A stretch of DNA of 64,000 nt from assembly GCA_965202585.1 (NCBI GenBank), contig OZ241830.1, forward strand, positions 67,766,001 to 67,830,000. Direction: 5' to 3'. The position numbers were made by a program, and so were the translations under genes. The notes beneath the pieces were generated by a model. That model was given only the letters and a program-made list of their open reading frames with translations, was not told the DNA's origin and did not search any database. This document shows, piece by piece, positions 1-64,000 of the stretch; the stretch's first letter is position 1; each line of letters begins with the position of its first letter. This stretch comes from Thalia democratica (Eukaryota).

Positions 1-2859
1 ATTTTTAAAGTCTAGTTTTATGGTCTTTGTAAAATTGAATATGTATTTACACTATAAAAGTGTTCCTACCCAAATAAAAATAACAAATTGATAAAAATGT
101 CATTTTAACCAACAACAATTATGCCAACTAAATAATTGGTTAACAATAGTTTTTGTAGTACCATTTAAACAAAGTTTTTATTTTGTATGTAAGATAACTG
201 TATTGTCTAAATGGCATAGATTTACTTTCAATTAGCTTGAAAACATTTAGTATCCTCATATTCATATGTTTTTAATGCGTGTATATTTTCTTCAAACTTT
301 ATATCTTATTTTTGCTTGCTTAGCCGTAATACTACTTACCTTTTAAAGTAATGAATCTACGTAGTAATATGTTTTTATCGCCGATCTTCTTTTAACATTT
401 CTGACTATTTCTTACCAAAGTAAAATTCAAACTTTCATTAGTTCTTGTTTTTATATTTCTGTAACTATTTACGTTGTAGCATTCATTGTAAACAACACAA
501 TTGTTTTTGCAAATCTTATGGGGTCGTAACCCATTGGATAAGTTTTAGTTTACAAAACCACATGGTTTAATAAACATGCTTTGCTTATGACTTACCTGAA
601 AAAAACTAAAACTTGATCATTTTTTCGAAGATTATTTTATAACTTTTCTGCAGTTCCTCTCGAATTGATAGCGTTTGTTTATAAAGTCTAGTTCGTTAAT
701 GTAGTTTAATTTTTTTTTTGTAGTATACTCCGTCCAAGTATAAATAAAATAAAGTAAATTTTCAGTTTTTGTCTTTGTTTAGCTTTTACTAGTCTTTCCG
801 ACGATTTAAGTTTTAATTTAACAATTTCTGAGATTTTTATGTTTTCAACCTCATTAAATATTGACATCAATAATTAGTTTGTTGTGCTTTCTAAAGATTT
901 TTGTTCTTAAATTAATTCAAGTTTTTAATACAGTTAATTACTGCCATCATATAATGAGCAAATATTTAAAATACAAAGTTTCATATTCACACTGTGGTTT
1001 TTAGTATTATAAGCTGGATATTTATTACAAACTATGCATATTTGTAGTAAATAATCCTGATATTATACTCTAAATCAAGTTCAACGATACTATGGAACTA
1101 ATTCAGAGTGACATTGTTGTTTTATGTTGTTGCTATGGGTTTCTTGAATTAATCTTGTTTGTACGTTCTATCGTCGCCTGTTAAAATTCAATGTCTAAAA
1201 CGATTTTTATTTTGTGTTATTTGCATTAATTTGTTGCCTAAAATATAACAAATTTAAGTACACTATTTAAGGGATTTTGTAGCCGTTTAGATTTCACTTT
1301 ACTCTGCTTTTGCTAATTGAATTTCTTTAATCAGCTGAGTAACTTATTTTTGTATATATGCTAACTGTTACTTTTTTACATCTTTCAAAAATACGTAGAA
1401 TATTTAATAACTCTTTGATTACTGATTGAGGTTCATATTCAACACCCTCGATATAGTTTTTACAATGTGTTGTGGATATTAGTAACAATTGCCAATGGAC
1501 CATAACTTTTTATCTTAACTAATGTTTAAAAACTTGCTCTTAGTTTTATTTTCAGTGCTTATAAAATGATTATTTTATCATTAAAATTAGATCTTTATTT
1601 GAATTCATTTTATGTACCACGTTTTTATGCAATTTTTGTAACAAATCCAAAAAAAGAGAATTTCTTGTAAACTGTGTCCAGTATACAAAATTAGGAAAAT
1701 ATAGAATACTAAGTAGAGTGACGTAATAATTAGAAATGATATTATGATTGATAGTATACTAGTATTAATAGTATCTAGCTTGTATTAATACTAAAAAACT
1801 TATAAGTTTTCGAACATTTGGAGAAATACTTGACATATGTATAGCCTGACAACTGTGCTACAAACTACTAAATACGACAGTTAATAAAAACCTCATTTAG
1901 ATAAAACAAGTACTGTTAAGTAAGGTTGCCATATTTTTAAAAATTGATTTTGTACTAACTTCGAATACGTTTGGTTTTAGATGATTAAATTCTGGCAACT
2001 ACGCTTTAAAGCTTCAACTTGAAAGTTTTGGTTTGTTGCCTATGTTGCCTAAAAATAATAGTCGAGTTGTATTTCTATTTATTTTTGTCAAGATAGTTAA
2101 AAGTAACTTTTTTTGTTGTTGAATTTTTTTTTTCGTTTAGCAAAATTGTACTTATTTCCGATAGGGAGAGCTAGTTCTTACGAATTTTAGAACATCGTGA
2201 AACAATGTGAACAGTCTAACAGCCATTCAGTTTTCAATAACTGCAATTGTACTACACCTGATGAGTTTGTAATTCAACAGTTTCTGTTTTTATTGATTAT
2301 GTTAACCTAATATACTCCTATTAGTTTTTATAAGGTTAAGAGTCACTTATAAGTTTTAAACGATAGTTTTTATGAGTAACTAACTAGTACATTTTTTTTA
2401 TATTCAAGCTAACTATAACTTTAGCTGTTAAACTATGAATTATAGTTAAAAATATTATTATATCAATAGCTCACTTATACTAAAAGTTTTTAAATGATTA
2501 AGATATACTTTAAGAGGCTGACCGTGTTTTCTATTTGTTTTAATTCTTATTTTAAATCATTATTTAGTTTATTTTTGTTTAAAATTTTAGTTTTTAATAT
2601 TATAAGTGTTCAAGTCCGCTTTTTTGAAAGCACGATTTTTGATAGAGATTAACTATTTTTTATATTGATATTCTTTAAGCTGTTACAAAAATAAGGTTAT
2701 AAACAATAAAACAACTTTGTTATAATGATAAAGATCATGTAAAGATGGAAATATTGTAAATAAGTATTGTAGTTTAACAAATTTTATCAAATTCAACTAG
2801 TGGTCTCGGAGTGTATTCAGTGTATTGATTTGCTTTTTTTCTTTTAGGCATATGTATCA

Positions 2860-3440
2860 ACTGACCTTGATGTACTCCGGGCTACTTGGGTCTCTGGCTT
2901 TATTTGAAAACACCACTGTAAGAGGTTCGGCAGTTTCGACAGAAGCCAGATTCGCAATAGCTTCGGGGCCATCTTATATCTGTAGTTGCTACCTCGGTCT
3001 GCGACCGTGTGCGAGAGGGTTTAAGAGCTAATAGCCTCTTCATTTTACTTATAAGTTTAGTTTAAATATAGACTAACAAGTATCTATATGCTTTATTATA
3101 CAATAAAATAAAAAAAACACATAAAGAAATGTTCACTACTATAGAAGGCTTCTTGCAGTTCGCGATTCCAGTTGCTGTAACAAATGGCTGCTCGTACAGT
3201 TTACTGGTTCAGAACGTAGGGACTTATACTTCCTCGTTGACACCGGCTGAAGAGCTAAAAAAGATACAATATTGAAATTAAGAAGAGAAAGATAGGTGCA
3301 ATAAGTTTATGCCATCGAATGTGTGGGCTTATACGTAGAGTTCAATGTTGAAATTGACCCAAACTGAAATTTGTTGCTGGAGGATAGCTTGTCTGCTACA
3401 GTATGCGTAAACTTATGAGTATGGCACGTTAACAACTCAA
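2860..3440 (-). pseudogene. Exon-like remnants of an unknown spliced gene (second copy ~46235-46830)
   Basis: GC-richer segments with minus-strand acceptor/donor-like borders (cttcag|CAACG, tctac|gtataag, ttttag|CTCTTC, ATCAAG|gtcagt). Open frames include QRRFELLTCHTHKFTHTVADKLSSSNKF and, in the second copy, MKRLLALKSSRTRSQTEVAT. The copies differ by a 1-nt frameshift and a GT>CT donor change. Confidence 0.35.
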
Positions 3441-3543
3441 ATCGACGTTGCTGAAGTAGGTATACAAAATGTGTATAGAACAAAGTATAAAAACTTCGAA
3501 GTTATGAAGTAAAGTACAAAGTAAATGTTTTGTAAATGTTTAA

Positions 3544-3708
3544 ATCATGTAGATTTTCCAAGATGGCAGCTTATGCTCAAAGCGTCAAGAGAGGTTTTGG
3601 CGGAGATCATCTAGATTTTCCAAGATGGCAGCTTATGCTCAAAGCGTCAAGAGAGGTTTTGACGGGGATCAGCTAGATTTCCAAAATGGCGGCTTACGCT
3701 CAAAGCGC
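3544..3708 (+). promoter_or_regulatory. 62-bp tandem monomers (about 3) with YY1-type motifs
   Basis: Units start at 3544, 3606 and 3668 (atca.ctagattttccaagatggcagcttatgctcaaagcg). The last has CCAAAATGGCGGC followed by GTGACGTG. Block A2 has two units at ~46955-47060. Confidence 0.6.
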
Positions 3709-4920
3709 TAAGTGACGTGAAGCTGCTTTCTTCTTGACATGAAGTCGGTAAAACTTGCTATTTCATTCGCTCGGCTGCCTATGTACACCTCGATTAAATA
3801 ACAGTTCCGCATGATCAAGTTCCGCATGATAAATATACTAATCATTATGAATATAAAGTTCAATTTACAAATTTACAATTTAAAAAGTTAAACAATTTAC
3901 GAGATACTCCATTATCAAGTATCACAAAATATACTTGAAGTTTAAATTAAATTACAAACAAGATTCATTAAAATTACTTTAACCAAATTTTTTTTAATAA
4001 AAATATACTAATCATTACAAATATAAAGTTAATTTAGACTTCAAGTAAAATCAATTACGAGAAGCTCAACAATCAAGCATAACAAAAAAAACTTGAAATT
4101 TAAATTAAATTACAAACGAGATTCATTTAAACTGTTTTTAACCACAATTTCTTGATAGAAATATACTAATCATTATAAGTATAAAGTTTAATTTAGATCT
4201 CAACTTAAACGAATTACGAGAAGCTGAAACAATAAAACATCACAAGTATATACTTGAAATTCAAATTAAATTACAAACGAGATTCATTAAAATTACTTTA
4301 ACCACATTTTTTTAAAAATATATAATCATTATAAATATAAAGTTTAATTTTGACCTCAAGTTAAACATTTTACGAGATACCACATAATCAAGTATCACAA
4401 AATATACTTGAAATTTAAATTAAATTACAAACAAGATTCATCCAAATTGCTTTAAGCACATTTTTTAATAAAAATATATTAACCATTAAAAATATGAAGT
4501 TTAATTTTGACCTCAAGTTAGACAATTAACGAGATACCACATAATCAAGTATCAAAAAATATACTTTAAATTTAAACTAAATTACAAACTAGATTCATTC
4601 GAATTGCACTCGAATTACACCAGGCATTATTTTATTGATAACAATTTCATCATAATTAATAATCATCATATCAACATAATCAAGTATTACAAAATATACT
4701 TTAAATTAAATTACAAACGAGATTCATTCAAATTGCTATGAGCACATTTTTATAATAACGTAAATCACGTAAAAGTATTGTGTTAGACAAACAATTGTTT
4801 CTTTGTAAGTATATTTGAAATGAAAAGTATAGTAACCATTTATAGTATAGTTATCTTTAAATTGATTTATTTTAAATTAAAGTTTTTTGTTAACGTTTTA
4901 TTGAAGTATTATGTTTGAAA

Positions 4921-4984
4921 AAGATTTATTATTTAAGCGCTGACGAGGTTTTTGACCGAAACATAGTTTGCATAATATAATCTT
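4921..4984 (+). ncRNA. Minimal type I hammerhead ribozyme, intact core (HHR1)
   Basis: AAGATT-TATTAT-TTAA-GCG CTGACGA GGT-TTTTG-ACC GAAA C-ATA-GT T^ TGC-ATAATA-T-AATCTT. All conserved core nucleotides are present, with a 15-bp bulged stem I, 3-4 bp stem II and 2-bp stem III. Predicted cleavage after 4968 (GUU). Confidence 0.85.
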
Positions 4985-5212
4985 GAAAGAACAGATACAT
5001 TATTTCTCTTCTATTAATTAAGATCTCTTTGTTTTTTTGTAAAAATCGAAGCATATAATATTATATTAACATTATATACTAGCGTTGAGGATCAATTTAA
5101 AATTGATGTGTAATTCAGCAATTATTAAGCTGTTCTGTAAGCGGGAGGTTGTGAAATAGAGTCCACTAGTCACAGTTTGACCCTTCGTGCAATTTAGACC
5201 CGTTCCCAAAAT

Positions 5213-5325
5213 AACTACGTACAACTTGGCTCAAATGTAGCTAAAAACATTTGAAACAGAAATCAATAGTGTTATTGGTAAATCTTCAGGCACTTTCTCT
5301 CGTTTGACTGCACTAGTTTAAAACA
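5213..5325 (+). mobile_element. Degenerate RTE-clade LINE fragment within the repeat unit (also ~6387-6499, ~47955-48068, ~49078-49190)
   Basis: With one frameshift it translates to LGSNVAKN...EINSVIGKSSGTFSRLTA(L/R)V*N, matching the RTE post-RT motif YLGS..EI..RIGKAS..F.RL..RVW. Confidence 0.7.
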
Positions 5326-6094
5326 TACCAGTTAGCTATAAATCTTTTGCACAGAAGTTTTGTTAAAATGTTAGAAATACAGATAAAACGAACTTAAACT
5401 GTCAAAGTAATGGTTTATTATGTCGATCAAAACATTAAAATCAAACTTTGATACTTGTTAGGTAGTAAAATTTTTTAGAGACATATTAAACTTTCGTAAA
5501 ATTTTTGTAAAACATATGTTTAATACTTTGAATATAATTTTGAGCACACGTTTATTATTATATTTTATCAATAAAATTATACTAATCATTATGAATATAA
5601 AGTTTAATTTTGACCTCAAGTTAAACAATTTACGAGAAACCTCATAATCAAGTATCACAAAATATACTTGAAGTTTAAATTAAATTACAAACGAGATTCA
5701 TCCAAATTGCACCAAGCATTATTTTTTTTAAAACATACTAATCATTATTAATATAAAATTCAATTTAGACCTTAAGTTAAACGAATTACGAGAAGCTCAA
5801 CAATCAAGCATCATAAAATGTATACTTGAAATTAAATTAAATTACAAAAAAGATTCATTCAAATTGCTATGAGCACATTTTTATAATAACGTAAAAATGT
5901 TGTGTTAGACAAACAATTGTTATTTATATTAAGTTAAACATTAAGTAAGTTTAACATTTTATTAACAGTTTATATTAAGTAAGTATATTTGAAATGAAAA
6001 GTATAATAACCATTTATAATATAGTTATTTTTAAATTAATTTACTTTAAATTAAAGTTTTTTTTTAATGTATTATTGAATTATTCTGTTTACAT

Positions 6095-6158
6095 AAGATT
6101 TATTATTTAAGCGCTGACGAGGTTTTTGACCGAAACATAGTTTGCATAATATAATCTT
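6095..6158 (+). ncRNA. Minimal type I hammerhead ribozyme, intact core (HHR2)
   Basis: Identical to HHR1 over the 64 nt. Predicted cleavage after 6142, 1174 nt downstream of the HHR1 site. Confidence 0.85.
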
Positions 6159-8046
6159 GAAAGAACAAATACATTATTTCTCTTCTAGTAGTTAAGATCT
6201 CTTTATTTGTTTTATAAAAATCGAAGCATATAATATTATATTAACATTATATACTAGCGTTGAGGATCAATTTAAAATCGATGTGTAATTCAGCAATTAT
6301 TAAGCTGTTCTGTAAGCGGGAGGTTGTGAGATAGAGTCCACTAGTCACAGTTTGACCCTTCGTGCAATTTAGACCCGTTCCCAAAATAACTACGTACAAC
6401 TTGGCTCAAATGTAGCTAAAAACATTGAAAACAGAAATCAATAGTGTTATTGGTAAATCTTCAGGCACTTTCTCTCGTTTGACTGCACGAGTTTAAAACA
6501 TACCAGTTAGCTATAAATCTTTTGCACAGCAGTTTTGTTAAAATGTTCGAAATAGAGATGAAACGAATTTAAACTGTCGAAGTAATGGTTTATAAGGTCG
6601 ATCAAAACATTAAAATTAAATTTTTATATTTGTTAAGTAATAAGTTTTATTAGAGACATATTAAACATTCGTAAAATTTTTGTAAAACATATGTTTAATA
6701 CTTTGAAAATAATTTTGAGCACACGTTTTAGTATAATCATTTCGGTCTAAAATTTTAACTGTTTTAAGTAGTTATTAAAAGGTTTATTACAGTATATAAG
6801 GGTTTAATTATAAGTATTCAATAATACTATATAGTGGAATAGTTTTCGAAAAAGTTTCATCTACAATGTATCTCATTAAAGTTGTCTGGAATAATATTAA
6901 ATGTAATTTTAACGACAAGATAAGTTTTATTACCAACTTACAAGTAAGAACAAATCTCGAGAATAAATTAATAACCTATTACAAACCGTCTATTTTATAA
7001 GCTAAAACTCGTTACTCAAACATTTTTTTACTGCTAAAAGCTATCAACAAACTATTTGGTTATAGAATACAGACAAATAAGTGCTACGTTTAAGTACCTC
7101 TCTATGTCATAAGTGTAATTTTTTAGTTTAATACCAATAGCTAATTCTACAAATTATTTCACAAGTGCAAATATCTAAAGTTTTAGAGATACAAAATATT
7201 TATTAGTTACGATTTAATTTTTGTACTTGTTTAAAAAAAAAGTTATTAGTTACTACTTTTGTATAGCTGAAAAAATGTACTTTGCACAAATAATTTAGTT
7301 TTACAAATTTTTAGCTTCATTTTTTTTCTCTTCTTGAAATTATTCAAAAACGTTTTGAAATTAGTTTTAAGTTTAACATTTTAAAAAAATAATTTTAAGC
7401 TAAGAAACTATGGATCCGCTTGCGACTTGGAACTTTTTTTTTTAAACCGATAACCTTTAGTTATCTCTTTGCTGCATTTTAAATTTTTATAAAATTCACA
7501 TCTAACTAACTTTTTGGTAAGGACTCAATACATCAGAAGATTTCTTATAATTATTTATTAGCTATAAAATACTAAGCCAATAATAAAAAGCTTTGTTTTT
7601 AGTTAAATGTTTACATTGTTAATAACTTTTCAGATCAAAACATATTATTTATGCTCATCTATGTTAATACCATGGAGAACTGTTCACAAAACACTAAGCT
7701 GTCTTCCGTATTTTTATTTAAAAGTTTACTGTTTTCTTTCAAAGTCAAAATGAAAATTGTACTTCTAAAATTGATTTATCTGCAGATTAAAATAGTCTTT
7801 TAGTTTTACAGAAAAAAGGAAATTATCTGGAAAACGTTTTGTAACTAAAATGCTGCCAATAATAATTAGTAGTATATTTACTATTTGCATACTTAAAAAA
7901 TGACAGTTAGAAAAACATTCGAAAAATTAACTTAAAAACTTATAGTTAAATGCGGCTGTAGTTTTTAAGTTTAAGTCAGAACAGGTAAAACTAGTATCAT
8001 ATTGAAATTTTTACTATTCTTAAATTTAGTATGCAGCTTTATTACT

Positions 8047-8240
8047 GTTTATTTTCGTATTCGTCTTTTTTTTTTCGACAGACTGACAACGGACAACTCA
8101 TAGTAAAGAAGATCGATGGTTTGAATAATTAAGATGAGTTCGTTGCAAATGAAAACATACCAAGATATTTGATTGCACTCGAAAAAGTAGAGAAAAGTAA
8201 AAATATCTAATTTTATTTGCTTGCTTAAATAATACAAGTT
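8047..8240 (+). repeat. Short dispersed repeat next to the Kelch junction
   Basis: tttattttcgta.tcgtctttttttttcga..ctgac..aacggac recurs at ~9504-9563, ~22450-22505 and ~50782. Its right part resembles ~60090-60230. Confidence 0.7.
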
Positions 8241-8301
8241 TTTTTAAATTGCGTTACTTAAAAATTTCTAACTGACTAACAACGGACCGAGTTTTAACCG
8301 A

Positions 8302-9021
8302 GTGGTTTGTTTGAAAGGAGAAATTTATGCAATAGCAGCAGGTAACTACATGTTTAAGGAAGACAAAACTACCATTGAAAAATACATTGCAAAAACGAAT
8401 ACTTGGGAGAAAGTTTCACAAATAGACGACAACGGAGGACGAAGTTCATTTTGCTGCTGCGCTTTCATGAACGAAATATATTTACTAGGCGGCTGTTACC
8501 GATGGTACGTGACTGACTCTTGCTTGAAGTTTGATGCAACAAGCCGCGCTTGGAAGGGAGTCACGGAGATGAGCGAAGCGCGCCAGCATGCGGCGTGCGC
8601 CGTTTTCCAAGGAAGAATCGTGGTTTGCGGCGGGGAAGATGACGAAGAAGAAAATTACTCGGAAACGGTTGAGTCGTATGACGTCATCACCGACACTTGG
8701 TCGCCGATGCCCAGCATGATGGAAAGCAAAAGCAGGCACAGCGCAGTTGCGGTGAGAAGCAAGTATTACGTCATCTGCGAACACGATTTTTGCGAGGTCT
8801 TTGACAGCGTTTGTAACAAGTTTGTTGCCTTAAAAGAACCGAATCTAAAGTTTAGACGAATGAGTAGAGCTGTTTCATTTGGCAGTAAAATTTTTGTGTT
8901 TCGTTTTACTCAACCTAGTTTGGTTGTTTATGATGTTGATAAAGACGAGTGGTCGGAGGAACTGTGTGAAATTACCAAAAATGTTCAATGCTTTTCCTGT
9001 ACAGTTGTGCCATTTTGTTAA
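8302..9021 (+). CDS. Kelch-repeat ORF, 5'-truncated, no BTB/BACK domain (K1)
   Basis: Kelch motifs IYLLGG, IVVCGG, VESYDVITDTWSPMPSM. Open to TAA at 9019-9021; the first in-frame ATG is at 8350. Confidence 0.85.
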   Translation: MVCLKGEIYAIAAGNYMFKEDKTTIEKYIAKTNTWEKVSQIDDNGGRSSFCCCAFMNEIYLLGGCYRWYVTDSCLKFDATSRAWKGVTEMSEARQHAACAVFQGRIVVCGGEDDEEENYSETVESYDVITDTWSPMPSMMESKSRHSAVAVRSKYYVICEHDFCEVFDSVCNKFVALKEPNLKFRRMSRAVSFGSKIFVFRFTQPSLVVYDVDKDEWSEELCEITKNVQCFSCTVVPFC

Positions 9022-10464
9022 TAAATTTGAAGTATTAATTGATTAGCTAAGTGCCAAATAATTGTATAAATTGTACAGAAATCTAAGACAAAATTCATTC
9101 AAAAACATCTTTATTGAAGCAACAAACAAGTAAAATCGATTTCGGCTAACGCTTTTCAATTACTTTAGTTAGCAACTAATTTTAAGATTAAATTTTGAGT
9201 ATATAAATAGTTAGAGGTTACATCAGAAAAATCAATTAACACTAATTAGCATAATTGAGCAAAAATTAACTAAACATTCACAATTCATAAATGCATATAC
9301 AAAACAGTTTATCAGTAATTTAACTAAGATAAGCAACATTAAAAATAAAATAAAAATAAGCGACAAAATTCAAATAAAATCTATAACAACTTATAAAGAT
9401 TAGATTTATAAACGTATTGTTGCTTACACAAATTAGGTTTACATGTTTTTATAAATAGAGATTCTAAAACACTTAGGTGATAATCGTTACGAGCTTTTTT
9501 ACTCTTTATTTTCGTAATCGTCTTTTTTTTTCGACTGACTAACAACGGACGATTCATAGCAAAATGTTTTTATCATATTCGTTTAGATCAGAGTAGTACA
9601 AAGCTGTATGCAATAAAGAAGTTTAATATGACTAATAATTTAATTTTGCATAAAAACATGATAAATTATAAGGTACATTTTGTAGTAGAAATCAATTTAG
9701 AACACTTATAAATTGAATCATTCAAGTCGACATAAATATCGCAAACAAGTTCAAACTCACTTAAGAACCAAAAATACCCTACAAACTTGTAACTTTTTAA
9801 AAAGGCTCTTACTAAACTATTATACAAAAACATTCATATTTTTGATAGCAGATTGATAAAATAAAATTTAAAAGTTAAAAAAACTAACAAGATAAAGTTT
9901 CAAACTTTATAATACAAAACTTTAAAAATTTTAATTATAATGTGTTTAAGGCTTGTAATTGATTATATGTTATAAAAACCTACATTTTATGCAATAATGT
10001 AAAAAATAGTGTCTTATTTCTAGAAGTACAAATAGCATAAAGAAGAGTTACTCATTATTTTAAATCATTACTGGTTTGTAATTAGTTTTATTGTTTGAGA
10101 CAGCAAACGAAGGAAAAAAAAAATGTTTTTACTTCACACATTTTTATCAGTTTAAATTTTTAGTATAAAAAAACTAGGTAGCACAAAATTACAATTTCCT
10201 AAAACTTCAATTTTCTAAACGAAACTTCCAATAAAGTAGATAATTTTTAAAATCAACACAATTATAAAAAAAAGAGTAGAAACCTTAAGAGCTCTTCTGC
10301 AAGCTTATCGAAAGAAAAAAATCTAAAATAATTGAAGGTTTGTGCTTAATAACAAAATTTTTCAAACGTCCTTGATAAAAGTAGGAACAAAATTCTACAA
10401 AAATTTACTAAAAAGGCATAAGCAGCGAAACTAAAACGGTCAATTGAAATTGAGACGTGCCGAA

Positions 10465-13400
10465 TCAAACGACGTTGTGTTTGAACAGCACGTAGTTGGC
10501 CATCGTGTGGTTGCCCGACTGCCGGTACATCAAGCTGAGGTTGAAGGCGATCTCGTGCCGGAGGTCGAAGCTGTCCTCGCACACCGCGTCGACCACATTG
10601 GCAGGTGGTCCGCACTTCAACGCGTCCTCGTACATGTGCACCGCAAAGTGGTTCAGCCCGATCTGGTGGAGGGCGCGCCCGATGTTGTACAGCGACTCCT
10701 GCTTGTTGTTCCGCAGCTGCCATTTCAAACATTATACACGTTTGTTCAAGTTTTATTTCAAATATCATGCCAACTGGCCTTTTCAGTTTATATTAAATAA
10801 CATCATTGAAAATATTAAATAACATCATCTTGAAAGAAGGATTTTTTGTTACTTATTCAAACAGAATCTGACTCATGATTTTTTATAAAATTTTAAGTTA
10901 TTTATTAAGTTATTTTATATGTTTATTGTTATTTAATGCACGAAGTTAGATTTATGTTTGTTTATATCCGAATGAAATAAGTGCGGGTTAAAAACTGAAT
11001 TACGAAAAACCTTTATATAGCTTTTAATAATCTTTAATAGTTAACCTAACAATGAAATATTACAAACAACTTTGTTTCATTAATTTCAAAAACGTCAGCT
11101 TTTAGACTTTATCAAAACAAATATTTTAGCAAGAAAACTAAACATTACCATTGAGGATCTTCAACGTAAAAAACAATCTTTCAAAATAATCAAACCTGGC
11201 AATACTTGGCAAGGAGTGCGAAGGCTTGCGCGACATAAGTGTGCTTGTTACCGCAAGTTTTCTGCGTGAGTATGTGGCAGTAGCAAATTCCCACTATCAA
11301 ATGCAGTTCCGGATTTTCTTGCTCCTGCAAGTAATCTTGTTATTTATCAGATAAGTTTATTCGTTAGCACTGACGAAAGTTGGTTTAAAAAATCTACGTA
11401 CATTTTCTAAATGAATCTAAAGACATTTTTTAACTGTAAAAGTCTTACTTTAATTTACACATTCACTTTTTTAATACATTACACAAAGATACTATAAAAG
11501 TTTCAAAGATTTATGAATTTTGGATATAAGTAAAATAACGAGCTTAAAAAACTATATACTTTTGGTTTTTCTCAGAAAGGGATTAAAATTGTTAATTACG
11601 TTTAGTTTGCTTATAATTACTTTTTAAAACTTTACTTGGTTTTTAATAAAATATATTAGTGAAGTTTTATTTTGTACTGTTCTGTTTTTGATAACTAAAA
11701 ATTCTCAAAAACCAATAAATTACAGATACATCTACAAAAAATTGTCAAACTTCTTCTAGTAGTTCGATGTAATAATTAAGTGCAGGTCTGAAGTTATTAG
11801 ATGCAATATCTCCATGAGCGAACATGCTTTGAAGCGGGTAAACTTTCTTATCTTGTACCTGTAATTGTATACTTGCTTTTCGTGAATGCTTTTAAAAAGA
11901 AAACAGATTAATCACTTTGTTTTGCTAGTAATTAATTTTGAAAATAACACAAAAATAACTTTTCATCATTGCGAAAAACTTTAATTTACTCTGCAATAAA
12001 AAATGGTAAACTTAACTAGTCATTAAAATAATACTTTACATTAGCACAAAACAAAAAAGGTCAACATAATTTTACTTAATATGCAGCGCATTATTGTTGT
12101 AAAAACAATTACTATTGGAGTAAAGTCATAGATAACCAATACTGGGATATAGACAGTATTCAATAAACACGTATTTATTATCTTAGATAAAAAACCTTAA
12201 ACACAAAATTTTCTGCCTTGCAATTAATAATACTTTTCTGCAAATTTTTTTGACACAATACTGACCACCATGATTCTGTGGAGAAACCTGTGAGTGTTTT
12301 TGAGAACCTTCTGACTGTGAGACATCCTGGTGACCACCTGATTGAATATGTTCCACACGTGGTTCTGCACCGATGACTGATCCTCCTTCTTCGACAAGAT
12401 CACCTTCCTTCAATTGATATGCAACAGGTTTGTATGGAAACAATGTACAGTAAGACAGTGTTTGTATAAATGAGGTTAGAATTTCAAACTTATATTTATA
12501 AAAAAAAACACAGTCTTTATTTTGGATGCCATTTATAAAAGCACTAAAAGTTTTAATACAGTTTATATTTTAAAAAGATATATACTAAAATCCAAAATTA
12601 GCTGAAAATACTGCTTGATAAGTTTATTTATGTTTGTAAAATTAAAAGTTAATAAAAATGCAGCAAAGTATTCATTTTATCTGTAAACAACACAAATAAC
12701 TTGATTCAAACAAACTTGAGTATTTTGAAGGCGTAATAGTACCACCCGCTCAACAGGCTGAACCTGAACGAAATAACTTCCAGCTTGCTTCTTGAAATTT
12801 GCGCGCGCGAAAAGAAGTTTTTCTCCTTCATAACGTGGTCGCTTATCAAACAGGCCTCCTTGTATCTTTTGCACGTGTTGAGCAGGTTCAGCAACTCCTT
12901 GATTGATAAGCTTGATTATATTGGTGGAGTCTTAGCTCGTAAAAGTTTTTGTACTAAAGAAATAATATGCAGCAAAAATATTAAAATACTTTGGAATATT
13001 AAGTTATAAACTGTTTGTATTTAAGAAAGTTTTTTTTTTGGTATGATTTAACCTTATATTAAACTTGAGCTTATCTCACAGCATACAAAGGTCCAGGCTT
13101 AAGCTCTGTAGACTTTCGCTGATGTTTTCGTTAAAAAAGAATTGATATACTTTTTAAATTTTTGCATACACTTTGAATCAGTTTTTAGTAAATATGGAGT
13201 GTTTATACTGTCATAAAACAACAAAATATTATGTTCTAAAACTATCCCTTTTCATTTCCGTAGAAGCAAACCTTAATTTAGCCAAAAACATTTATAGAAG
13301 AAAATTACTTATAATTTAATACTAACCTGAATGTGTTATAACTTTCAACTTGAATAAGTTTTTAATAATACAGTGCTCATTGACTTGTCCGGACATGTTG

Positions 13401-16400
13401 GGCAATTCTGTAAAGGTATCCGGATAAGCATTTTTCAAGATAAGTACAAAATAAAGTGTTTTATAAAATAATATAACTGCTGTAATTTATGCAATGTAAA
13501 ATAAATAATAATAGCTCAGCTCTTCTTTTACTGCTTGAAATTTTTTACACTTTACTTTTCAAAATGTCGTGAAAAGTCGACTCGCCTATGCTAAAATGCT
13601 TTATTATAAAAGACTCTAAAACATTGTTTTTCTATCTTTTTACAAACTTCTAGTTTATTTTCAAAGCTTATTGCAACTCGTGTTTTTTTTTTATTTTTGT
13701 AACTTGTCTATTTCTGAAACCTTGTATGTTGAGTATGTCAAACTTATAAAACTTTTTATTAATAAAAAAAAATTATGAATTTATCTTAAATATAAATTGG
13801 TTCAATTAAGAACTTTTGATAGTTTAAATTAAAAACCAAACATATAAAAACTTTAATATATTAATTTTCTAAAAAATAAAAATTAAAAACATTATTTTTT
13901 AAAACTGATTTACTTTACATATAAAGGTTTCTAATAATTAAACTAGTTTTAAACAAAATTGAACCTAAGCTTTACTAGTATTATTACGTCATAATCATGT
14001 AATAAATTGCAGACCTTATAAAATCATTTTAAATCTTTTACATCATCAAAGCTTAAAAAGTAGTATGTATAGCTACTGAATGTTTTTATTTATTTTCTTC
14101 TCGACTGAATTTTCCGTATAAGTGAGCGTCCGGATAAGTGAATAAGCATTGTACAACTAAACCATTTTTAAATAAAAAAATTAGACTCATATTTCAAACT
14201 CGCTTTCTAGTGTCAAAAGCAAAACTAAAAGAGTTTCAAATACACCAGCGTTCTAAAACATACCGGTGAAACTTTATCAAAACAAACTTTGTAAAAGTCG
14301 ATCCACTGCCTCTGCTTGAAGACCTGCCAGTCGGCTTTCAGGTACAATTCCTCGTCAATCCTCTGCTTGCCCGCCCTCTTGCAAGTCACTTTGATCTCGC
14401 CTGCGAACGGGTTGGTTGTTTTCCTACTTCGCTTCACTATTGACAGCTGAAAATCATGCTTTCACGTTGAATCAGTTTATTTGTACTTATTTTAAAAGTT
14501 GTTAAGTGCCCAGACAGTATGAGAAAATTAAAGTTTGATAATTCGGTAAAGACCTTGTAAATAATATATTTTTTGTTTACACAAAGTAAAGTGAGAAATG
14601 AAGAATCAGCATGATATGTAGAAGATAAAATAAGTAATTTTTTTAAGAAAAATTTAACAGATAAAAAAATAAAACTTGCATTCAATATGGTCGTCAAAGG
14701 TTTTTTTGACAAAATTTTCTAGGTTTTCTAAACTTATTCCAGATATTTTAAATAACAATATTTTGGTTTCTTTTGGTTTGAAAGTAAATTTAAAGTAAAC
14801 AACTGACTTAGAATGTATAACAACATTAAAAAGACACTGTAAATCTACTTAAAATATGTTAAAAAAGCACTTTATTATTATTTTCTTTTTCTATATGATA
14901 GATTTTTGATATATAATCGAAATTTAATTTCTTTGCATGTTAAGTTTCTTTAAAATTCCAGATTTTTTAATGATATTTGTTCAAAATTCCAGATTTTCCA
15001 GGCTTTTCCCAGATTTCTCAAACTCCAGGTTTTTTTTACAAAATTGTCAAATGTCAGGTTTTTTAACAACTCTGATACGAAAATAACCAAACAAAGTACT
15101 TTTATATTTATTGGAAAACAAGAAAACTGTCTGTACTAAGCAGAAAAAGTACTAACTGAAATTAACCTCAGTTTTGAAAGTACTTTTCAGTCTGTTGGCG
15201 AGCATAATCAATACAACATCCGCTGCAGCTGCTAGCTTCTTTCTGTGATTAATCATGTTTATTAGCATTAAGGGTATAAGTTAGTTAAGAATTAATAAAC
15301 ATTTTTTTTACTTCCAGTAACTTTAAAAAAAATAGTCTATCAGTTGGTATTAGTGATCTACCGTATCCTAATTTTGTGAATCGGTTTAAGCACTTATAAT
15401 TGAGCAAAATATTTCTTTAATTTAAAATTTGCTTTAAAGCAGTGTTTCTAATAATATATGTATTAAAACTCTATGTTTTCATAATTGGTTATAAAACTTC
15501 GGTGCAATTTTTATTATTAAGAAAAACATTCTACAAAAAAAAACATTTTTGAAAACATTTTAACTTAATAATTTAACCACAATAAAATAATCTACTGTAA
15601 AAAGTATTAATAATACAATTACAAAACAACTAATGTTCGGTTTTTTTTCTATAGTTTCTACACATTAAGCGTTTCATCAGAACAGTAACAGAGTTAAAAT
15701 AAACCTTTTTTAAAAATAAAAAAATTTCACATTATGACGTTTCAAATAAATTTAAATAACTTCAGTTGGCTAATGCATTAGCCAACTAAAACTATTCCAT
15801 TTTATTTGAAACGTCGTAATGTGTATTTTTTTGATCCTTTAAAAAATATGCTAACTTTGTTATTGTTCTGATGAAACTACAGTAAACAAACCGAACATTA
15901 GTTTTTTTTTTGTATTATTAATAGTAATCTCTGCTTTCGTATCAAAAGATTTGGCTTTTATCGAATAAAAAAACAGCTCCAAATACTGTTTTAAGTACAT
16001 AAGTAATCTTCTTAAAATTATCTTTTCCTCATCTAGATTTTATTATACATATTTATTAATAATTTTTAACTTTGCTAAAGCTAAACAGAACGTAAGGAAA
16101 AATCAGACTTCAAATTAGGGTTTCATTATAAAAAAATACTATTGAACTTTAAATAGCTAACGATTCTGAAATTCTTTTTAAGCTGATAAAAGTGTTCTGG
16201 TAACTCGAAACGGCACAGCTTGACTTCTTAAACATAAAAACAAACGCGCTAACTTAACATTCAACAAATAACAAACTTTTTATTAGGATGCTGGCCCCAC
16301 TTTTTGAAAACTTGGAACCTGCAATTCAGCAGCCTCATCTGGTCTTTCGGTGAAATTTCATTTTCATTCTCCCCTTTCTCGGCTCCATCTAGTGTCTTAA

Positions 16401-16764
16401 AGTATTATCAAAAAATTAGACACTTTACAAAATCTTAAAAACTTTCAAACAAAAGCAGACTAATTAAACAACCAAAACACCTCGATGGCGACGCGGTATT
16501 CCCCGGTGTCGAGCAAGATGGCGGCCAGCTCCAGCCTGATGTCGACCGAGTCCTCCGCCGATATCTGCAGGCACTTGAAAAAATTCTCCTTGGCGCTCTT
16601 GTAGTCGTTGAGCTTCAGCAGCGACATGCCCTTCAGCTTGAACAGCTCCTTGCTGGTGGAAAAATGCGCGAAGTGGTGGACTTCCAATTCCTCGATTAAC
16701 CGCAACGATTCGGCGTACTGGCCCGCTTCGAAGCACGCCACGCAAACACTTATCTGCACGTCCG
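10465..16764 (-). CDS. GTF3C3: GTF3C3/TFIIIC102 TPR subunit, C-terminal half, copy 1 (9 exons)
   Basis: Phase-compatible GT-AG exons at 16481-16764, ~16319-16395, ~15167-15242, 14288-14446, 12716-12897, 12266-12407, 11751-11858, 11196-11324 and 10465-10716. Motifs WNIFNQV, HRFLHRIM, QESLYNIGRALHQIGL and DLRHEIAFNLSLMYRQSGN match the GTF3C3 C-terminus as I recall it. Borders of exons 2-3 are uncertain. Confidence 0.9.
13371..14151. mobile_element. pogo/Tigger-like (Tc1/mariner) MITE in a GTF3C3 intron; second copy 26301-27081
   Basis: TA|CAGTGCTCATTGACTTGTCCGGAC ... GTCCGGATAAGTGAATAAGCATTG|TA: imperfect 24-bp TIRs with a TA target duplication. Confidence 0.8.
14686..15074. mobile_element. 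Degenerate copy of the CAGGGTTGCCA-terminated MITE family; duplicate at 27616-28004
   Basis: Homologous along its length to 29725-30156 (ttccaggtttt subrepeats, gtataacaacatt.aaaaga core). Confidence 0.6.
15605..15923. mobile_element. Palindromic foldback element; second copy 28537-28847
   Basis: Arms tattaataatacaa...ttgtattattaata pair along most of their length around a perfect 24-bp centre, agttggctaatgcattagccaact (15764-15787). Confidence 0.8.
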
Positions 16765-16869
16765 CTGTTTGTCAGGATGTTAGAGTTTGTTGATTTTTTT
16801 TTGTTTGGTGCCAGTACTATAAAGATAATTGCTTAATTTAGAAAAATACTTGTTAAGAAAAACAAAAAG

Positions 16870-17203
16870 TAGGTTTGCCAAATGTTTTTGGCAAATTTTC
16901 TCCAGGTTTTCGAAATTTCTTCCAGGTTTCTAAATTAGACGTTTTACGGTCTATTTTCAGTTTAAAATTAAGTTTTAGGTAAAAAATCTGTGTTAATAGT
17001 ATAACAACATTGAAAAGATATCTTAAAGCTTCTTTAAATGTGTTTTCTATTTTAAAAAATTTGAAGATGACAAAAATATTTATTTATAAGATAGATTTTT
17101 TGTTGCAAATCAAAACTTTACTACTTAACATTTAAAAGTTGTTTAAAATTCCAGTTTTTTTCAGGTATTTTTAGTGACGTTTGTTCAAAACTCCAGGTTT
17201 TTT
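16870..17203. mobile_element. 3'-truncated CAGGGTTGCCA-family MITE
   Basis: Starts taggtttgccaaatg and corresponds to 29725-30156, but lacks the right end. Confidence 0.6.
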
Positions 17204-17732
17204 AACTTTATTTATATAATTATGTATAGAATATTAACAACTATTTTTTTTTGCTTGATTTTAAATAGCATTAAAATAGCGTAAAAAAAAAACATATCTA
17301 TAGCAAAAATTATTTATGTGAGCCAAAGAAAAATATTTTTTGAAAATTAGTAAATACTCATTAATGAAACCATTCTTTAACATTGTCACTTTAAGTTAAA
17401 AATATTGTTTTAAATTTTACAAATGAAATAAAAAAAGATAGATATTTTGTGATTTTTACAATTCTGAGAAAATTGTCAATGAAAAATTTGTAATTTTTTA
17501 CAAAAAATAAAACATCTCAAAATTAAAATAAATTTTTATAATACTAAACAGTGGACTCATAACATGAAAACGTAAAAATTAAGTTTTTGGAATTTTTCTT
17601 TGGAAATTTGTAGGTAGAAAGTCAAGGTTGTAAGTTAAACTGTAAAAGGAACTACATATATAACAACATTATTAATATTTTTTTTAACAAATCTATCTAC
17701 TTGAAGTTTTTTTATTTTTGCTAATATGTTTT

Positions 17733-18414
17733 GGGCATAGGGTGTCCGAAATTTTTTTTCTACTAAAAATAACATTGGATCTTATATGAAAGCTTAAAGT
17801 ACAAACTACAAGCCAGTTTTTATTAAATTAAAAAACATTATTAAACTATTGAGATACTGTAATTTTTATAAAAAGTTTTGGATACAAATGTATGGACTGC
17901 ATGTTTTTCTAGGTCAATTTTCTTGCAAATTTAAAACATCACTATAAACCTATCTTCTCTTTTATTTTTGAGATACATACCTTAAATTTTCAGGAAACGT
18001 TTTTTTTATAGTTTAAAAAATTGAAAGGTTAAATTTTTAAAATATTAAAAAATAAAAACTTTAGATAAAAAAACAAAAAAATAGGTGGTTTTTTTATAAT
18101 AAGAATTTAATTTTTCAAAATAAAAAAAATTCCTGCATTCTATCTTTTTAAAATTTAATAATACACTTTCTTAGAAAGTTTGAAGAAGATTGCTTTGAAA
18201 ATGAAGGAGGAGATAGATTTTTAGTGAAATGGTCTTTTTTTGTGTTTTTAGTTTGCACCTTTCATTAGAAACCTATTGAGGTCACTGTTTTTGACTGCTC
18301 ATATCTCAGAAAATACTTTGAATTTTTTCAAACTGATAAAAATGTCTGATAGCTCAGATAAAACTCTATAAAATAAGATCAACTAGTAAAAATCAAAGTT
18401 GACCCCCTATGCCC
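17733..18414. mobile_element. Kolobok-like non-autonomous element (left TSD decayed)
   Basis: GGGCATAGGG...CCCCCTATGCCC|TTAA; paralog of 30991-31677. Confidence 0.65.
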
Positions 18415-18849
18415 TTAAGCTTATTGTGTGAGTTAAGAATACTTCATATACTAGTAATAATTCATAAAACTTCGAAAAGTTCAAAAACAATAGTATTGAG
18501 TAGGGATGGGAAATGTATGACCTGTAGACCAAATCTGCCAGCAAACAGAAATATGTGGCTGTGAAGTGTTTTTTTAGCTTTGCAGAAAACAAATAAAATT
18601 TAGCTCTTACTAACAAAAACTATACAATGTGTTTTTAATTTATTTTTAGTACACAATTGCTTTTAATGAACCAGTAATTTAAATAATTAGTTTCAAACAT
18701 TTTTTTTATTTGTGGTTGTAAAAATATTCAAAACTACATAGCCCACTAAAACTGCTTTTAAAAAAGTCTAGCCAAAGATAGAATTTATCAATTAAATTTG
18801 TCCTACCAACTAAAAAAGTTTTCCACCCTTATTACAACAGTACAAAAAG

Positions 18850-19773
18850 TGTTTTCAACTTTCGTAGACAAAAATATAGTATTTGTGCAAACCAACTATG
18901 ATACATAAATGCAATGATAAGATATATTTGACAAAACAAAACCAACTTGTTTTCATAGGAAGTAGAACACATCTGGTTGTATTCTTGCTGCTCAGCATAA
19001 GTGTATGTGGAGCTGACAGGCTTCAATTCCAGGCTGACTTCTGTTGAGTGTGGCTCCTCTGCTTGTGAAACATTTATTTGTTCTTCACCTTCTTATTGAT
19101 ATTAAATTTATTAGATAAGTTTACTAACTATTCTTAAATTGCATTAGTAAAACATTTACTATATACATTAGTATTTGTGTATATTGTTTTATTAAAACAA
19201 CAATGATCAAATACAAAAAAATGTTTTTTTCTAAATATTTAAACTGTAGTAGAGAATTTCTGTACAGTATTTTTCTCTGAATACTGACCACCAAAACTGT
19301 CAAATTTTGTTATTTAAACCAAGTGCATGCAGTTTTGGAAAAAATAGTTCTAAGTGTACCTCTAATATATAAATACTTTAAATGATCAAAAATGTGTATT
19401 TGCTTTATTAAGAAGAATCTAAAAAATAATTGCAAACAAAAGGTATGCCGGCCAAAAAATTAGTTACCCCAAAATCACATATTTTTCATCTTAAACAGTA
19501 ATAAAATCACTTATACATGTCCTAGACTTATACTTATTGATTTGGTCTTAAGACGTATTAACTTCTTTTCATGTAATATGACATCATAATCACCCTAAAT
19601 ACACAAACTTTGTCTGTAAAATAATGATTTTTGGAATATTGAAAAGCATAGCTGGTCAGTGATTTTAATACGAAAAAATAATGTAAAACAAAAATTTCAG
19701 GTTATTTACTTACCTTTAAAAGTTTAGGTGATGTGGTGTGCATGTCAACGGGATATTTGATGTTGTAGTTCAT
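18850..19773 (-). other. Exon-like segments upstream of the GTF3C3 fragment (paralog ~32110-33040)
   Basis: 19714-19773 encodes MNYNIKYPVDMHTTSPKLLK|gtaagt; the paralog 32981-33040 has 4 synonymous and 2 amino-acid changes. ~18850-19090 encodes EGEEQINVSQAEEPHSTEVSLELKP... Identity is uncertain. Confidence 0.45.
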
Positions 19774-21141
19774 TTAGCTTTAAGTGTTTAAAAAACCCTT
19801 GAATATTTATTTTATTAGCACACAACAAATTAATGAGATATTAAAAAGTTATGATTTATTATAGGCAAGATAATGTTGTATAGCATTGAACATTAAATTA
19901 ATGATTGCAAAGTAAAGACTTTACAAAAAAATAACATTGCAAAATAAAACAAAAATTGTATCATTTAGCATTAACACTTAACATTGTTGCAAATGACTGA
20001 TACTTTTAGAAGTTTTTGCATAAAAATCTGTGTACACACAAGTTATAGTTGTGTGAGTGAGAATCTATTATAAAAAGAATTAAATTGTTTAGTATACTTG
20101 AACTTTGTTTCAAAAATACTCTACAGAGTTTTGTTTGTCTTGTAACATATGGACTTTGTGGCAATATAAAAGTAGTTATTTTTCAAACTCATTCATGAAT
20201 ATTTTGATAAGTGTGTCTTTATTTAGCATTCACTCACTATGTACAAAATGGTTTTTTTATTTTCTACCTGCTTCAAAAAGTTGTTATACCAATGACTACA
20301 AAAACTGTATAGTTTTAGCAAATATGGCAAAACGATTCAAATTAAATAATAACTAAAATGATTTTGCAAAAGTTAAATTTAATGCTATTACCTGATGAGA
20401 TAAAGGTAAATAAAATAAATCTTGTACAAATTGTTAAGTAATAAACATATTTAAAACAAAAAGAAAACAATTTTGTAAAATTAAGAGTTAAAAGCTTAGT
20501 TTATATGTCTTTATAAAGTTTTCAATGTAATTTATATGAGCTTAATGAATTGCTGTAGCTTAAATATTAAACAATATGTTAAACCAGTTATCGCCAATGT
20601 AGTAAAAAAGGTAGAAACTACGAAAACCTTTAAAAAGAATGTATAATAAGAATGAAATTAAAACAGTTTAGTTTTTACAAAAAAAGAAGTTTAAGTTTTA
20701 ACTTTATGTAAAATAAAAAGCATTTTATGTTCGAAAAAGCTAAAAACCACCCTGCCATGCTAAGATAGTGTTTCAATTTGTAGTTTTTATGAATTCTCTA
20801 AAGTCTTACATTTTAATGTGACATCACAATAACATAGAAGTTTGCAAAATATTTTTTTCAATGAATATTCTTTTGAGAAAAGCACTTGTAGTAAAAACAC
20901 ATTAGATGCTGTAGGTGTAAAGTAACTCTAAAACTTTTTTTCTTTTTTATACTGTTTATGTGAGCTTTGTACAACACTTAAGCAAACTCTATTTGATTGT
21001 CAATATTTTTGAAGATAAAACTTGATGATTGTTGCTCATTTTATCTTCTAAAACTCTTATATTTCTACATTGTGTGAGTAAGTTTGAGAAAGCATTTGAC
21101 CTAGTTTGGCATTCAACAGTCTTGAAAGTTTATGTTGATAA

Positions 21142-21966
21142 ACAGTTTTAGATGAACATTTAAAAAACTCAAACAAAGTGTTTCACAAAACAATAGAAAA
21201 TGTGAAATTTATTACTCCAAAGAAACAAAAAGCAAATTTTAACCGAGTGGTTTGTTTGAAAGAAGAAATTTATGCAATAGCAGCAGGTAACTACATGTTT
21301 AAGGAAGACAAAACTACCATCGAAAAATACATTGCAAAAACGAATACTTGGGAGAAAGTTTCACAAATAGACGACAACGGAGGACGAAGTTCATTTTGCT
21401 GCTGCGCTTTCATGAACGAAATATATTTACTAGGCGGCAGTTACCGATGGTACGTGACCGACTCCTGCTTGAAGTTTGATGCAACAAGCCGCGCTTGGAA
21501 GGGAGTCACGGAGATGAGCGAAGCGCGCCAGCATGCGGCGTGCGCCGTTTTCCAAGGAAGAATCGTGGTTTGCGGCGGGGAAGATGAAGAAGATGAAAAT
21601 TACTCGGAAACGGTTGAGTCGTATGACGTCATCACCGACACTTGGTCGCCGATGCCCAGCATGATGGAAAGCAAAAGCAGGCACAGCGCAGTTGCGGTGA
21701 GAAGCAAGTATTACGTCATCTGCGAACACGATTTTTGCGAGGTCTTTGACAGCGTTTGTAACAAGTTTGTTGCCTTAAAAGAACCGAATCTAAAATTTAG
21801 ACGAATGAGTAAAGCTGTTTCATTTGGCAGTAAAATTTTTGTGTTTCGTTTTACTGAACCTAGTTTGGTTGTTTATGATGTTGATAAAGACGAGTGGTCG
21901 GAGGAACTGTGTGAAATTACCAAAAATGTTCAATGTTTTTCCTGTACAGTTGTACCATTTTGTTAA
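21142..21966 (+). CDS. Kelch-repeat ORF K2, longest copy, still 5'-truncated
   Basis: The frame is open from 21142 (TVLDEHLKNSNKVFHKTIENVK...FNRVVCLK) to TAA at 21964-21966 and abuts the end of block B1. Confidence 0.85.
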   Translation, partial: TVLDEHLKNSNKVFHKTIENVKFITPKKQKANFNRVVCLKEEIYAIAAGNYMFKEDKTTIEKYIAKTNTWEKVSQIDDNGGRSSFCCCAFMNEIYLLGGSYRWYVTDSCLKFDATSRAWKGVTEMSEARQHAACAVFQGRIVVCGGEDEEDENYSETVESYDVITDTWSPMPSMMESKSRHSAVAVRSKYYVICEHDFCEVFDSVCNKFVALKEPNLKFRRMSKAVSFGSKIFVFRFTEPSLVVYDVDKDEWSEELCEITKNVQCFSCTVVPFC

Positions 21967-23408
21967 TAAATTTGAAGTATTAATTGATTAGTTAAGTGCC
22001 AAATAGTTGTATAAATTGTACAGAAATCTAAGACAAAATTCATTCAAAAACATCTTTATTAAAGCAACAAACAAGTAAAATCGATTTCGGCTAATGCTTT
22101 TCAATTACTTTAGTTAGCAACTAATTTTAAGATTAAATTTTGAGTATATAAATAGTTAGAGGTTACATCAGAAAAATCAAATAACACTAATTAGCATAAT
22201 TGAGCAAAAATTAATTAAACATTCACAATTCATAAATGCATATACAAAACAGTTTATCAGTAATTTAACTAAGATAAGCAACATTAAAAATAAAATAAAA
22301 ATAAGCGACAAAATTCAAATAAAATCTATAACAACTTATAAAGATTAGATTTATAAACGTATTGTTGCTTACACAAATTAGGTTTACATGTTTTTATAAA
22401 TAGAGATTCTAAAACACTTAGGTGATAATCGTTACGAGCTTTTTTAACCTTTATTTTCGTAATCGTCTTTTTTTTTCGACTGACTAACTACGGACGATTC
22501 ATAGCAAAATATTTTTATCATATTCGTTTAGATCAGAGTAGTACAAAGCTGTATGCAATAAAGAAGTTTAATATGACTAACAATTGAATTTTGCATAAAA
22601 ACATGATAAATTATAAGGTACATTTTGTAGTAGAAATCAATTTAGAACATTTATAAATTGAATCATTCAAGTCAACTTAAATATCGCAAACAAGTTCAAA
22701 CTCACTTAAGAACCAAAAATACCCTACAAACTTGTAACTTTTTAAAAAGGCTCTTACTAAACTATTATACAAAAACATTCATATTTTTGATAGCAGATTG
22801 ATAAAATAAAATTTAAAAAAACTAACAAGATAAAGTTTCAAACTTTATAATACAAAACTTTACAAATTTTAATTATAATGTGTTTAAGGCTTGTAATTGA
22901 TTATATGTTATAAAAACCTACATTTTATGCAATAATGTAAAAAATAGTGTCTTATTTCTAGAAGTACAAATAGCATAAAGAAGAGTTACTCATTATTTTA
23001 AATCATTACTGGTTTGTAATTAGTTTTATTGTTTGAGACAGCAAACGAAGGAAAAATACAAATGTTTTTACTTCACACATTTTTATCAGTTTAAATTTTT
23101 AGTATTATAAAAAAAAACTAGGTAGCACAAAGATATAATTTCCTAAAACTTCAATTTTCCAAACGAAACTTACAATGTAGTAATTAACTTTTAAAATCAA
23201 CACATTAAAAAAAAAAAGAGTAGAAATCTTAAGAGCTCTTCTGCAAGCTTATCGAAAGAAAAAAATCTAAAATAACTGAAGGTTTGTGCTTAACAACAAA
23301 ATTTTTCAAACGTCCTTGATAAAAGTAGGAATAGAATTCTACAAAAGTTTACTAAAAAGGCATAAGCAGCGAAACTAAAACGGTCAATTGAAATTGAGAC
23401 GTGCAGCA

Positions 23409-26400
23409 TCAAACGACGTTGTGTTTGAACAGCACGTAGTTGGCCATCGTGTGGTTGCCCGACTGCCGGTACATCAAGCTGAGGTTGAAGGCGATCTCGT
23501 GCCGGAGGTCGAAGCTGTCCTCGCACACCGCGTCGACCACATTGGCAGGTGGTCCGCACTTCAACGCGTCCTCGTACATGTGCACCGCAAAGTGGTTCAG
23601 CCCGATCTGGTGGAGGGCGCGCCCGATGTTGTACAGCGACTCCTGCTTGTTGTTCCGCAGCTGCCATTTCAAGCATTATACAGGTTTGTTCAAGTTTTAT
23701 TTGAAATATCATGCCAACTGGCCTTTTCAGTTTATATTAAATAACATCATTACTTGAAAGAAGGATATTTTGTGTACTCATTCAAACAGAAGCTGACTAA
23801 AATTTTTTATAAAATTTTAAGTTATTTATTAAGTTATTTTATATGTTTATTGTTATTTAATGCACGAAGTTAGATTTATGTTTGCCGGTATTTATATCCG
23901 ATTGAAATAAGTGCGGGTTAAAAACTGAATTACGAAAAACCTTTATATAGCTTTTAATAATCTTTAATAGTTAACCTAACAATTAAATATTACAAACAAC
24001 TTTGTTTCATTAACTTCAAAAACGTCAGCTTTTAGACTTTATCAAAACAAATATTCTAGCAAGAAAACTAAACATTACCATTGAGGATCTTCAACGTGTT
24101 AAACAATCTTTCAATATAATCAAACCTGGCAATACTTGGCAAGGAGTGCGAAGGCTTGCGCGACATAAGTGTGCTTGTTACCGCAAGTTTTCTGCGTGAG
24201 TATGTGGCAGTAGCAAATTCCCACTATCAAATGCAGTTCCGGATTTTCTTGCTCCTGCAAGTATTCTTGTTATTTATCAGATAAGTTTATTCGTTAGCAC
24301 TGACGAAAGTTGGTTTAAAAAATCTACGTACATTTTCTAAATGAATCTAAAGACATTTTTTAACTGTAAAAGTCTTACTTTAATTTACACATTCACTTTT
24401 TTAATACATTACACAAAGATACTATAAAAGTTTCAAAGATTTATGAATTTTGGATATAAGTAAAATAACGAGCTTAAAAAACTATATACTTTTGGTTTTT
24501 CTCAGAAAGGGATTAAAATTGTTAATTACGTTTAGTTTGCTTATAATTACTTTTTAAAACTTTACTTGGTTTTTAATAAAATATATTAGTGAAGTTTTAT
24601 TTTGTACTGTTCTGTTTTTGATAACTAAAAATTCTCAAAAACCAATAAATTACAGATACATCTACAAAAAATTGTCAAACTTCTTCTAGTAGTTCGATGT
24701 AATAATTAAGTGCAGGTCTGAAGTTATTAGATGCAATATCTCCATGAGCGAACATGCTTTGAAGCGGGTAAACTTTCTTATCTTGTACCTGTAATTGTAT
24801 ACTTGCTTTTCGTGAATGCTTTTAAAAAGAAAACAGATTAATCACTTTGTTTTGCTAGTAATTAATTTTGAAAATAACACAAAAATAACTTTTCATCATT
24901 GCGAAAAACTTTAATTTACTCTGCAATAAAAAATGGTAAACTTAACTAGTCATTAAAATAATACTTTACATTAGCACAAAACAAAAAAGGTCAACATAAT
25001 TTTACTTAATATGCAGCGCATTATTGTTGTAAAAACAATTACTATTGGAGTAAAGTCATAGATAACCAATACTGGGATATAGACAGTATTCAATAAACAC
25101 GTATTTATTATCTTAGATAAAAAACCTTAAACACAAAATTTTCTGCCTTGCAATTAATAATACTTTTCTGCAAATTTTTTTGACACAATACTGACCACCA
25201 TGATTCTGTGGAGAAACCTGTGAGTGTTTTTGAGAACCTTCTGACTGTGAGACATCCTGGTGACCACCTGATTGAATATGTTCCACACGTGGTTCTGCAC
25301 CGATGACTGATCCTCCTTCTTCGACAAGATCACCTTCCTTCAATTGATATGCAACAGGTTTGTATGGAAACAATGTACAGTAAGACAGTGTTTGTATAAA
25401 TGAGGTTAGAATTTCAAACTTATATTTATAAAAAAAAACACAGTCTTTATTTTGGATGCCATTTATAAAAGCACTAAAAGTTTTAATACAGTTTATATTT
25501 TAAAAAGATATATACTAAAATCCAAAATTAGCTGAAAATACTGCTTGATAAGTTTATTTATGTTTGTAAAATTAAAAGTTAATAAAAATGCAGCAAAGTA
25601 TTCATTTTATCTGTAAACAACACAAATAACTTGATTCAAACAAACTTGAGTATTTTGAAGGCGTAATAGTACCACCCGCTCAACAGGCTGAACCTGAACG
25701 AAATAACTTCCAGCTTGCTTCTTGAAATTTGCGCGCGCGAAAAGAAGTTTTTCTCCTTCATAACGTGGTCGCTTATCAAACAGGCCTCCTTGTATCTTTT
25801 GCACGTGTTGAGCAGGTTCAGCAACTCCTTGATTGATAACGTTGATTATATTGGTGGAGTCTTAGCTCGTAAAAGTTTTTGTACTAAAGAAATAATATGC
25901 AGCAAAAATATTAAAATACTTTGGAATATTAAGTTATAAACTGTTTGTATTTAAGAAAGATTTTTTTTTGGTATGATTTAACCTTATATTAAACTTGAGC
26001 TTATCTCACAGCATACAAAGGTCCAGGCTTAAGCTCTGTAGACTTTCGCTGATGTTTTCGTTAAAAAAGAATTGATATACTTTTTAAATTTTTGCATACA
26101 CTTTGAATCAGTTTTTAGTAAATATGGAGTGTTTATACTGTCATAAAACAACAAAATATTATGTTCTAAAACTATCCCTTTTCATTTCCGTAGAAGCAAA
26201 CCTTAATTTAGCCAAAAACATTTATAGAAGAAAATTACTTATAATTTAATACTAACCTGAATGTGTTATAACTTTCAACTTGAATAAGTTTTTAATAATA
26301 CAGTGCTCATTGACTTGTCCGGACATGTTGGGCAATTCTGTAAAGGTATCCGGATAAGCATTTTTCAAGATAAGTACAAAATAAAGTGTTTTATAAAATA

Positions 26401-29400
26401 ATATAACTGCTGTAATTTATGCAATGTAAAATAAATAATAATAGCTCAGCTCTTCTTTTACTGCTTGAAATTTTTTACACTTTACTTTTCAAAATGTCGT
26501 GAAAAGTCGACTCGCCTATGCTAAAATGCTTTATTATAAAAGACTCTAAAACATTGTTTTTCTATCTTTTTACAAACTTCTAGTTTATTTTCAAAGCTTA
26601 TTGCAACTCGTGTTTTTTTTTTATTTTTGTAACTTGTCTATTTCTGAAACCTTGTATGTTGAGTATGTCAAACTTATAAAACTTTTTATTAATAAAAAAA
26701 AATTATGAATTTATCTTAAATATAAATTGGTTCAATTAAGAACTTTTGATAGTTTAAATTAAAAACCAAACATATAAAAACTTTAATATATTAATTTTCT
26801 AAAAAATAAAAATTAAAAACATTATTTTTTAAAACTGATTTACTTTACATATAAAGGTTTCTAATAATTAAACTAGTTTTAAACAAAATTGAACCTAAGC
26901 TTTACTAGTATTATTACGTCATAATCATGTAATAAATTGCAGACCTTATAAAATCATTTTAAATCTTTTACATCATCAAAGCTTAAAAAGTAGTATGTAT
27001 AGCTACTGAATGTTTTTATTTATTTTCTTCTCGACTGAATTTTCCGTATAAGTGAGCGTCCGGATAAGTGAATAAGCATTGTACAACTAAACCATTTTTA
27101 AATAAAAAAATTAGACTCATATTTCAAACTCGCTTTCTAGTGTCAAAAGCAAAACTAAAAGAGTTTCAAATACACCAGCGTTCTAAAACATACCGGTGAA
27201 ACTTTATCAAAACAAACTTTGTAAAAGTCGATCCACTGCCTCTGCTTGAAGACCTGCCAGTCGGCTTTCAGGTACAATTCCTCGTCAATCCTCTGCTTGC
27301 CCGCCCTCTTGCAAGTCACTTTGATCTCGCCTGCGAACGGGTTGGTTGTTTTCCTACTTCGCTTCACTATTGACAGCTGAAAATCATGCTTTCACGTTGA
27401 ATCAGTTTATTTGTACTTATTTTAAAAGTTGTTAAGTGCCCAGACAGTATGAGAAAATTAAAGTTTGATAATTCGGTAAAGACCTTGTAAATAATATATT
27501 TTTTGTTTACACAAAGTAAAGTGAGAAATGAAGAATCAGCATGATATGTAGAAGATAAAATAAGTAATTTTTTTAAGAAAAATTTAACAGATAAAAAAAT
27601 AAAACTTGCATTCAATATGGTCGTCAAAGGTTTTTTTGACAAAATTTTCTAGGTTTTCTAAACTTATTCCAGATATTTTAAATAACAATATTTTGGTTTC
27701 TTTTGGTTTGAAAGTAAATTTAAGGTAAACAACTGACTTAGAATGTATAACAACATTAAAAAGACACTGTAAATCTACTTAAAATATGTTAAAAAAGCAC
27801 TTTATTATTATTTTCTTTTTCTATATGATAGATTTTTGATATATAATCGAAATTTAATTTCTTTGCATGTTAAGTTTCTTTAAAATTCCAGATTTTTTAA
27901 TGATATTTGTTCAAAATTCCAGATTTTCCAGGCTTTTCCCAGATTTCTCAAACTCCAGGTTTTTTTTACAAAATTGTCAAATGTCAGGTTTTTTAACAAC
28001 TCTGATACGAAAATAACCAAACAAAGTACTTTTATATTTATTGGAAAACAAGAAAACTGTCTGTACTAAGCAGAAAAAGTACTAACTGAAATTAACCTCA
28101 GTTTTGAAAGTACTTTTCAGTCTGTTGGCGAGCATAATCAATACAACATCCGCTGCAACTGCTAGCTTCTTTCTGTGACTAATCATGTTTATTAGCATTA
28201 AGGGTATAAGTTAGTTAAGAATTAATAAACATTTTTTTTACTTCCAGTAACTTTAAAAAAAAAATAGTCTATCAGTTGGTATTAGTGATCTATCGTATCC
28301 TAATTTTGTGAATTGGTTTAAGCACTTATAATTGAGCAAAATATTTCTTTAATTTAAAATTTGCTTTAAAGCAGTGTTTCTAATAATATATGTATTAAAA
28401 CTCTATGTTTTCATAATTGGTTATAAAACTTCGGTGCAATTTTTATTATTAAGAAAAACATTCTACGAAAAAAAACATTTTTGAAAACATTTTAACTTAA
28501 TAATTTAACCACAATAAAATAATCTACTGTAAAAAGTATTAATAATACAATTACAAAACAACTAATGTTCGGTTTTTTTTCTATAGTTTCTACACATTAA
28601 GCGTTTCATCAGAACAGAGTTAAAATAAACCTTTTTTAAAGAATCAAAAAATTTCACATTATGACGTTTCAAATAAATTTAAATAACTTCAGTTGGCTAA
28701 TGCATTAGCCAACTAAAACTATTCCAATTTATTTGAAACGTCGTAATGTGTATTGTTTTGATCCTTAAAAAAAATGCTAACTTTGTTATTGTTCTGATGA
28801 AACTACAGTAAACAAACCGAACATTAGTTTTTTTTGTATTATTAATATTAATCTCTGCTTTCGTATCAAAAGATTTGGCTTTTATCGAATAAAAAAACAG
28901 CTCCAAATACTGTTTTAAGTACATAAGTAATCTTCTTAAAATTATCTTTTCCTCATCTAGATTTTATTATACATATTTATTAATAATTTTTAACTTTGCT
29001 AAAGCTAAACAGAACGTAAGGAAAACATTAGACTTCAAATTAGGGTTTCATTATAAAAAAAATACTATTGAACTTTAAATAGCTAACGATTAATTGATGA
29101 ACTCTGAAATTCTATTTAAGCTGATAAAAGTGTTCTGGTAACTCGAAACGGCACAGCTTGTCTTCTTAAACATAAAAACAAACGCGCCAACTTAACATTC
29201 AACAAATAACAAACTTTTTATTGGGATGCTGGCCCCACTTTTTGAAAACTTGGAACCTGCAATTCAGCAGCCTCATCTGGTCTTTGGGTGAAATTTCATT
29301 TTCATTCTCCTCTTTCTCGGCTCCATCTAGTGTCTAAAGTATTATCAAAAAATTAGACACTTTACAAAATCTTAAAAACTTTCAAACAAAAGCAGACTAA

Positions 29401-29701
29401 TTAAACAAGCAAAACACCTCGATGGCGACGCGGTATTCCCCGGTGTCGAGCAAGATGGCGGCCAGCTCCAGCCTGATGTCGACCGAGTCCTCCGCCGATA
29501 TCTGCAGGCACTTGAAAAAATTCTCCTTGGCGCTCTTGTAGTCGTTGAGCTTCAGCAGCGACATGCCCTTCAGCTTGAACAGCTCCTTGCTGGTGGAAAA
29601 GTGCGCGAAGTGGTGCACTTCCAATTCCTCGATCAACCGCAACGATTCGGCGTACTGGCCCGCTTCGAAGCACGCCACGCAAACACTTATCTGCACGTCC
29701 G
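23409..29701 (-). CDS. GTF3C3: GTF3C3 C-terminal half, copy 2 (9 exons)
   Basis: Exons at 29418-29701, ~29257-29333, ~28097-28172, 27218-27376, 25646-25827, 25196-25337, 24681-24788, 24126-24254 and 23409-23660. Frames and splice sites appear intact. Confidence 0.9.
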
Positions 29702-29724
29702 CTGTTTGTCAGGAACTTGTTAAG

Positions 29725-30156
29725 CAGGGTTGCCAAATGATTTTGGCAAGTTTTCTCCAGGTTTTCAAAATTTCTTCCAGGTTTCTAAAATTAGACGTTT
29801 TACGGTCTATTTTCAGATTTTAAATTAAGTTTAAGGTAAAAAACTGTGCCTAATAGTATAACAACATTGAAAAGATTTCTAAAAGCTTCTTTAAATTTGT
29901 TTTTTTATTAAAAAAAATTTGAAGATGACAAAAATGTTTATTTATAAGATAGATTATTTATTTGCAATTAAAACTTTACTACTTGACATTTAAAAGTTGT
30001 TTAAAATACCATACTTTTCAGGTATTTTTAGTGATTTTTACTCAAAATACCAGGTTTTTTTCAAAATTACTCTAATTCAAGGATTTTTCATTTTTTTTTT
30101 ACCTTGAATTTTCAAATTACAAATTTTTCCTGGATTCGAGGTCTTTTGGTAACCTT
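29725..30156. mobile_element. MITE with CAGGGTTGCCA...TGGTAACCTT termini (probably hAT-related)
   Basis: Imperfect 11-bp TIRs and internal ttccaggtttt subrepeats; no TSD seen. Confidence 0.65.
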
Positions 30157-30990
30157 AAAAAAGACATAACTTAACCCTCATATCTTTTAGTATATTAGTT
30201 TACAATAAAATTAAAAAAAATCTTAACTTTGCAGGTATTTTTTTACCTTTATATATAATTATGTATACAATATTAACAACTAGTTTTTTTTTTTGCTTAA
30301 TTTTAAATAGCACTATTTTTAATTTCAAATTGGCCACATAAAAAATTCAAAGTAAATTTTGAGATAAAAGCCAGCGAAGTTGGTGAGCTCAGTAAGTTCC
30401 TTAAAGAAAGAGCAAACCAATAACGCAAAAAAAAAAAGACTATTTCACTAAAAATCTATCTTCTCCTTAAAATACATTCTACTTTTTTACAGAAAGTCCA
30501 TTATCAATATTTAAATATTTTTTAAATACAAAAATATTTTCATTAAAAAAAAAATATTTTTAATATTTTAAAAATTTCAACATTCAAAGTCTTAAAACTA
30601 TAATAGGAACTATTCCTAAAAAATTTTGAGTCTTAAATTTTACAAATGAAATAAAAAAAGATAGATATTTTGTGATTTTAAAAATTCTGAGAAAATTGAC
30701 AATGAAAAATTTGAAACTTTTTACAAAAAATAAAACATCTCAAAATTCTATAATTTTTTACAAAAAATAAAACATCTCAAAATTAAAATAAATTTTTATA
30801 ATATCAAACAGTGGACTCATAACATGAAAAAGTAAAAATTAAGTTTTTGGAATTTTTCTTTGAAAATTTGTAGGTAGAAAGTCAAGGTTCTAAACTAAAC
30901 TGTAAAAAGAACTATATATATATAACAACATTATTAATAATTTTTTAACATCTCTATCTACTTTAAGGTTTTTTTTTGCTAATAAGTTAA

Positions 30991-31677
30991 GGGCATAGGG
31001 GTGTCCGACATTTTTTTTTACAAAAATAACATTGGACCTTATATGAAAGCTTAAAGTACAAACAACAAGCCAGTTTTTATAGAAGTAAAAATTTTTTTTT
31101 TAACTTTTGAGATATTCTAATTTTCATAAAAAGTTTCCAATACAAATGAAAAATTGAAAGTTTTTCTAAGTCAATTTTCTTGGAAATTTAAAACATCACT
31201 AAAAACGTATCTTCTCCTTCATTTTTTGCGATAGAGACCATAAATTTTCAGGAAACGTTCCTTTTGTAGTTTAAAAAAATTGAAAGTTGGAGTTTTTAAA
31301 ATATTAAAAAAATAACTTTAGATAAGAATAAAACAAAAAAAATAGGTGGTTTTTTTTTTTTTTTAAATATTTTATTTTTCAAATTTAAAAAAATTTCAAT
31401 CTTTTTAAAATTTAATAATACACTTGTTTAGAAAATTTGAAGAACATTGCTTTAAAAATGAAGGAGGAGATAGATTTTAAGTGAAATGGTCTTTTTTTGT
31501 GTTTTTAGTTTGCGCCTTTCATTAGAAACCTATTGATGTCACTGACTTTGACTGCTCATATTTTTAAAAATACTTTGAATTTTTTCAAACTGTTAAATTA
31601 AAAATGTGTGATAGCTCGGATAAAACTCTATAAAATAAGATCAACTTGTATAAATCAAGGAGGACCCCCCTATGCCC
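30991..31677. mobile_element. Kolobok-like non-autonomous DNA transposon
   Basis: TTAA|GGGCATAGGGG ... CCCCTATGCCC|TTAA. A TTAA duplication with GG...CC termini fits Kolobok rather than piggyBac (CCC...GGG). Confidence 0.75.
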
Positions 31678-33284
31678 TTAAGCTTATTGTGTAAGTTAAG
31701 AATATTTCATATTCTTGTAATAATTCATAAAACTTTGAAAAGTTCAAAAACAATAGTATTGAGCAGGGATGGGAAACGTATGACGTGTAGACCAAATCTG
31801 CCCGCAAACAGAAATCTGTGGCTGTGAAGTACTTTTTTGGCTTTGCAGAAAACAAATAAAATTCAGTTCTTACTAACAAAAACTATACAATGTATTTTTA
31901 ATTTATTTTTAGTACACAGTTGCTTTTAATGAACCAGTTATTTAAACAATTAGTTTCAAACATTTTTTTTTCTTTGTGGTTGTAAAAATTTTCAAAACTA
32001 CATAGCCCACTAAAACTGCTTTTTAAAAAGTCTAGCCAAAGAGAGAATTTTTTAAGTAAATTTGTTCTAATAACTAAAAAAGTTTTCCACCCTTATTACA
32101 ACAGTACAAAACTTTCTTAGACAAAAATGTAGTATTTGTGCAAACCAACTATGATACAGAAAAACAATGATTAGATTTATTTGATAAAACAAAACCAACT
32201 TGTTTTCATAGAAAACAGAACACATCTGGCTGTATTCTTGCTGTTCAGCATAAGTGTATGTTGAGCTGACAGGCTTCAACTCCAGGCTGACTTCTGTTGA
32301 GTGTGGCTCCTCTGCTTGTGAAACATTCATTTGTTCTTCACCTTCTTATTAATTTAAACTTATTAGATAAGTTTACTAACTATTCTTAAATTGCATTAGT
32401 AAAACATTTACTATATACATTAGTATTTGTATATGTTAGCTTTTTTAAGACTACAATGATGAAATTAAAAAAAAAACTTTTTTATACATATATCTGTACA
32501 GTATTTTTCTCTGAATACTGACCACCAAAACTGTCAAATTTTGTTATTAAAATCAAATGCATACAGTTTTTAATACAATATTTCTAAGTGTACCTCTAAC
32601 AAATAAATACCTTAAATTATCAAAAATGTGTATTTGCTTTATTAGGAAGAATCTTATAAAAAATTGCAAAAAAAAGGTATGCCGGCCAAAAAACTAGTTT
32701 AAACCCTAAAAATCACGTATTTTTCATCTTGAACAGTAATAAAATCACTTATACATGTCCTAGACTTATAATTTATATCTTAAATGAAAGCTTATACTTA
32801 TTGATATAGATTAAAAGACATATTAACTGCTTTTCATGTAATATGACATCATAACCACCCTAAATATACAAACTTTGTCTGTAAAATAATGATTTTTGGA
32901 ATATTGAAAAGCATAGCTGGCTAGTGATTTTAATTAGAAAAAATATTGTAAAAAATAAATTTTTGGGTATATTTACTTACCTTCAAAAGTTTAGGTGATG
33001 TGGTTTGCATGTCAACAGGATACTTGATGAAATAGTTCATTTAGCTTTAAGTGTTTAAAAAACCTTTAAATAATTATTCAATTAGCATTAGAACAAATTA
33101 ATGAGATATTAAAAAGTTATGATTTATTATGGGCAAGTTAATGTTGTATGGCATTAAACATTAAATTAATGATTGTAAAATAAAAACTTTACAAAAAAAT
33201 AAAGAACATTGCAAAATAAATCAAAAAATGTATCATTTTGTATTAACACTTAACATTGTTGCAAATTACTGATACTTTTAGAAG

Positions 33285-33299
33285 TTTATTATTATTAAC

Positions 33300-33346
<47 letters not shown>
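33285..33346. repeat. (ATT)n microsatellite, ~20 units
   Basis: Seen directly; absent from the paralogous position in B1. Confidence 0.95.
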
Positions 33347-34214
33347 GTTATTTTTCAAACTCATTCATGAATATTTTGATAAGTGTGTCTTTATTTAGCA
33401 TTCACTCACTATGCACAAAATGGTTTTTTTATTTTCTACCTGCTTCAAAAAGTTGTTATACCAATGACTACAAAAACTGTATAGTTTTGGCAAATATGGC
33501 AAAACGATTCAAATTAAATAATAACTAAAATGATTTTGCAAAAGTAAAATTTAATGCTATTACCTGATGAGATAAAGGTAAATAAAATAAATCTTGTACA
33601 AATTGTTAAGTAATAAACATATTTAAAACAAAAAGAAAACAATTTTGTAAAATTAAGAGTTAAACGCTTAATTTATATGTCTTTATAAAGTTGTCAATTT
33701 AGTTTATATGAGCTTAATGAATTACTGTTGCTTAAATATCAAACAATATGTTAACCAGTTATCGCCAATGTAGTAAAAAAGGTAGAAACTAAGAAAAACT
33801 TTAAAAAGAATGAATAACAACAATGGAATAAAAACAAATTATTTTTTACAAAAAAAAAAAGTTTAAGGTTTAACATTATGTAAAATAAAAAGCATTTTAT
33901 GTTCGAAAAAGCTAAAAACAACCCTGCCATGCTAAGATAGTGTTTCAATTTGTAGTTTTTATGAATTCTCTAAAGTCTTACATTTTAATGTGACATCACA
34001 ATAAAATAGTACTTTGCAAAATATTTTTTTCAATGAATATTCTTTTGAGAAAAGCACTTGTAGTAAAAACACATTAGATGCTGTAGGTGTAAAGTAACTC
34101 TAAAACTTTTTTTTCTTTTTTATACTGTTTATGTGAGCTTTGTACAACACTTAAGCAAACTCTATTTGATTGTCAATATTTTTGAAGATAAAACTTGATG
34201 ATTGTTGCTCATTT

Positions 34215-34940
34215 TATCTTCTAAAACTCTTATATTTCTACCATGTGTGAGTAAGTTTGAGAAAGCATTTGACCTAGTTTGGCATTCAACAGTCTTGAAA
34301 GTTTATGTTGATAATTTATATTATTTTTCTCATGCAATACCTTTGAAAAAATTTCTTTATTTAATCTTCTAGTTCATCACAGAACCATATATCTTTATTC
34401 ATAAAAATTGTGATAAGTTTTTATACTTACAAGTATGGCATGTTCAGACAAGATCAATTGGCTTGAATGCAGTTACTTAATGCAAAAAAAAATCATCAAG
34501 AGGCTTTAAAAACTTGCATATGAGTCTCTGAAATCTTTGAAACATTATTGTAAAGTGAAATAAGTAGAGAAAAATTCAAAAGAATTCTTATATTTCTATA
34601 TTCTGTGAGTAATTTTAAGCAGGCATTTGACCTATTTTGGCAACCAACTGTCTTGAAAATTTATGTTGACAATCTTTATTAATTTTCTAATGCAAAACTT
34701 TTGAAAAAATCTTTATTTTATCTTCTAATTCATCACATAATGCATATATCTTTATTCATAAAAATTATGACAAGTTTTTATACTACAAGCATGACATGTT
34801 CAGACAAGATCAATTGGCTTGAATGCATTTACTTGATGCAAAAAAAAATCATCAAGAGGCTTAAAAACTTGCATCTCAGTCTTTGAAATCTTTGAAACAT
34901 CATTGTAAAGTGAACTGAGCAGAGAAAAATTCAAAAGAAT
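34215..34940. repeat. ~350-bp tandem duplication containing decayed coding-like sequence
   Basis: gcatttgaccta.tttggca and cagacaagatcaattggcttgaatgca each occur twice, ~350 bp apart. Confidence 0.8.
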
Positions 34941-37176
34941 TCTTATGAAAAAACTTTTGAACCTTAGTAAAATTTTTAAACTCCTAGCTTTTTTCAAAGG
35001 TCTTTATAAGTTGTAACTTTGGCTTTCTCCTACATCTTAAGATTAGGCAATGGATCACACTTTTTTGGAATCTGATTAAAGATGAGTACCTACTACAGCA
35101 GCTGTTGAGGTTAGTTTGTTTAATAGTTAATTAGATTGTTTTAATTTGTGCAAAACTTAGTATTTTTTGCTAGGGTTACCAGTAATACTAGTTGAATATT
35201 CAGTAACAAAGTTAAGATTTTTTTGATATTTACAATAAATCTTGATATTTTGTCTTAAAGTTTTAGATTTTCTATTTATTAATTGTTGAGTCCTTTTGTT
35301 ACTATTAAATTTTTTGAGTTCTCATGCTTGAATAACATTAAACTTTAGATGTTAATTAAGTTTTGCACAAATTCATATTAGCTATTCATAGAGTTGTATC
35401 CTTGGTTTATAAACATATATTTGTTTTGTTGGGCTTCATTCTCCTAACATTACTAGGCTATCTTAAATTAAGAGAAAACTTAAATAAGACTCAAAAATAA
35501 ATAAAATCACTTAAAAGTAGCAACATTTGTGCTAAACTTTATATGCTTGTATAAAGAAGTTTTTTATTCATGAATGAAGCCCAAAGAGACAGCAAGCTAA
35601 TCTAAGTGTAGAAGTTTATTTACAACATAAAAATTAAGTTAATTAGTTCTGATTGTGTTAATGTAGTTTATATACTTATAAATTAATGATTTGTAATAAG
35701 AGTTACTTAAAGTGTGCATAAAAGATAAGTAGGAAAAGTAATTATAAAACAAAAATGTCATTAGTTTCAAAACTGTTTTAATTGTTATAAAGTTTTATTT
35801 ATTCATTTTTTTTACAAAAGAAAACAGTTAAACCATATCAGGAATAGGTTTGCTAGTAAATAAAATGTTCCAAAAATTTAATTTTAAACTCATATATTTA
35901 CAAAGCAATTCACAGCAAGCAAAACTTAAAAGTTGTTAGTGCATATTTGTATGAGGTTTATTCTCACCTTTTTTTAATTTTTCTCTTCTTCTATCACCAA
36001 CTTCTTTCTGTTCTTTTATCTATAAATAATTTCTTTTGTTCATATGTTTGCACTAATAAGCATTTATCAACAACTTGCTGTATTGTTTTTATGTATATGA
36101 CAAATGTAAAGACTCAATTTTGGTAATAGTATAAATATACAGCCATAAAGATTTCAAATGATGCAAGTATTTGACAAACTTTGAAATGAACTACAGGCTA
36201 ATAAACATATGTTATTGACACAAAGTAGTATGGTTAAACTGTTTTAGTTTGTAACAATGTATTGAAATGATAAGTTCAAAACATCAAACACCTTTAATTT
36301 GTATGCACACTTTAAGAAACACACAAAAAGTTGTCTGGGATCAGTGATTAAACAAAGCAATTAAGTAAGCATTCAAAGTCTATTAGTGAATATATAAAGT
36401 ATACTAGTTAATAAGTAGTGATGGTAGTAACAGCGCAAACCTTTGTATTTATTAGATTGCTAAATAATTACTTTACAATGAGACCAATTTAACTATCATG
36501 GATAAACTTTAGCTTAATAAGTTACATGACAAGTAAAGTGATATCCTTTAGTAGGAACAGTATAAAACTGAAGTTAACAAGAATATAAACAATTTTTTAC
36601 AATTTTAAAGTTTTATTTGACAAAAGTATAGTTACTACTTGAATCAAAGTAATTTTAACTGTTTAGATGAATCTCAAGTGGTTTTTTATTTTTGATTAAT
36701 TTAAGTTTTATACTGTTTTTAAAAGGTTATCTAAGTAAAATCAATTTACATAAGCAAGTTAACTGACTATTGTTTAAATGTATACATAGAAAACAGTTTA
36801 ATCATATAAATAGATTTGTCAATGTACACATTTAAAAGGTCTGTAGTTTCTGTCTTTTTATATTTGCTTTATTTTCTGTCATTAAAAAGTACACCTATCT
36901 ATGGGGTTGATGAACTGTTTTCCATGTATATGTAAAACATTAGGTACTTAACCAGGATGATGTAGTATCTGTATTCATTTGTTTTTGGGTTTTAACCCTA
37001 ACTTAAACATGTAGTTTTAGCAAAATAAAGGCATCTATAAGGTACGCATTCTAAGTATTACGCACTAGTTTTTTAATAACACTTTCTCTGTTATAAGTAA
37101 AGATTTTCTTTAAGTACTACGCACTAAATTTTTAGTAAAACATTATTTGCATTAGTTAAATAGGTTTTCTAAAATA

Positions 37177-37410
37177 AGGTACGCACTAAATTTTTCAGGC
37201 CCCCCACCCATTTTTGAAAAAAATGGGGATTTCCCCAAACCGAAAATGTGATGGGATTTTTTGATGGAGATTATTTAAATTTATTTTTGAAGGCATTTCG
37301 CCGGCGGAGCCGGCGAAAAATTTTTCACATTTTTCTTTTCTCTTTTTCTGCACGGCCTTTTTTCTTGAAGGCCACCTTTTTCTGTCAAATGGACCGTGAG
37401 TAGCGTAACT
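37177..37410. mobile_element. GC-rich MITE-like element with imperfect TIRs
   Basis: aggtacgcact ... agtagcgtaactg, with an internal cgccggcggagccggcg hairpin of a kind common in invertebrate MITEs. Confidence 0.4.
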
Positions 37411-37603
37411 GCCAAACAAATATACGTTATTGCGTTGTATTTGTACGGTCTTTATCTGTTATCTTTTACTAACCTTGAGCTTATGTGATCTAACTTGTCA
37501 ATGTATAACCATTAAAGGCCTGACGGTAATATCAGTTATAGTTTTTCAATTATTAACTGAGTGGTTTTATGTTTATGAGTTTGAAAGTTAAGTTTAAGGT
37601 AGC

Positions 37604-37708
37604 GGACAAGAATTAAAAAAAAACAAAGGGCTACGGCCGGTCGATGACACGGTGCTTCGCACCTGTCATCTCTCCGGCCTGCCCTTAGTTTTTTTTTAAT
37701 TCTTGTCC
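37604..37708. other. 105-nt foldback hairpin
   Basis: Perfect 21-bp outer arms GGACAAGAATTAAAAAAAAAC/GTTTTTTTTTAATTCTTGTCC; inner stems AAGGGC, GGCCGG, GATGACA and GGTGC closing a TTC loop. Confidence 0.85.
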
Positions 37709-40700
37709 TTTAGGCCTCGTTACTCTGCTGGCCGGCACCCCTTTTAGTTATGACTTTGATGTACGAGTAAGTGTGCTAGTACTTTTAAGTCATAACTCAA
37801 CTCTCACTTAACTCAAAGTTAAGTTATAACAGACTTATTTCACTCTAACGTTGTTTGAAAGATAACAGATATAAATTGCCCATGAGCGACTTGTTTTTAA
37901 TTTATGCTACTTATACATAAACATTTTCTTCTCAAACTGTCCACATAAAGTGAGTGAATTTTACTAATAATTTGCATCAATTCTACGAGCTTTTCTTTTT
38001 CTGCTTCTTTCACATTAAACCCTTTAATTTTTTATATTTACCATAATGTTGCGTCATACTCCGGTATTCTCATTTTTATCAATTTATTAGGTTTTTGCTA
38101 ATATATGCAAGTTATATTTATAAACTACCTTTTAAAGCAAAAAACTTTCTAATAATGGCAGAGTAACATCAATTGTACCAAGCCCTACTAGTTTTTTTTT
38201 TAATGAATGATATTCTTACTCGTCCTTTAGTTAGATCAAAAAAACAAATTATTGTTTACTTGTACTTCACACTTCCGAGGTTACGTTGATCAACCTTTGT
38301 GTATATTTTTCTTTGTAAAATATTCACACAATTTGCTTTAATTTTTCGTTTTTATGTTTTAGTCTGTTGTAGTTACCTTGTTTGTTATTTATTGGTTGTT
38401 TATGCTTGCGAAGTATTACTTTAATTTTTATTTATTAATTATTTTATTCTTTATATTTTTACTTTCTTCTTTAGCCAAGTTTAACATTAGGTCATACATT
38501 TTTATTTTCTGAGTAAGCTACGTGGCGATTCTTTTACGTTGTTTTACAAACTTTATTTTTTCTTCACAAGTGTGGAATTCAAAAGTATTTTATGAATTTT
38601 TTTGTTTAATTGTTCAGATAACCCGTTTAAAGTAGGTAAAAGCCCTAAATTTTAGCTACATCCTATTGGTCGAAGTACTTACTTAAGTACTGCAATAAAG
38701 TTAGTAAAATATATATAAAATATGTATAAAACATGCTTTCTGACTGAAGTACTAACTAATTTGTTTTATAGCTTGCCCTTACTAAAGAACTATACAAACA
38801 CAGTTGTGCTAACATTTATGATACATTACAATGTTAATTTTTTACAGTAAACATGCCTAAAGTAAACTTATGTTTAAAGTGTAATCAGCTAAGTTAAAAT
38901 TTTATAGTTTATACTGGTATTCTCGATTCTACGACTATTCTAAATTTAAAATTAGTGCGTAAAAGGTAAAGCTTAAAATATACTCAAATATGGTCATGTT
39001 ACCGTAGTTTAAATACATTTCTTTTTTTTCGCTTGTAAAATTTTACTTAAAGTCATTTTCATTAGACAAGTATTGGTTTAGAAGTTGACATAACCCAAAA
39101 GTAGAAAATATTATCTTATATTGTTATTAAATTAAGCATATTTTAATGAAAGACTCAAGAATTATCTCCCATGTACGGTAATTTCAGTCAATTTTGACTA
39201 TAATTAAATATCTTTAACAATTGATCTATTTAAAAATAAAAACAGATTGTACAGTAATCTTCCTTTATTGTACCAACATATGTTTCTGTGTGCGAATCAA
39301 CACACTTCAACTGGGTTCTGTAAAAATATAATTACTGTAATAAAAGAATAGAAGCATAGAGTAAAGTAGGTGTATACAAGTTTTCATTAAAATGAAATAT
39401 TTTCTACAGATAATAGTGAATAATAGGTAAAATACTTAATATTAAATCCGACTTAATATATAAAACTATATAATATTTGTGATTATTAAGTCTAAAATAA
39501 GTAAAGTAAACTAAAATATTTAAAAATATAGTTTTCTTTCAAATGAAGTAAATTTTGAATAAATGTTTTAGCCTTCGCTCGACCGGTAGCATGATTTATA
39601 AAGTTAAAACTTGAATTAAAATCGTATATGTCTTATATTTTATGGCTAGTATTGTGTTTTTACTATTTTGTTTGTATATCACGCAGTTTTCTTCATTTAA
39701 GATTTAGTTTATTTAGACGATTAACATGTTTAACTGTTGATTTAAAAAACCTTTTGAATGATATCTCTTGAATTAGTCAAGTTTGATCATAATCTAACGT
39801 TTAAAGCTATTTTGTTTTATTTGTATTTTACTTAAGTTAAAAATGTTAAAATCACGACTTCATTTGATTGATTGTATTCTAAGTTTTTAGCGCTCTCATT
39901 CAGTTTTAATTAAAAAGTAAATTATATTGTACTTGAAACTTATTAGTAGTATTATACTAAGACTGATAGAGATATCCACGCACAACATTTATATATACAA
40001 CAAAGTAAGATGTATTGTAAAACTAACTTTTTCATTTAATTAAATATTTAATATTCTACTCATTACTGATTACGATCAACTGTACCAGGCTTGATCACTT
40101 TGTTATTATTAAACTTAACATTATAGCTTGTTGTTAATCGTACAGTAATTAAGTATTTGAATTTTCAGCATTTGTGTTTATTCTTCTTTCTAAAGTATAC
40201 GTCCTTTAACACAATAAGCTTAATGCTTTTATTTATAACGTTTTGTTTTATTCTTCAGGTTTAATCTGTTGAGTTGCCTTGTTTAATAGGTTGTTTATGC
40301 TGCAAAATACTAAAATATAAATAAATTGCTTTAAAATCTCATTAAAATATAAATTTATTATATTTATGCTTTTACTTTTTCGACAAAATTAAACACTTGA
40401 TCTTTATGTTACTCAATTAAGTTTTTTGATTAAGATCCGTGGCGATTATTTTACGTTTTTTTACAAACATTTTGTTTCTTCACACGTGTGGATTTTGAAA
40501 TCAATTTGAAAGCTTTCTTGGTTAAGTAAATTTTGACCATCTCTACTTATTTTAATGTTACAGGGTCCAGCTTCCTATTGTTTTAAAACTTAAATAGGAT
40601 ACACTGCACTCTTATTAACTCAATATATTTTCTTAGTAATACTAAATTTTTTAGCTGTAGTTAACATCAAACTAAATACATAGTTTGTAAATTTAATTGT

Positions 40701-43700
40701 CTTTAAATAGAAACTGAGCTAAAATTTTCCATATAGTTATATTATTCTCCTTCATAGTAATTCGTACTCAAATTTGGTACTCATTAACACTCTTTAAAAT
40801 ATGTACTGTTTTTCATAAGATTTTGTTAATTTTTTTATTATTTGTTATCATTAGTAAGTATTCTTATTTAGTGAAAAATTGTTATTATTCTCTACTAATA
40901 ATCTTCGAACTACAGTCAGTTATTAGTGTTTTATTATTAGTTATCATCTTGTTGTGCTGGTTTTTATAATTTTTTAACCTTATTTCATTAACAATACTTA
41001 TTTAAAGCTTTGTCAGTTTTTCAGTCTAGTTTCACGGTTCAAATAAGTCTTCTCAGTTTTGTATGCTTTTAATGAGCGTCTGTTTGATTTACTATTCTAA
41101 ATTTATGAAAACTAATTATAAGTCTTCTGCTTGTTTTGCATTTTCATACTTTAAAACAATAAAGACAACTTGTTTTATCTGTGTAGAAATTATAGAGTTT
41201 CTCAAAACTGTTAAGTACGCATTTAAAGTAAGGTATGCTTATGGGCTTTATGTATTTACCCTAAACTTTTAACCCTTTACTTCTTATTTGTTTGGTTTAT
41301 ATGTTAAGTTTAAGGTGTGTTTTTGTTATGGTTTTCAACCAACTTAAATTAATGTAGATATATTGTTAACAATCTTAAAGTTTAAGTTTTATGCCTTGTA
41401 GTAGTTTATTGTAATTGTGAGTGATTTTATCTCGTTTATAGTATTTATGTTTTTTAATTAAAATCTAAAGTACTCCGTATCAACTACTTTTAGTTATGAA
41501 CTTCGTTATTTGTATGATGCTTAACACCAAGTATGTCTCTACGCAAAAAAAACTGTAATTTGATAATTATGTTAAGTTTGAGATGCTTTTAAACTTACTT
41601 TGGTAGCGGTCAAGTATTTTAGTCAATTATTATTATTCAACTTTTAAGTATTTTACCTAAGTCTTTTTTTTATGTTTGCAATTAACCAAATAAGTTATGA
41701 CTTGGAAGTACGAGTAAATGTGCTCAAACTTCCTAAGTGCAACTAAACTTAATTTCCGCTACAAGTTAAGATATAACAGACTAATTTCACTCTAATATTG
41801 TATGAAAGATAACAGATATAATTTACTCATGTGCGACTTGTTTTTAATTTATGCTACTACTACTACATGAATTAATTTCGTCGCATTTTTTTCCATATAA
41901 AATTAAAGAATTTTACAAATCACTTGCATTAATTATGCTTTTTCTTTCTTTTTCTGCTTTTTTCCACATTAAGTTCTTGAATTTTGTTAATAAGCAACAA
42001 AAGACCATGATAAATTTTTATTTTTTTGAGCTTGCAGATTATTACGTCATATTAAGGTAGTTTCCTTTAGATAAACTTACTATTTCTTACTTGTTTTAGA
42101 TAATGTTTAGGTATGAAATGCTTTATTGGCGAAGTATATACATGATACAAACATTAGCAGCACTAATTACATTAAGATTATAAGTAGTAATGGGTAATAT
42201 TTATCTTTGTTAAACTCTTGTATATAAATATTTACGGTTTTCAACTATTAGTTATATTGTTATTTTTAAATTTCAGACTTCATCAACAAATTATACACTT
42301 ATTAATTGTTTAGTATTCCTAATATTACAATTTGGTACACACATTTTTGTTATATTCATGTTATATTACCTTACAAAACTAATACTCGAACTACAAATAA
42401 ATCTGATGATTTTATCATTTATCATCATTTTGTTGTGCTGGTTTTTGTTATTGTATCCAATGTTTTGCATTAAAATATATTCATTTTACTCTAAAATCAA
42501 TGGATAACCTGTCTGTTTAAGTAAAATGTTAATAATTCCTTACTATGATTTTTAAAGTCTAGTTTTATGGTCTTTGTAAAGTTGAATATATATATTTACA
42601 CTATAAAAGTGTTCCTACCCAAATAAGAATAACAAATTGATAAAAATGGTATTTTAACCAACAACAATTATGCCAACTAAACAGTAGTTTTTGTAGTACC
42701 ATTTAAACAAAGTTTTTTTTTGTATGTAAGATAACTGTATTGTCTAAATGGCATAGACTTACTTTCAATTAGCTTGAAAACATTTAGTATCCTCATATTC
42801 ATATGTTTTTGATGCGTGTATATTTTCATCAAACTTTATATCTTATTTTTGCTTGCTTAGCCGTAATACTACTTACATTTTAAAGTAATGAAGACATTTT
42901 TCTACGTATGTTTTTATCGCCGATCTTCTTTTAAAATTTCTGACTATTTCTTACCAAAATAAAATTCTAACTTTCATTAGTTCTTATTTTTATATTTCTG
43001 TAACTATTTACGTTGTAGCATTCATTGTAAACAACACAATTATTTTTGCAAATCTTATGGGGTCGTAACCCATTGGATAAGTTTTAGTTTACAAAACCAC
43101 ATGGTTTAATAAACATGTTTTGCTTATGACTTACCTTAAAAAAACTAAAACTTGATCATTTTTGAGTGATAATTTCGAAGATTATTTTATAACTTTTCTG
43201 CAGTTCCTCTCGAATTGATAGCGTTTGTTTATAAAGTCTAGTTCGTTAATGTAGTTTAATTTTGTTTTTTGTAGTTAAATTCTACTCTCTGTCCAAGTAT
43301 AAATTGAATAAAATAAAGTAAATTTTCAGTTTTTGTCGTTGTTTAGCTTTTACTAGTCTTTCCGATGATTTAAGTTTTGATTTAACAATTTCTGGGATTT
43401 TTAGATTTTCAGTCTCGTTGAATATTGACATCAGTAATTAGTTTGTTGTGCTTTCTAAAAATTTTTGTTCTTAAATTAATTTAAGTTTTTAATACAGTTA
43501 ATTACTGCCATCATATAATGAGCAAATATTTAAAATAAAAGTTTCATATTCACACTGTGGTTTTTAGTATTATAAGCTGGATATTTATTACAAACTGTGC
43601 ATATCTGTAGTAAATAATCCCGATATTATACTCTTAATCAAGTTCAACGATACTATGGAACTAATTCAGAGTGACATTGTTGTTTTATGTTGTTGCTATG

Positions 43701-46700
43701 GGTTTCTTGAATTAATCTTGTTTGTACGTGCTATCGTCGCCTGTTAAAATTCAATGTCTAAAACAATTTTTATTTTGTCTTATTTGCATTAGTTTGTTGC
43801 CTAAAATATAACAAATTTAAATACACTATTTAAGGGATAAATTTGTTAGTCATGTATTTTTATTTTGATACATAAATGACATACTTATTTCTTTAAAAAT
43901 TAATTTTTATTTGTGCAGTTACAAGTTTTGTTCTTACCTTTGTTTTATTTTTGTTTGCATTGAACATTATTTTTATATCTTTCTCAGGTTCTATTGTATG
44001 TTTTTGAAAACTTTATTTCTTGTGTTAACCGTATCTTATTTGTTGTCGAATATACGTTGTAAATTAAGCTTGAGTGTGCATTTTTTTGTGCATCTTAAAG
44101 CCATTTTATAATCTTTTTTGTACCAGTTCATGATTTTAGATACTCTTAAGTTTTAATTTGATAACTTCTGAGATTTTTATGTTTTCAATATCGTTTAATA
44201 TTGAATTCATATCTGTGATAAATCAGTATTTAGTTTGTTGTGCTTTCTAAAGATTTTTGTTCTTAAATTGATTTAAACTATAAGTTTTTAAAACACGTAA
44301 TTACTGCCATCATATAATGAGCAAATATTTAAAATACAAAGTTTCATATTCAAACTGTGGTTTCTAGTATTATAAGCTGGATATTTATTACAAATTATGT
44401 ATATTTGTAGTAAATAATCCTGATATTATACTCTAAATCAAGTTCAACAATACTATGGAACTAATTTTATGTGACATTGTTGTTTTACGTTGTTGCTAAA
44501 GGTTTCTTGAGTTAATCTTATTGGCACGCTGTATCGTCGCCTGTTAGAATTCCATGTCTAAAACAATTTTTATTCTATGTAATTTGCATTAGTTTTTTGC
44601 CTAAAATATAACAAGTTTAAATAAACTATTTAGGGATTTTGTAGCCGTTTAGATTTCACTTTACTTTGCTTTTGCTAAAAAGATTAATTGAATTTCTTTA
44701 ATCAGCTGAGTAACTTATTTTTGTATATATGCTAACAGTTAGTTTTTTACATCTTTCAAAAATACGTAGAATATTTAATAACTCTTTGATTACTGATTGA
44801 GGTTCATATTTAACACGCTCGATATAGTTTTTACAATGTGTTGTGGATATTAGTAACAATTGCCAATGGACCATAACTTTTTATCTTAACTAATGTTTAA
44901 AAACTTGGTCTTAGTTTTATTTTCACTGCTTATAAAATGATTATTTTATCATTAAAATTAATCTTAGATCTTTATTTGAATTCATTTTATGTACCACGTT
45001 CTTATGCAATTTTTTTAACAAATCCAAAAAAGAGAATTTCTTGTAAACTGTGTCCAGTATACAAAATTAGGAAAATATAGAATACTTAGTAGAGTGACGT
45101 AATAATTAGAAATGACATCATGATTGATAGTATACTAGTATTAATAGTATCTAGCTTGTATTAATACTAAAAAAACTTATAAGTTTTCCAACATTTGGAG
45201 AAATACTTGACATATGTATAGCCTGACAACTGTGCTACATTTTACTAAATACGACAGTTAATAAAAACCTCATTTAGATAAAATAAGTACTGTTAAGTAA
45301 GGTTGCCATATTTTTAAAAATTGATTTTGTACTAATTTCGAATACGTTTGGTTTTAGATGATTGAATTCTGGCAACTACGCTTTAAAGCTTCAACTTGAA
45401 AGTTTTGGTTTGTTGCCTATGTTGCCTAAAAATAATAGTCGAGTTGTATATCTATTTATTTTTGTCAAGATAGTTAAAAGTTACTTTTTTTGTTGTTGAA
45501 ACTTTTTTTCGTTTAAACCTTTAGCAAAATTGTACTTATTTCCGATAGGGAGAGCTAGTTCTTACGAATTTTAGAACATTGTGAAACAATGTGAACAGTC
45601 TAACAGCCATTCAGTTTTTAATAACTGCAATTGTACTACACCTGATGAGTTTATAATTCAACAGCTTCTGTTTTTATTGATTATGTTAACCTAATATACT
45701 CCTATTAGTTTTATAAGGTTAAGAGTCACTTATAAGTTTTAAACGATAGTTTTTATGAGTAACTAACTAGTACATTTTTTTTATATTCAAGCTAACTATA
45801 ACTTTAGCTGTTAAACTATGAATTATAGTTAAAAATTTTATTATATCAATAGCTGACTTATACTAACAGTTTTTAAATGATTAAAATATACTTTAAGAGG
45901 CTGACCCTGTTTTCCATTTGTTTTAATTCTTATTTTGAATGAGTATTTAGTTTATATTTGTTCATAATTAAAGTTTTCAATATTATAAGTGTTCAAGTCC
46001 GCACACCGGCACGATTTTTGATAGAGATTAACTGTTTTTTTAAATTGATGTTCTGTGAGCTATTATAAAAATAAGATAATAAACAATAAAACAACTTTGT
46101 TACTATGATAAAGATCATGTAAAGATTGAAATATTGTAAACAATATTGTAGTTTAACAAATGTTATCAAATTCAACTCGTGATCTCGGAGTATATTCAGT
46201 ATATTGATTTGCTTTTTTCTTTTGGGCTTATGTATCAACTGAGCTTGATGTACTCCAGGCTACTTAGGTCTCTAGCTTTATTTGAAACCACCTCTGAAAG
46301 AGATTCGGCAGTTTCGACAGGAGCCAGATTCGCAATAGCTTCGGGCCCATCTTTATCTTTAGTTGCTACCTCTGTCTGCGACCGTGTGCGAGAGGATTTA
46401 AGAGCTAATAGCCTCTTCATTTTACTTATAAGATTAGTTTAAATATAGACTAACAAGTATATATATGCTTCATTATACAACAAAATAAAAGGCACATTAA
46501 GAAGTGTTTACTACTTTCTAAGGCTTCTTGCAGTTCGCGATTCTAGTTGTGCTGTAACAAATGGTTGCTCGTACAGTTTACTGGTTCAGAACGTAGGGAC
46601 TTATAATTCCTCGTTGACACCGGCTGAAGAGCGCGCGAGATGAAAAGATACAATATTGAAATTAAGAAGAGAAAAATAGATGAAATAAATTTATGCCACT

Positions 46701-47662
46701 GAATGTGTGGGCTTATACGTAGAGTTCAATGTTCAAATTGACCCAAACTGGATTTTTTTGCTGGAGGACAGTTTGTCTGCTACAGTATGCGTAAACTTAT
46801 GAGTATTGCACGTTAACAACTCAAATCGACGTTGCTAAAGTAGGTATACAAAATGTGTATAGAACAAGGTATAAAAACTACGAAGTTATGAAGTAAAGTT
46901 TAAAGTAAATGTTTTAAAAAAGCAAATACTTGAATAAGAAGGTTTTGGTGGAGATCATCTAGATTTTTCAAGATGGTAGCTTATGCTCAAAGCTTCAAGA
47001 GAGGTTTTGACGGGGATCAGCTAGATTTCCAAAATGGCGGCTTATGCTCAAAGCGCTAAGTGACGTGAAGCTGCTTTCTTCTTGACATGAAGTCGGTAAA
47101 ACTTGCTATTTCATTCGCTCGGCTGCTTATGTACACCTCGATTAAATAACTGATTCCTCATGATCAAGTTCCACATGATAAATATACTAATCATTATGAA
47201 TATAAAGTTTAATTTACCTCAAGTTAAACAATTTACGAAATACCCCATAATCAAGTATTACAAAATATACTTGAAATTTAAATTAAATTACAAACGAGAT
47301 TCATTCAAATTGCACCAGGCATTATTTTTTTGATAACAGTGTACTAATCATTATGAATATAATGTTTAATTTAGACCTTAAGTTAAACGAATTACGAGAA
47401 GCTCAACAATCAAGTATCACGAAGTATAACTAAAATTCAAATTAAATTACAAACGAGATTCATTCAAATTGCTATGAGCACATTTTTATAATAACGTAAA
47501 TCACGTGAAAGTATTGTGTTAGACAAACAATAGTTTTTTTGTAAGTATATTTGAAATGAAAAGTACAATAACCATTTATAATATAGTTATTTTTAAATTA
47601 CTTTACTTTAAATTTAAATTAAAGTTTTTTGTTAACGTATTATTGAAGATTTATGTTTGAAT

Positions 47663-47726
47663 AAGATTTATTATTTAAGCGCTAACGAGGTTTTTGACCA
47701 AAACATAGTTTGCATGATATAATCTT
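47663..47726 (+). ncRNA. Hammerhead ribozyme copy with inactivating core changes (HHR3)
   Basis: CTAACGA (G5>A at 47684) and CAAAAC (G12>A at 47700), plus one stem I change. Confidence 0.8.
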
Positions 47727-48785
47727 GAAAGAACAAATACATTATTTCTCTTCTAGTAGTTGAGATCTCTTTATTTGTTTTATAAAAATCGAAGCATATA
47801 ATATTATATTAACATTATATACTAGCGTTGAGGATCAATTTAAAATTGATGTGTAATTCAGCAATTATTAAGCTGTTCTGTGAGCGGGAGGTTGTGAGAT
47901 AGAGTCCACTATTCACAGTTTGACCCTTCGTGCAATTTAGACCCGTTCCCAAAATAACTACGTACAACTTGGCTCAAATGTAACTAAAAACATTGAAAAT
48001 AGAAATCAATAGTGTTATTGGTAAATCTTCAGGCACTTTCTCTCGTTTAACTGCACTAGTTTAAAACATACCAGTTAGCTATAAATCTTTTGCACAGCAG
48101 TTTTGTTAAAATTTTCGAAATTCATATAAAACGAACTTAAACTGTCAAAGTAATGGTTTATAAGGTCGATCAAAACATTAAAATCAAATTTGATATTTTT
48201 TAGGTAATAAAATTTTTTAGAGACATATAAAACATTCGTAAAACTTTTGTAAAACATATATTTATTACTTTGAAAATAATTTTAAGCACACGTTTATTAT
48301 TATATTTTTTGATAAAAATTTACTAACCATTATAAATATAAAGTTTAATTTACCTCAAGTTAAACAATTTACAAGATACCCCATTATCAAGTATCACAAA
48401 TAAACTTGAAATTTAAATTAAATTACAAACGAGATTCATTCAAACTCCACCAAGCATTTTTTTTTATTGGTAAAAATATACTAATCATTATAAATCTAAA
48501 GTTTAATTTTGACCTCAAGTTAAATGAATTACGAGAAGCTCGACAATCAAGCATCACAAAAAAAAAACTTGAAATTTAAAATAAAATACAAACAAGATTG
48601 ATTCAAATTGCTTTGAGCACATTTTTATAATAACGTAAAAGTGTTGTGTTAGACAAACAATTGTTTTTTTGTAAGTATATTTGAAATGAAAAGTACAATA
48701 ACCATTTATAATATAGTTATTTTTAAATTAATTTACTCTAAATAAAGTTTTTTTTTAACGTATGATTGAATTATTATGTTTGAAT

Positions 48786-48849
48786 AAGATTTATTATTTA
48801 AGCGCTGACGAGGTTTTTGACCGAAACATAGTTTGCATAATATAATCTT
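48786..48849 (+). ncRNA. Minimal type I hammerhead ribozyme, intact core (HHR4)
   Basis: Identical to HHR1 and HHR2. Predicted cleavage after 48833. Confidence 0.85.
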
Positions 48850-51037
48850 GAAAGAACAAATACAATATTTCTCTCCTAGTAGTTAAGATCTCTTTATTTG
48901 TTTTATAAAAATCGAATCATATAATATTATATTAACATTATATACTAGCGTTGAGGATCAATTTAAAATCGATGTGTAATTCAGCGATTGTTAAGCTGTT
49001 CTGTGAGCGGGAGGTTGTGAGATAGAGTCCACTAGTCACAGTTTGACCCTTCGTGCAATTTAGACCCGTTCCCAAAATAACTACGTTCAACTTGGCTCAA
49101 ATGTAGCTAAAAACATTGGAAACAGAAATCAATAGTGTTATTGGTAAATCTTCAGATACTTTCTCTCGTTTAACTGCACTAGTTTAAAACATACCAGTTA
49201 GCTATAAATCTTTTGCACAGCAGTTTTGTTAAAATGTTCGAAGTACAAATTAAACGAACTTAATCTGTCAAAGTAATTATTTATAAGGTCGATCAAAGCA
49301 TTAATATTAAATTTTGATATTTTTTAGGTAATATGTTTTTATAGAGACATTATAAACTTTCGTAAAATTTTTGTAAAACATACGTTTAATACTTTAAAAT
49401 TAATTTTGAGCACATATTTTAGTATAATCATTTCGGTCTAAAATTTTAACTGTTTTAAGTAGTTATTAAAAGTTTTATTACAGTATATAAGGGTTTAATT
49501 ATTAGTGTTCAATACTACTATATAGTAGAATAATTTTCGAAAAAGTTTTATCTATAATGTATCTCATTTAATTTGTCTGGAATAATATTAAATGTAATTT
49601 TAACGACAAGATGTGTTTAACTATCAACTTACAACTAAGAACAAATCTCGAGAATAAATTAATAACCTTTTACAAACCGCCTATTTTATAAGCTAAAACT
49701 CGTTACTCAAACATTTTTTTATTGCTAAAAGCTATCAAATTAAGTTTTAATTTGACTAATCAACTAACTAAAGTATTTGGTTATAGAATACAGATAAATA
49801 AGTGCTACGTTTAAGTACCTCTCTATAACATAAGTGTAATTTTTTTAGTTTAATACCAATAGCTAATTCTACAAATTATTTTCGAAATTTCACAAGTGCA
49901 AATATCTAAAGTTTTAGAGATACAAAATATTTATTAGTTACGATTTAATTTTTGTACTTGTTTAAAAAAAAGTTATTAGTTACTACTTTTGTATAGCTGA
50001 AAAAATGTACTTTGCACAAATAATTTAGTTTTACAAATTTTTAGCTTAATTTTTTTTTCTCTTCTTGAAATTATTCAAAAACGTTTTGAAATTAGTTTTA
50101 AGTTTAACATTTTAAAAAAATAATATTTTAAGTTAAGAAACTATGGATCCGCTTGCGACTTGGAACTGTTTTTTTTAAACCGATAACCTTTAGTTATCTC
50201 TTTGCTGCATTTTAAATTTTTATAAAATTCACATCTAACTAACTTTTTGGTAAGGACTCAATACATCAGAAGATTTTTTATAATTATTTATTAGCTATAA
50301 AATACTAAGCCAATAATAAAAAGCTTTTTTTTAAATCAAATGTTTACATTGTTATTAACTTTTCAGATCAAAACATATTTTTTATATGCTCATCTATGTT
50401 AATACCATGGAGAACTGTTCACAAAACACTAAGCTGTCTTTCGTATTTTTATTTAAAAATTTACTGTTTTCTTTCAAAGTCAAAATGAAAATTGTACTTC
50501 TAAAATTGATTTATCTGCAGATTAAAATAGTCTTTTAGTTTTACAGAAAAAAGGAAATTATCTGGAAAACGTTTTGTAACTAAAATGCTGCCAATAATAA
50601 TTAGTAGTATATTTACTATTTGCATACTTAAAAAATGACAGTTAGAAAAACATTCAAAAAATTAACTTAAAAACTTATAGTTAAATGCGGCTGTAGTTTT
50701 TAAGTTTAAGACAGAACAGGTAAAACTAGTATCATATTGAAATTTTTACTATTCTTAAATTTAGTATGCAGCTTTATTACTGTTTATTTTCGTATTCGTC
50801 TTTTTTTTTTCGACAGACTGACAACGGACGATTCATAGTAAAGAAGATCGATGGTTTGAATAATTAAGATGAGTTCATTGCAAATGAAAACATACCAAGA
50901 TATTTGATTGCACTCGAAAGAGTAGAGAAAAGTAAAAATATCTAATTTTATTTGCTTGCTTAAATAATACAAGTTTTTTTTAAATTGCGTTACTTAAAAA
51001 TTTCTAACTGACTAACAACGGACCGAGTTTTAACCGA

Positions 51038-51757
51038 GTGGTTTGTTTGAAAGGAGAAATTTATGCAATAGCAGCAGGTAACTACATGTTTAAGGAAGAC
51101 AAAACTACCATTGAAAAATACATTGCGAAAACGAATACTTGGGAGAAAGTTTCACAAATAGACGACAACGGAGGACGAAGTTCATTTTGCTGCTGCGCTT
51201 TCATGAACGAAATATATTTACTAGGCGGCTGTTACCGATGGTACGTGACCGACTCCTGCTTGAAGTTTGATGCAACAAGCCGCGCTTGGAAGGGAGTCAC
51301 GGAGATGAGCGAAGCGCGCCAGCATGCGGCGTGCGCCGTTTTCCAAGGAAGAATCGTGGTTTGCGGCGGGGAAGATGAAGAAGATGAAAATTACTCGGAA
51401 ACGGTTAAGTCGTATGACGTCATCACCGACACTTGGTCGCCGATGCCCAGCATGATGGAAAGCAAAAGCAGGCACAGCGCAGTTGCGGTAAGAAACAAGT
51501 ATTACGTCATCTGCGAACACGATTTTTGCGAGGTCTTTGACAGCGTTTGTAACAAGTTTGTTGCCTTAAAAGAACCGAATCTAAAATCTAGACGAATGAG
51601 TAGAGCTGTTTCATTTGGCAGTAAAATTTTTGTGTTTCGTTTTACTGAACCTAGTTTGGTTGTTTATGATGTTGATAAAGACGAGTGGTCGGAGGAACTG
51701 TGTGAAATTACCAAAAATGTTCAATGTTTTTCCTGTACAGTTGTACCATTTTGTTAA
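51038..51757 (+). CDS. Kelch-repeat ORF K3, 5'-truncated at the same junction as K1
   Basis: About 97% amino-acid identity to K1; frame open. Confidence 0.85.
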   Translation: MVCLKGEIYAIAAGNYMFKEDKTTIEKYIAKTNTWEKVSQIDDNGGRSSFCCCAFMNEIYLLGGCYRWYVTDSCLKFDATSRAWKGVTEMSEARQHAACAVFQGRIVVCGGEDEEDENYSETVKSYDVITDTWSPMPSMMESKSRHSAVAVRNKYYVICEHDFCEVFDSVCNKFVALKEPNLKSRRMSRAVSFGSKIFVFRFTEPSLVVYDVDKDEWSEELCEITKNVQCFSCTVVPFC

Positions 51758-53325
51758 TAAATTTGAAGTATTAATTGACTAGCTAAGTGCCAAATAATTG
51801 TATAAATGATTTTAGTGGCGTATTAAGGCTTTTTTCAGTGACGAAGATTTTTATTATCAAATAATTACTTTCTATAGTAATTTTTATCAAAATACTTTTA
51901 GGAATAATCTATTTGTCTATTAAAATGCTAAGAAGTTAGTTTAATTATTACAAATAGGCTTTTACAATATAATTTCTTAAAATTAAATATGTATTATTAT
52001 TTTAAGAAATTGTTTTTGTATTAATTTTTCAAATACTGTTTAATCTTGTTAAAAGTTATATTATTCTTTCATATTATAACACAATTTATGATTAAAAGTT
52101 TCTCTCTAAATGAGTTCATTTAACCGAAATCTTAAAACAACTAGAGTCGTTTAAAAAAAGCTTTAGTAGAAATGTAGAAATATCGCAAGCTTCTTCGCTT
52201 TCTTAATTATATAAGAGAAGAATTTAAAAAAATATTTATTTCTTAAGGCTTAAATATGTTAGTTTTCAACATACTTTGCTTTTGGTAGAATGGTTATCTT
52301 AAGTCACCTGCTAACTCTTTTTTAAGCTGAGTACTATTTAATCGACTATTATGCTTATGTATTCTTTATAGAGTGTATTTACTTTGTATATATTGCTCTA
52401 TGCTATATACAAAGATATTTTCAAATACAGTAGTAGTAAAATTGTTTATATTGAACATTTTATCAATAAAATGCTAATAAATTAGACATTAAAAACTATT
52501 TACATATGTCATACAAGCTGAAAAATGTTAAAATAATTTATCTAAAAAATTAACTAAAATTTATATTTCTGTCACGTCATTTATTTCTGAATTGAAAAAA
52601 TATTGAAACTTTGTTAATGACTTTATCATTATGTCTACAAAAATTATTTTTTTATAAAAGTAACATAGTGTAAACAAAGAGATTATAGTTTTCTAATGTT
52701 ATAAAAAAAATAATAAAATGATGCACTTCAGTCAGAATGGTTTGAGAATCTAAAAAGATCTCAATTCCAATCTACAGCAGAAGGACCACGTGCAGGCATT
52801 TGCAAAATTATATTTATGCAAAATTTTAAAGTTATTCACTTTGCATAGCCATAATTTTGCAAAAGGTGCATCCCATCATATCTACAAACAAGTAGTTATG
52901 ATGCCTTCCTTTTAAGAATTGCAGCTTAGTGTGTTTTTGTATTTAAAAAATGTGTGTTTAGAGTGAACACCTTTTTTAAAGTAATAAAAATAAATAGACA
53001 TTTAAGTCAACTTAGCTGCAACTCTTCCCCTAGACTATATTTGCAAAATCCCTATACTATTCGTTTATTAACAGTCAACAACAAAATTATACAAATGTAC
53101 AAAAATATAAAAGCTTTTCTTATAAAAAGAGAACAGATTAAGAGATAATAAACTACTAATATTTGTAAGCGTTACAATTATTTCATTAAATAAAAATCTT
53201 GTAAAACAATCAAACTTATAAAGCATTGTTAAACGAAATCAAATTAACTAATTTGAAAGCGAGCATAATCAAAAACAAGCTTACAACAAATCAATGATAA
53301 GTACTATGCACTTATAATAAAACAA

Positions 53326-54297
53326 TCAAAGTTGGAAAAATTCATGATTCAAAGCAGCATCAGTAGTAGTTCTCAGTTGTGGGTTAAACTGTAGCATACT
53401 TTGAAGTAGGTCCAGTAGCAAGTCTTCATTTTCGTAAGTTCCATCAAAGGCATCTTCAAACTTCTTCTGGTAACTAATCTTTGGTTCTTCTAAATCTTTT
53501 GTAAAAAATTCCGGTGAATTTTCTATCATCTCTTTGCAACCATCTGGACAAAGACTTTTTGCTTGTTCAACTATTCTACGATTAACGATTTTTCTATCGT
53601 GGTCTTTTACTTTTATAATTTTTTTGTTGAAGAACATTCTAAAAATAACACATCCTAATGACCATACGTCCACTTTTCGATCCAATCTTAGAGATAAAGC
53701 CATTTCAGGACACCTAAAGTCTTTACTTATAAACCATCTATCTTTATTTTCCTTTTTCAAATCTTCTTCCTTTTCAGCGTTACCCAAATCAATAAGTTTG
53801 ATTCCATCAACCAATTCATTTTCAAAAGAAGACAGCACGACGTTAGTTGCTTTGATATCAGTATGAACTATATTATGTCGATGAAGAAAATTCACAGCTT
53901 GAATTAGCTGTTTAGAATAGTCCTTGATATACATTTCATCGAGCTTATTTGCAGATAGATATTCAGATATATTCAACCCGTGAAGAGGAGTCACGAGGTA
54001 ATACTTATTTTCTTCACGGAAAGATTCTAAAAGATAAAGGCATAGCTTGTTATTTTCATTGCTTATTTCCTTCAATATTGCGATTTCTCTTAAGGCATCG
54101 TTTTCTTTGTCTTCAAATACTTTAATTGCTACATGTTCTTTTTTGGTTTCATTAAAGTACTTTTCTATTTTTGCCACACCTGATTGGGCAATCTCCTCTA
54201 CGTACTTATACTTTTTGAGTGCCGAATCTAATACTTCACCTCCCTCTACTTTTTGATTTGCTTTCTCAACAACTTCTTTTAAACTTTTTGAACTCAT
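53326..54297 (-). CDS. Intronless divergent Ser/Thr protein kinase, CMGC-like (CLK/SRPK/DYRK-related)
   Basis: VAIK, alphaC Glu (LREIAIL), HTDIKATN, DLG, FRCPE, DVWSLG and subdomain XI Arg are present. 323 aa from ATG to TGA. Confidence 0.9.
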   Translation of the reverse strand: MSSKSLKEVVEKANQKVEGGEVLDSALKKYKYVEEIAQSGVAKIEKYFNETKKEHVAIKVFEDKENDALREIAILKEISNENNKLCLYLLESFREENKYYLVTPLHGLNISEYLSANKLDEMYIKDYSKQLIQAVNFLHRHNIVHTDIKATNVVLSSFENELVDGIKLIDLGNAEKEEDLKKENKDRWFISKDFRCPEMALSLRLDRKVDVWSLGCVIFRMFFNKKIIKVKDHDRKIVNRRIVEQAKSLCPDGCKEMIENSPEFFTKDLEEPKISYQKKFEDAFDGTYENEDLLLDLLQSMLQFNPQLRTTTDAALNHEFFQL

Positions 54298-57200
54298 TGT
54301 TTTTATTTAAAGTTAACGAAACGGAACTTAAAAAGAAATGCTTATTTAAACTAATAATAATTCTTTTTTGTAACCTTTACTAATATTTTTTATTGTATAA
54401 GGTTTAATTATTAGTTCAAGTATCTTAAAATAAATAAAAGTAGTTAATCAAAGACATTACTTAAATTTTTACTAAGTCATTTCTTTTTTATTCTTTCATA
54501 TTAGCTTTATTTTTAACATCTTAAAACCATTTGGTAAGACTGAAGTTTTAACACGCAGTACTAAGTATTATCCAGCTTATAAAAGCAATGGTATTCTGCC
54601 TTTTATGCATTTAAGTAGTTGTGTGGCACCTTTTGCTTTTTGTATAAAAAAAAAACATACTCTAATTATTTTACAACAATAGGTTTAAATAATTTTTCAT
54701 GAAATTGAAAATTTTAGACGTGTCTCAATAAGTATTTTTTCAAGCTATTTTCACCATAAGGTTGTTACTAAGAAATAACATGGTCAACAAAAGAAAACAT
54801 TGTGTTTTCATATTTTTTATCCAATTGTAAAGAGACAACTTTCCTTAAAACTTTAAATTATCAACATCAATTATTAAGACCGTAAGATGTGCTTAGGATT
54901 AGCGTAATTGAGTTCAAGTAAAAATAAAAAACACCATTAAACGGTTATCAATCCATTTAGTAGGTTTCGATATGCTATGGTAGGTTTTTCGCAAATATTC
55001 TATCTAATTTTGAAAAAAAAAGAATGTGTTAGTGAGAATTATTTATTTGAATCAAAAACTAAAAATTGTTGGTGACGAATGATAATTGTTTATAACAAAA
55101 GTTGGCAAAAGTGATACTATTCTAAAAAACTCAATCCACTCAAATGGAATTTATTTTTTCTAAAATTCTATTTCTTTATATATGCCTTGAACAATTATAT
55201 AAAGTTCATCAACACTATCAGAGTACAATCAATCTCTATCACATCAAAACGAAACTGTTTTAGTTTGTTTTGGATAAGAATAGACTAATTAAATTCATGA
55301 CTTTTTTTTGTGATTTTTAAGTCTAAAATGTCGTTTCATTTGGACTGATAAACGAAAAACGCATGAAGCTTAGAAATGTTTTTATTGAAACGATTAAGAT
55401 AGAGAAATGTTGTAAATTTAATTAACTAACATCCTTAGACTTTGAAATCATACTTGTAAAAAAATGGTTTAGGTTTCTCATTGAAACAAACAGAACTGCA
55501 AGTCTGTTAACAAAATGTTTCTCCGTTGACTAAAAATTGACAGCGTTGGTTTAAAGTTAGTGAGCTTTGAAGAAAAACGATATGTTGCAATGAACACTAG
55601 ATAGTCCCTACTGCCCGGCAGTTTAAACAAACGTTTTACTTCAGAAACAGCTGTCTTAAAAATTTAAATTGCAATATGATTACTAATGAAGTATTTCAAG
55701 TGTTACTGACTATTACAGACATTTTTTTATAACCTTAATATAAAAATAATTTTGTTATACTAAACAAATAAAAAAATAAAAATTTCTAATTTAAAATTGG
55801 ACGAAAAAATAATTTAAGAAGTATTTATGTTTTGATAAAGATCACTTTTTATAAAGAGTTTTTACACTCTAAGGAGTGACACTAATAAATTTTTTAATTA
55901 AACATACTTTTTTTAGGACAGAAATTTATCCGATTGTGATTTTTTTTTCTCAATTTATACTGCTAAAAAAAGTATATTAACATTCTGTTAGCCGTTTTAT
56001 TAAACATATTTATTAGAGCAGTTTATGGTAAACAGTAGCGACATATTTTAATTTTTGTTCAAAAAATAGAACGTTAAGGAGCAATTAAGACTATAGTTTT
56101 AACTTTTTTCTCTAGAAAAAGTTGATTGATTGCAGAAAATAAATTATGTTTTATGCTGTACTAAATCCCAATAAATTTAGGAAATCACGCACAGATCATC
56201 TTTTGCTAAAATAAATGGTAAAGCAGAGATGATTGTAAAGTGATTGGTAATTTTCAACATTGATGCATTAGAAAACTTTGACAATTACATGTATTGTTAG
56301 TCCAATGACAAATCTGAGAAGTATTTGTATAAGAAGCGCCACACATTGAATTTTCTAATAATCAAGATTTGGGTGAACAGAGCGTAAGAAAGCTAAAATT
56401 TATAGGTGTCGACATGTGTTTACTAAAGAAAGAATGACGTTCTTCGTTGGCAAGCTTGAAAAAGGAGAGGATAAGAAATTAAAGTACTCTTACATTACCA
56501 CTTTACTGTTAAAACATATGACATACAGAGACTTACAATACGGAAACCCACAAAATATATTGTACAATTAGATGTCTATGAGAATCAAATAAAAGATATA
56601 TCGACCATCAAATCCTACAAAATTTCCACGTTCTGGATATGAAGTTATCTAGTAATAAGGGAGACATTTTTTTTTAGCATCTTAACTTTGAAAATACAGG
56701 TAACTCAACTTTAAATGGAATGAAAGAAGAACATCTTTTTTAAATATTGTTCAAAAAGGAAATAATGCGTCTCTTGATTACGCTTCCAAGCTTAGTACAA
56801 GATATGTGAACGATAATGTGTTTATTATTTTGATCGAATAATTGAACAACTGACTATGTTAATCTACTGATGGTGAACATAGTATGCGAAAATTAATCAA
56901 ACAATAATTTCTCTTTAAAATTACAGCGTTTTATGTATTAATCTCAATTATTTTGTTTATGTTGCTCGTTTTTGTTTTTTTAGTTTAAAAACCTGTTCTA
57001 ATTAGTTTAGGTTTGTATATATTAATTTTTCTTCTATTTTATTTTTTTGAAATGTGTTTTTAACCCATATGAAATATTTTTCATGTAAATAAGCTACAAG
57101 TATGTATAGTTTTACAGCCTACTATAATGTTTAAAAAAATTTCAAGTTTTTACAGACTATTATTAATTAAAAAACTAGTCTTAAAAATAATCTTTTTTCA

Positions 57201-59640
57201 GCTCTCATGCAAAAAAAAAAGAATTTATTCAAAATTTTTATTATAAGCTATTTTAATGTTATCTATTTCCCAATTCTAGTTTTATAAACAACTTTATTCT
57301 TAAACACATTATACAGTATCCTAAATTACAGTTAAATGATTTTTTTTTCCTTTAATTTAATAAATGAGCCCAAGAAAAAAGAAAAGAAAATGAAAATAAA
57401 TAATAAAAAGACTTGCTAATATTTATTTACAATCATTATATTGGCTTGTTTATCTACATTTCTATCGTAATAAAAAAACTTCAGATTTTGTTTTAAATAG
57501 TTGTATTCATTCTTTTTGTTTGAAATTATCTCCTAATGTTGAAAATTTACAGCTTGCAATTTTAGTGTCGAACTGATTTGTTACATGTATACCAATGTGT
57601 TTAACTTGTGTGTTGCTAAATTTTTTTAAAACAATTTATGACAAATACTAGTTTAAAAAAAAAAGTTTCGTACAACATTTTTGACTAAGAAAAACTGAAG
57701 TGTTAAACAAACATTTTGTTTCATTCTTTTTAGGTAATATGATGTAAAATACCATTAATACCAAGGACTTTAAGTTTTCAATATTTCATGTAGTTCATGT
57801 TGCTTTCAATTTGTAGATATAAGTATTAGTTTTTCAATACAGTTTTCTAACATCGTTTTTAACTTTAAATTTGCTCTAAACAAAGTTCCCACTCTCCAGT
57901 ACTTTTGCAAAACAAATAGTTCAAAATTGTGTTGTGTATCTAAACTAAAGTGATTAAAACTATAAAATTATATAAAATATATACATTGTGCAACTAAGTA
58001 ACTACAAAATAAATATACACTAAGCCTTTTCAGTGTTTTTTTAATACAAATTTTAATGATTAAGTTTGTAAAAAAACACCATTTAGTAAAAATAAATTAA
58101 AATAAAGGCAAAGGTTTTTGTTTTACAAAACATTTTTATTCAAGTTAGTGGCTTAACAAAAATAAAAAACTTACTTTAGTTTACGTACATTTCAAAAACT
58201 TAAACAAAATAGTTTCTTAACTTTTAGTTTTACTTTATATATTTAACTAAAGTTATTTTATCCTTATTTAGCCTTCTTCATATTTGTTTTACTAATACTA
58301 TCTGTGTTCTACACAAAATAGTTTAGTTTTAATACAGGTAATATTATTTCAAAAATGTACTTTCTAAAATTATAGTAGCAAAATAAGATATACTATATTT
58401 TAAAACTTAGAGGTATTTAAAAAAACATTTTATACTTTTATTTAGCTAGTTGTTAATTATTGCTAATAAAAACTATGGTTGAAAAGTTATTGGACTAGTA
58501 TCGGAACTTTTTCAACTAAACTGTAATAAAAAAAAAGCATTTTAATTAGTATTTTTAAAGAAAGAGAATTATTAAAATTAATAATATTATAAAATTAATT
58601 AGAAATCAACAATACAACTTTGTTTTGATAAAAAGATTAAAAATAAGCATTAAAAACTTAGACTTTACAAACATTTGTTTGATTATAAAAGTAATATAAA
58701 TTAATTTCAAAAACTTAGTATATTGTCATTAAAAAAAAGCTAAATCTTAAGCCATGATAAATCATTTCAGAAAGCTATAAATATAGAGTTTTTCTAATTT
58801 TTATAAGAAAATAAAAACGTTTTAAGATCATTCAGTTTATATTCCTAGTCAGTATAAAATGTTTAAAAGCTCTAGAAAGAAGTTCTTGTAAAAATTTTAC
58901 GAGTAAATTTTCGAAATAAGTAAAAAATAATTGTCATGGTTTCTCTCCATCTTTTACTCGCATATTTTGTACTTTAGTAATAGTCATAAATAAATTTGTT
59001 TGAATCAATTTTTTGTAAGTGTTTTGTATTTATGTTTTTCTTAATACTTTTATAGCCCAAAGGTTGTTCTCTATAGTACCAACTCTTTAATAAAACGTAA
59101 AATTTCAAGTTAGATTAATTTCTGTTTTTTTATTAAGGTGACATAATTTAAATTCTAAAGAATAAGCCTAAAATAAAAGTATACAACATTTATGTAAATA
59201 TAAAAATAATAAATAATATCTTTTTTACCAAAAGTTAAAACAAGTTTTATTTGAAACCTGTCCTGAATTCAAACAAAATATGATTTAAAAATGAACAGCT
59301 TTGTTCATGTTATAAATATTTAATACAAATTCTTAAGCTTAGTAAACTTAGTTTTAAGTTTAACAGATGGGAAGTACCTCTTTAGAAAATAGCCCAAAAC
59401 AATTTGACTTTCATAGTTGTAATTTTATTTTAACATTTTTACACCAAACTCATACTACTTCAGACTACTTTTAAAGATTAAAGTAAAGTCTTCAAATTCA
59501 GTGACTTTATAATTAAATTTACACTTTTAATTACCTTACAATTGACTTTAGAGCTTCATGTAAACATTAGAGCAAATAAACTTGTTAAAAGTGGAAATTG
59601 TTACTGATAATAACTTGAAATAAACTAGTAAGTTTCAACT

Positions 59641-60040
59641 AGAGGAGTTTCGTATATACTAAGTTATTGGCAACCTTACGAGGAAGAAAAAAACGATAAA
59701 AGAAACGATTTAATGTTGTTCCATAGCACGTACAAAAATTGAGCGACAAGAATATTAAAAGAAGATTTGAGAAACTCGGAAAGCGGGTTATTTGGCAAGG
59801 TAGTCTACATGACCGAGTGTCCTGACACATCCTTCGTATAAGCTTCAACTTTCTTAGGTGTTGTTGACAGCTTCAACAGTAAGTATTTTAACTACGTACT
59901 TGTCAACTAGGTTTTGGGATCCGAAAGCTGCAAAACTTTACTTACGATACCTCTGAACTCGATATAGATGGTGACAACACTGCTGAAAGCATGCATCCAT
60001 TTGAAAAACATTTAAAACTTTATAGTTTATAGCCAATTTA
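59641..60040 (+). pseudogene. Possible decayed coding sequence of unknown family
   Basis: GC island in very AT-rich DNA. A protein-like frame (YWQPYEEEKNDKRNDLMLFH...LFGKVVYMTECPDTSF...GVVDSFNSKYFNY) is broken by stops and a likely frameshift. Confidence 0.3.
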
Positions 60041-60949
60041 AGAGGACTACAAAAAGACCTTCATGGAAGAAATACTAAAATAAGAAGACAGATGCGTTGA
60101 ATCATTATGATGAGATTGTCGCAGTCGAAAAAATAACCATACCAAAATATTTGATTGCGTTCGAAACTGTAGAAAAGAAATATTAAGTTTGAAACTTGAG
60201 AAATTTATTATATTGACCTGCTTGAATAAAAGAGTATTTAATTTTATTTTTAAAGAGTCATTAAAAAATTTTTACAAATAAGAATAAAAATAAATGAAAG
60301 ATCTAAATTATGCCAACTGTTTTGACAATTTGTTGTTTTCTTACAAACAGATTGTAAAATGTAACTATAAGAGATGTTTTAGCTATCTTTTTATTCTGTA
60401 GTTTTTTTGCTTGAGAAACTGTTTCAAAAATTAAAGTTATGCCTAATTAAATAAATTGTTAATTAAAATTTTAAGCAGGATTTTTCATTTTCCTAGTTAT
60501 AACTCAGTACAAAAAGTTTTCGTAAATATACTTTCTAACGTTTTAGTAGTAACTTTTTATGTTTTGATTAATTTTGAACTAGCTGGAAATCTCTATAAAT
60601 ATTTTAAAGAATAAACTTATGATTTTGAACATATGTACATTATGAACAATGTACTTTTTATGTCAGAATTATCTTTGTTTGTTAACAGTTGAACATTTTG
60701 TTCATAGAAACCTTAAGTAAATTCTTGAAAAAATATGCTAATAATGTCAAAAGAAATCAAAAATATTAAAGGAAAGCTGTTAATTTTAAACAATTATATA
60801 TATAAATAAGGTTTTTAAATGATCTAAAACTTGGTGGTTATTAAGTATTAAAATCTTAGGAATTAAAAAAATAAAAATTGTTTAAATAAAATAGCAAAGT
60901 GAAGAAAAGCTGTGTACTTGCTCAACTTTTTAAAAAATCATCTTTTCAA

Positions 60950-61720
60950 TGGCATTAAAGCGCGCTTCTGATTGCTTTTTCAACCTTCCATCTTAGAGCA
61001 AAGCGAAATATTGAGGATTTTACAAAAGATTATCTTCTTTTGCTGATAATGCTACACTGGTTGCTTACTCTACCCAAGACCTAGAGACACTACTAAATCA
61101 GTTTTCATCAGTATGTTTAGATTTCTGCCAAAAATTAATCATAGAAATTAATATTCGTATTTATAAAGCCACAAAATTTTTCACTCGTTTGACAACAAAG
61201 GTTTATGACAACTTTAATTTAAGTATTCGCATAAAGGCTAACGTTTATTATTTCTATTTATGCAGAATTCTGATATAAGTTAGCGAGACGTTGTATAGCG
61301 TGCAGGATATAGAAATCAATACCTTTTACCTACAACGCCTCCGTCGCGTTTTTAGAATTTCATAGCAACAAAAGATCACTAACGAGGATGCCTTGAGATA
61401 AATTAGTTTTACCAACATGAACTGAACCATTGTTAACTGGGCTCTACTGGAACGGTCATGTTCTAATGTTTGGTGAAAAGCGAATTCCAAAGTATTTGTT
61501 GTACAGCGAGCAAGTCGTTAGCAAACGTGACCGAGGTCCCCAAATATAATTTTTTAATGAGGTATGCAAGCTGATCTAAAAAGCTTGATAATAAGAAATG
61601 ATGAGTGGAAGTACATTGCAAAAGTCCTCGTCAAATGGGATCTTATATAAACAAAAGACTTAAACAGAGGAAAAGGCTTAAAAAAGTTTAACAAGCCAGA
61701 GCAAACGATGAAAAGAACCA
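60950..61720 (+). mobile_element. Decayed 3' portion of an RTE-clade (BovB-like) LINE
   Basis: Fragments LLFADNATLVAYSTQDLETLLNQFSSVC, EINIRIYKATKFFTRLTTKVYDN, QRLRRVFRIS*QQKITNEDAL and YWNGHV...RIPKYLLYSE occur in RTE order, with stops and deletions. Confidence 0.8.
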
Positions 61721-61970
61721 AATCGATATTTATTTTGTTTATTTACAATATATTGCATTACTTTACTTTTAAGTTGACTTACTGCAGTATATCATTTTTT
61801 AAGAACAATACTCACAGCTGACTTCTGGTGGTAACGGACTTTCTACTACATATGTTGAATTATGCAATTCTTCATGTTTTTAAACAGAAAACTTATATCC
61901 GATTTATAAAAAAAATATTTTCTTATTATATCTAAATTTCAAACTTTATCGTAGTGATTTTTACTTGATT

Positions 61971-62220
61971 AAGGGGTTGTTAAACTGGTGTCCCCGATCA
62001 AGTAAATCTGGCCTGCTAAAATAGTTTATTGCATTTAAATTCTAAACAAACTTCATTAATTTTTCCTTTTATTTTGCTGCAATACGGTCAAATAGTTTTT
62101 ATTACTTTGCTAAATAATGAAAAAAACGTTGTATTTCATAATTAATGTCCTTCACAAGATTTTAAAAAGTATCCGTGGTGTGTGACCCGATAACTAAAAG
62201 GTTCTTTGTGAACCAGGTCC
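61971..62220. mobile_element. Degenerate hAT/Charlie-like MITE
   Basis: aggggttgttaaact...aaatctggcctgc start and gacccga.aactaaaaggtt end resemble CAGGGGT..CAAACT / AAAAAGTTTG..CACCCCTG termini. Confidence 0.4.
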
Positions 62221-64000
62221 TAGCTCCGAATGTTTTGTGTGCTTTTTTGTCGTTAAATAAACAATATTAATAATAAGTTATGTAAAAAGTTATAAAAAGG
62301 TCTTGTTGTATTTAGCTAAAACGACTTAAAGATGGTTAAGAAAAAGTTGTGTTGTAACTAGAATGAATTACAGACTAAGAACAGTTTTATGTTTAAAATT
62401 GTCACGTTACTTCCAAACGCCTGCTGATCTGGATTTAACTTCTTGAAAAATGTCTTAGTAGTCCTTTGACATACTTTTCCTTAAAATTGTTCATATAAGG
62501 GGAATTTACAAAAATTTAGCATTTTTTTAAATTTTAAACTTGTTAGTGCTGTAATTAAATGCTTTCTAAACAAATTTGTTATCTTAATTGGGTGAACAAT
62601 GGTACAGCTAAATAAAATAACTAGGACAATATTAATTGCTGCAATTGTTAACAAAGTCTTGTAAAACTGAATTTAATAAATGTTACTTGATTCAAAATTT
62701 TTTAGTAAGACAACTAACAAACAGTTTTAGTCACAAATAAGGTCAATGAATTCATGTGAATAAAAACCCTTTGGTCAATGAGCTACTCACAATTTTGCTT
62801 CTTAACACTGTTTCGATATATTTTAATTGATAAGTAACAAAAGTAAAAAATAAATAAAAATCATGTATTTTTATGAACTAACAAAATTAAATTCAGATGA
62901 TCCATACACTAATGTCAATAATGTTTGAAATAATATTTTTTGTGTTATTTAATTATTCATTTGTCTTAAAGTAATAAACATCAGGTTCTACCATAAACTG
63001 TTTTTTTTTTTCATTTGACCAAGTAAGACTGAACAAAGCATTTTAACACTTCTTTGTAAAAATGGTTCAAGTTTTAGTTAATTGTACATTCTTGAACTGA
63101 TTGTTTTTTATTTTCCTAACTAATGTTTTAAAATTTTAACAAATATCTGAAAAAGACACTATAAATTTTTATGTTAATGGTAAATTATCAGTGAAGTAAC
63201 AGTCAAACTTTTTGCAATAATAAGCATACTCTGGGCAAGAGTGAATGTGTTTCTTAATATGTTACTTGACCTGCCACATTAGTATGTTATTTTTAATTAT
63301 CTTAAAATAAAACATAAAACAATGTTTTAGTTTTCTTGGTGACAATGCTTTTGGAAAGTTTTCACAAGACTAAAATCTTAACACCATAAACCACAAAGTG
63401 TGGGAAAATCATGAAGCTTGAATCTCCAGACAAGTGTTCACTAGCACTACATCAAAAAATAACAATCCAACAAAACCCCAAATTTTGCCTTTTTAAGAAT
63501 AGGCCATAAACCAAATAATTTTAACAAAAACCATTCTTTTGTTTTAATTATTATTTAACATAAACAATTTTTTACTATAAAACAAGTTCAAATTTGGCAG
63601 AATTGTTTTTTGTACAGCCTTGAACCCATTTGTTGTCATTGTTCTAACTGTTTTAATAAAGTTTTACAATGGTCTGAACTTCAACTTTTTTAACATCATG
63701 TTTGTCCATCTGGTTTTGGCCCGTGGAAAAACAACTGGCACCACACCATCTTCTCTCTTCTACATCAACTTAAAGTATTTTTTGTGTTTAATTTTTTTTG
63801 CCCTTTCTACAATGTTATTTATGTATATGTTCTTAAAAATAAAAAATGTTTAAACTAGTTTTGTACTTGTTTAGTGTTTTTATTGATTTAATTCAGTCTT
63901 AATCAATAAACCTCACACTGGGTGTTAATACTTATTTAAGCATAGATGAATTTAAATCACAACTATTAATATAAAAAGTAAAAATAAGCATAATAAATTA

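Follow-up and report, generated by a model that had tools for sequence, protein, structure and literature searches.

A tandem hammerhead array in Thalia democratica as a probable retrocopy of spliced-leader trans-spliced, Penelope-type RNA

Type I hammerhead ribozymes (HHRs) occur in several animal satellites, namely newt satellite 2, Schistosoma Sm-alpha and cave-cricket pDo500, in which helix III is unstable and the ribozyme works best as a dimer of neighbouring motifs. In these satellites the monomers are short, the arrays very large and the transcripts abundant. The locus described here, in contrast, contains a handful of long units, and its helix III variant is devoid of self-complementarity. 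It lies in the window, i.e. the whole stretch of 64,000 nucleotides of Thalia democratica DNA that was analysed (contig OZ241830.1, 67,766,001–67,830,000). Another relevant phenomenon is the reverse transcription of trans-spliced RNA, the footprint of which is a genomic copy of the spliced leader (SL) joined to post-acceptor sequence. Slamovits and Keeling are said to have described such relic spliced leaders in retroposed genes in 2008, as the “recycled cDNAs” of dinoflagellates. In our tunicate case the retroposed RNA would, judging from the sequence, be that of a ribozyme-bearing transposon and not a host mRNA.

The HHRs in the pLTRs of Penelope-like elements (PLEs; Cervera & de la Pena 2014, PMC4209133) resemble those considered here in being of type I with a 2-bp helix III and a small loop, near-palindromic in the main variant of our family. 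Another resemblance is the copy number, which runs into the thousands, most copies being solo or paired on opposite strands at a distance of 50–700 nt (PMC4209133). The intron of D. virilis Penelope ends at the 5' boundary of helix I (PMC4209133), which is the position of the splice acceptor in the present family as well; here, however, the acceptor appears to serve SL trans-splicing rather than a cis intron. The target-site duplications and alternative 3' ends of the window family recall the PLE “tail” (PMC11167929), although the alternative 3' extension measures ~95 nt here and the PLE tail 30–40 bp. The window HHR further differs from those of PLEs by its long helix I (15 bp with two bulges), and no RT/GIY-YIG ORF is linked to its family in the loci read.

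Metazoan non-LTR retrozymes (Cervera & de la Pena 2020, PMC7229834; Li, Clavereau & Pollet 2026 preprint, doi 10.64898/2026.07.22.740005) are likewise non-coding, AT-rich same-strand tandem units with a type I HHR in each and with PLEs in the same genome. Their monomers are short (~150–450 nt), whereas the unit described here has 1.12–1.17 kb, forms arrays of 1–5 units and is a mosaic with an unrelated satellite; its arrays are not dispersed and independent but belong to one segmentally duplicated region and 3 unplaced contigs. Plant LTR retrozymes (Cervera et al. 2016, PMC4918200) also have two flanking HHRs, and their circles of 600–1000 nt are comparable in size to the RNA that would be released here. 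They possess type III HHRs in LTRs of ~350 bp, a PBS and PPT and a high GC content, and are mobilised by Gypsy (PMC4918200); the window HHR, in contrast, is of type I, and what is repeated at its flanks is simply the duplicated unit.

Anatomy and predicted activity of the hammerhead motif

The identical 64-nt type I HHR motif is found at three sites of the window: 4921–4984, 6095–6158 and 48786–48849. The first two copies, both on the + strand, start 1174 nt apart and have intact cores with predicted cleavage sites at 4968|4969 and 6142|6143. The catalytic core (4940–4968 and 6114–6142) is complete: it comprises CUGACGA (C3 U4 G5 A6 N7 G8 A9), GAA (G12 A13 A14), the A15.1–U16.1 pair and, at position H17, which is any base other than G, a U. 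Three helices surround the core. Helix II has 4 bp (GGUU/GACC with one U·G) and is closed by G10.1–C11.1, and the open helix I consists of 3 bp (GCG/UGC with one G·U), a 4-nt bulge, 6 bp, a 1-nt bulge and again 6 bp. The initial annotation had described this pair as exactly recurring type I hammerheads of the Penelope or retrozyme kind in same-strand tandem units, and all of this is borne out. Its further statement that the arrangement recurs at 47663/48786 holds for the second of these copies, which is intact and identical to 4921–4984 (48773–48849 on the + strand together with its SL remnant). The first one (47650–47726, + strand, with its SL remnant), located 1123 nt upstream, is dead: it has three substitutions, one in helix I and two at essential core bases (G5>A and G12>A), with which the core at 47682 departs from the type I consensus.

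A chance origin of the motif was also considered and is ruled out by the shuffle expectation and by the genome-wide counts. The 29-nt core is present 4 times in the window at ≤3 mismatches, the number expected from shuffles being 0. A genome-wide count, suggested in the initial annotation, gave at least 2,335 matches of the core against 0 in the reversed control and revealed a dispersed, non-coding family.

The active monomer fold of the window variant is weak (−3.3 kcal/mol vs −13.1 for the minimum-free-energy fold, which differs from the HHR fold) because helix III consists of only 2 bp with a 3-nt loop. Loop 3 is near-palindromic in the main variant of the family (ACUUAGU) but not in the window variant (ACAUAGU), the energies of the intermolecular helix III being −6.2 and −1.7 kcal/mol, respectively. 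These are nearest-neighbour energies, which leave out tertiary contacts and protein assistance; on this model the window variant is predicted to cleave poorly. In principle, a transcript across the array, if made, could release an RNA of 1174 nt.

Spliced-leader junctions and the dispersed family

All four HHRs of the window are preceded by an SL-like 16-mer which ends exactly 16 nt before CUGA, a feature absent from the initial annotation. The 16-mer of unit 1 (4908–4923, + strand) differs from the Ciona SL at 3 positions and from the ATTCTGTTTGAATAAG variant at 2, and its last 3 nt (AAG) constitute the outer end of helix I. The 16-mer of unit 2 (6082–6097, + strand) has 3 mismatches and that of the intact HHR at locus 2 has 2, so that each of the four shows 2–3. 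The SL of this genome is identical to that of Ciona (PMC1488885, Table 1). It is found in exact form 1,269 times genome-wide vs 9 times in the control, and about a quarter of 100 listed exact matches run directly into a window-type HHR. SL-to-HHR junctions number 612 and TTTTTTAG splice-acceptor junctions at the same position of the HHR number 881, with 0 in the control for both. At 211 further sites an SL is followed by 9–17 nt and CUGAWGA from other HHR families (control 0). As the SL occupies at 612 sites the place where 881 copies carry the acceptor, the segment 4908–5062 is best read as a retrocopy of SL trans-spliced HHR RNA. The SL remnant abutting each HHR would be the mark that identifies the HHR piece as such a retrocopy.

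It could be argued that the HHR piece is a 5'-truncated dispersed copy or the result of a DNA-level transfer, and that the 16-mer is a chance AT-rich likeness of the SL that owes nothing to trans-splicing. Given 2–3 mismatches per 16-mer, matches with ≤3 mismatches are indeed expected ~5 times in 64 kb, and the four SL-HHR copies of the window count as one event because they descended from one insertion. We nevertheless regard this explanation as unlikely. The match ends exactly at the junction seen in hundreds of exact SL-HHR copies, some of them with the same 16-nt spacing (e.g. C1:32021445). All four remnants carry the G6 variant of the SL, which is also found exact elsewhere in the genome, and the homology of the window copy to acceptor-type copies halts precisely at the acceptor AG.

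Only ~155 nt around the window HHR belong to the dispersed family, and the exact window variant is confined to the C6 cluster and 3 unplaced contigs. The family copies are mostly solo or head-to-head inverted pairs and have two alternative 3' ends; of 10 copies that had been selected independently of the HHR, only 3 retained an intact core. Elsewhere in the genome, three same-strand HHRs lie 3.07 kb apart (C2:48,186,810–48,192,979) and others 3.66 kb apart (C1:37,172,641–37,180,002). The acceptor-type copies form the 3' end of a discrete non-coding element of 570–585 nt (~90% identity; candidate matches number at least 1,272); at one locus (L049) a discrete 5' end and a 14-bp target-site duplication are seen. 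The family is PLE-like in that a splice acceptor adjoins helix I on its 5' side, that copies may be solo, truncated at the 5' end or arranged as inverted pairs, and that a target-site duplication is seen. The 3' tail of the window retrocopy (4985–5062, + strand) contains GAAAG, an AAUAAA-like signal and the “long-form” extension, and was aligned with four dispersed copies (L022, L026, L028 and L029), the homology to which ends at ~5062. No poly(A) was seen in the retrocopies, whose 3' end is defined solely as the point where homology ceases, and a target-site duplication is not visible around the insertion 4908–5062.

The genome contains GIY-YIG/RT ORFs of 779–918 aa. Their tail, read by eye only, displays an acceptor CAG and then a putative minimal HHR of the U3-A8 kind, and the same 19 nt of this motif are found directly after the SL elsewhere in the genome. 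A tblastn search with the genome's own PLE ORFs gave no match in the 64-kb window, in agreement with the initial annotation, which saw no Penelope ORF nearby. No PLE-like or long ORF was found beside the HHR in 10 dispersed copies examined, nor was a linked RT and GIY-YIG ORF between direct repeats found in these copies or in the window. At the 6 PLE loci examined the window-type HHR was absent, and the HHR-like motif in the readable PLE tails differs from it. The autonomous partner of the window family was not found among the PLE and dispersed loci examined.

The 1.17-kb unit and its genomic cluster

The two tandem units occupy 4461–6742 of the + strand (4461–5563 and 5564–6742) and are 85% identical overall, the identity being 94% for 4805–5565 vs 5979–6742. 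Unit 1 starts at ~4461, inside an array of ~6 copies of a 157-nt satellite (3831–4775) which extends upstream of it. The satellite is followed by a local spacer “U” (4790–4907, + strand; repeated at 5964–6081), which separates it from the retrocopy and is common only to copies of the cluster. Downstream of the retrocopy lies the local sequence “D” (5063–5553), which is pieced together from older repeats and ends at the breakpoint of the tandem duplication, where it joins the satellite. Unit 2 starts with ~2.3 copies of the satellite (5563–5940) and finishes with its own tail and “D” (6159–6742, + strand). The sequence beyond ~6742 is present once per locus and is common to locus 2, and there is no third unit. 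The satellite upstream of the first unit is the same as that inside the unit, as expected for DNA duplication. Arrays of this satellite are also located on C6 (21.4–22.2 Mb and 77.1 Mb), C8, C10 and C4, i.e. it is a separate genome-wide satellite. Full-length “D” (~490 nt) was found only 26 times, always at C6:67.54–67.93 Mb or on the contigs C1025, C1183 and C1184, while its sub-parts 5211–5319 and 5319–5550 are found elsewhere in the genome. In four contig-only sequencing runs that were compared, all of which gave just short unitigs, a 350-nt marine-metagenome contig covers 6052–6395 with ~98% identity; none of the contigs spans the whole unit, and the joints are explained by self-similarity of the satellite.

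The block 1–9071, which harbors the array and a Kelch-repeat ORF (8302–9021; no BTB or BACK exons were found upstream of it), is 90–95% identical to 42548–51807. Both are products of one segmental duplication, and locus 2 is therefore not an independent insertion. The block recurs upstream on C6, with HHR cores 33,579 nt apart, and the full-length units are confined to one 0.4-Mb region of C6 and 3 unplaced contigs, within segmental duplications of 33–43 kb. The arrays hold 1, 2 or 5 units (the 5-unit array with a spacing of 1120 nt), and the period, 1174 and 1123 nt in the window, ranges from 1113 to 1423 nt in the rest of the cluster. Between segmental copies, units that correspond in position are 96% identical, vs 95–92% for neighbouring units. 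In at least 5 arrays the upstream HHR is decayed, and such upstream copies tolerate the substitutions G5>A and G12>A, the latter at a CpG. A diversity scan across the cluster gave 0.013 for the core vs 0.047–0.059, a contrast based on copies picked by their core pattern and on only ~3 independent core changes; conservation of the tail and of the arms of helix I does not exceed that of “D”. The two window 64-mers are identical though their surroundings differ by ~6% (p ~0.017), a possible sign of constraint or of gene conversion.

From sequence alone it is conceivable that the array arose by rolling-circle reverse transcription followed by a single insertion. A different proposal, that of a functional long retrozyme-like element or ribozyme satellite, follows the interpretation of the initial annotation; in its full form, transcripts would cleave themselves at both HHRs, the linear 1174-nt RNA so released would be circularised by a tRNA ligase and the circle would be the amplification intermediate. 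The proposal agrees with the low GC content of the unit, with its non-coding nature, which the annotation had stated (no ORF longer than 76 codons was found), and with the occurrence of same-strand units with intact identical HHRs at locus 1 and in several arrays, one of 5 units. The identity of the 64-mers despite the divergence of their flanks also fits, and PLE reverse transcriptases encoded in the genome could act in trans. We consider it very improbable all the same: the unit is 3–7 times longer than animal retrozymes of ~170–400 nt (PMC7229834), all 26 full-length units come from one chromosomal region or from 3 unplaced contigs, and the unit is a mosaic with an independent satellite that also stands upstream of the first unit. 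Inactivation of the upstream HHR in several arrays, the non-palindromic loop 3 and the weak helix III of the dimer likewise argue against it. Since the evidence points to local duplication of DNA as the source of the period, the claim of a 1.17-kb retrozyme is to be dropped. On the whole, the initial annotation is partly supported.

Proposed origin of the array and its implications

The Rfam hammerhead models gave no match at the gathering score in the window and none at E ≤ 10 with 1.4 kb or with the 76-nt motif, so that the match to Hammerhead_1 which the initial annotation had in mind was not obtained; the main variant of the family and a second HHR family (two family loci) gave none either. 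This is not counted against the motif because the published minimal HHRs of animals and PLEs were found by descriptor searches rather than by Rfam models (PMC4209133). It is hardly credible that the motif is merely a conserved repeat segment which happens to contain CUGANGA...GAAA, in spite of the Rfam result, the deviating minimum-free-energy fold and the free decay of the copies, given that all 11 core positions, A15.1–U16.1, H17 and G10.1–C11.1 are present in an architecture equal to that of published animal type I and PLE HHRs (PMC4209133), that the second family (L053:1336–1405) combines the same core and the same acceptor placement with wholly different helix I and II sequences which still pair, and that the differences between the window and main variants preserve pairing (A-U to G·U at 2.1, C-G to U·G at 10.4). 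A count of covariation in helix I was set aside: the AU-rich distal helix pairs in several registers, the subfamilies differ by indels and the copies are closely related.

Most probably, the array of the window is a retrocopy of an SL trans-spliced, PLE-type HHR RNA that was later duplicated at the DNA level, and not a giant retrozyme. According to this model, the RNA of an abundant non-coding Penelope-type HHR retroelement would have been trans-spliced to the tunicate SL at the acceptor abutting helix I, the expected junction being SL followed by ATTTATTTAAGCA-CUGACGA. The trans-spliced RNA would then have been reverse-transcribed and inserted beside the 157-nt satellite, giving rise to the segment ~4908–5062 composed of the SL, 16 nt, the HHR core and a ~95-nt tail. 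A tandem duplication of 1.1–1.2 kb at the DNA level, reaching from inside the satellite to the end of “D”, would have placed the HHRs 1174 nt apart, and unequal exchange may have enlarged the arrays to as many as 5 units. Segmental duplications of 33–43 kb in the Kelch-gene region would have carried the entire locus along, and the HHRs of the array would be passengers that decay neutrally.

A broader reading, which we also favor but hold somewhat less firmly, is that PLE-type HHR elements in this tunicate routinely receive the SL by trans-splicing at an acceptor within helix I and that the spliced RNAs, some of only ~90–190 nt (SL, HHR and tail), are retrotransposed. Hundreds of new copies from several HHR families would then start with the SL, and the array of the window would be one such copy, later amplified as DNA. 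A literature search found no paper joining hammerhead, spliced leader and tunicate.

A self-cleaving retrozyme of 1.17 kb would, if true, have extended the range of sizes known for ribozyme retroelements of animals. The probable origin of this tandem HHR pair by ordinary duplication calls for caution in pipelines which call two same-strand HHRs a retrozyme. The locus is an example of HHR retroelement copies which begin with the host SL, and it offers a sequence-level handle on the processing of PLE-type RNA in a chordate relative. SL trans-splicing at the edge of helix I would explain why this genome has so many very short insertions with an HHR, which make up a large class. If true, this coupling of SL trans-splicing, ribozymes and PLE mobility would be previously undescribed.

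Hammerhead motif and origin of the tandem units

The 64-nt sequence at 4921–4984 of the window is repeated exactly at 6095–6158 and 48786–48849, and a fourth copy at 47663–47726 differs from it by three substitutions. It reads as a type I hammerhead ribozyme motif (HHR). Helix I is formed by a 5' arm (4921–4939) and a 3' arm (4969–4984), which pair in three blocks of 6, 6 and 3 bp separated by bulges of 1 and 4 nt, in that order; one G.U pair adjoins the core. The core comprises CUGACGA and a later GAA, with U at H17; helix II (GGUU/GACC) carries a UUU loop and helix III (AC/GU) an AUA loop. The scissile bonds are predicted between 4968 and 4969 and between 6142 and 6143. The 29-nt core was absent from shuffled windows. 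The Rfam search proposed in the initial annotation recognised none of the copies, not even with a 76-nt query at E<=10. Judged by its anatomy, the motif is a genuine hammerhead of the animal type I or Penelope-like element (PLE) kind, with cleavage only predicted, and the type I assignment of the identical 64-mers at 4921–4984 and 6095–6158 stands. The copy with its core at 47682 carries G5>A and G12>A, which by standard core rules should make it catalytically dead.

Self-comparison of the window delimits two tandem units, 4461–5563 and 5564–6742, whose identity is 85% overall and 94% over the satellite-free part. Four parts make up the mosaic of each 1.17-kb unit: 157-nt satellite monomers, of which six precede unit 1 and ~2.3 lie inside unit 2; a 118-nt spacer; the HHR segment; and, at the unit end, ~490 nt of local sequence termed D. 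ORFs longer than 76 codons are lacking in the unit, and no PLE-like coding sequence was found in the 64-kb window, in agreement with the earlier remark that no Penelope ORF lies nearby. A genome search with the whole unit shows that its satellite part also exists independently, in arrays on several chromosomes, and that the remainder occurs only in the cluster to which the window belongs; the window lies on contig C6. Full-length D is present 26 times in the genome, 20 times at C6:67.54–67.93 Mb and 6 times on contigs C1025, C1183 and C1184, and the arrays hold 1, 2 or 5 units. No sign of movement of the unit to another locus was seen in the genome searches.

The junction of D with the satellite at ~5553–5563 is what would be expected from a head-to-tail DNA duplication starting inside the satellite. 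Across the segmental copies, similarity to window unit 1 is 93–96% for first units and 92–95% for second units, the ranges overlapping; the closer first units suggest that two units were already present when the segmental duplications took place. The initial annotation had proposed a long retrozyme-like element with a 1174-nt monomer, which departs from non-LTR retrozymes in both testable features, monomer size and dispersal. The best explanation of the 1174-nt period is that a mosaic, which by chance includes one HHR retrocopy capped by a spliced leader (SL), was duplicated locally in tandem.

The satellite itself (AT-rich, 3831–4775 and 5563–5940) also forms long arrays on C6 (21.4–22.2 Mb and 77.1 Mb), C8 (34.05 Mb), C10 (38.7–38.9 Mb) and C4, and three runs give it a very high k-mer depth, suggestive of a major satellite of the species or its relatives. 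Within D, a ~110-nt repeat at 5211–5319 matches many unlinked loci at 75–79% identity and is an older dispersed repeat. At 3544–3707 lie 2.7 tandem copies of a 62-nt repeat, 92% identical and fairly rich in GC compared with the region.

Positions 1–9071 align with 42548–51807 at 90–95% identity and 8292–16777 with 21237–29714 at 98%. The hammerhead arrangement said to recur near 47663 and 48786 holds exactly for the second copy and not for the first; both lie within the duplicated blocks, and the recurrence reflects segmental duplication. These blocks are marked by near-identical Kelch-repeat ORFs of 239–262 aa on the plus strand (8302–9021, 21178–21966 and 51038–51757), upstream of which no BTB or BACK exons were seen. 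The exact window HHR variant occurs four more times upstream on C6, spaced 33,579 nt. At 53326–54297 (minus strand) a protein-kinase ORF (Pkinase, E 5e-39) runs uninterrupted for 323 aa, possibly as a gene with a single exon or as a retrogene.

Dispersed family and likelihood of ribozyme action

The assembly (802 Mb, eukaryotic, GC ~27%) contains at least 2,335 matches to the HHR core with up to 3 mismatches, versus none for the reversed control. The main variant has C at position 10.4 of helix II (U in the window) and U in loop 3 (A in the window). Ten dispersed copies have only ~90–250 nt around the HHR in common, and in none of them does a long ORF adjoin it. A genome query with the upstream flank of one dispersed copy delimited a discrete element of ~570–585 nt with the HHR in its final 75 nt; candidate matches to it number at least 1,272, with ~90% identity, and one copy is bounded by a 14-bp target-site duplication. 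The window copies belong to a subfamily with a longer 3' end (~95 nt extra), their homology stopping at ~5062. Dispersed copies are mainly solo or in inverted pairs, as described for PLE hammerheads (PMC4209133). Same-strand spacings of 3.07 and 3.66 kb occur elsewhere in the genome, and these repeats are candidates for the autonomous partner of the family. At another locus (L053:1336–1405) a second hammerhead family has CUGAAGA, helix II UCCC/GGGA and helix I GGC/GCC, with the acceptor TTTTACAG directly 5' of helix I; this family shares the core, and its helices differ in sequence yet pair.

The active monomer fold of the window HHR is calculated at -3.3 kcal/mol versus -13.1 for the MFE. With a helix III of this kind, animal type I HHRs act as dimers via the palindromic helix III and loop (PMC4209133, PMC7229834). 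The corresponding intermolecular duplex amounts to -6.2 kcal/mol for the main variant (ACUUAGU) and to only -1.7 for the window variant (ACAUAGU). G12>A at a CpG is found in the upstream copies of at least 5 arrays, one of them having G5>A besides and one a helix II change, and the core is intact in 3 of 10 family copies picked without reference to the HHR. Within the C6 cluster the helix I arms and tail are conserved no better than D. The identity of the two window 64-mers against ~6% flank divergence (p ~0.017 by our own arithmetic) is the only hint of constraint and may reflect gene conversion. For one PLE examined in vitro, insertion did not need HHR cleavage, and none of the reads terminated at the cleavage site (PMC11167929).

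Spliced leader and Penelope-like elements

The Ciona SL ATTCTATTTGAATAAG (PMC1488885, Table 1) or its G6 variant is found 1,269 times in the genome, versus 9 for the control. About a quarter of the 100 SL matches listed are followed directly by ATTTATTTAAGCA-CUGACGA; the SL-to-HHR junction occurs 612 times genome-wide (control 0). In 881 other HHR copies the identical position is occupied by TTTTTTAG, a polypyrimidine-AG acceptor (control 0). At 211 further sites, belonging to other HHR families, the SL is followed by 9–17 nt and CUGAWGA. All four window HHRs are preceded by SL-like 16-mers (4908, 6082, 47650 and 48773) with 2–3 mismatches each and the G6 variant throughout. They stop 16 nt short of CUGA, as in the window copy's subfamily, and the final three SL bases are the first three of the 64-mer, pairing within helix I. 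The simplest reading of these sequences is that the element RNA would be trans-spliced at the acceptor next to helix I; the spliced product would then be retroposed, and the window insertion would be one of the resulting copies.

SL-HHR copies often stand head-to-head, the 5' ends of their SLs touching or sharing a few bases (C2:37580004/37580048, C4:42320309/42320348, C1:67172889/67172921 of the assembly G000), a pattern suggestive of a template switch at the capped 5' end in reverse transcription. A near-exact SL, ATTCTGTTTGAATAAG, lies in genomic DNA at 10852–10867 (minus strand; paralogue 23777–23792), and after it come a stretch resembling a 5'UTR and an ATG ORF of 140 aa (10346–10768, minus strand) that had no Pfam match. 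The whole looks like a retrocopy of a trans-spliced mRNA.

GIY-YIG searches of the genome gave 69 scored matches with open frames of 779–918 aa, at loci showing the inverted and partial-tandem architecture typical of PLEs. One PLE family (loci L043, L044 and L045) is young, its copies being 97% identical with RT/GIY-YIG ORFs of 779–918 aa. Its 3' tail at L043 (4470–4540 in reverse-complement coordinates) includes an acceptor CAG and after it UUGAAAA, a 7-bp helix II, GAAA and AGAUCU. Inspected by eye, the part after the acceptor reads as a minimal HHR that has the U3-A8 covariation published for the core (PMC4209133) and a palindromic AGAUCU helix III. The 19 nt after this acceptor also directly follow the SL at several loci, so that PLE RNAs appear to be trans-spliced likewise. 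The layout is the same as in D. virilis Penelope, where the 3' boundary of its intron maps to the 5' end of helix I (PMC4209133). The point of interest is that, throughout the genome, SL trans-splicing appears coupled to PLE-type elements that bear hammerheads, a coupling which the window illustrates.
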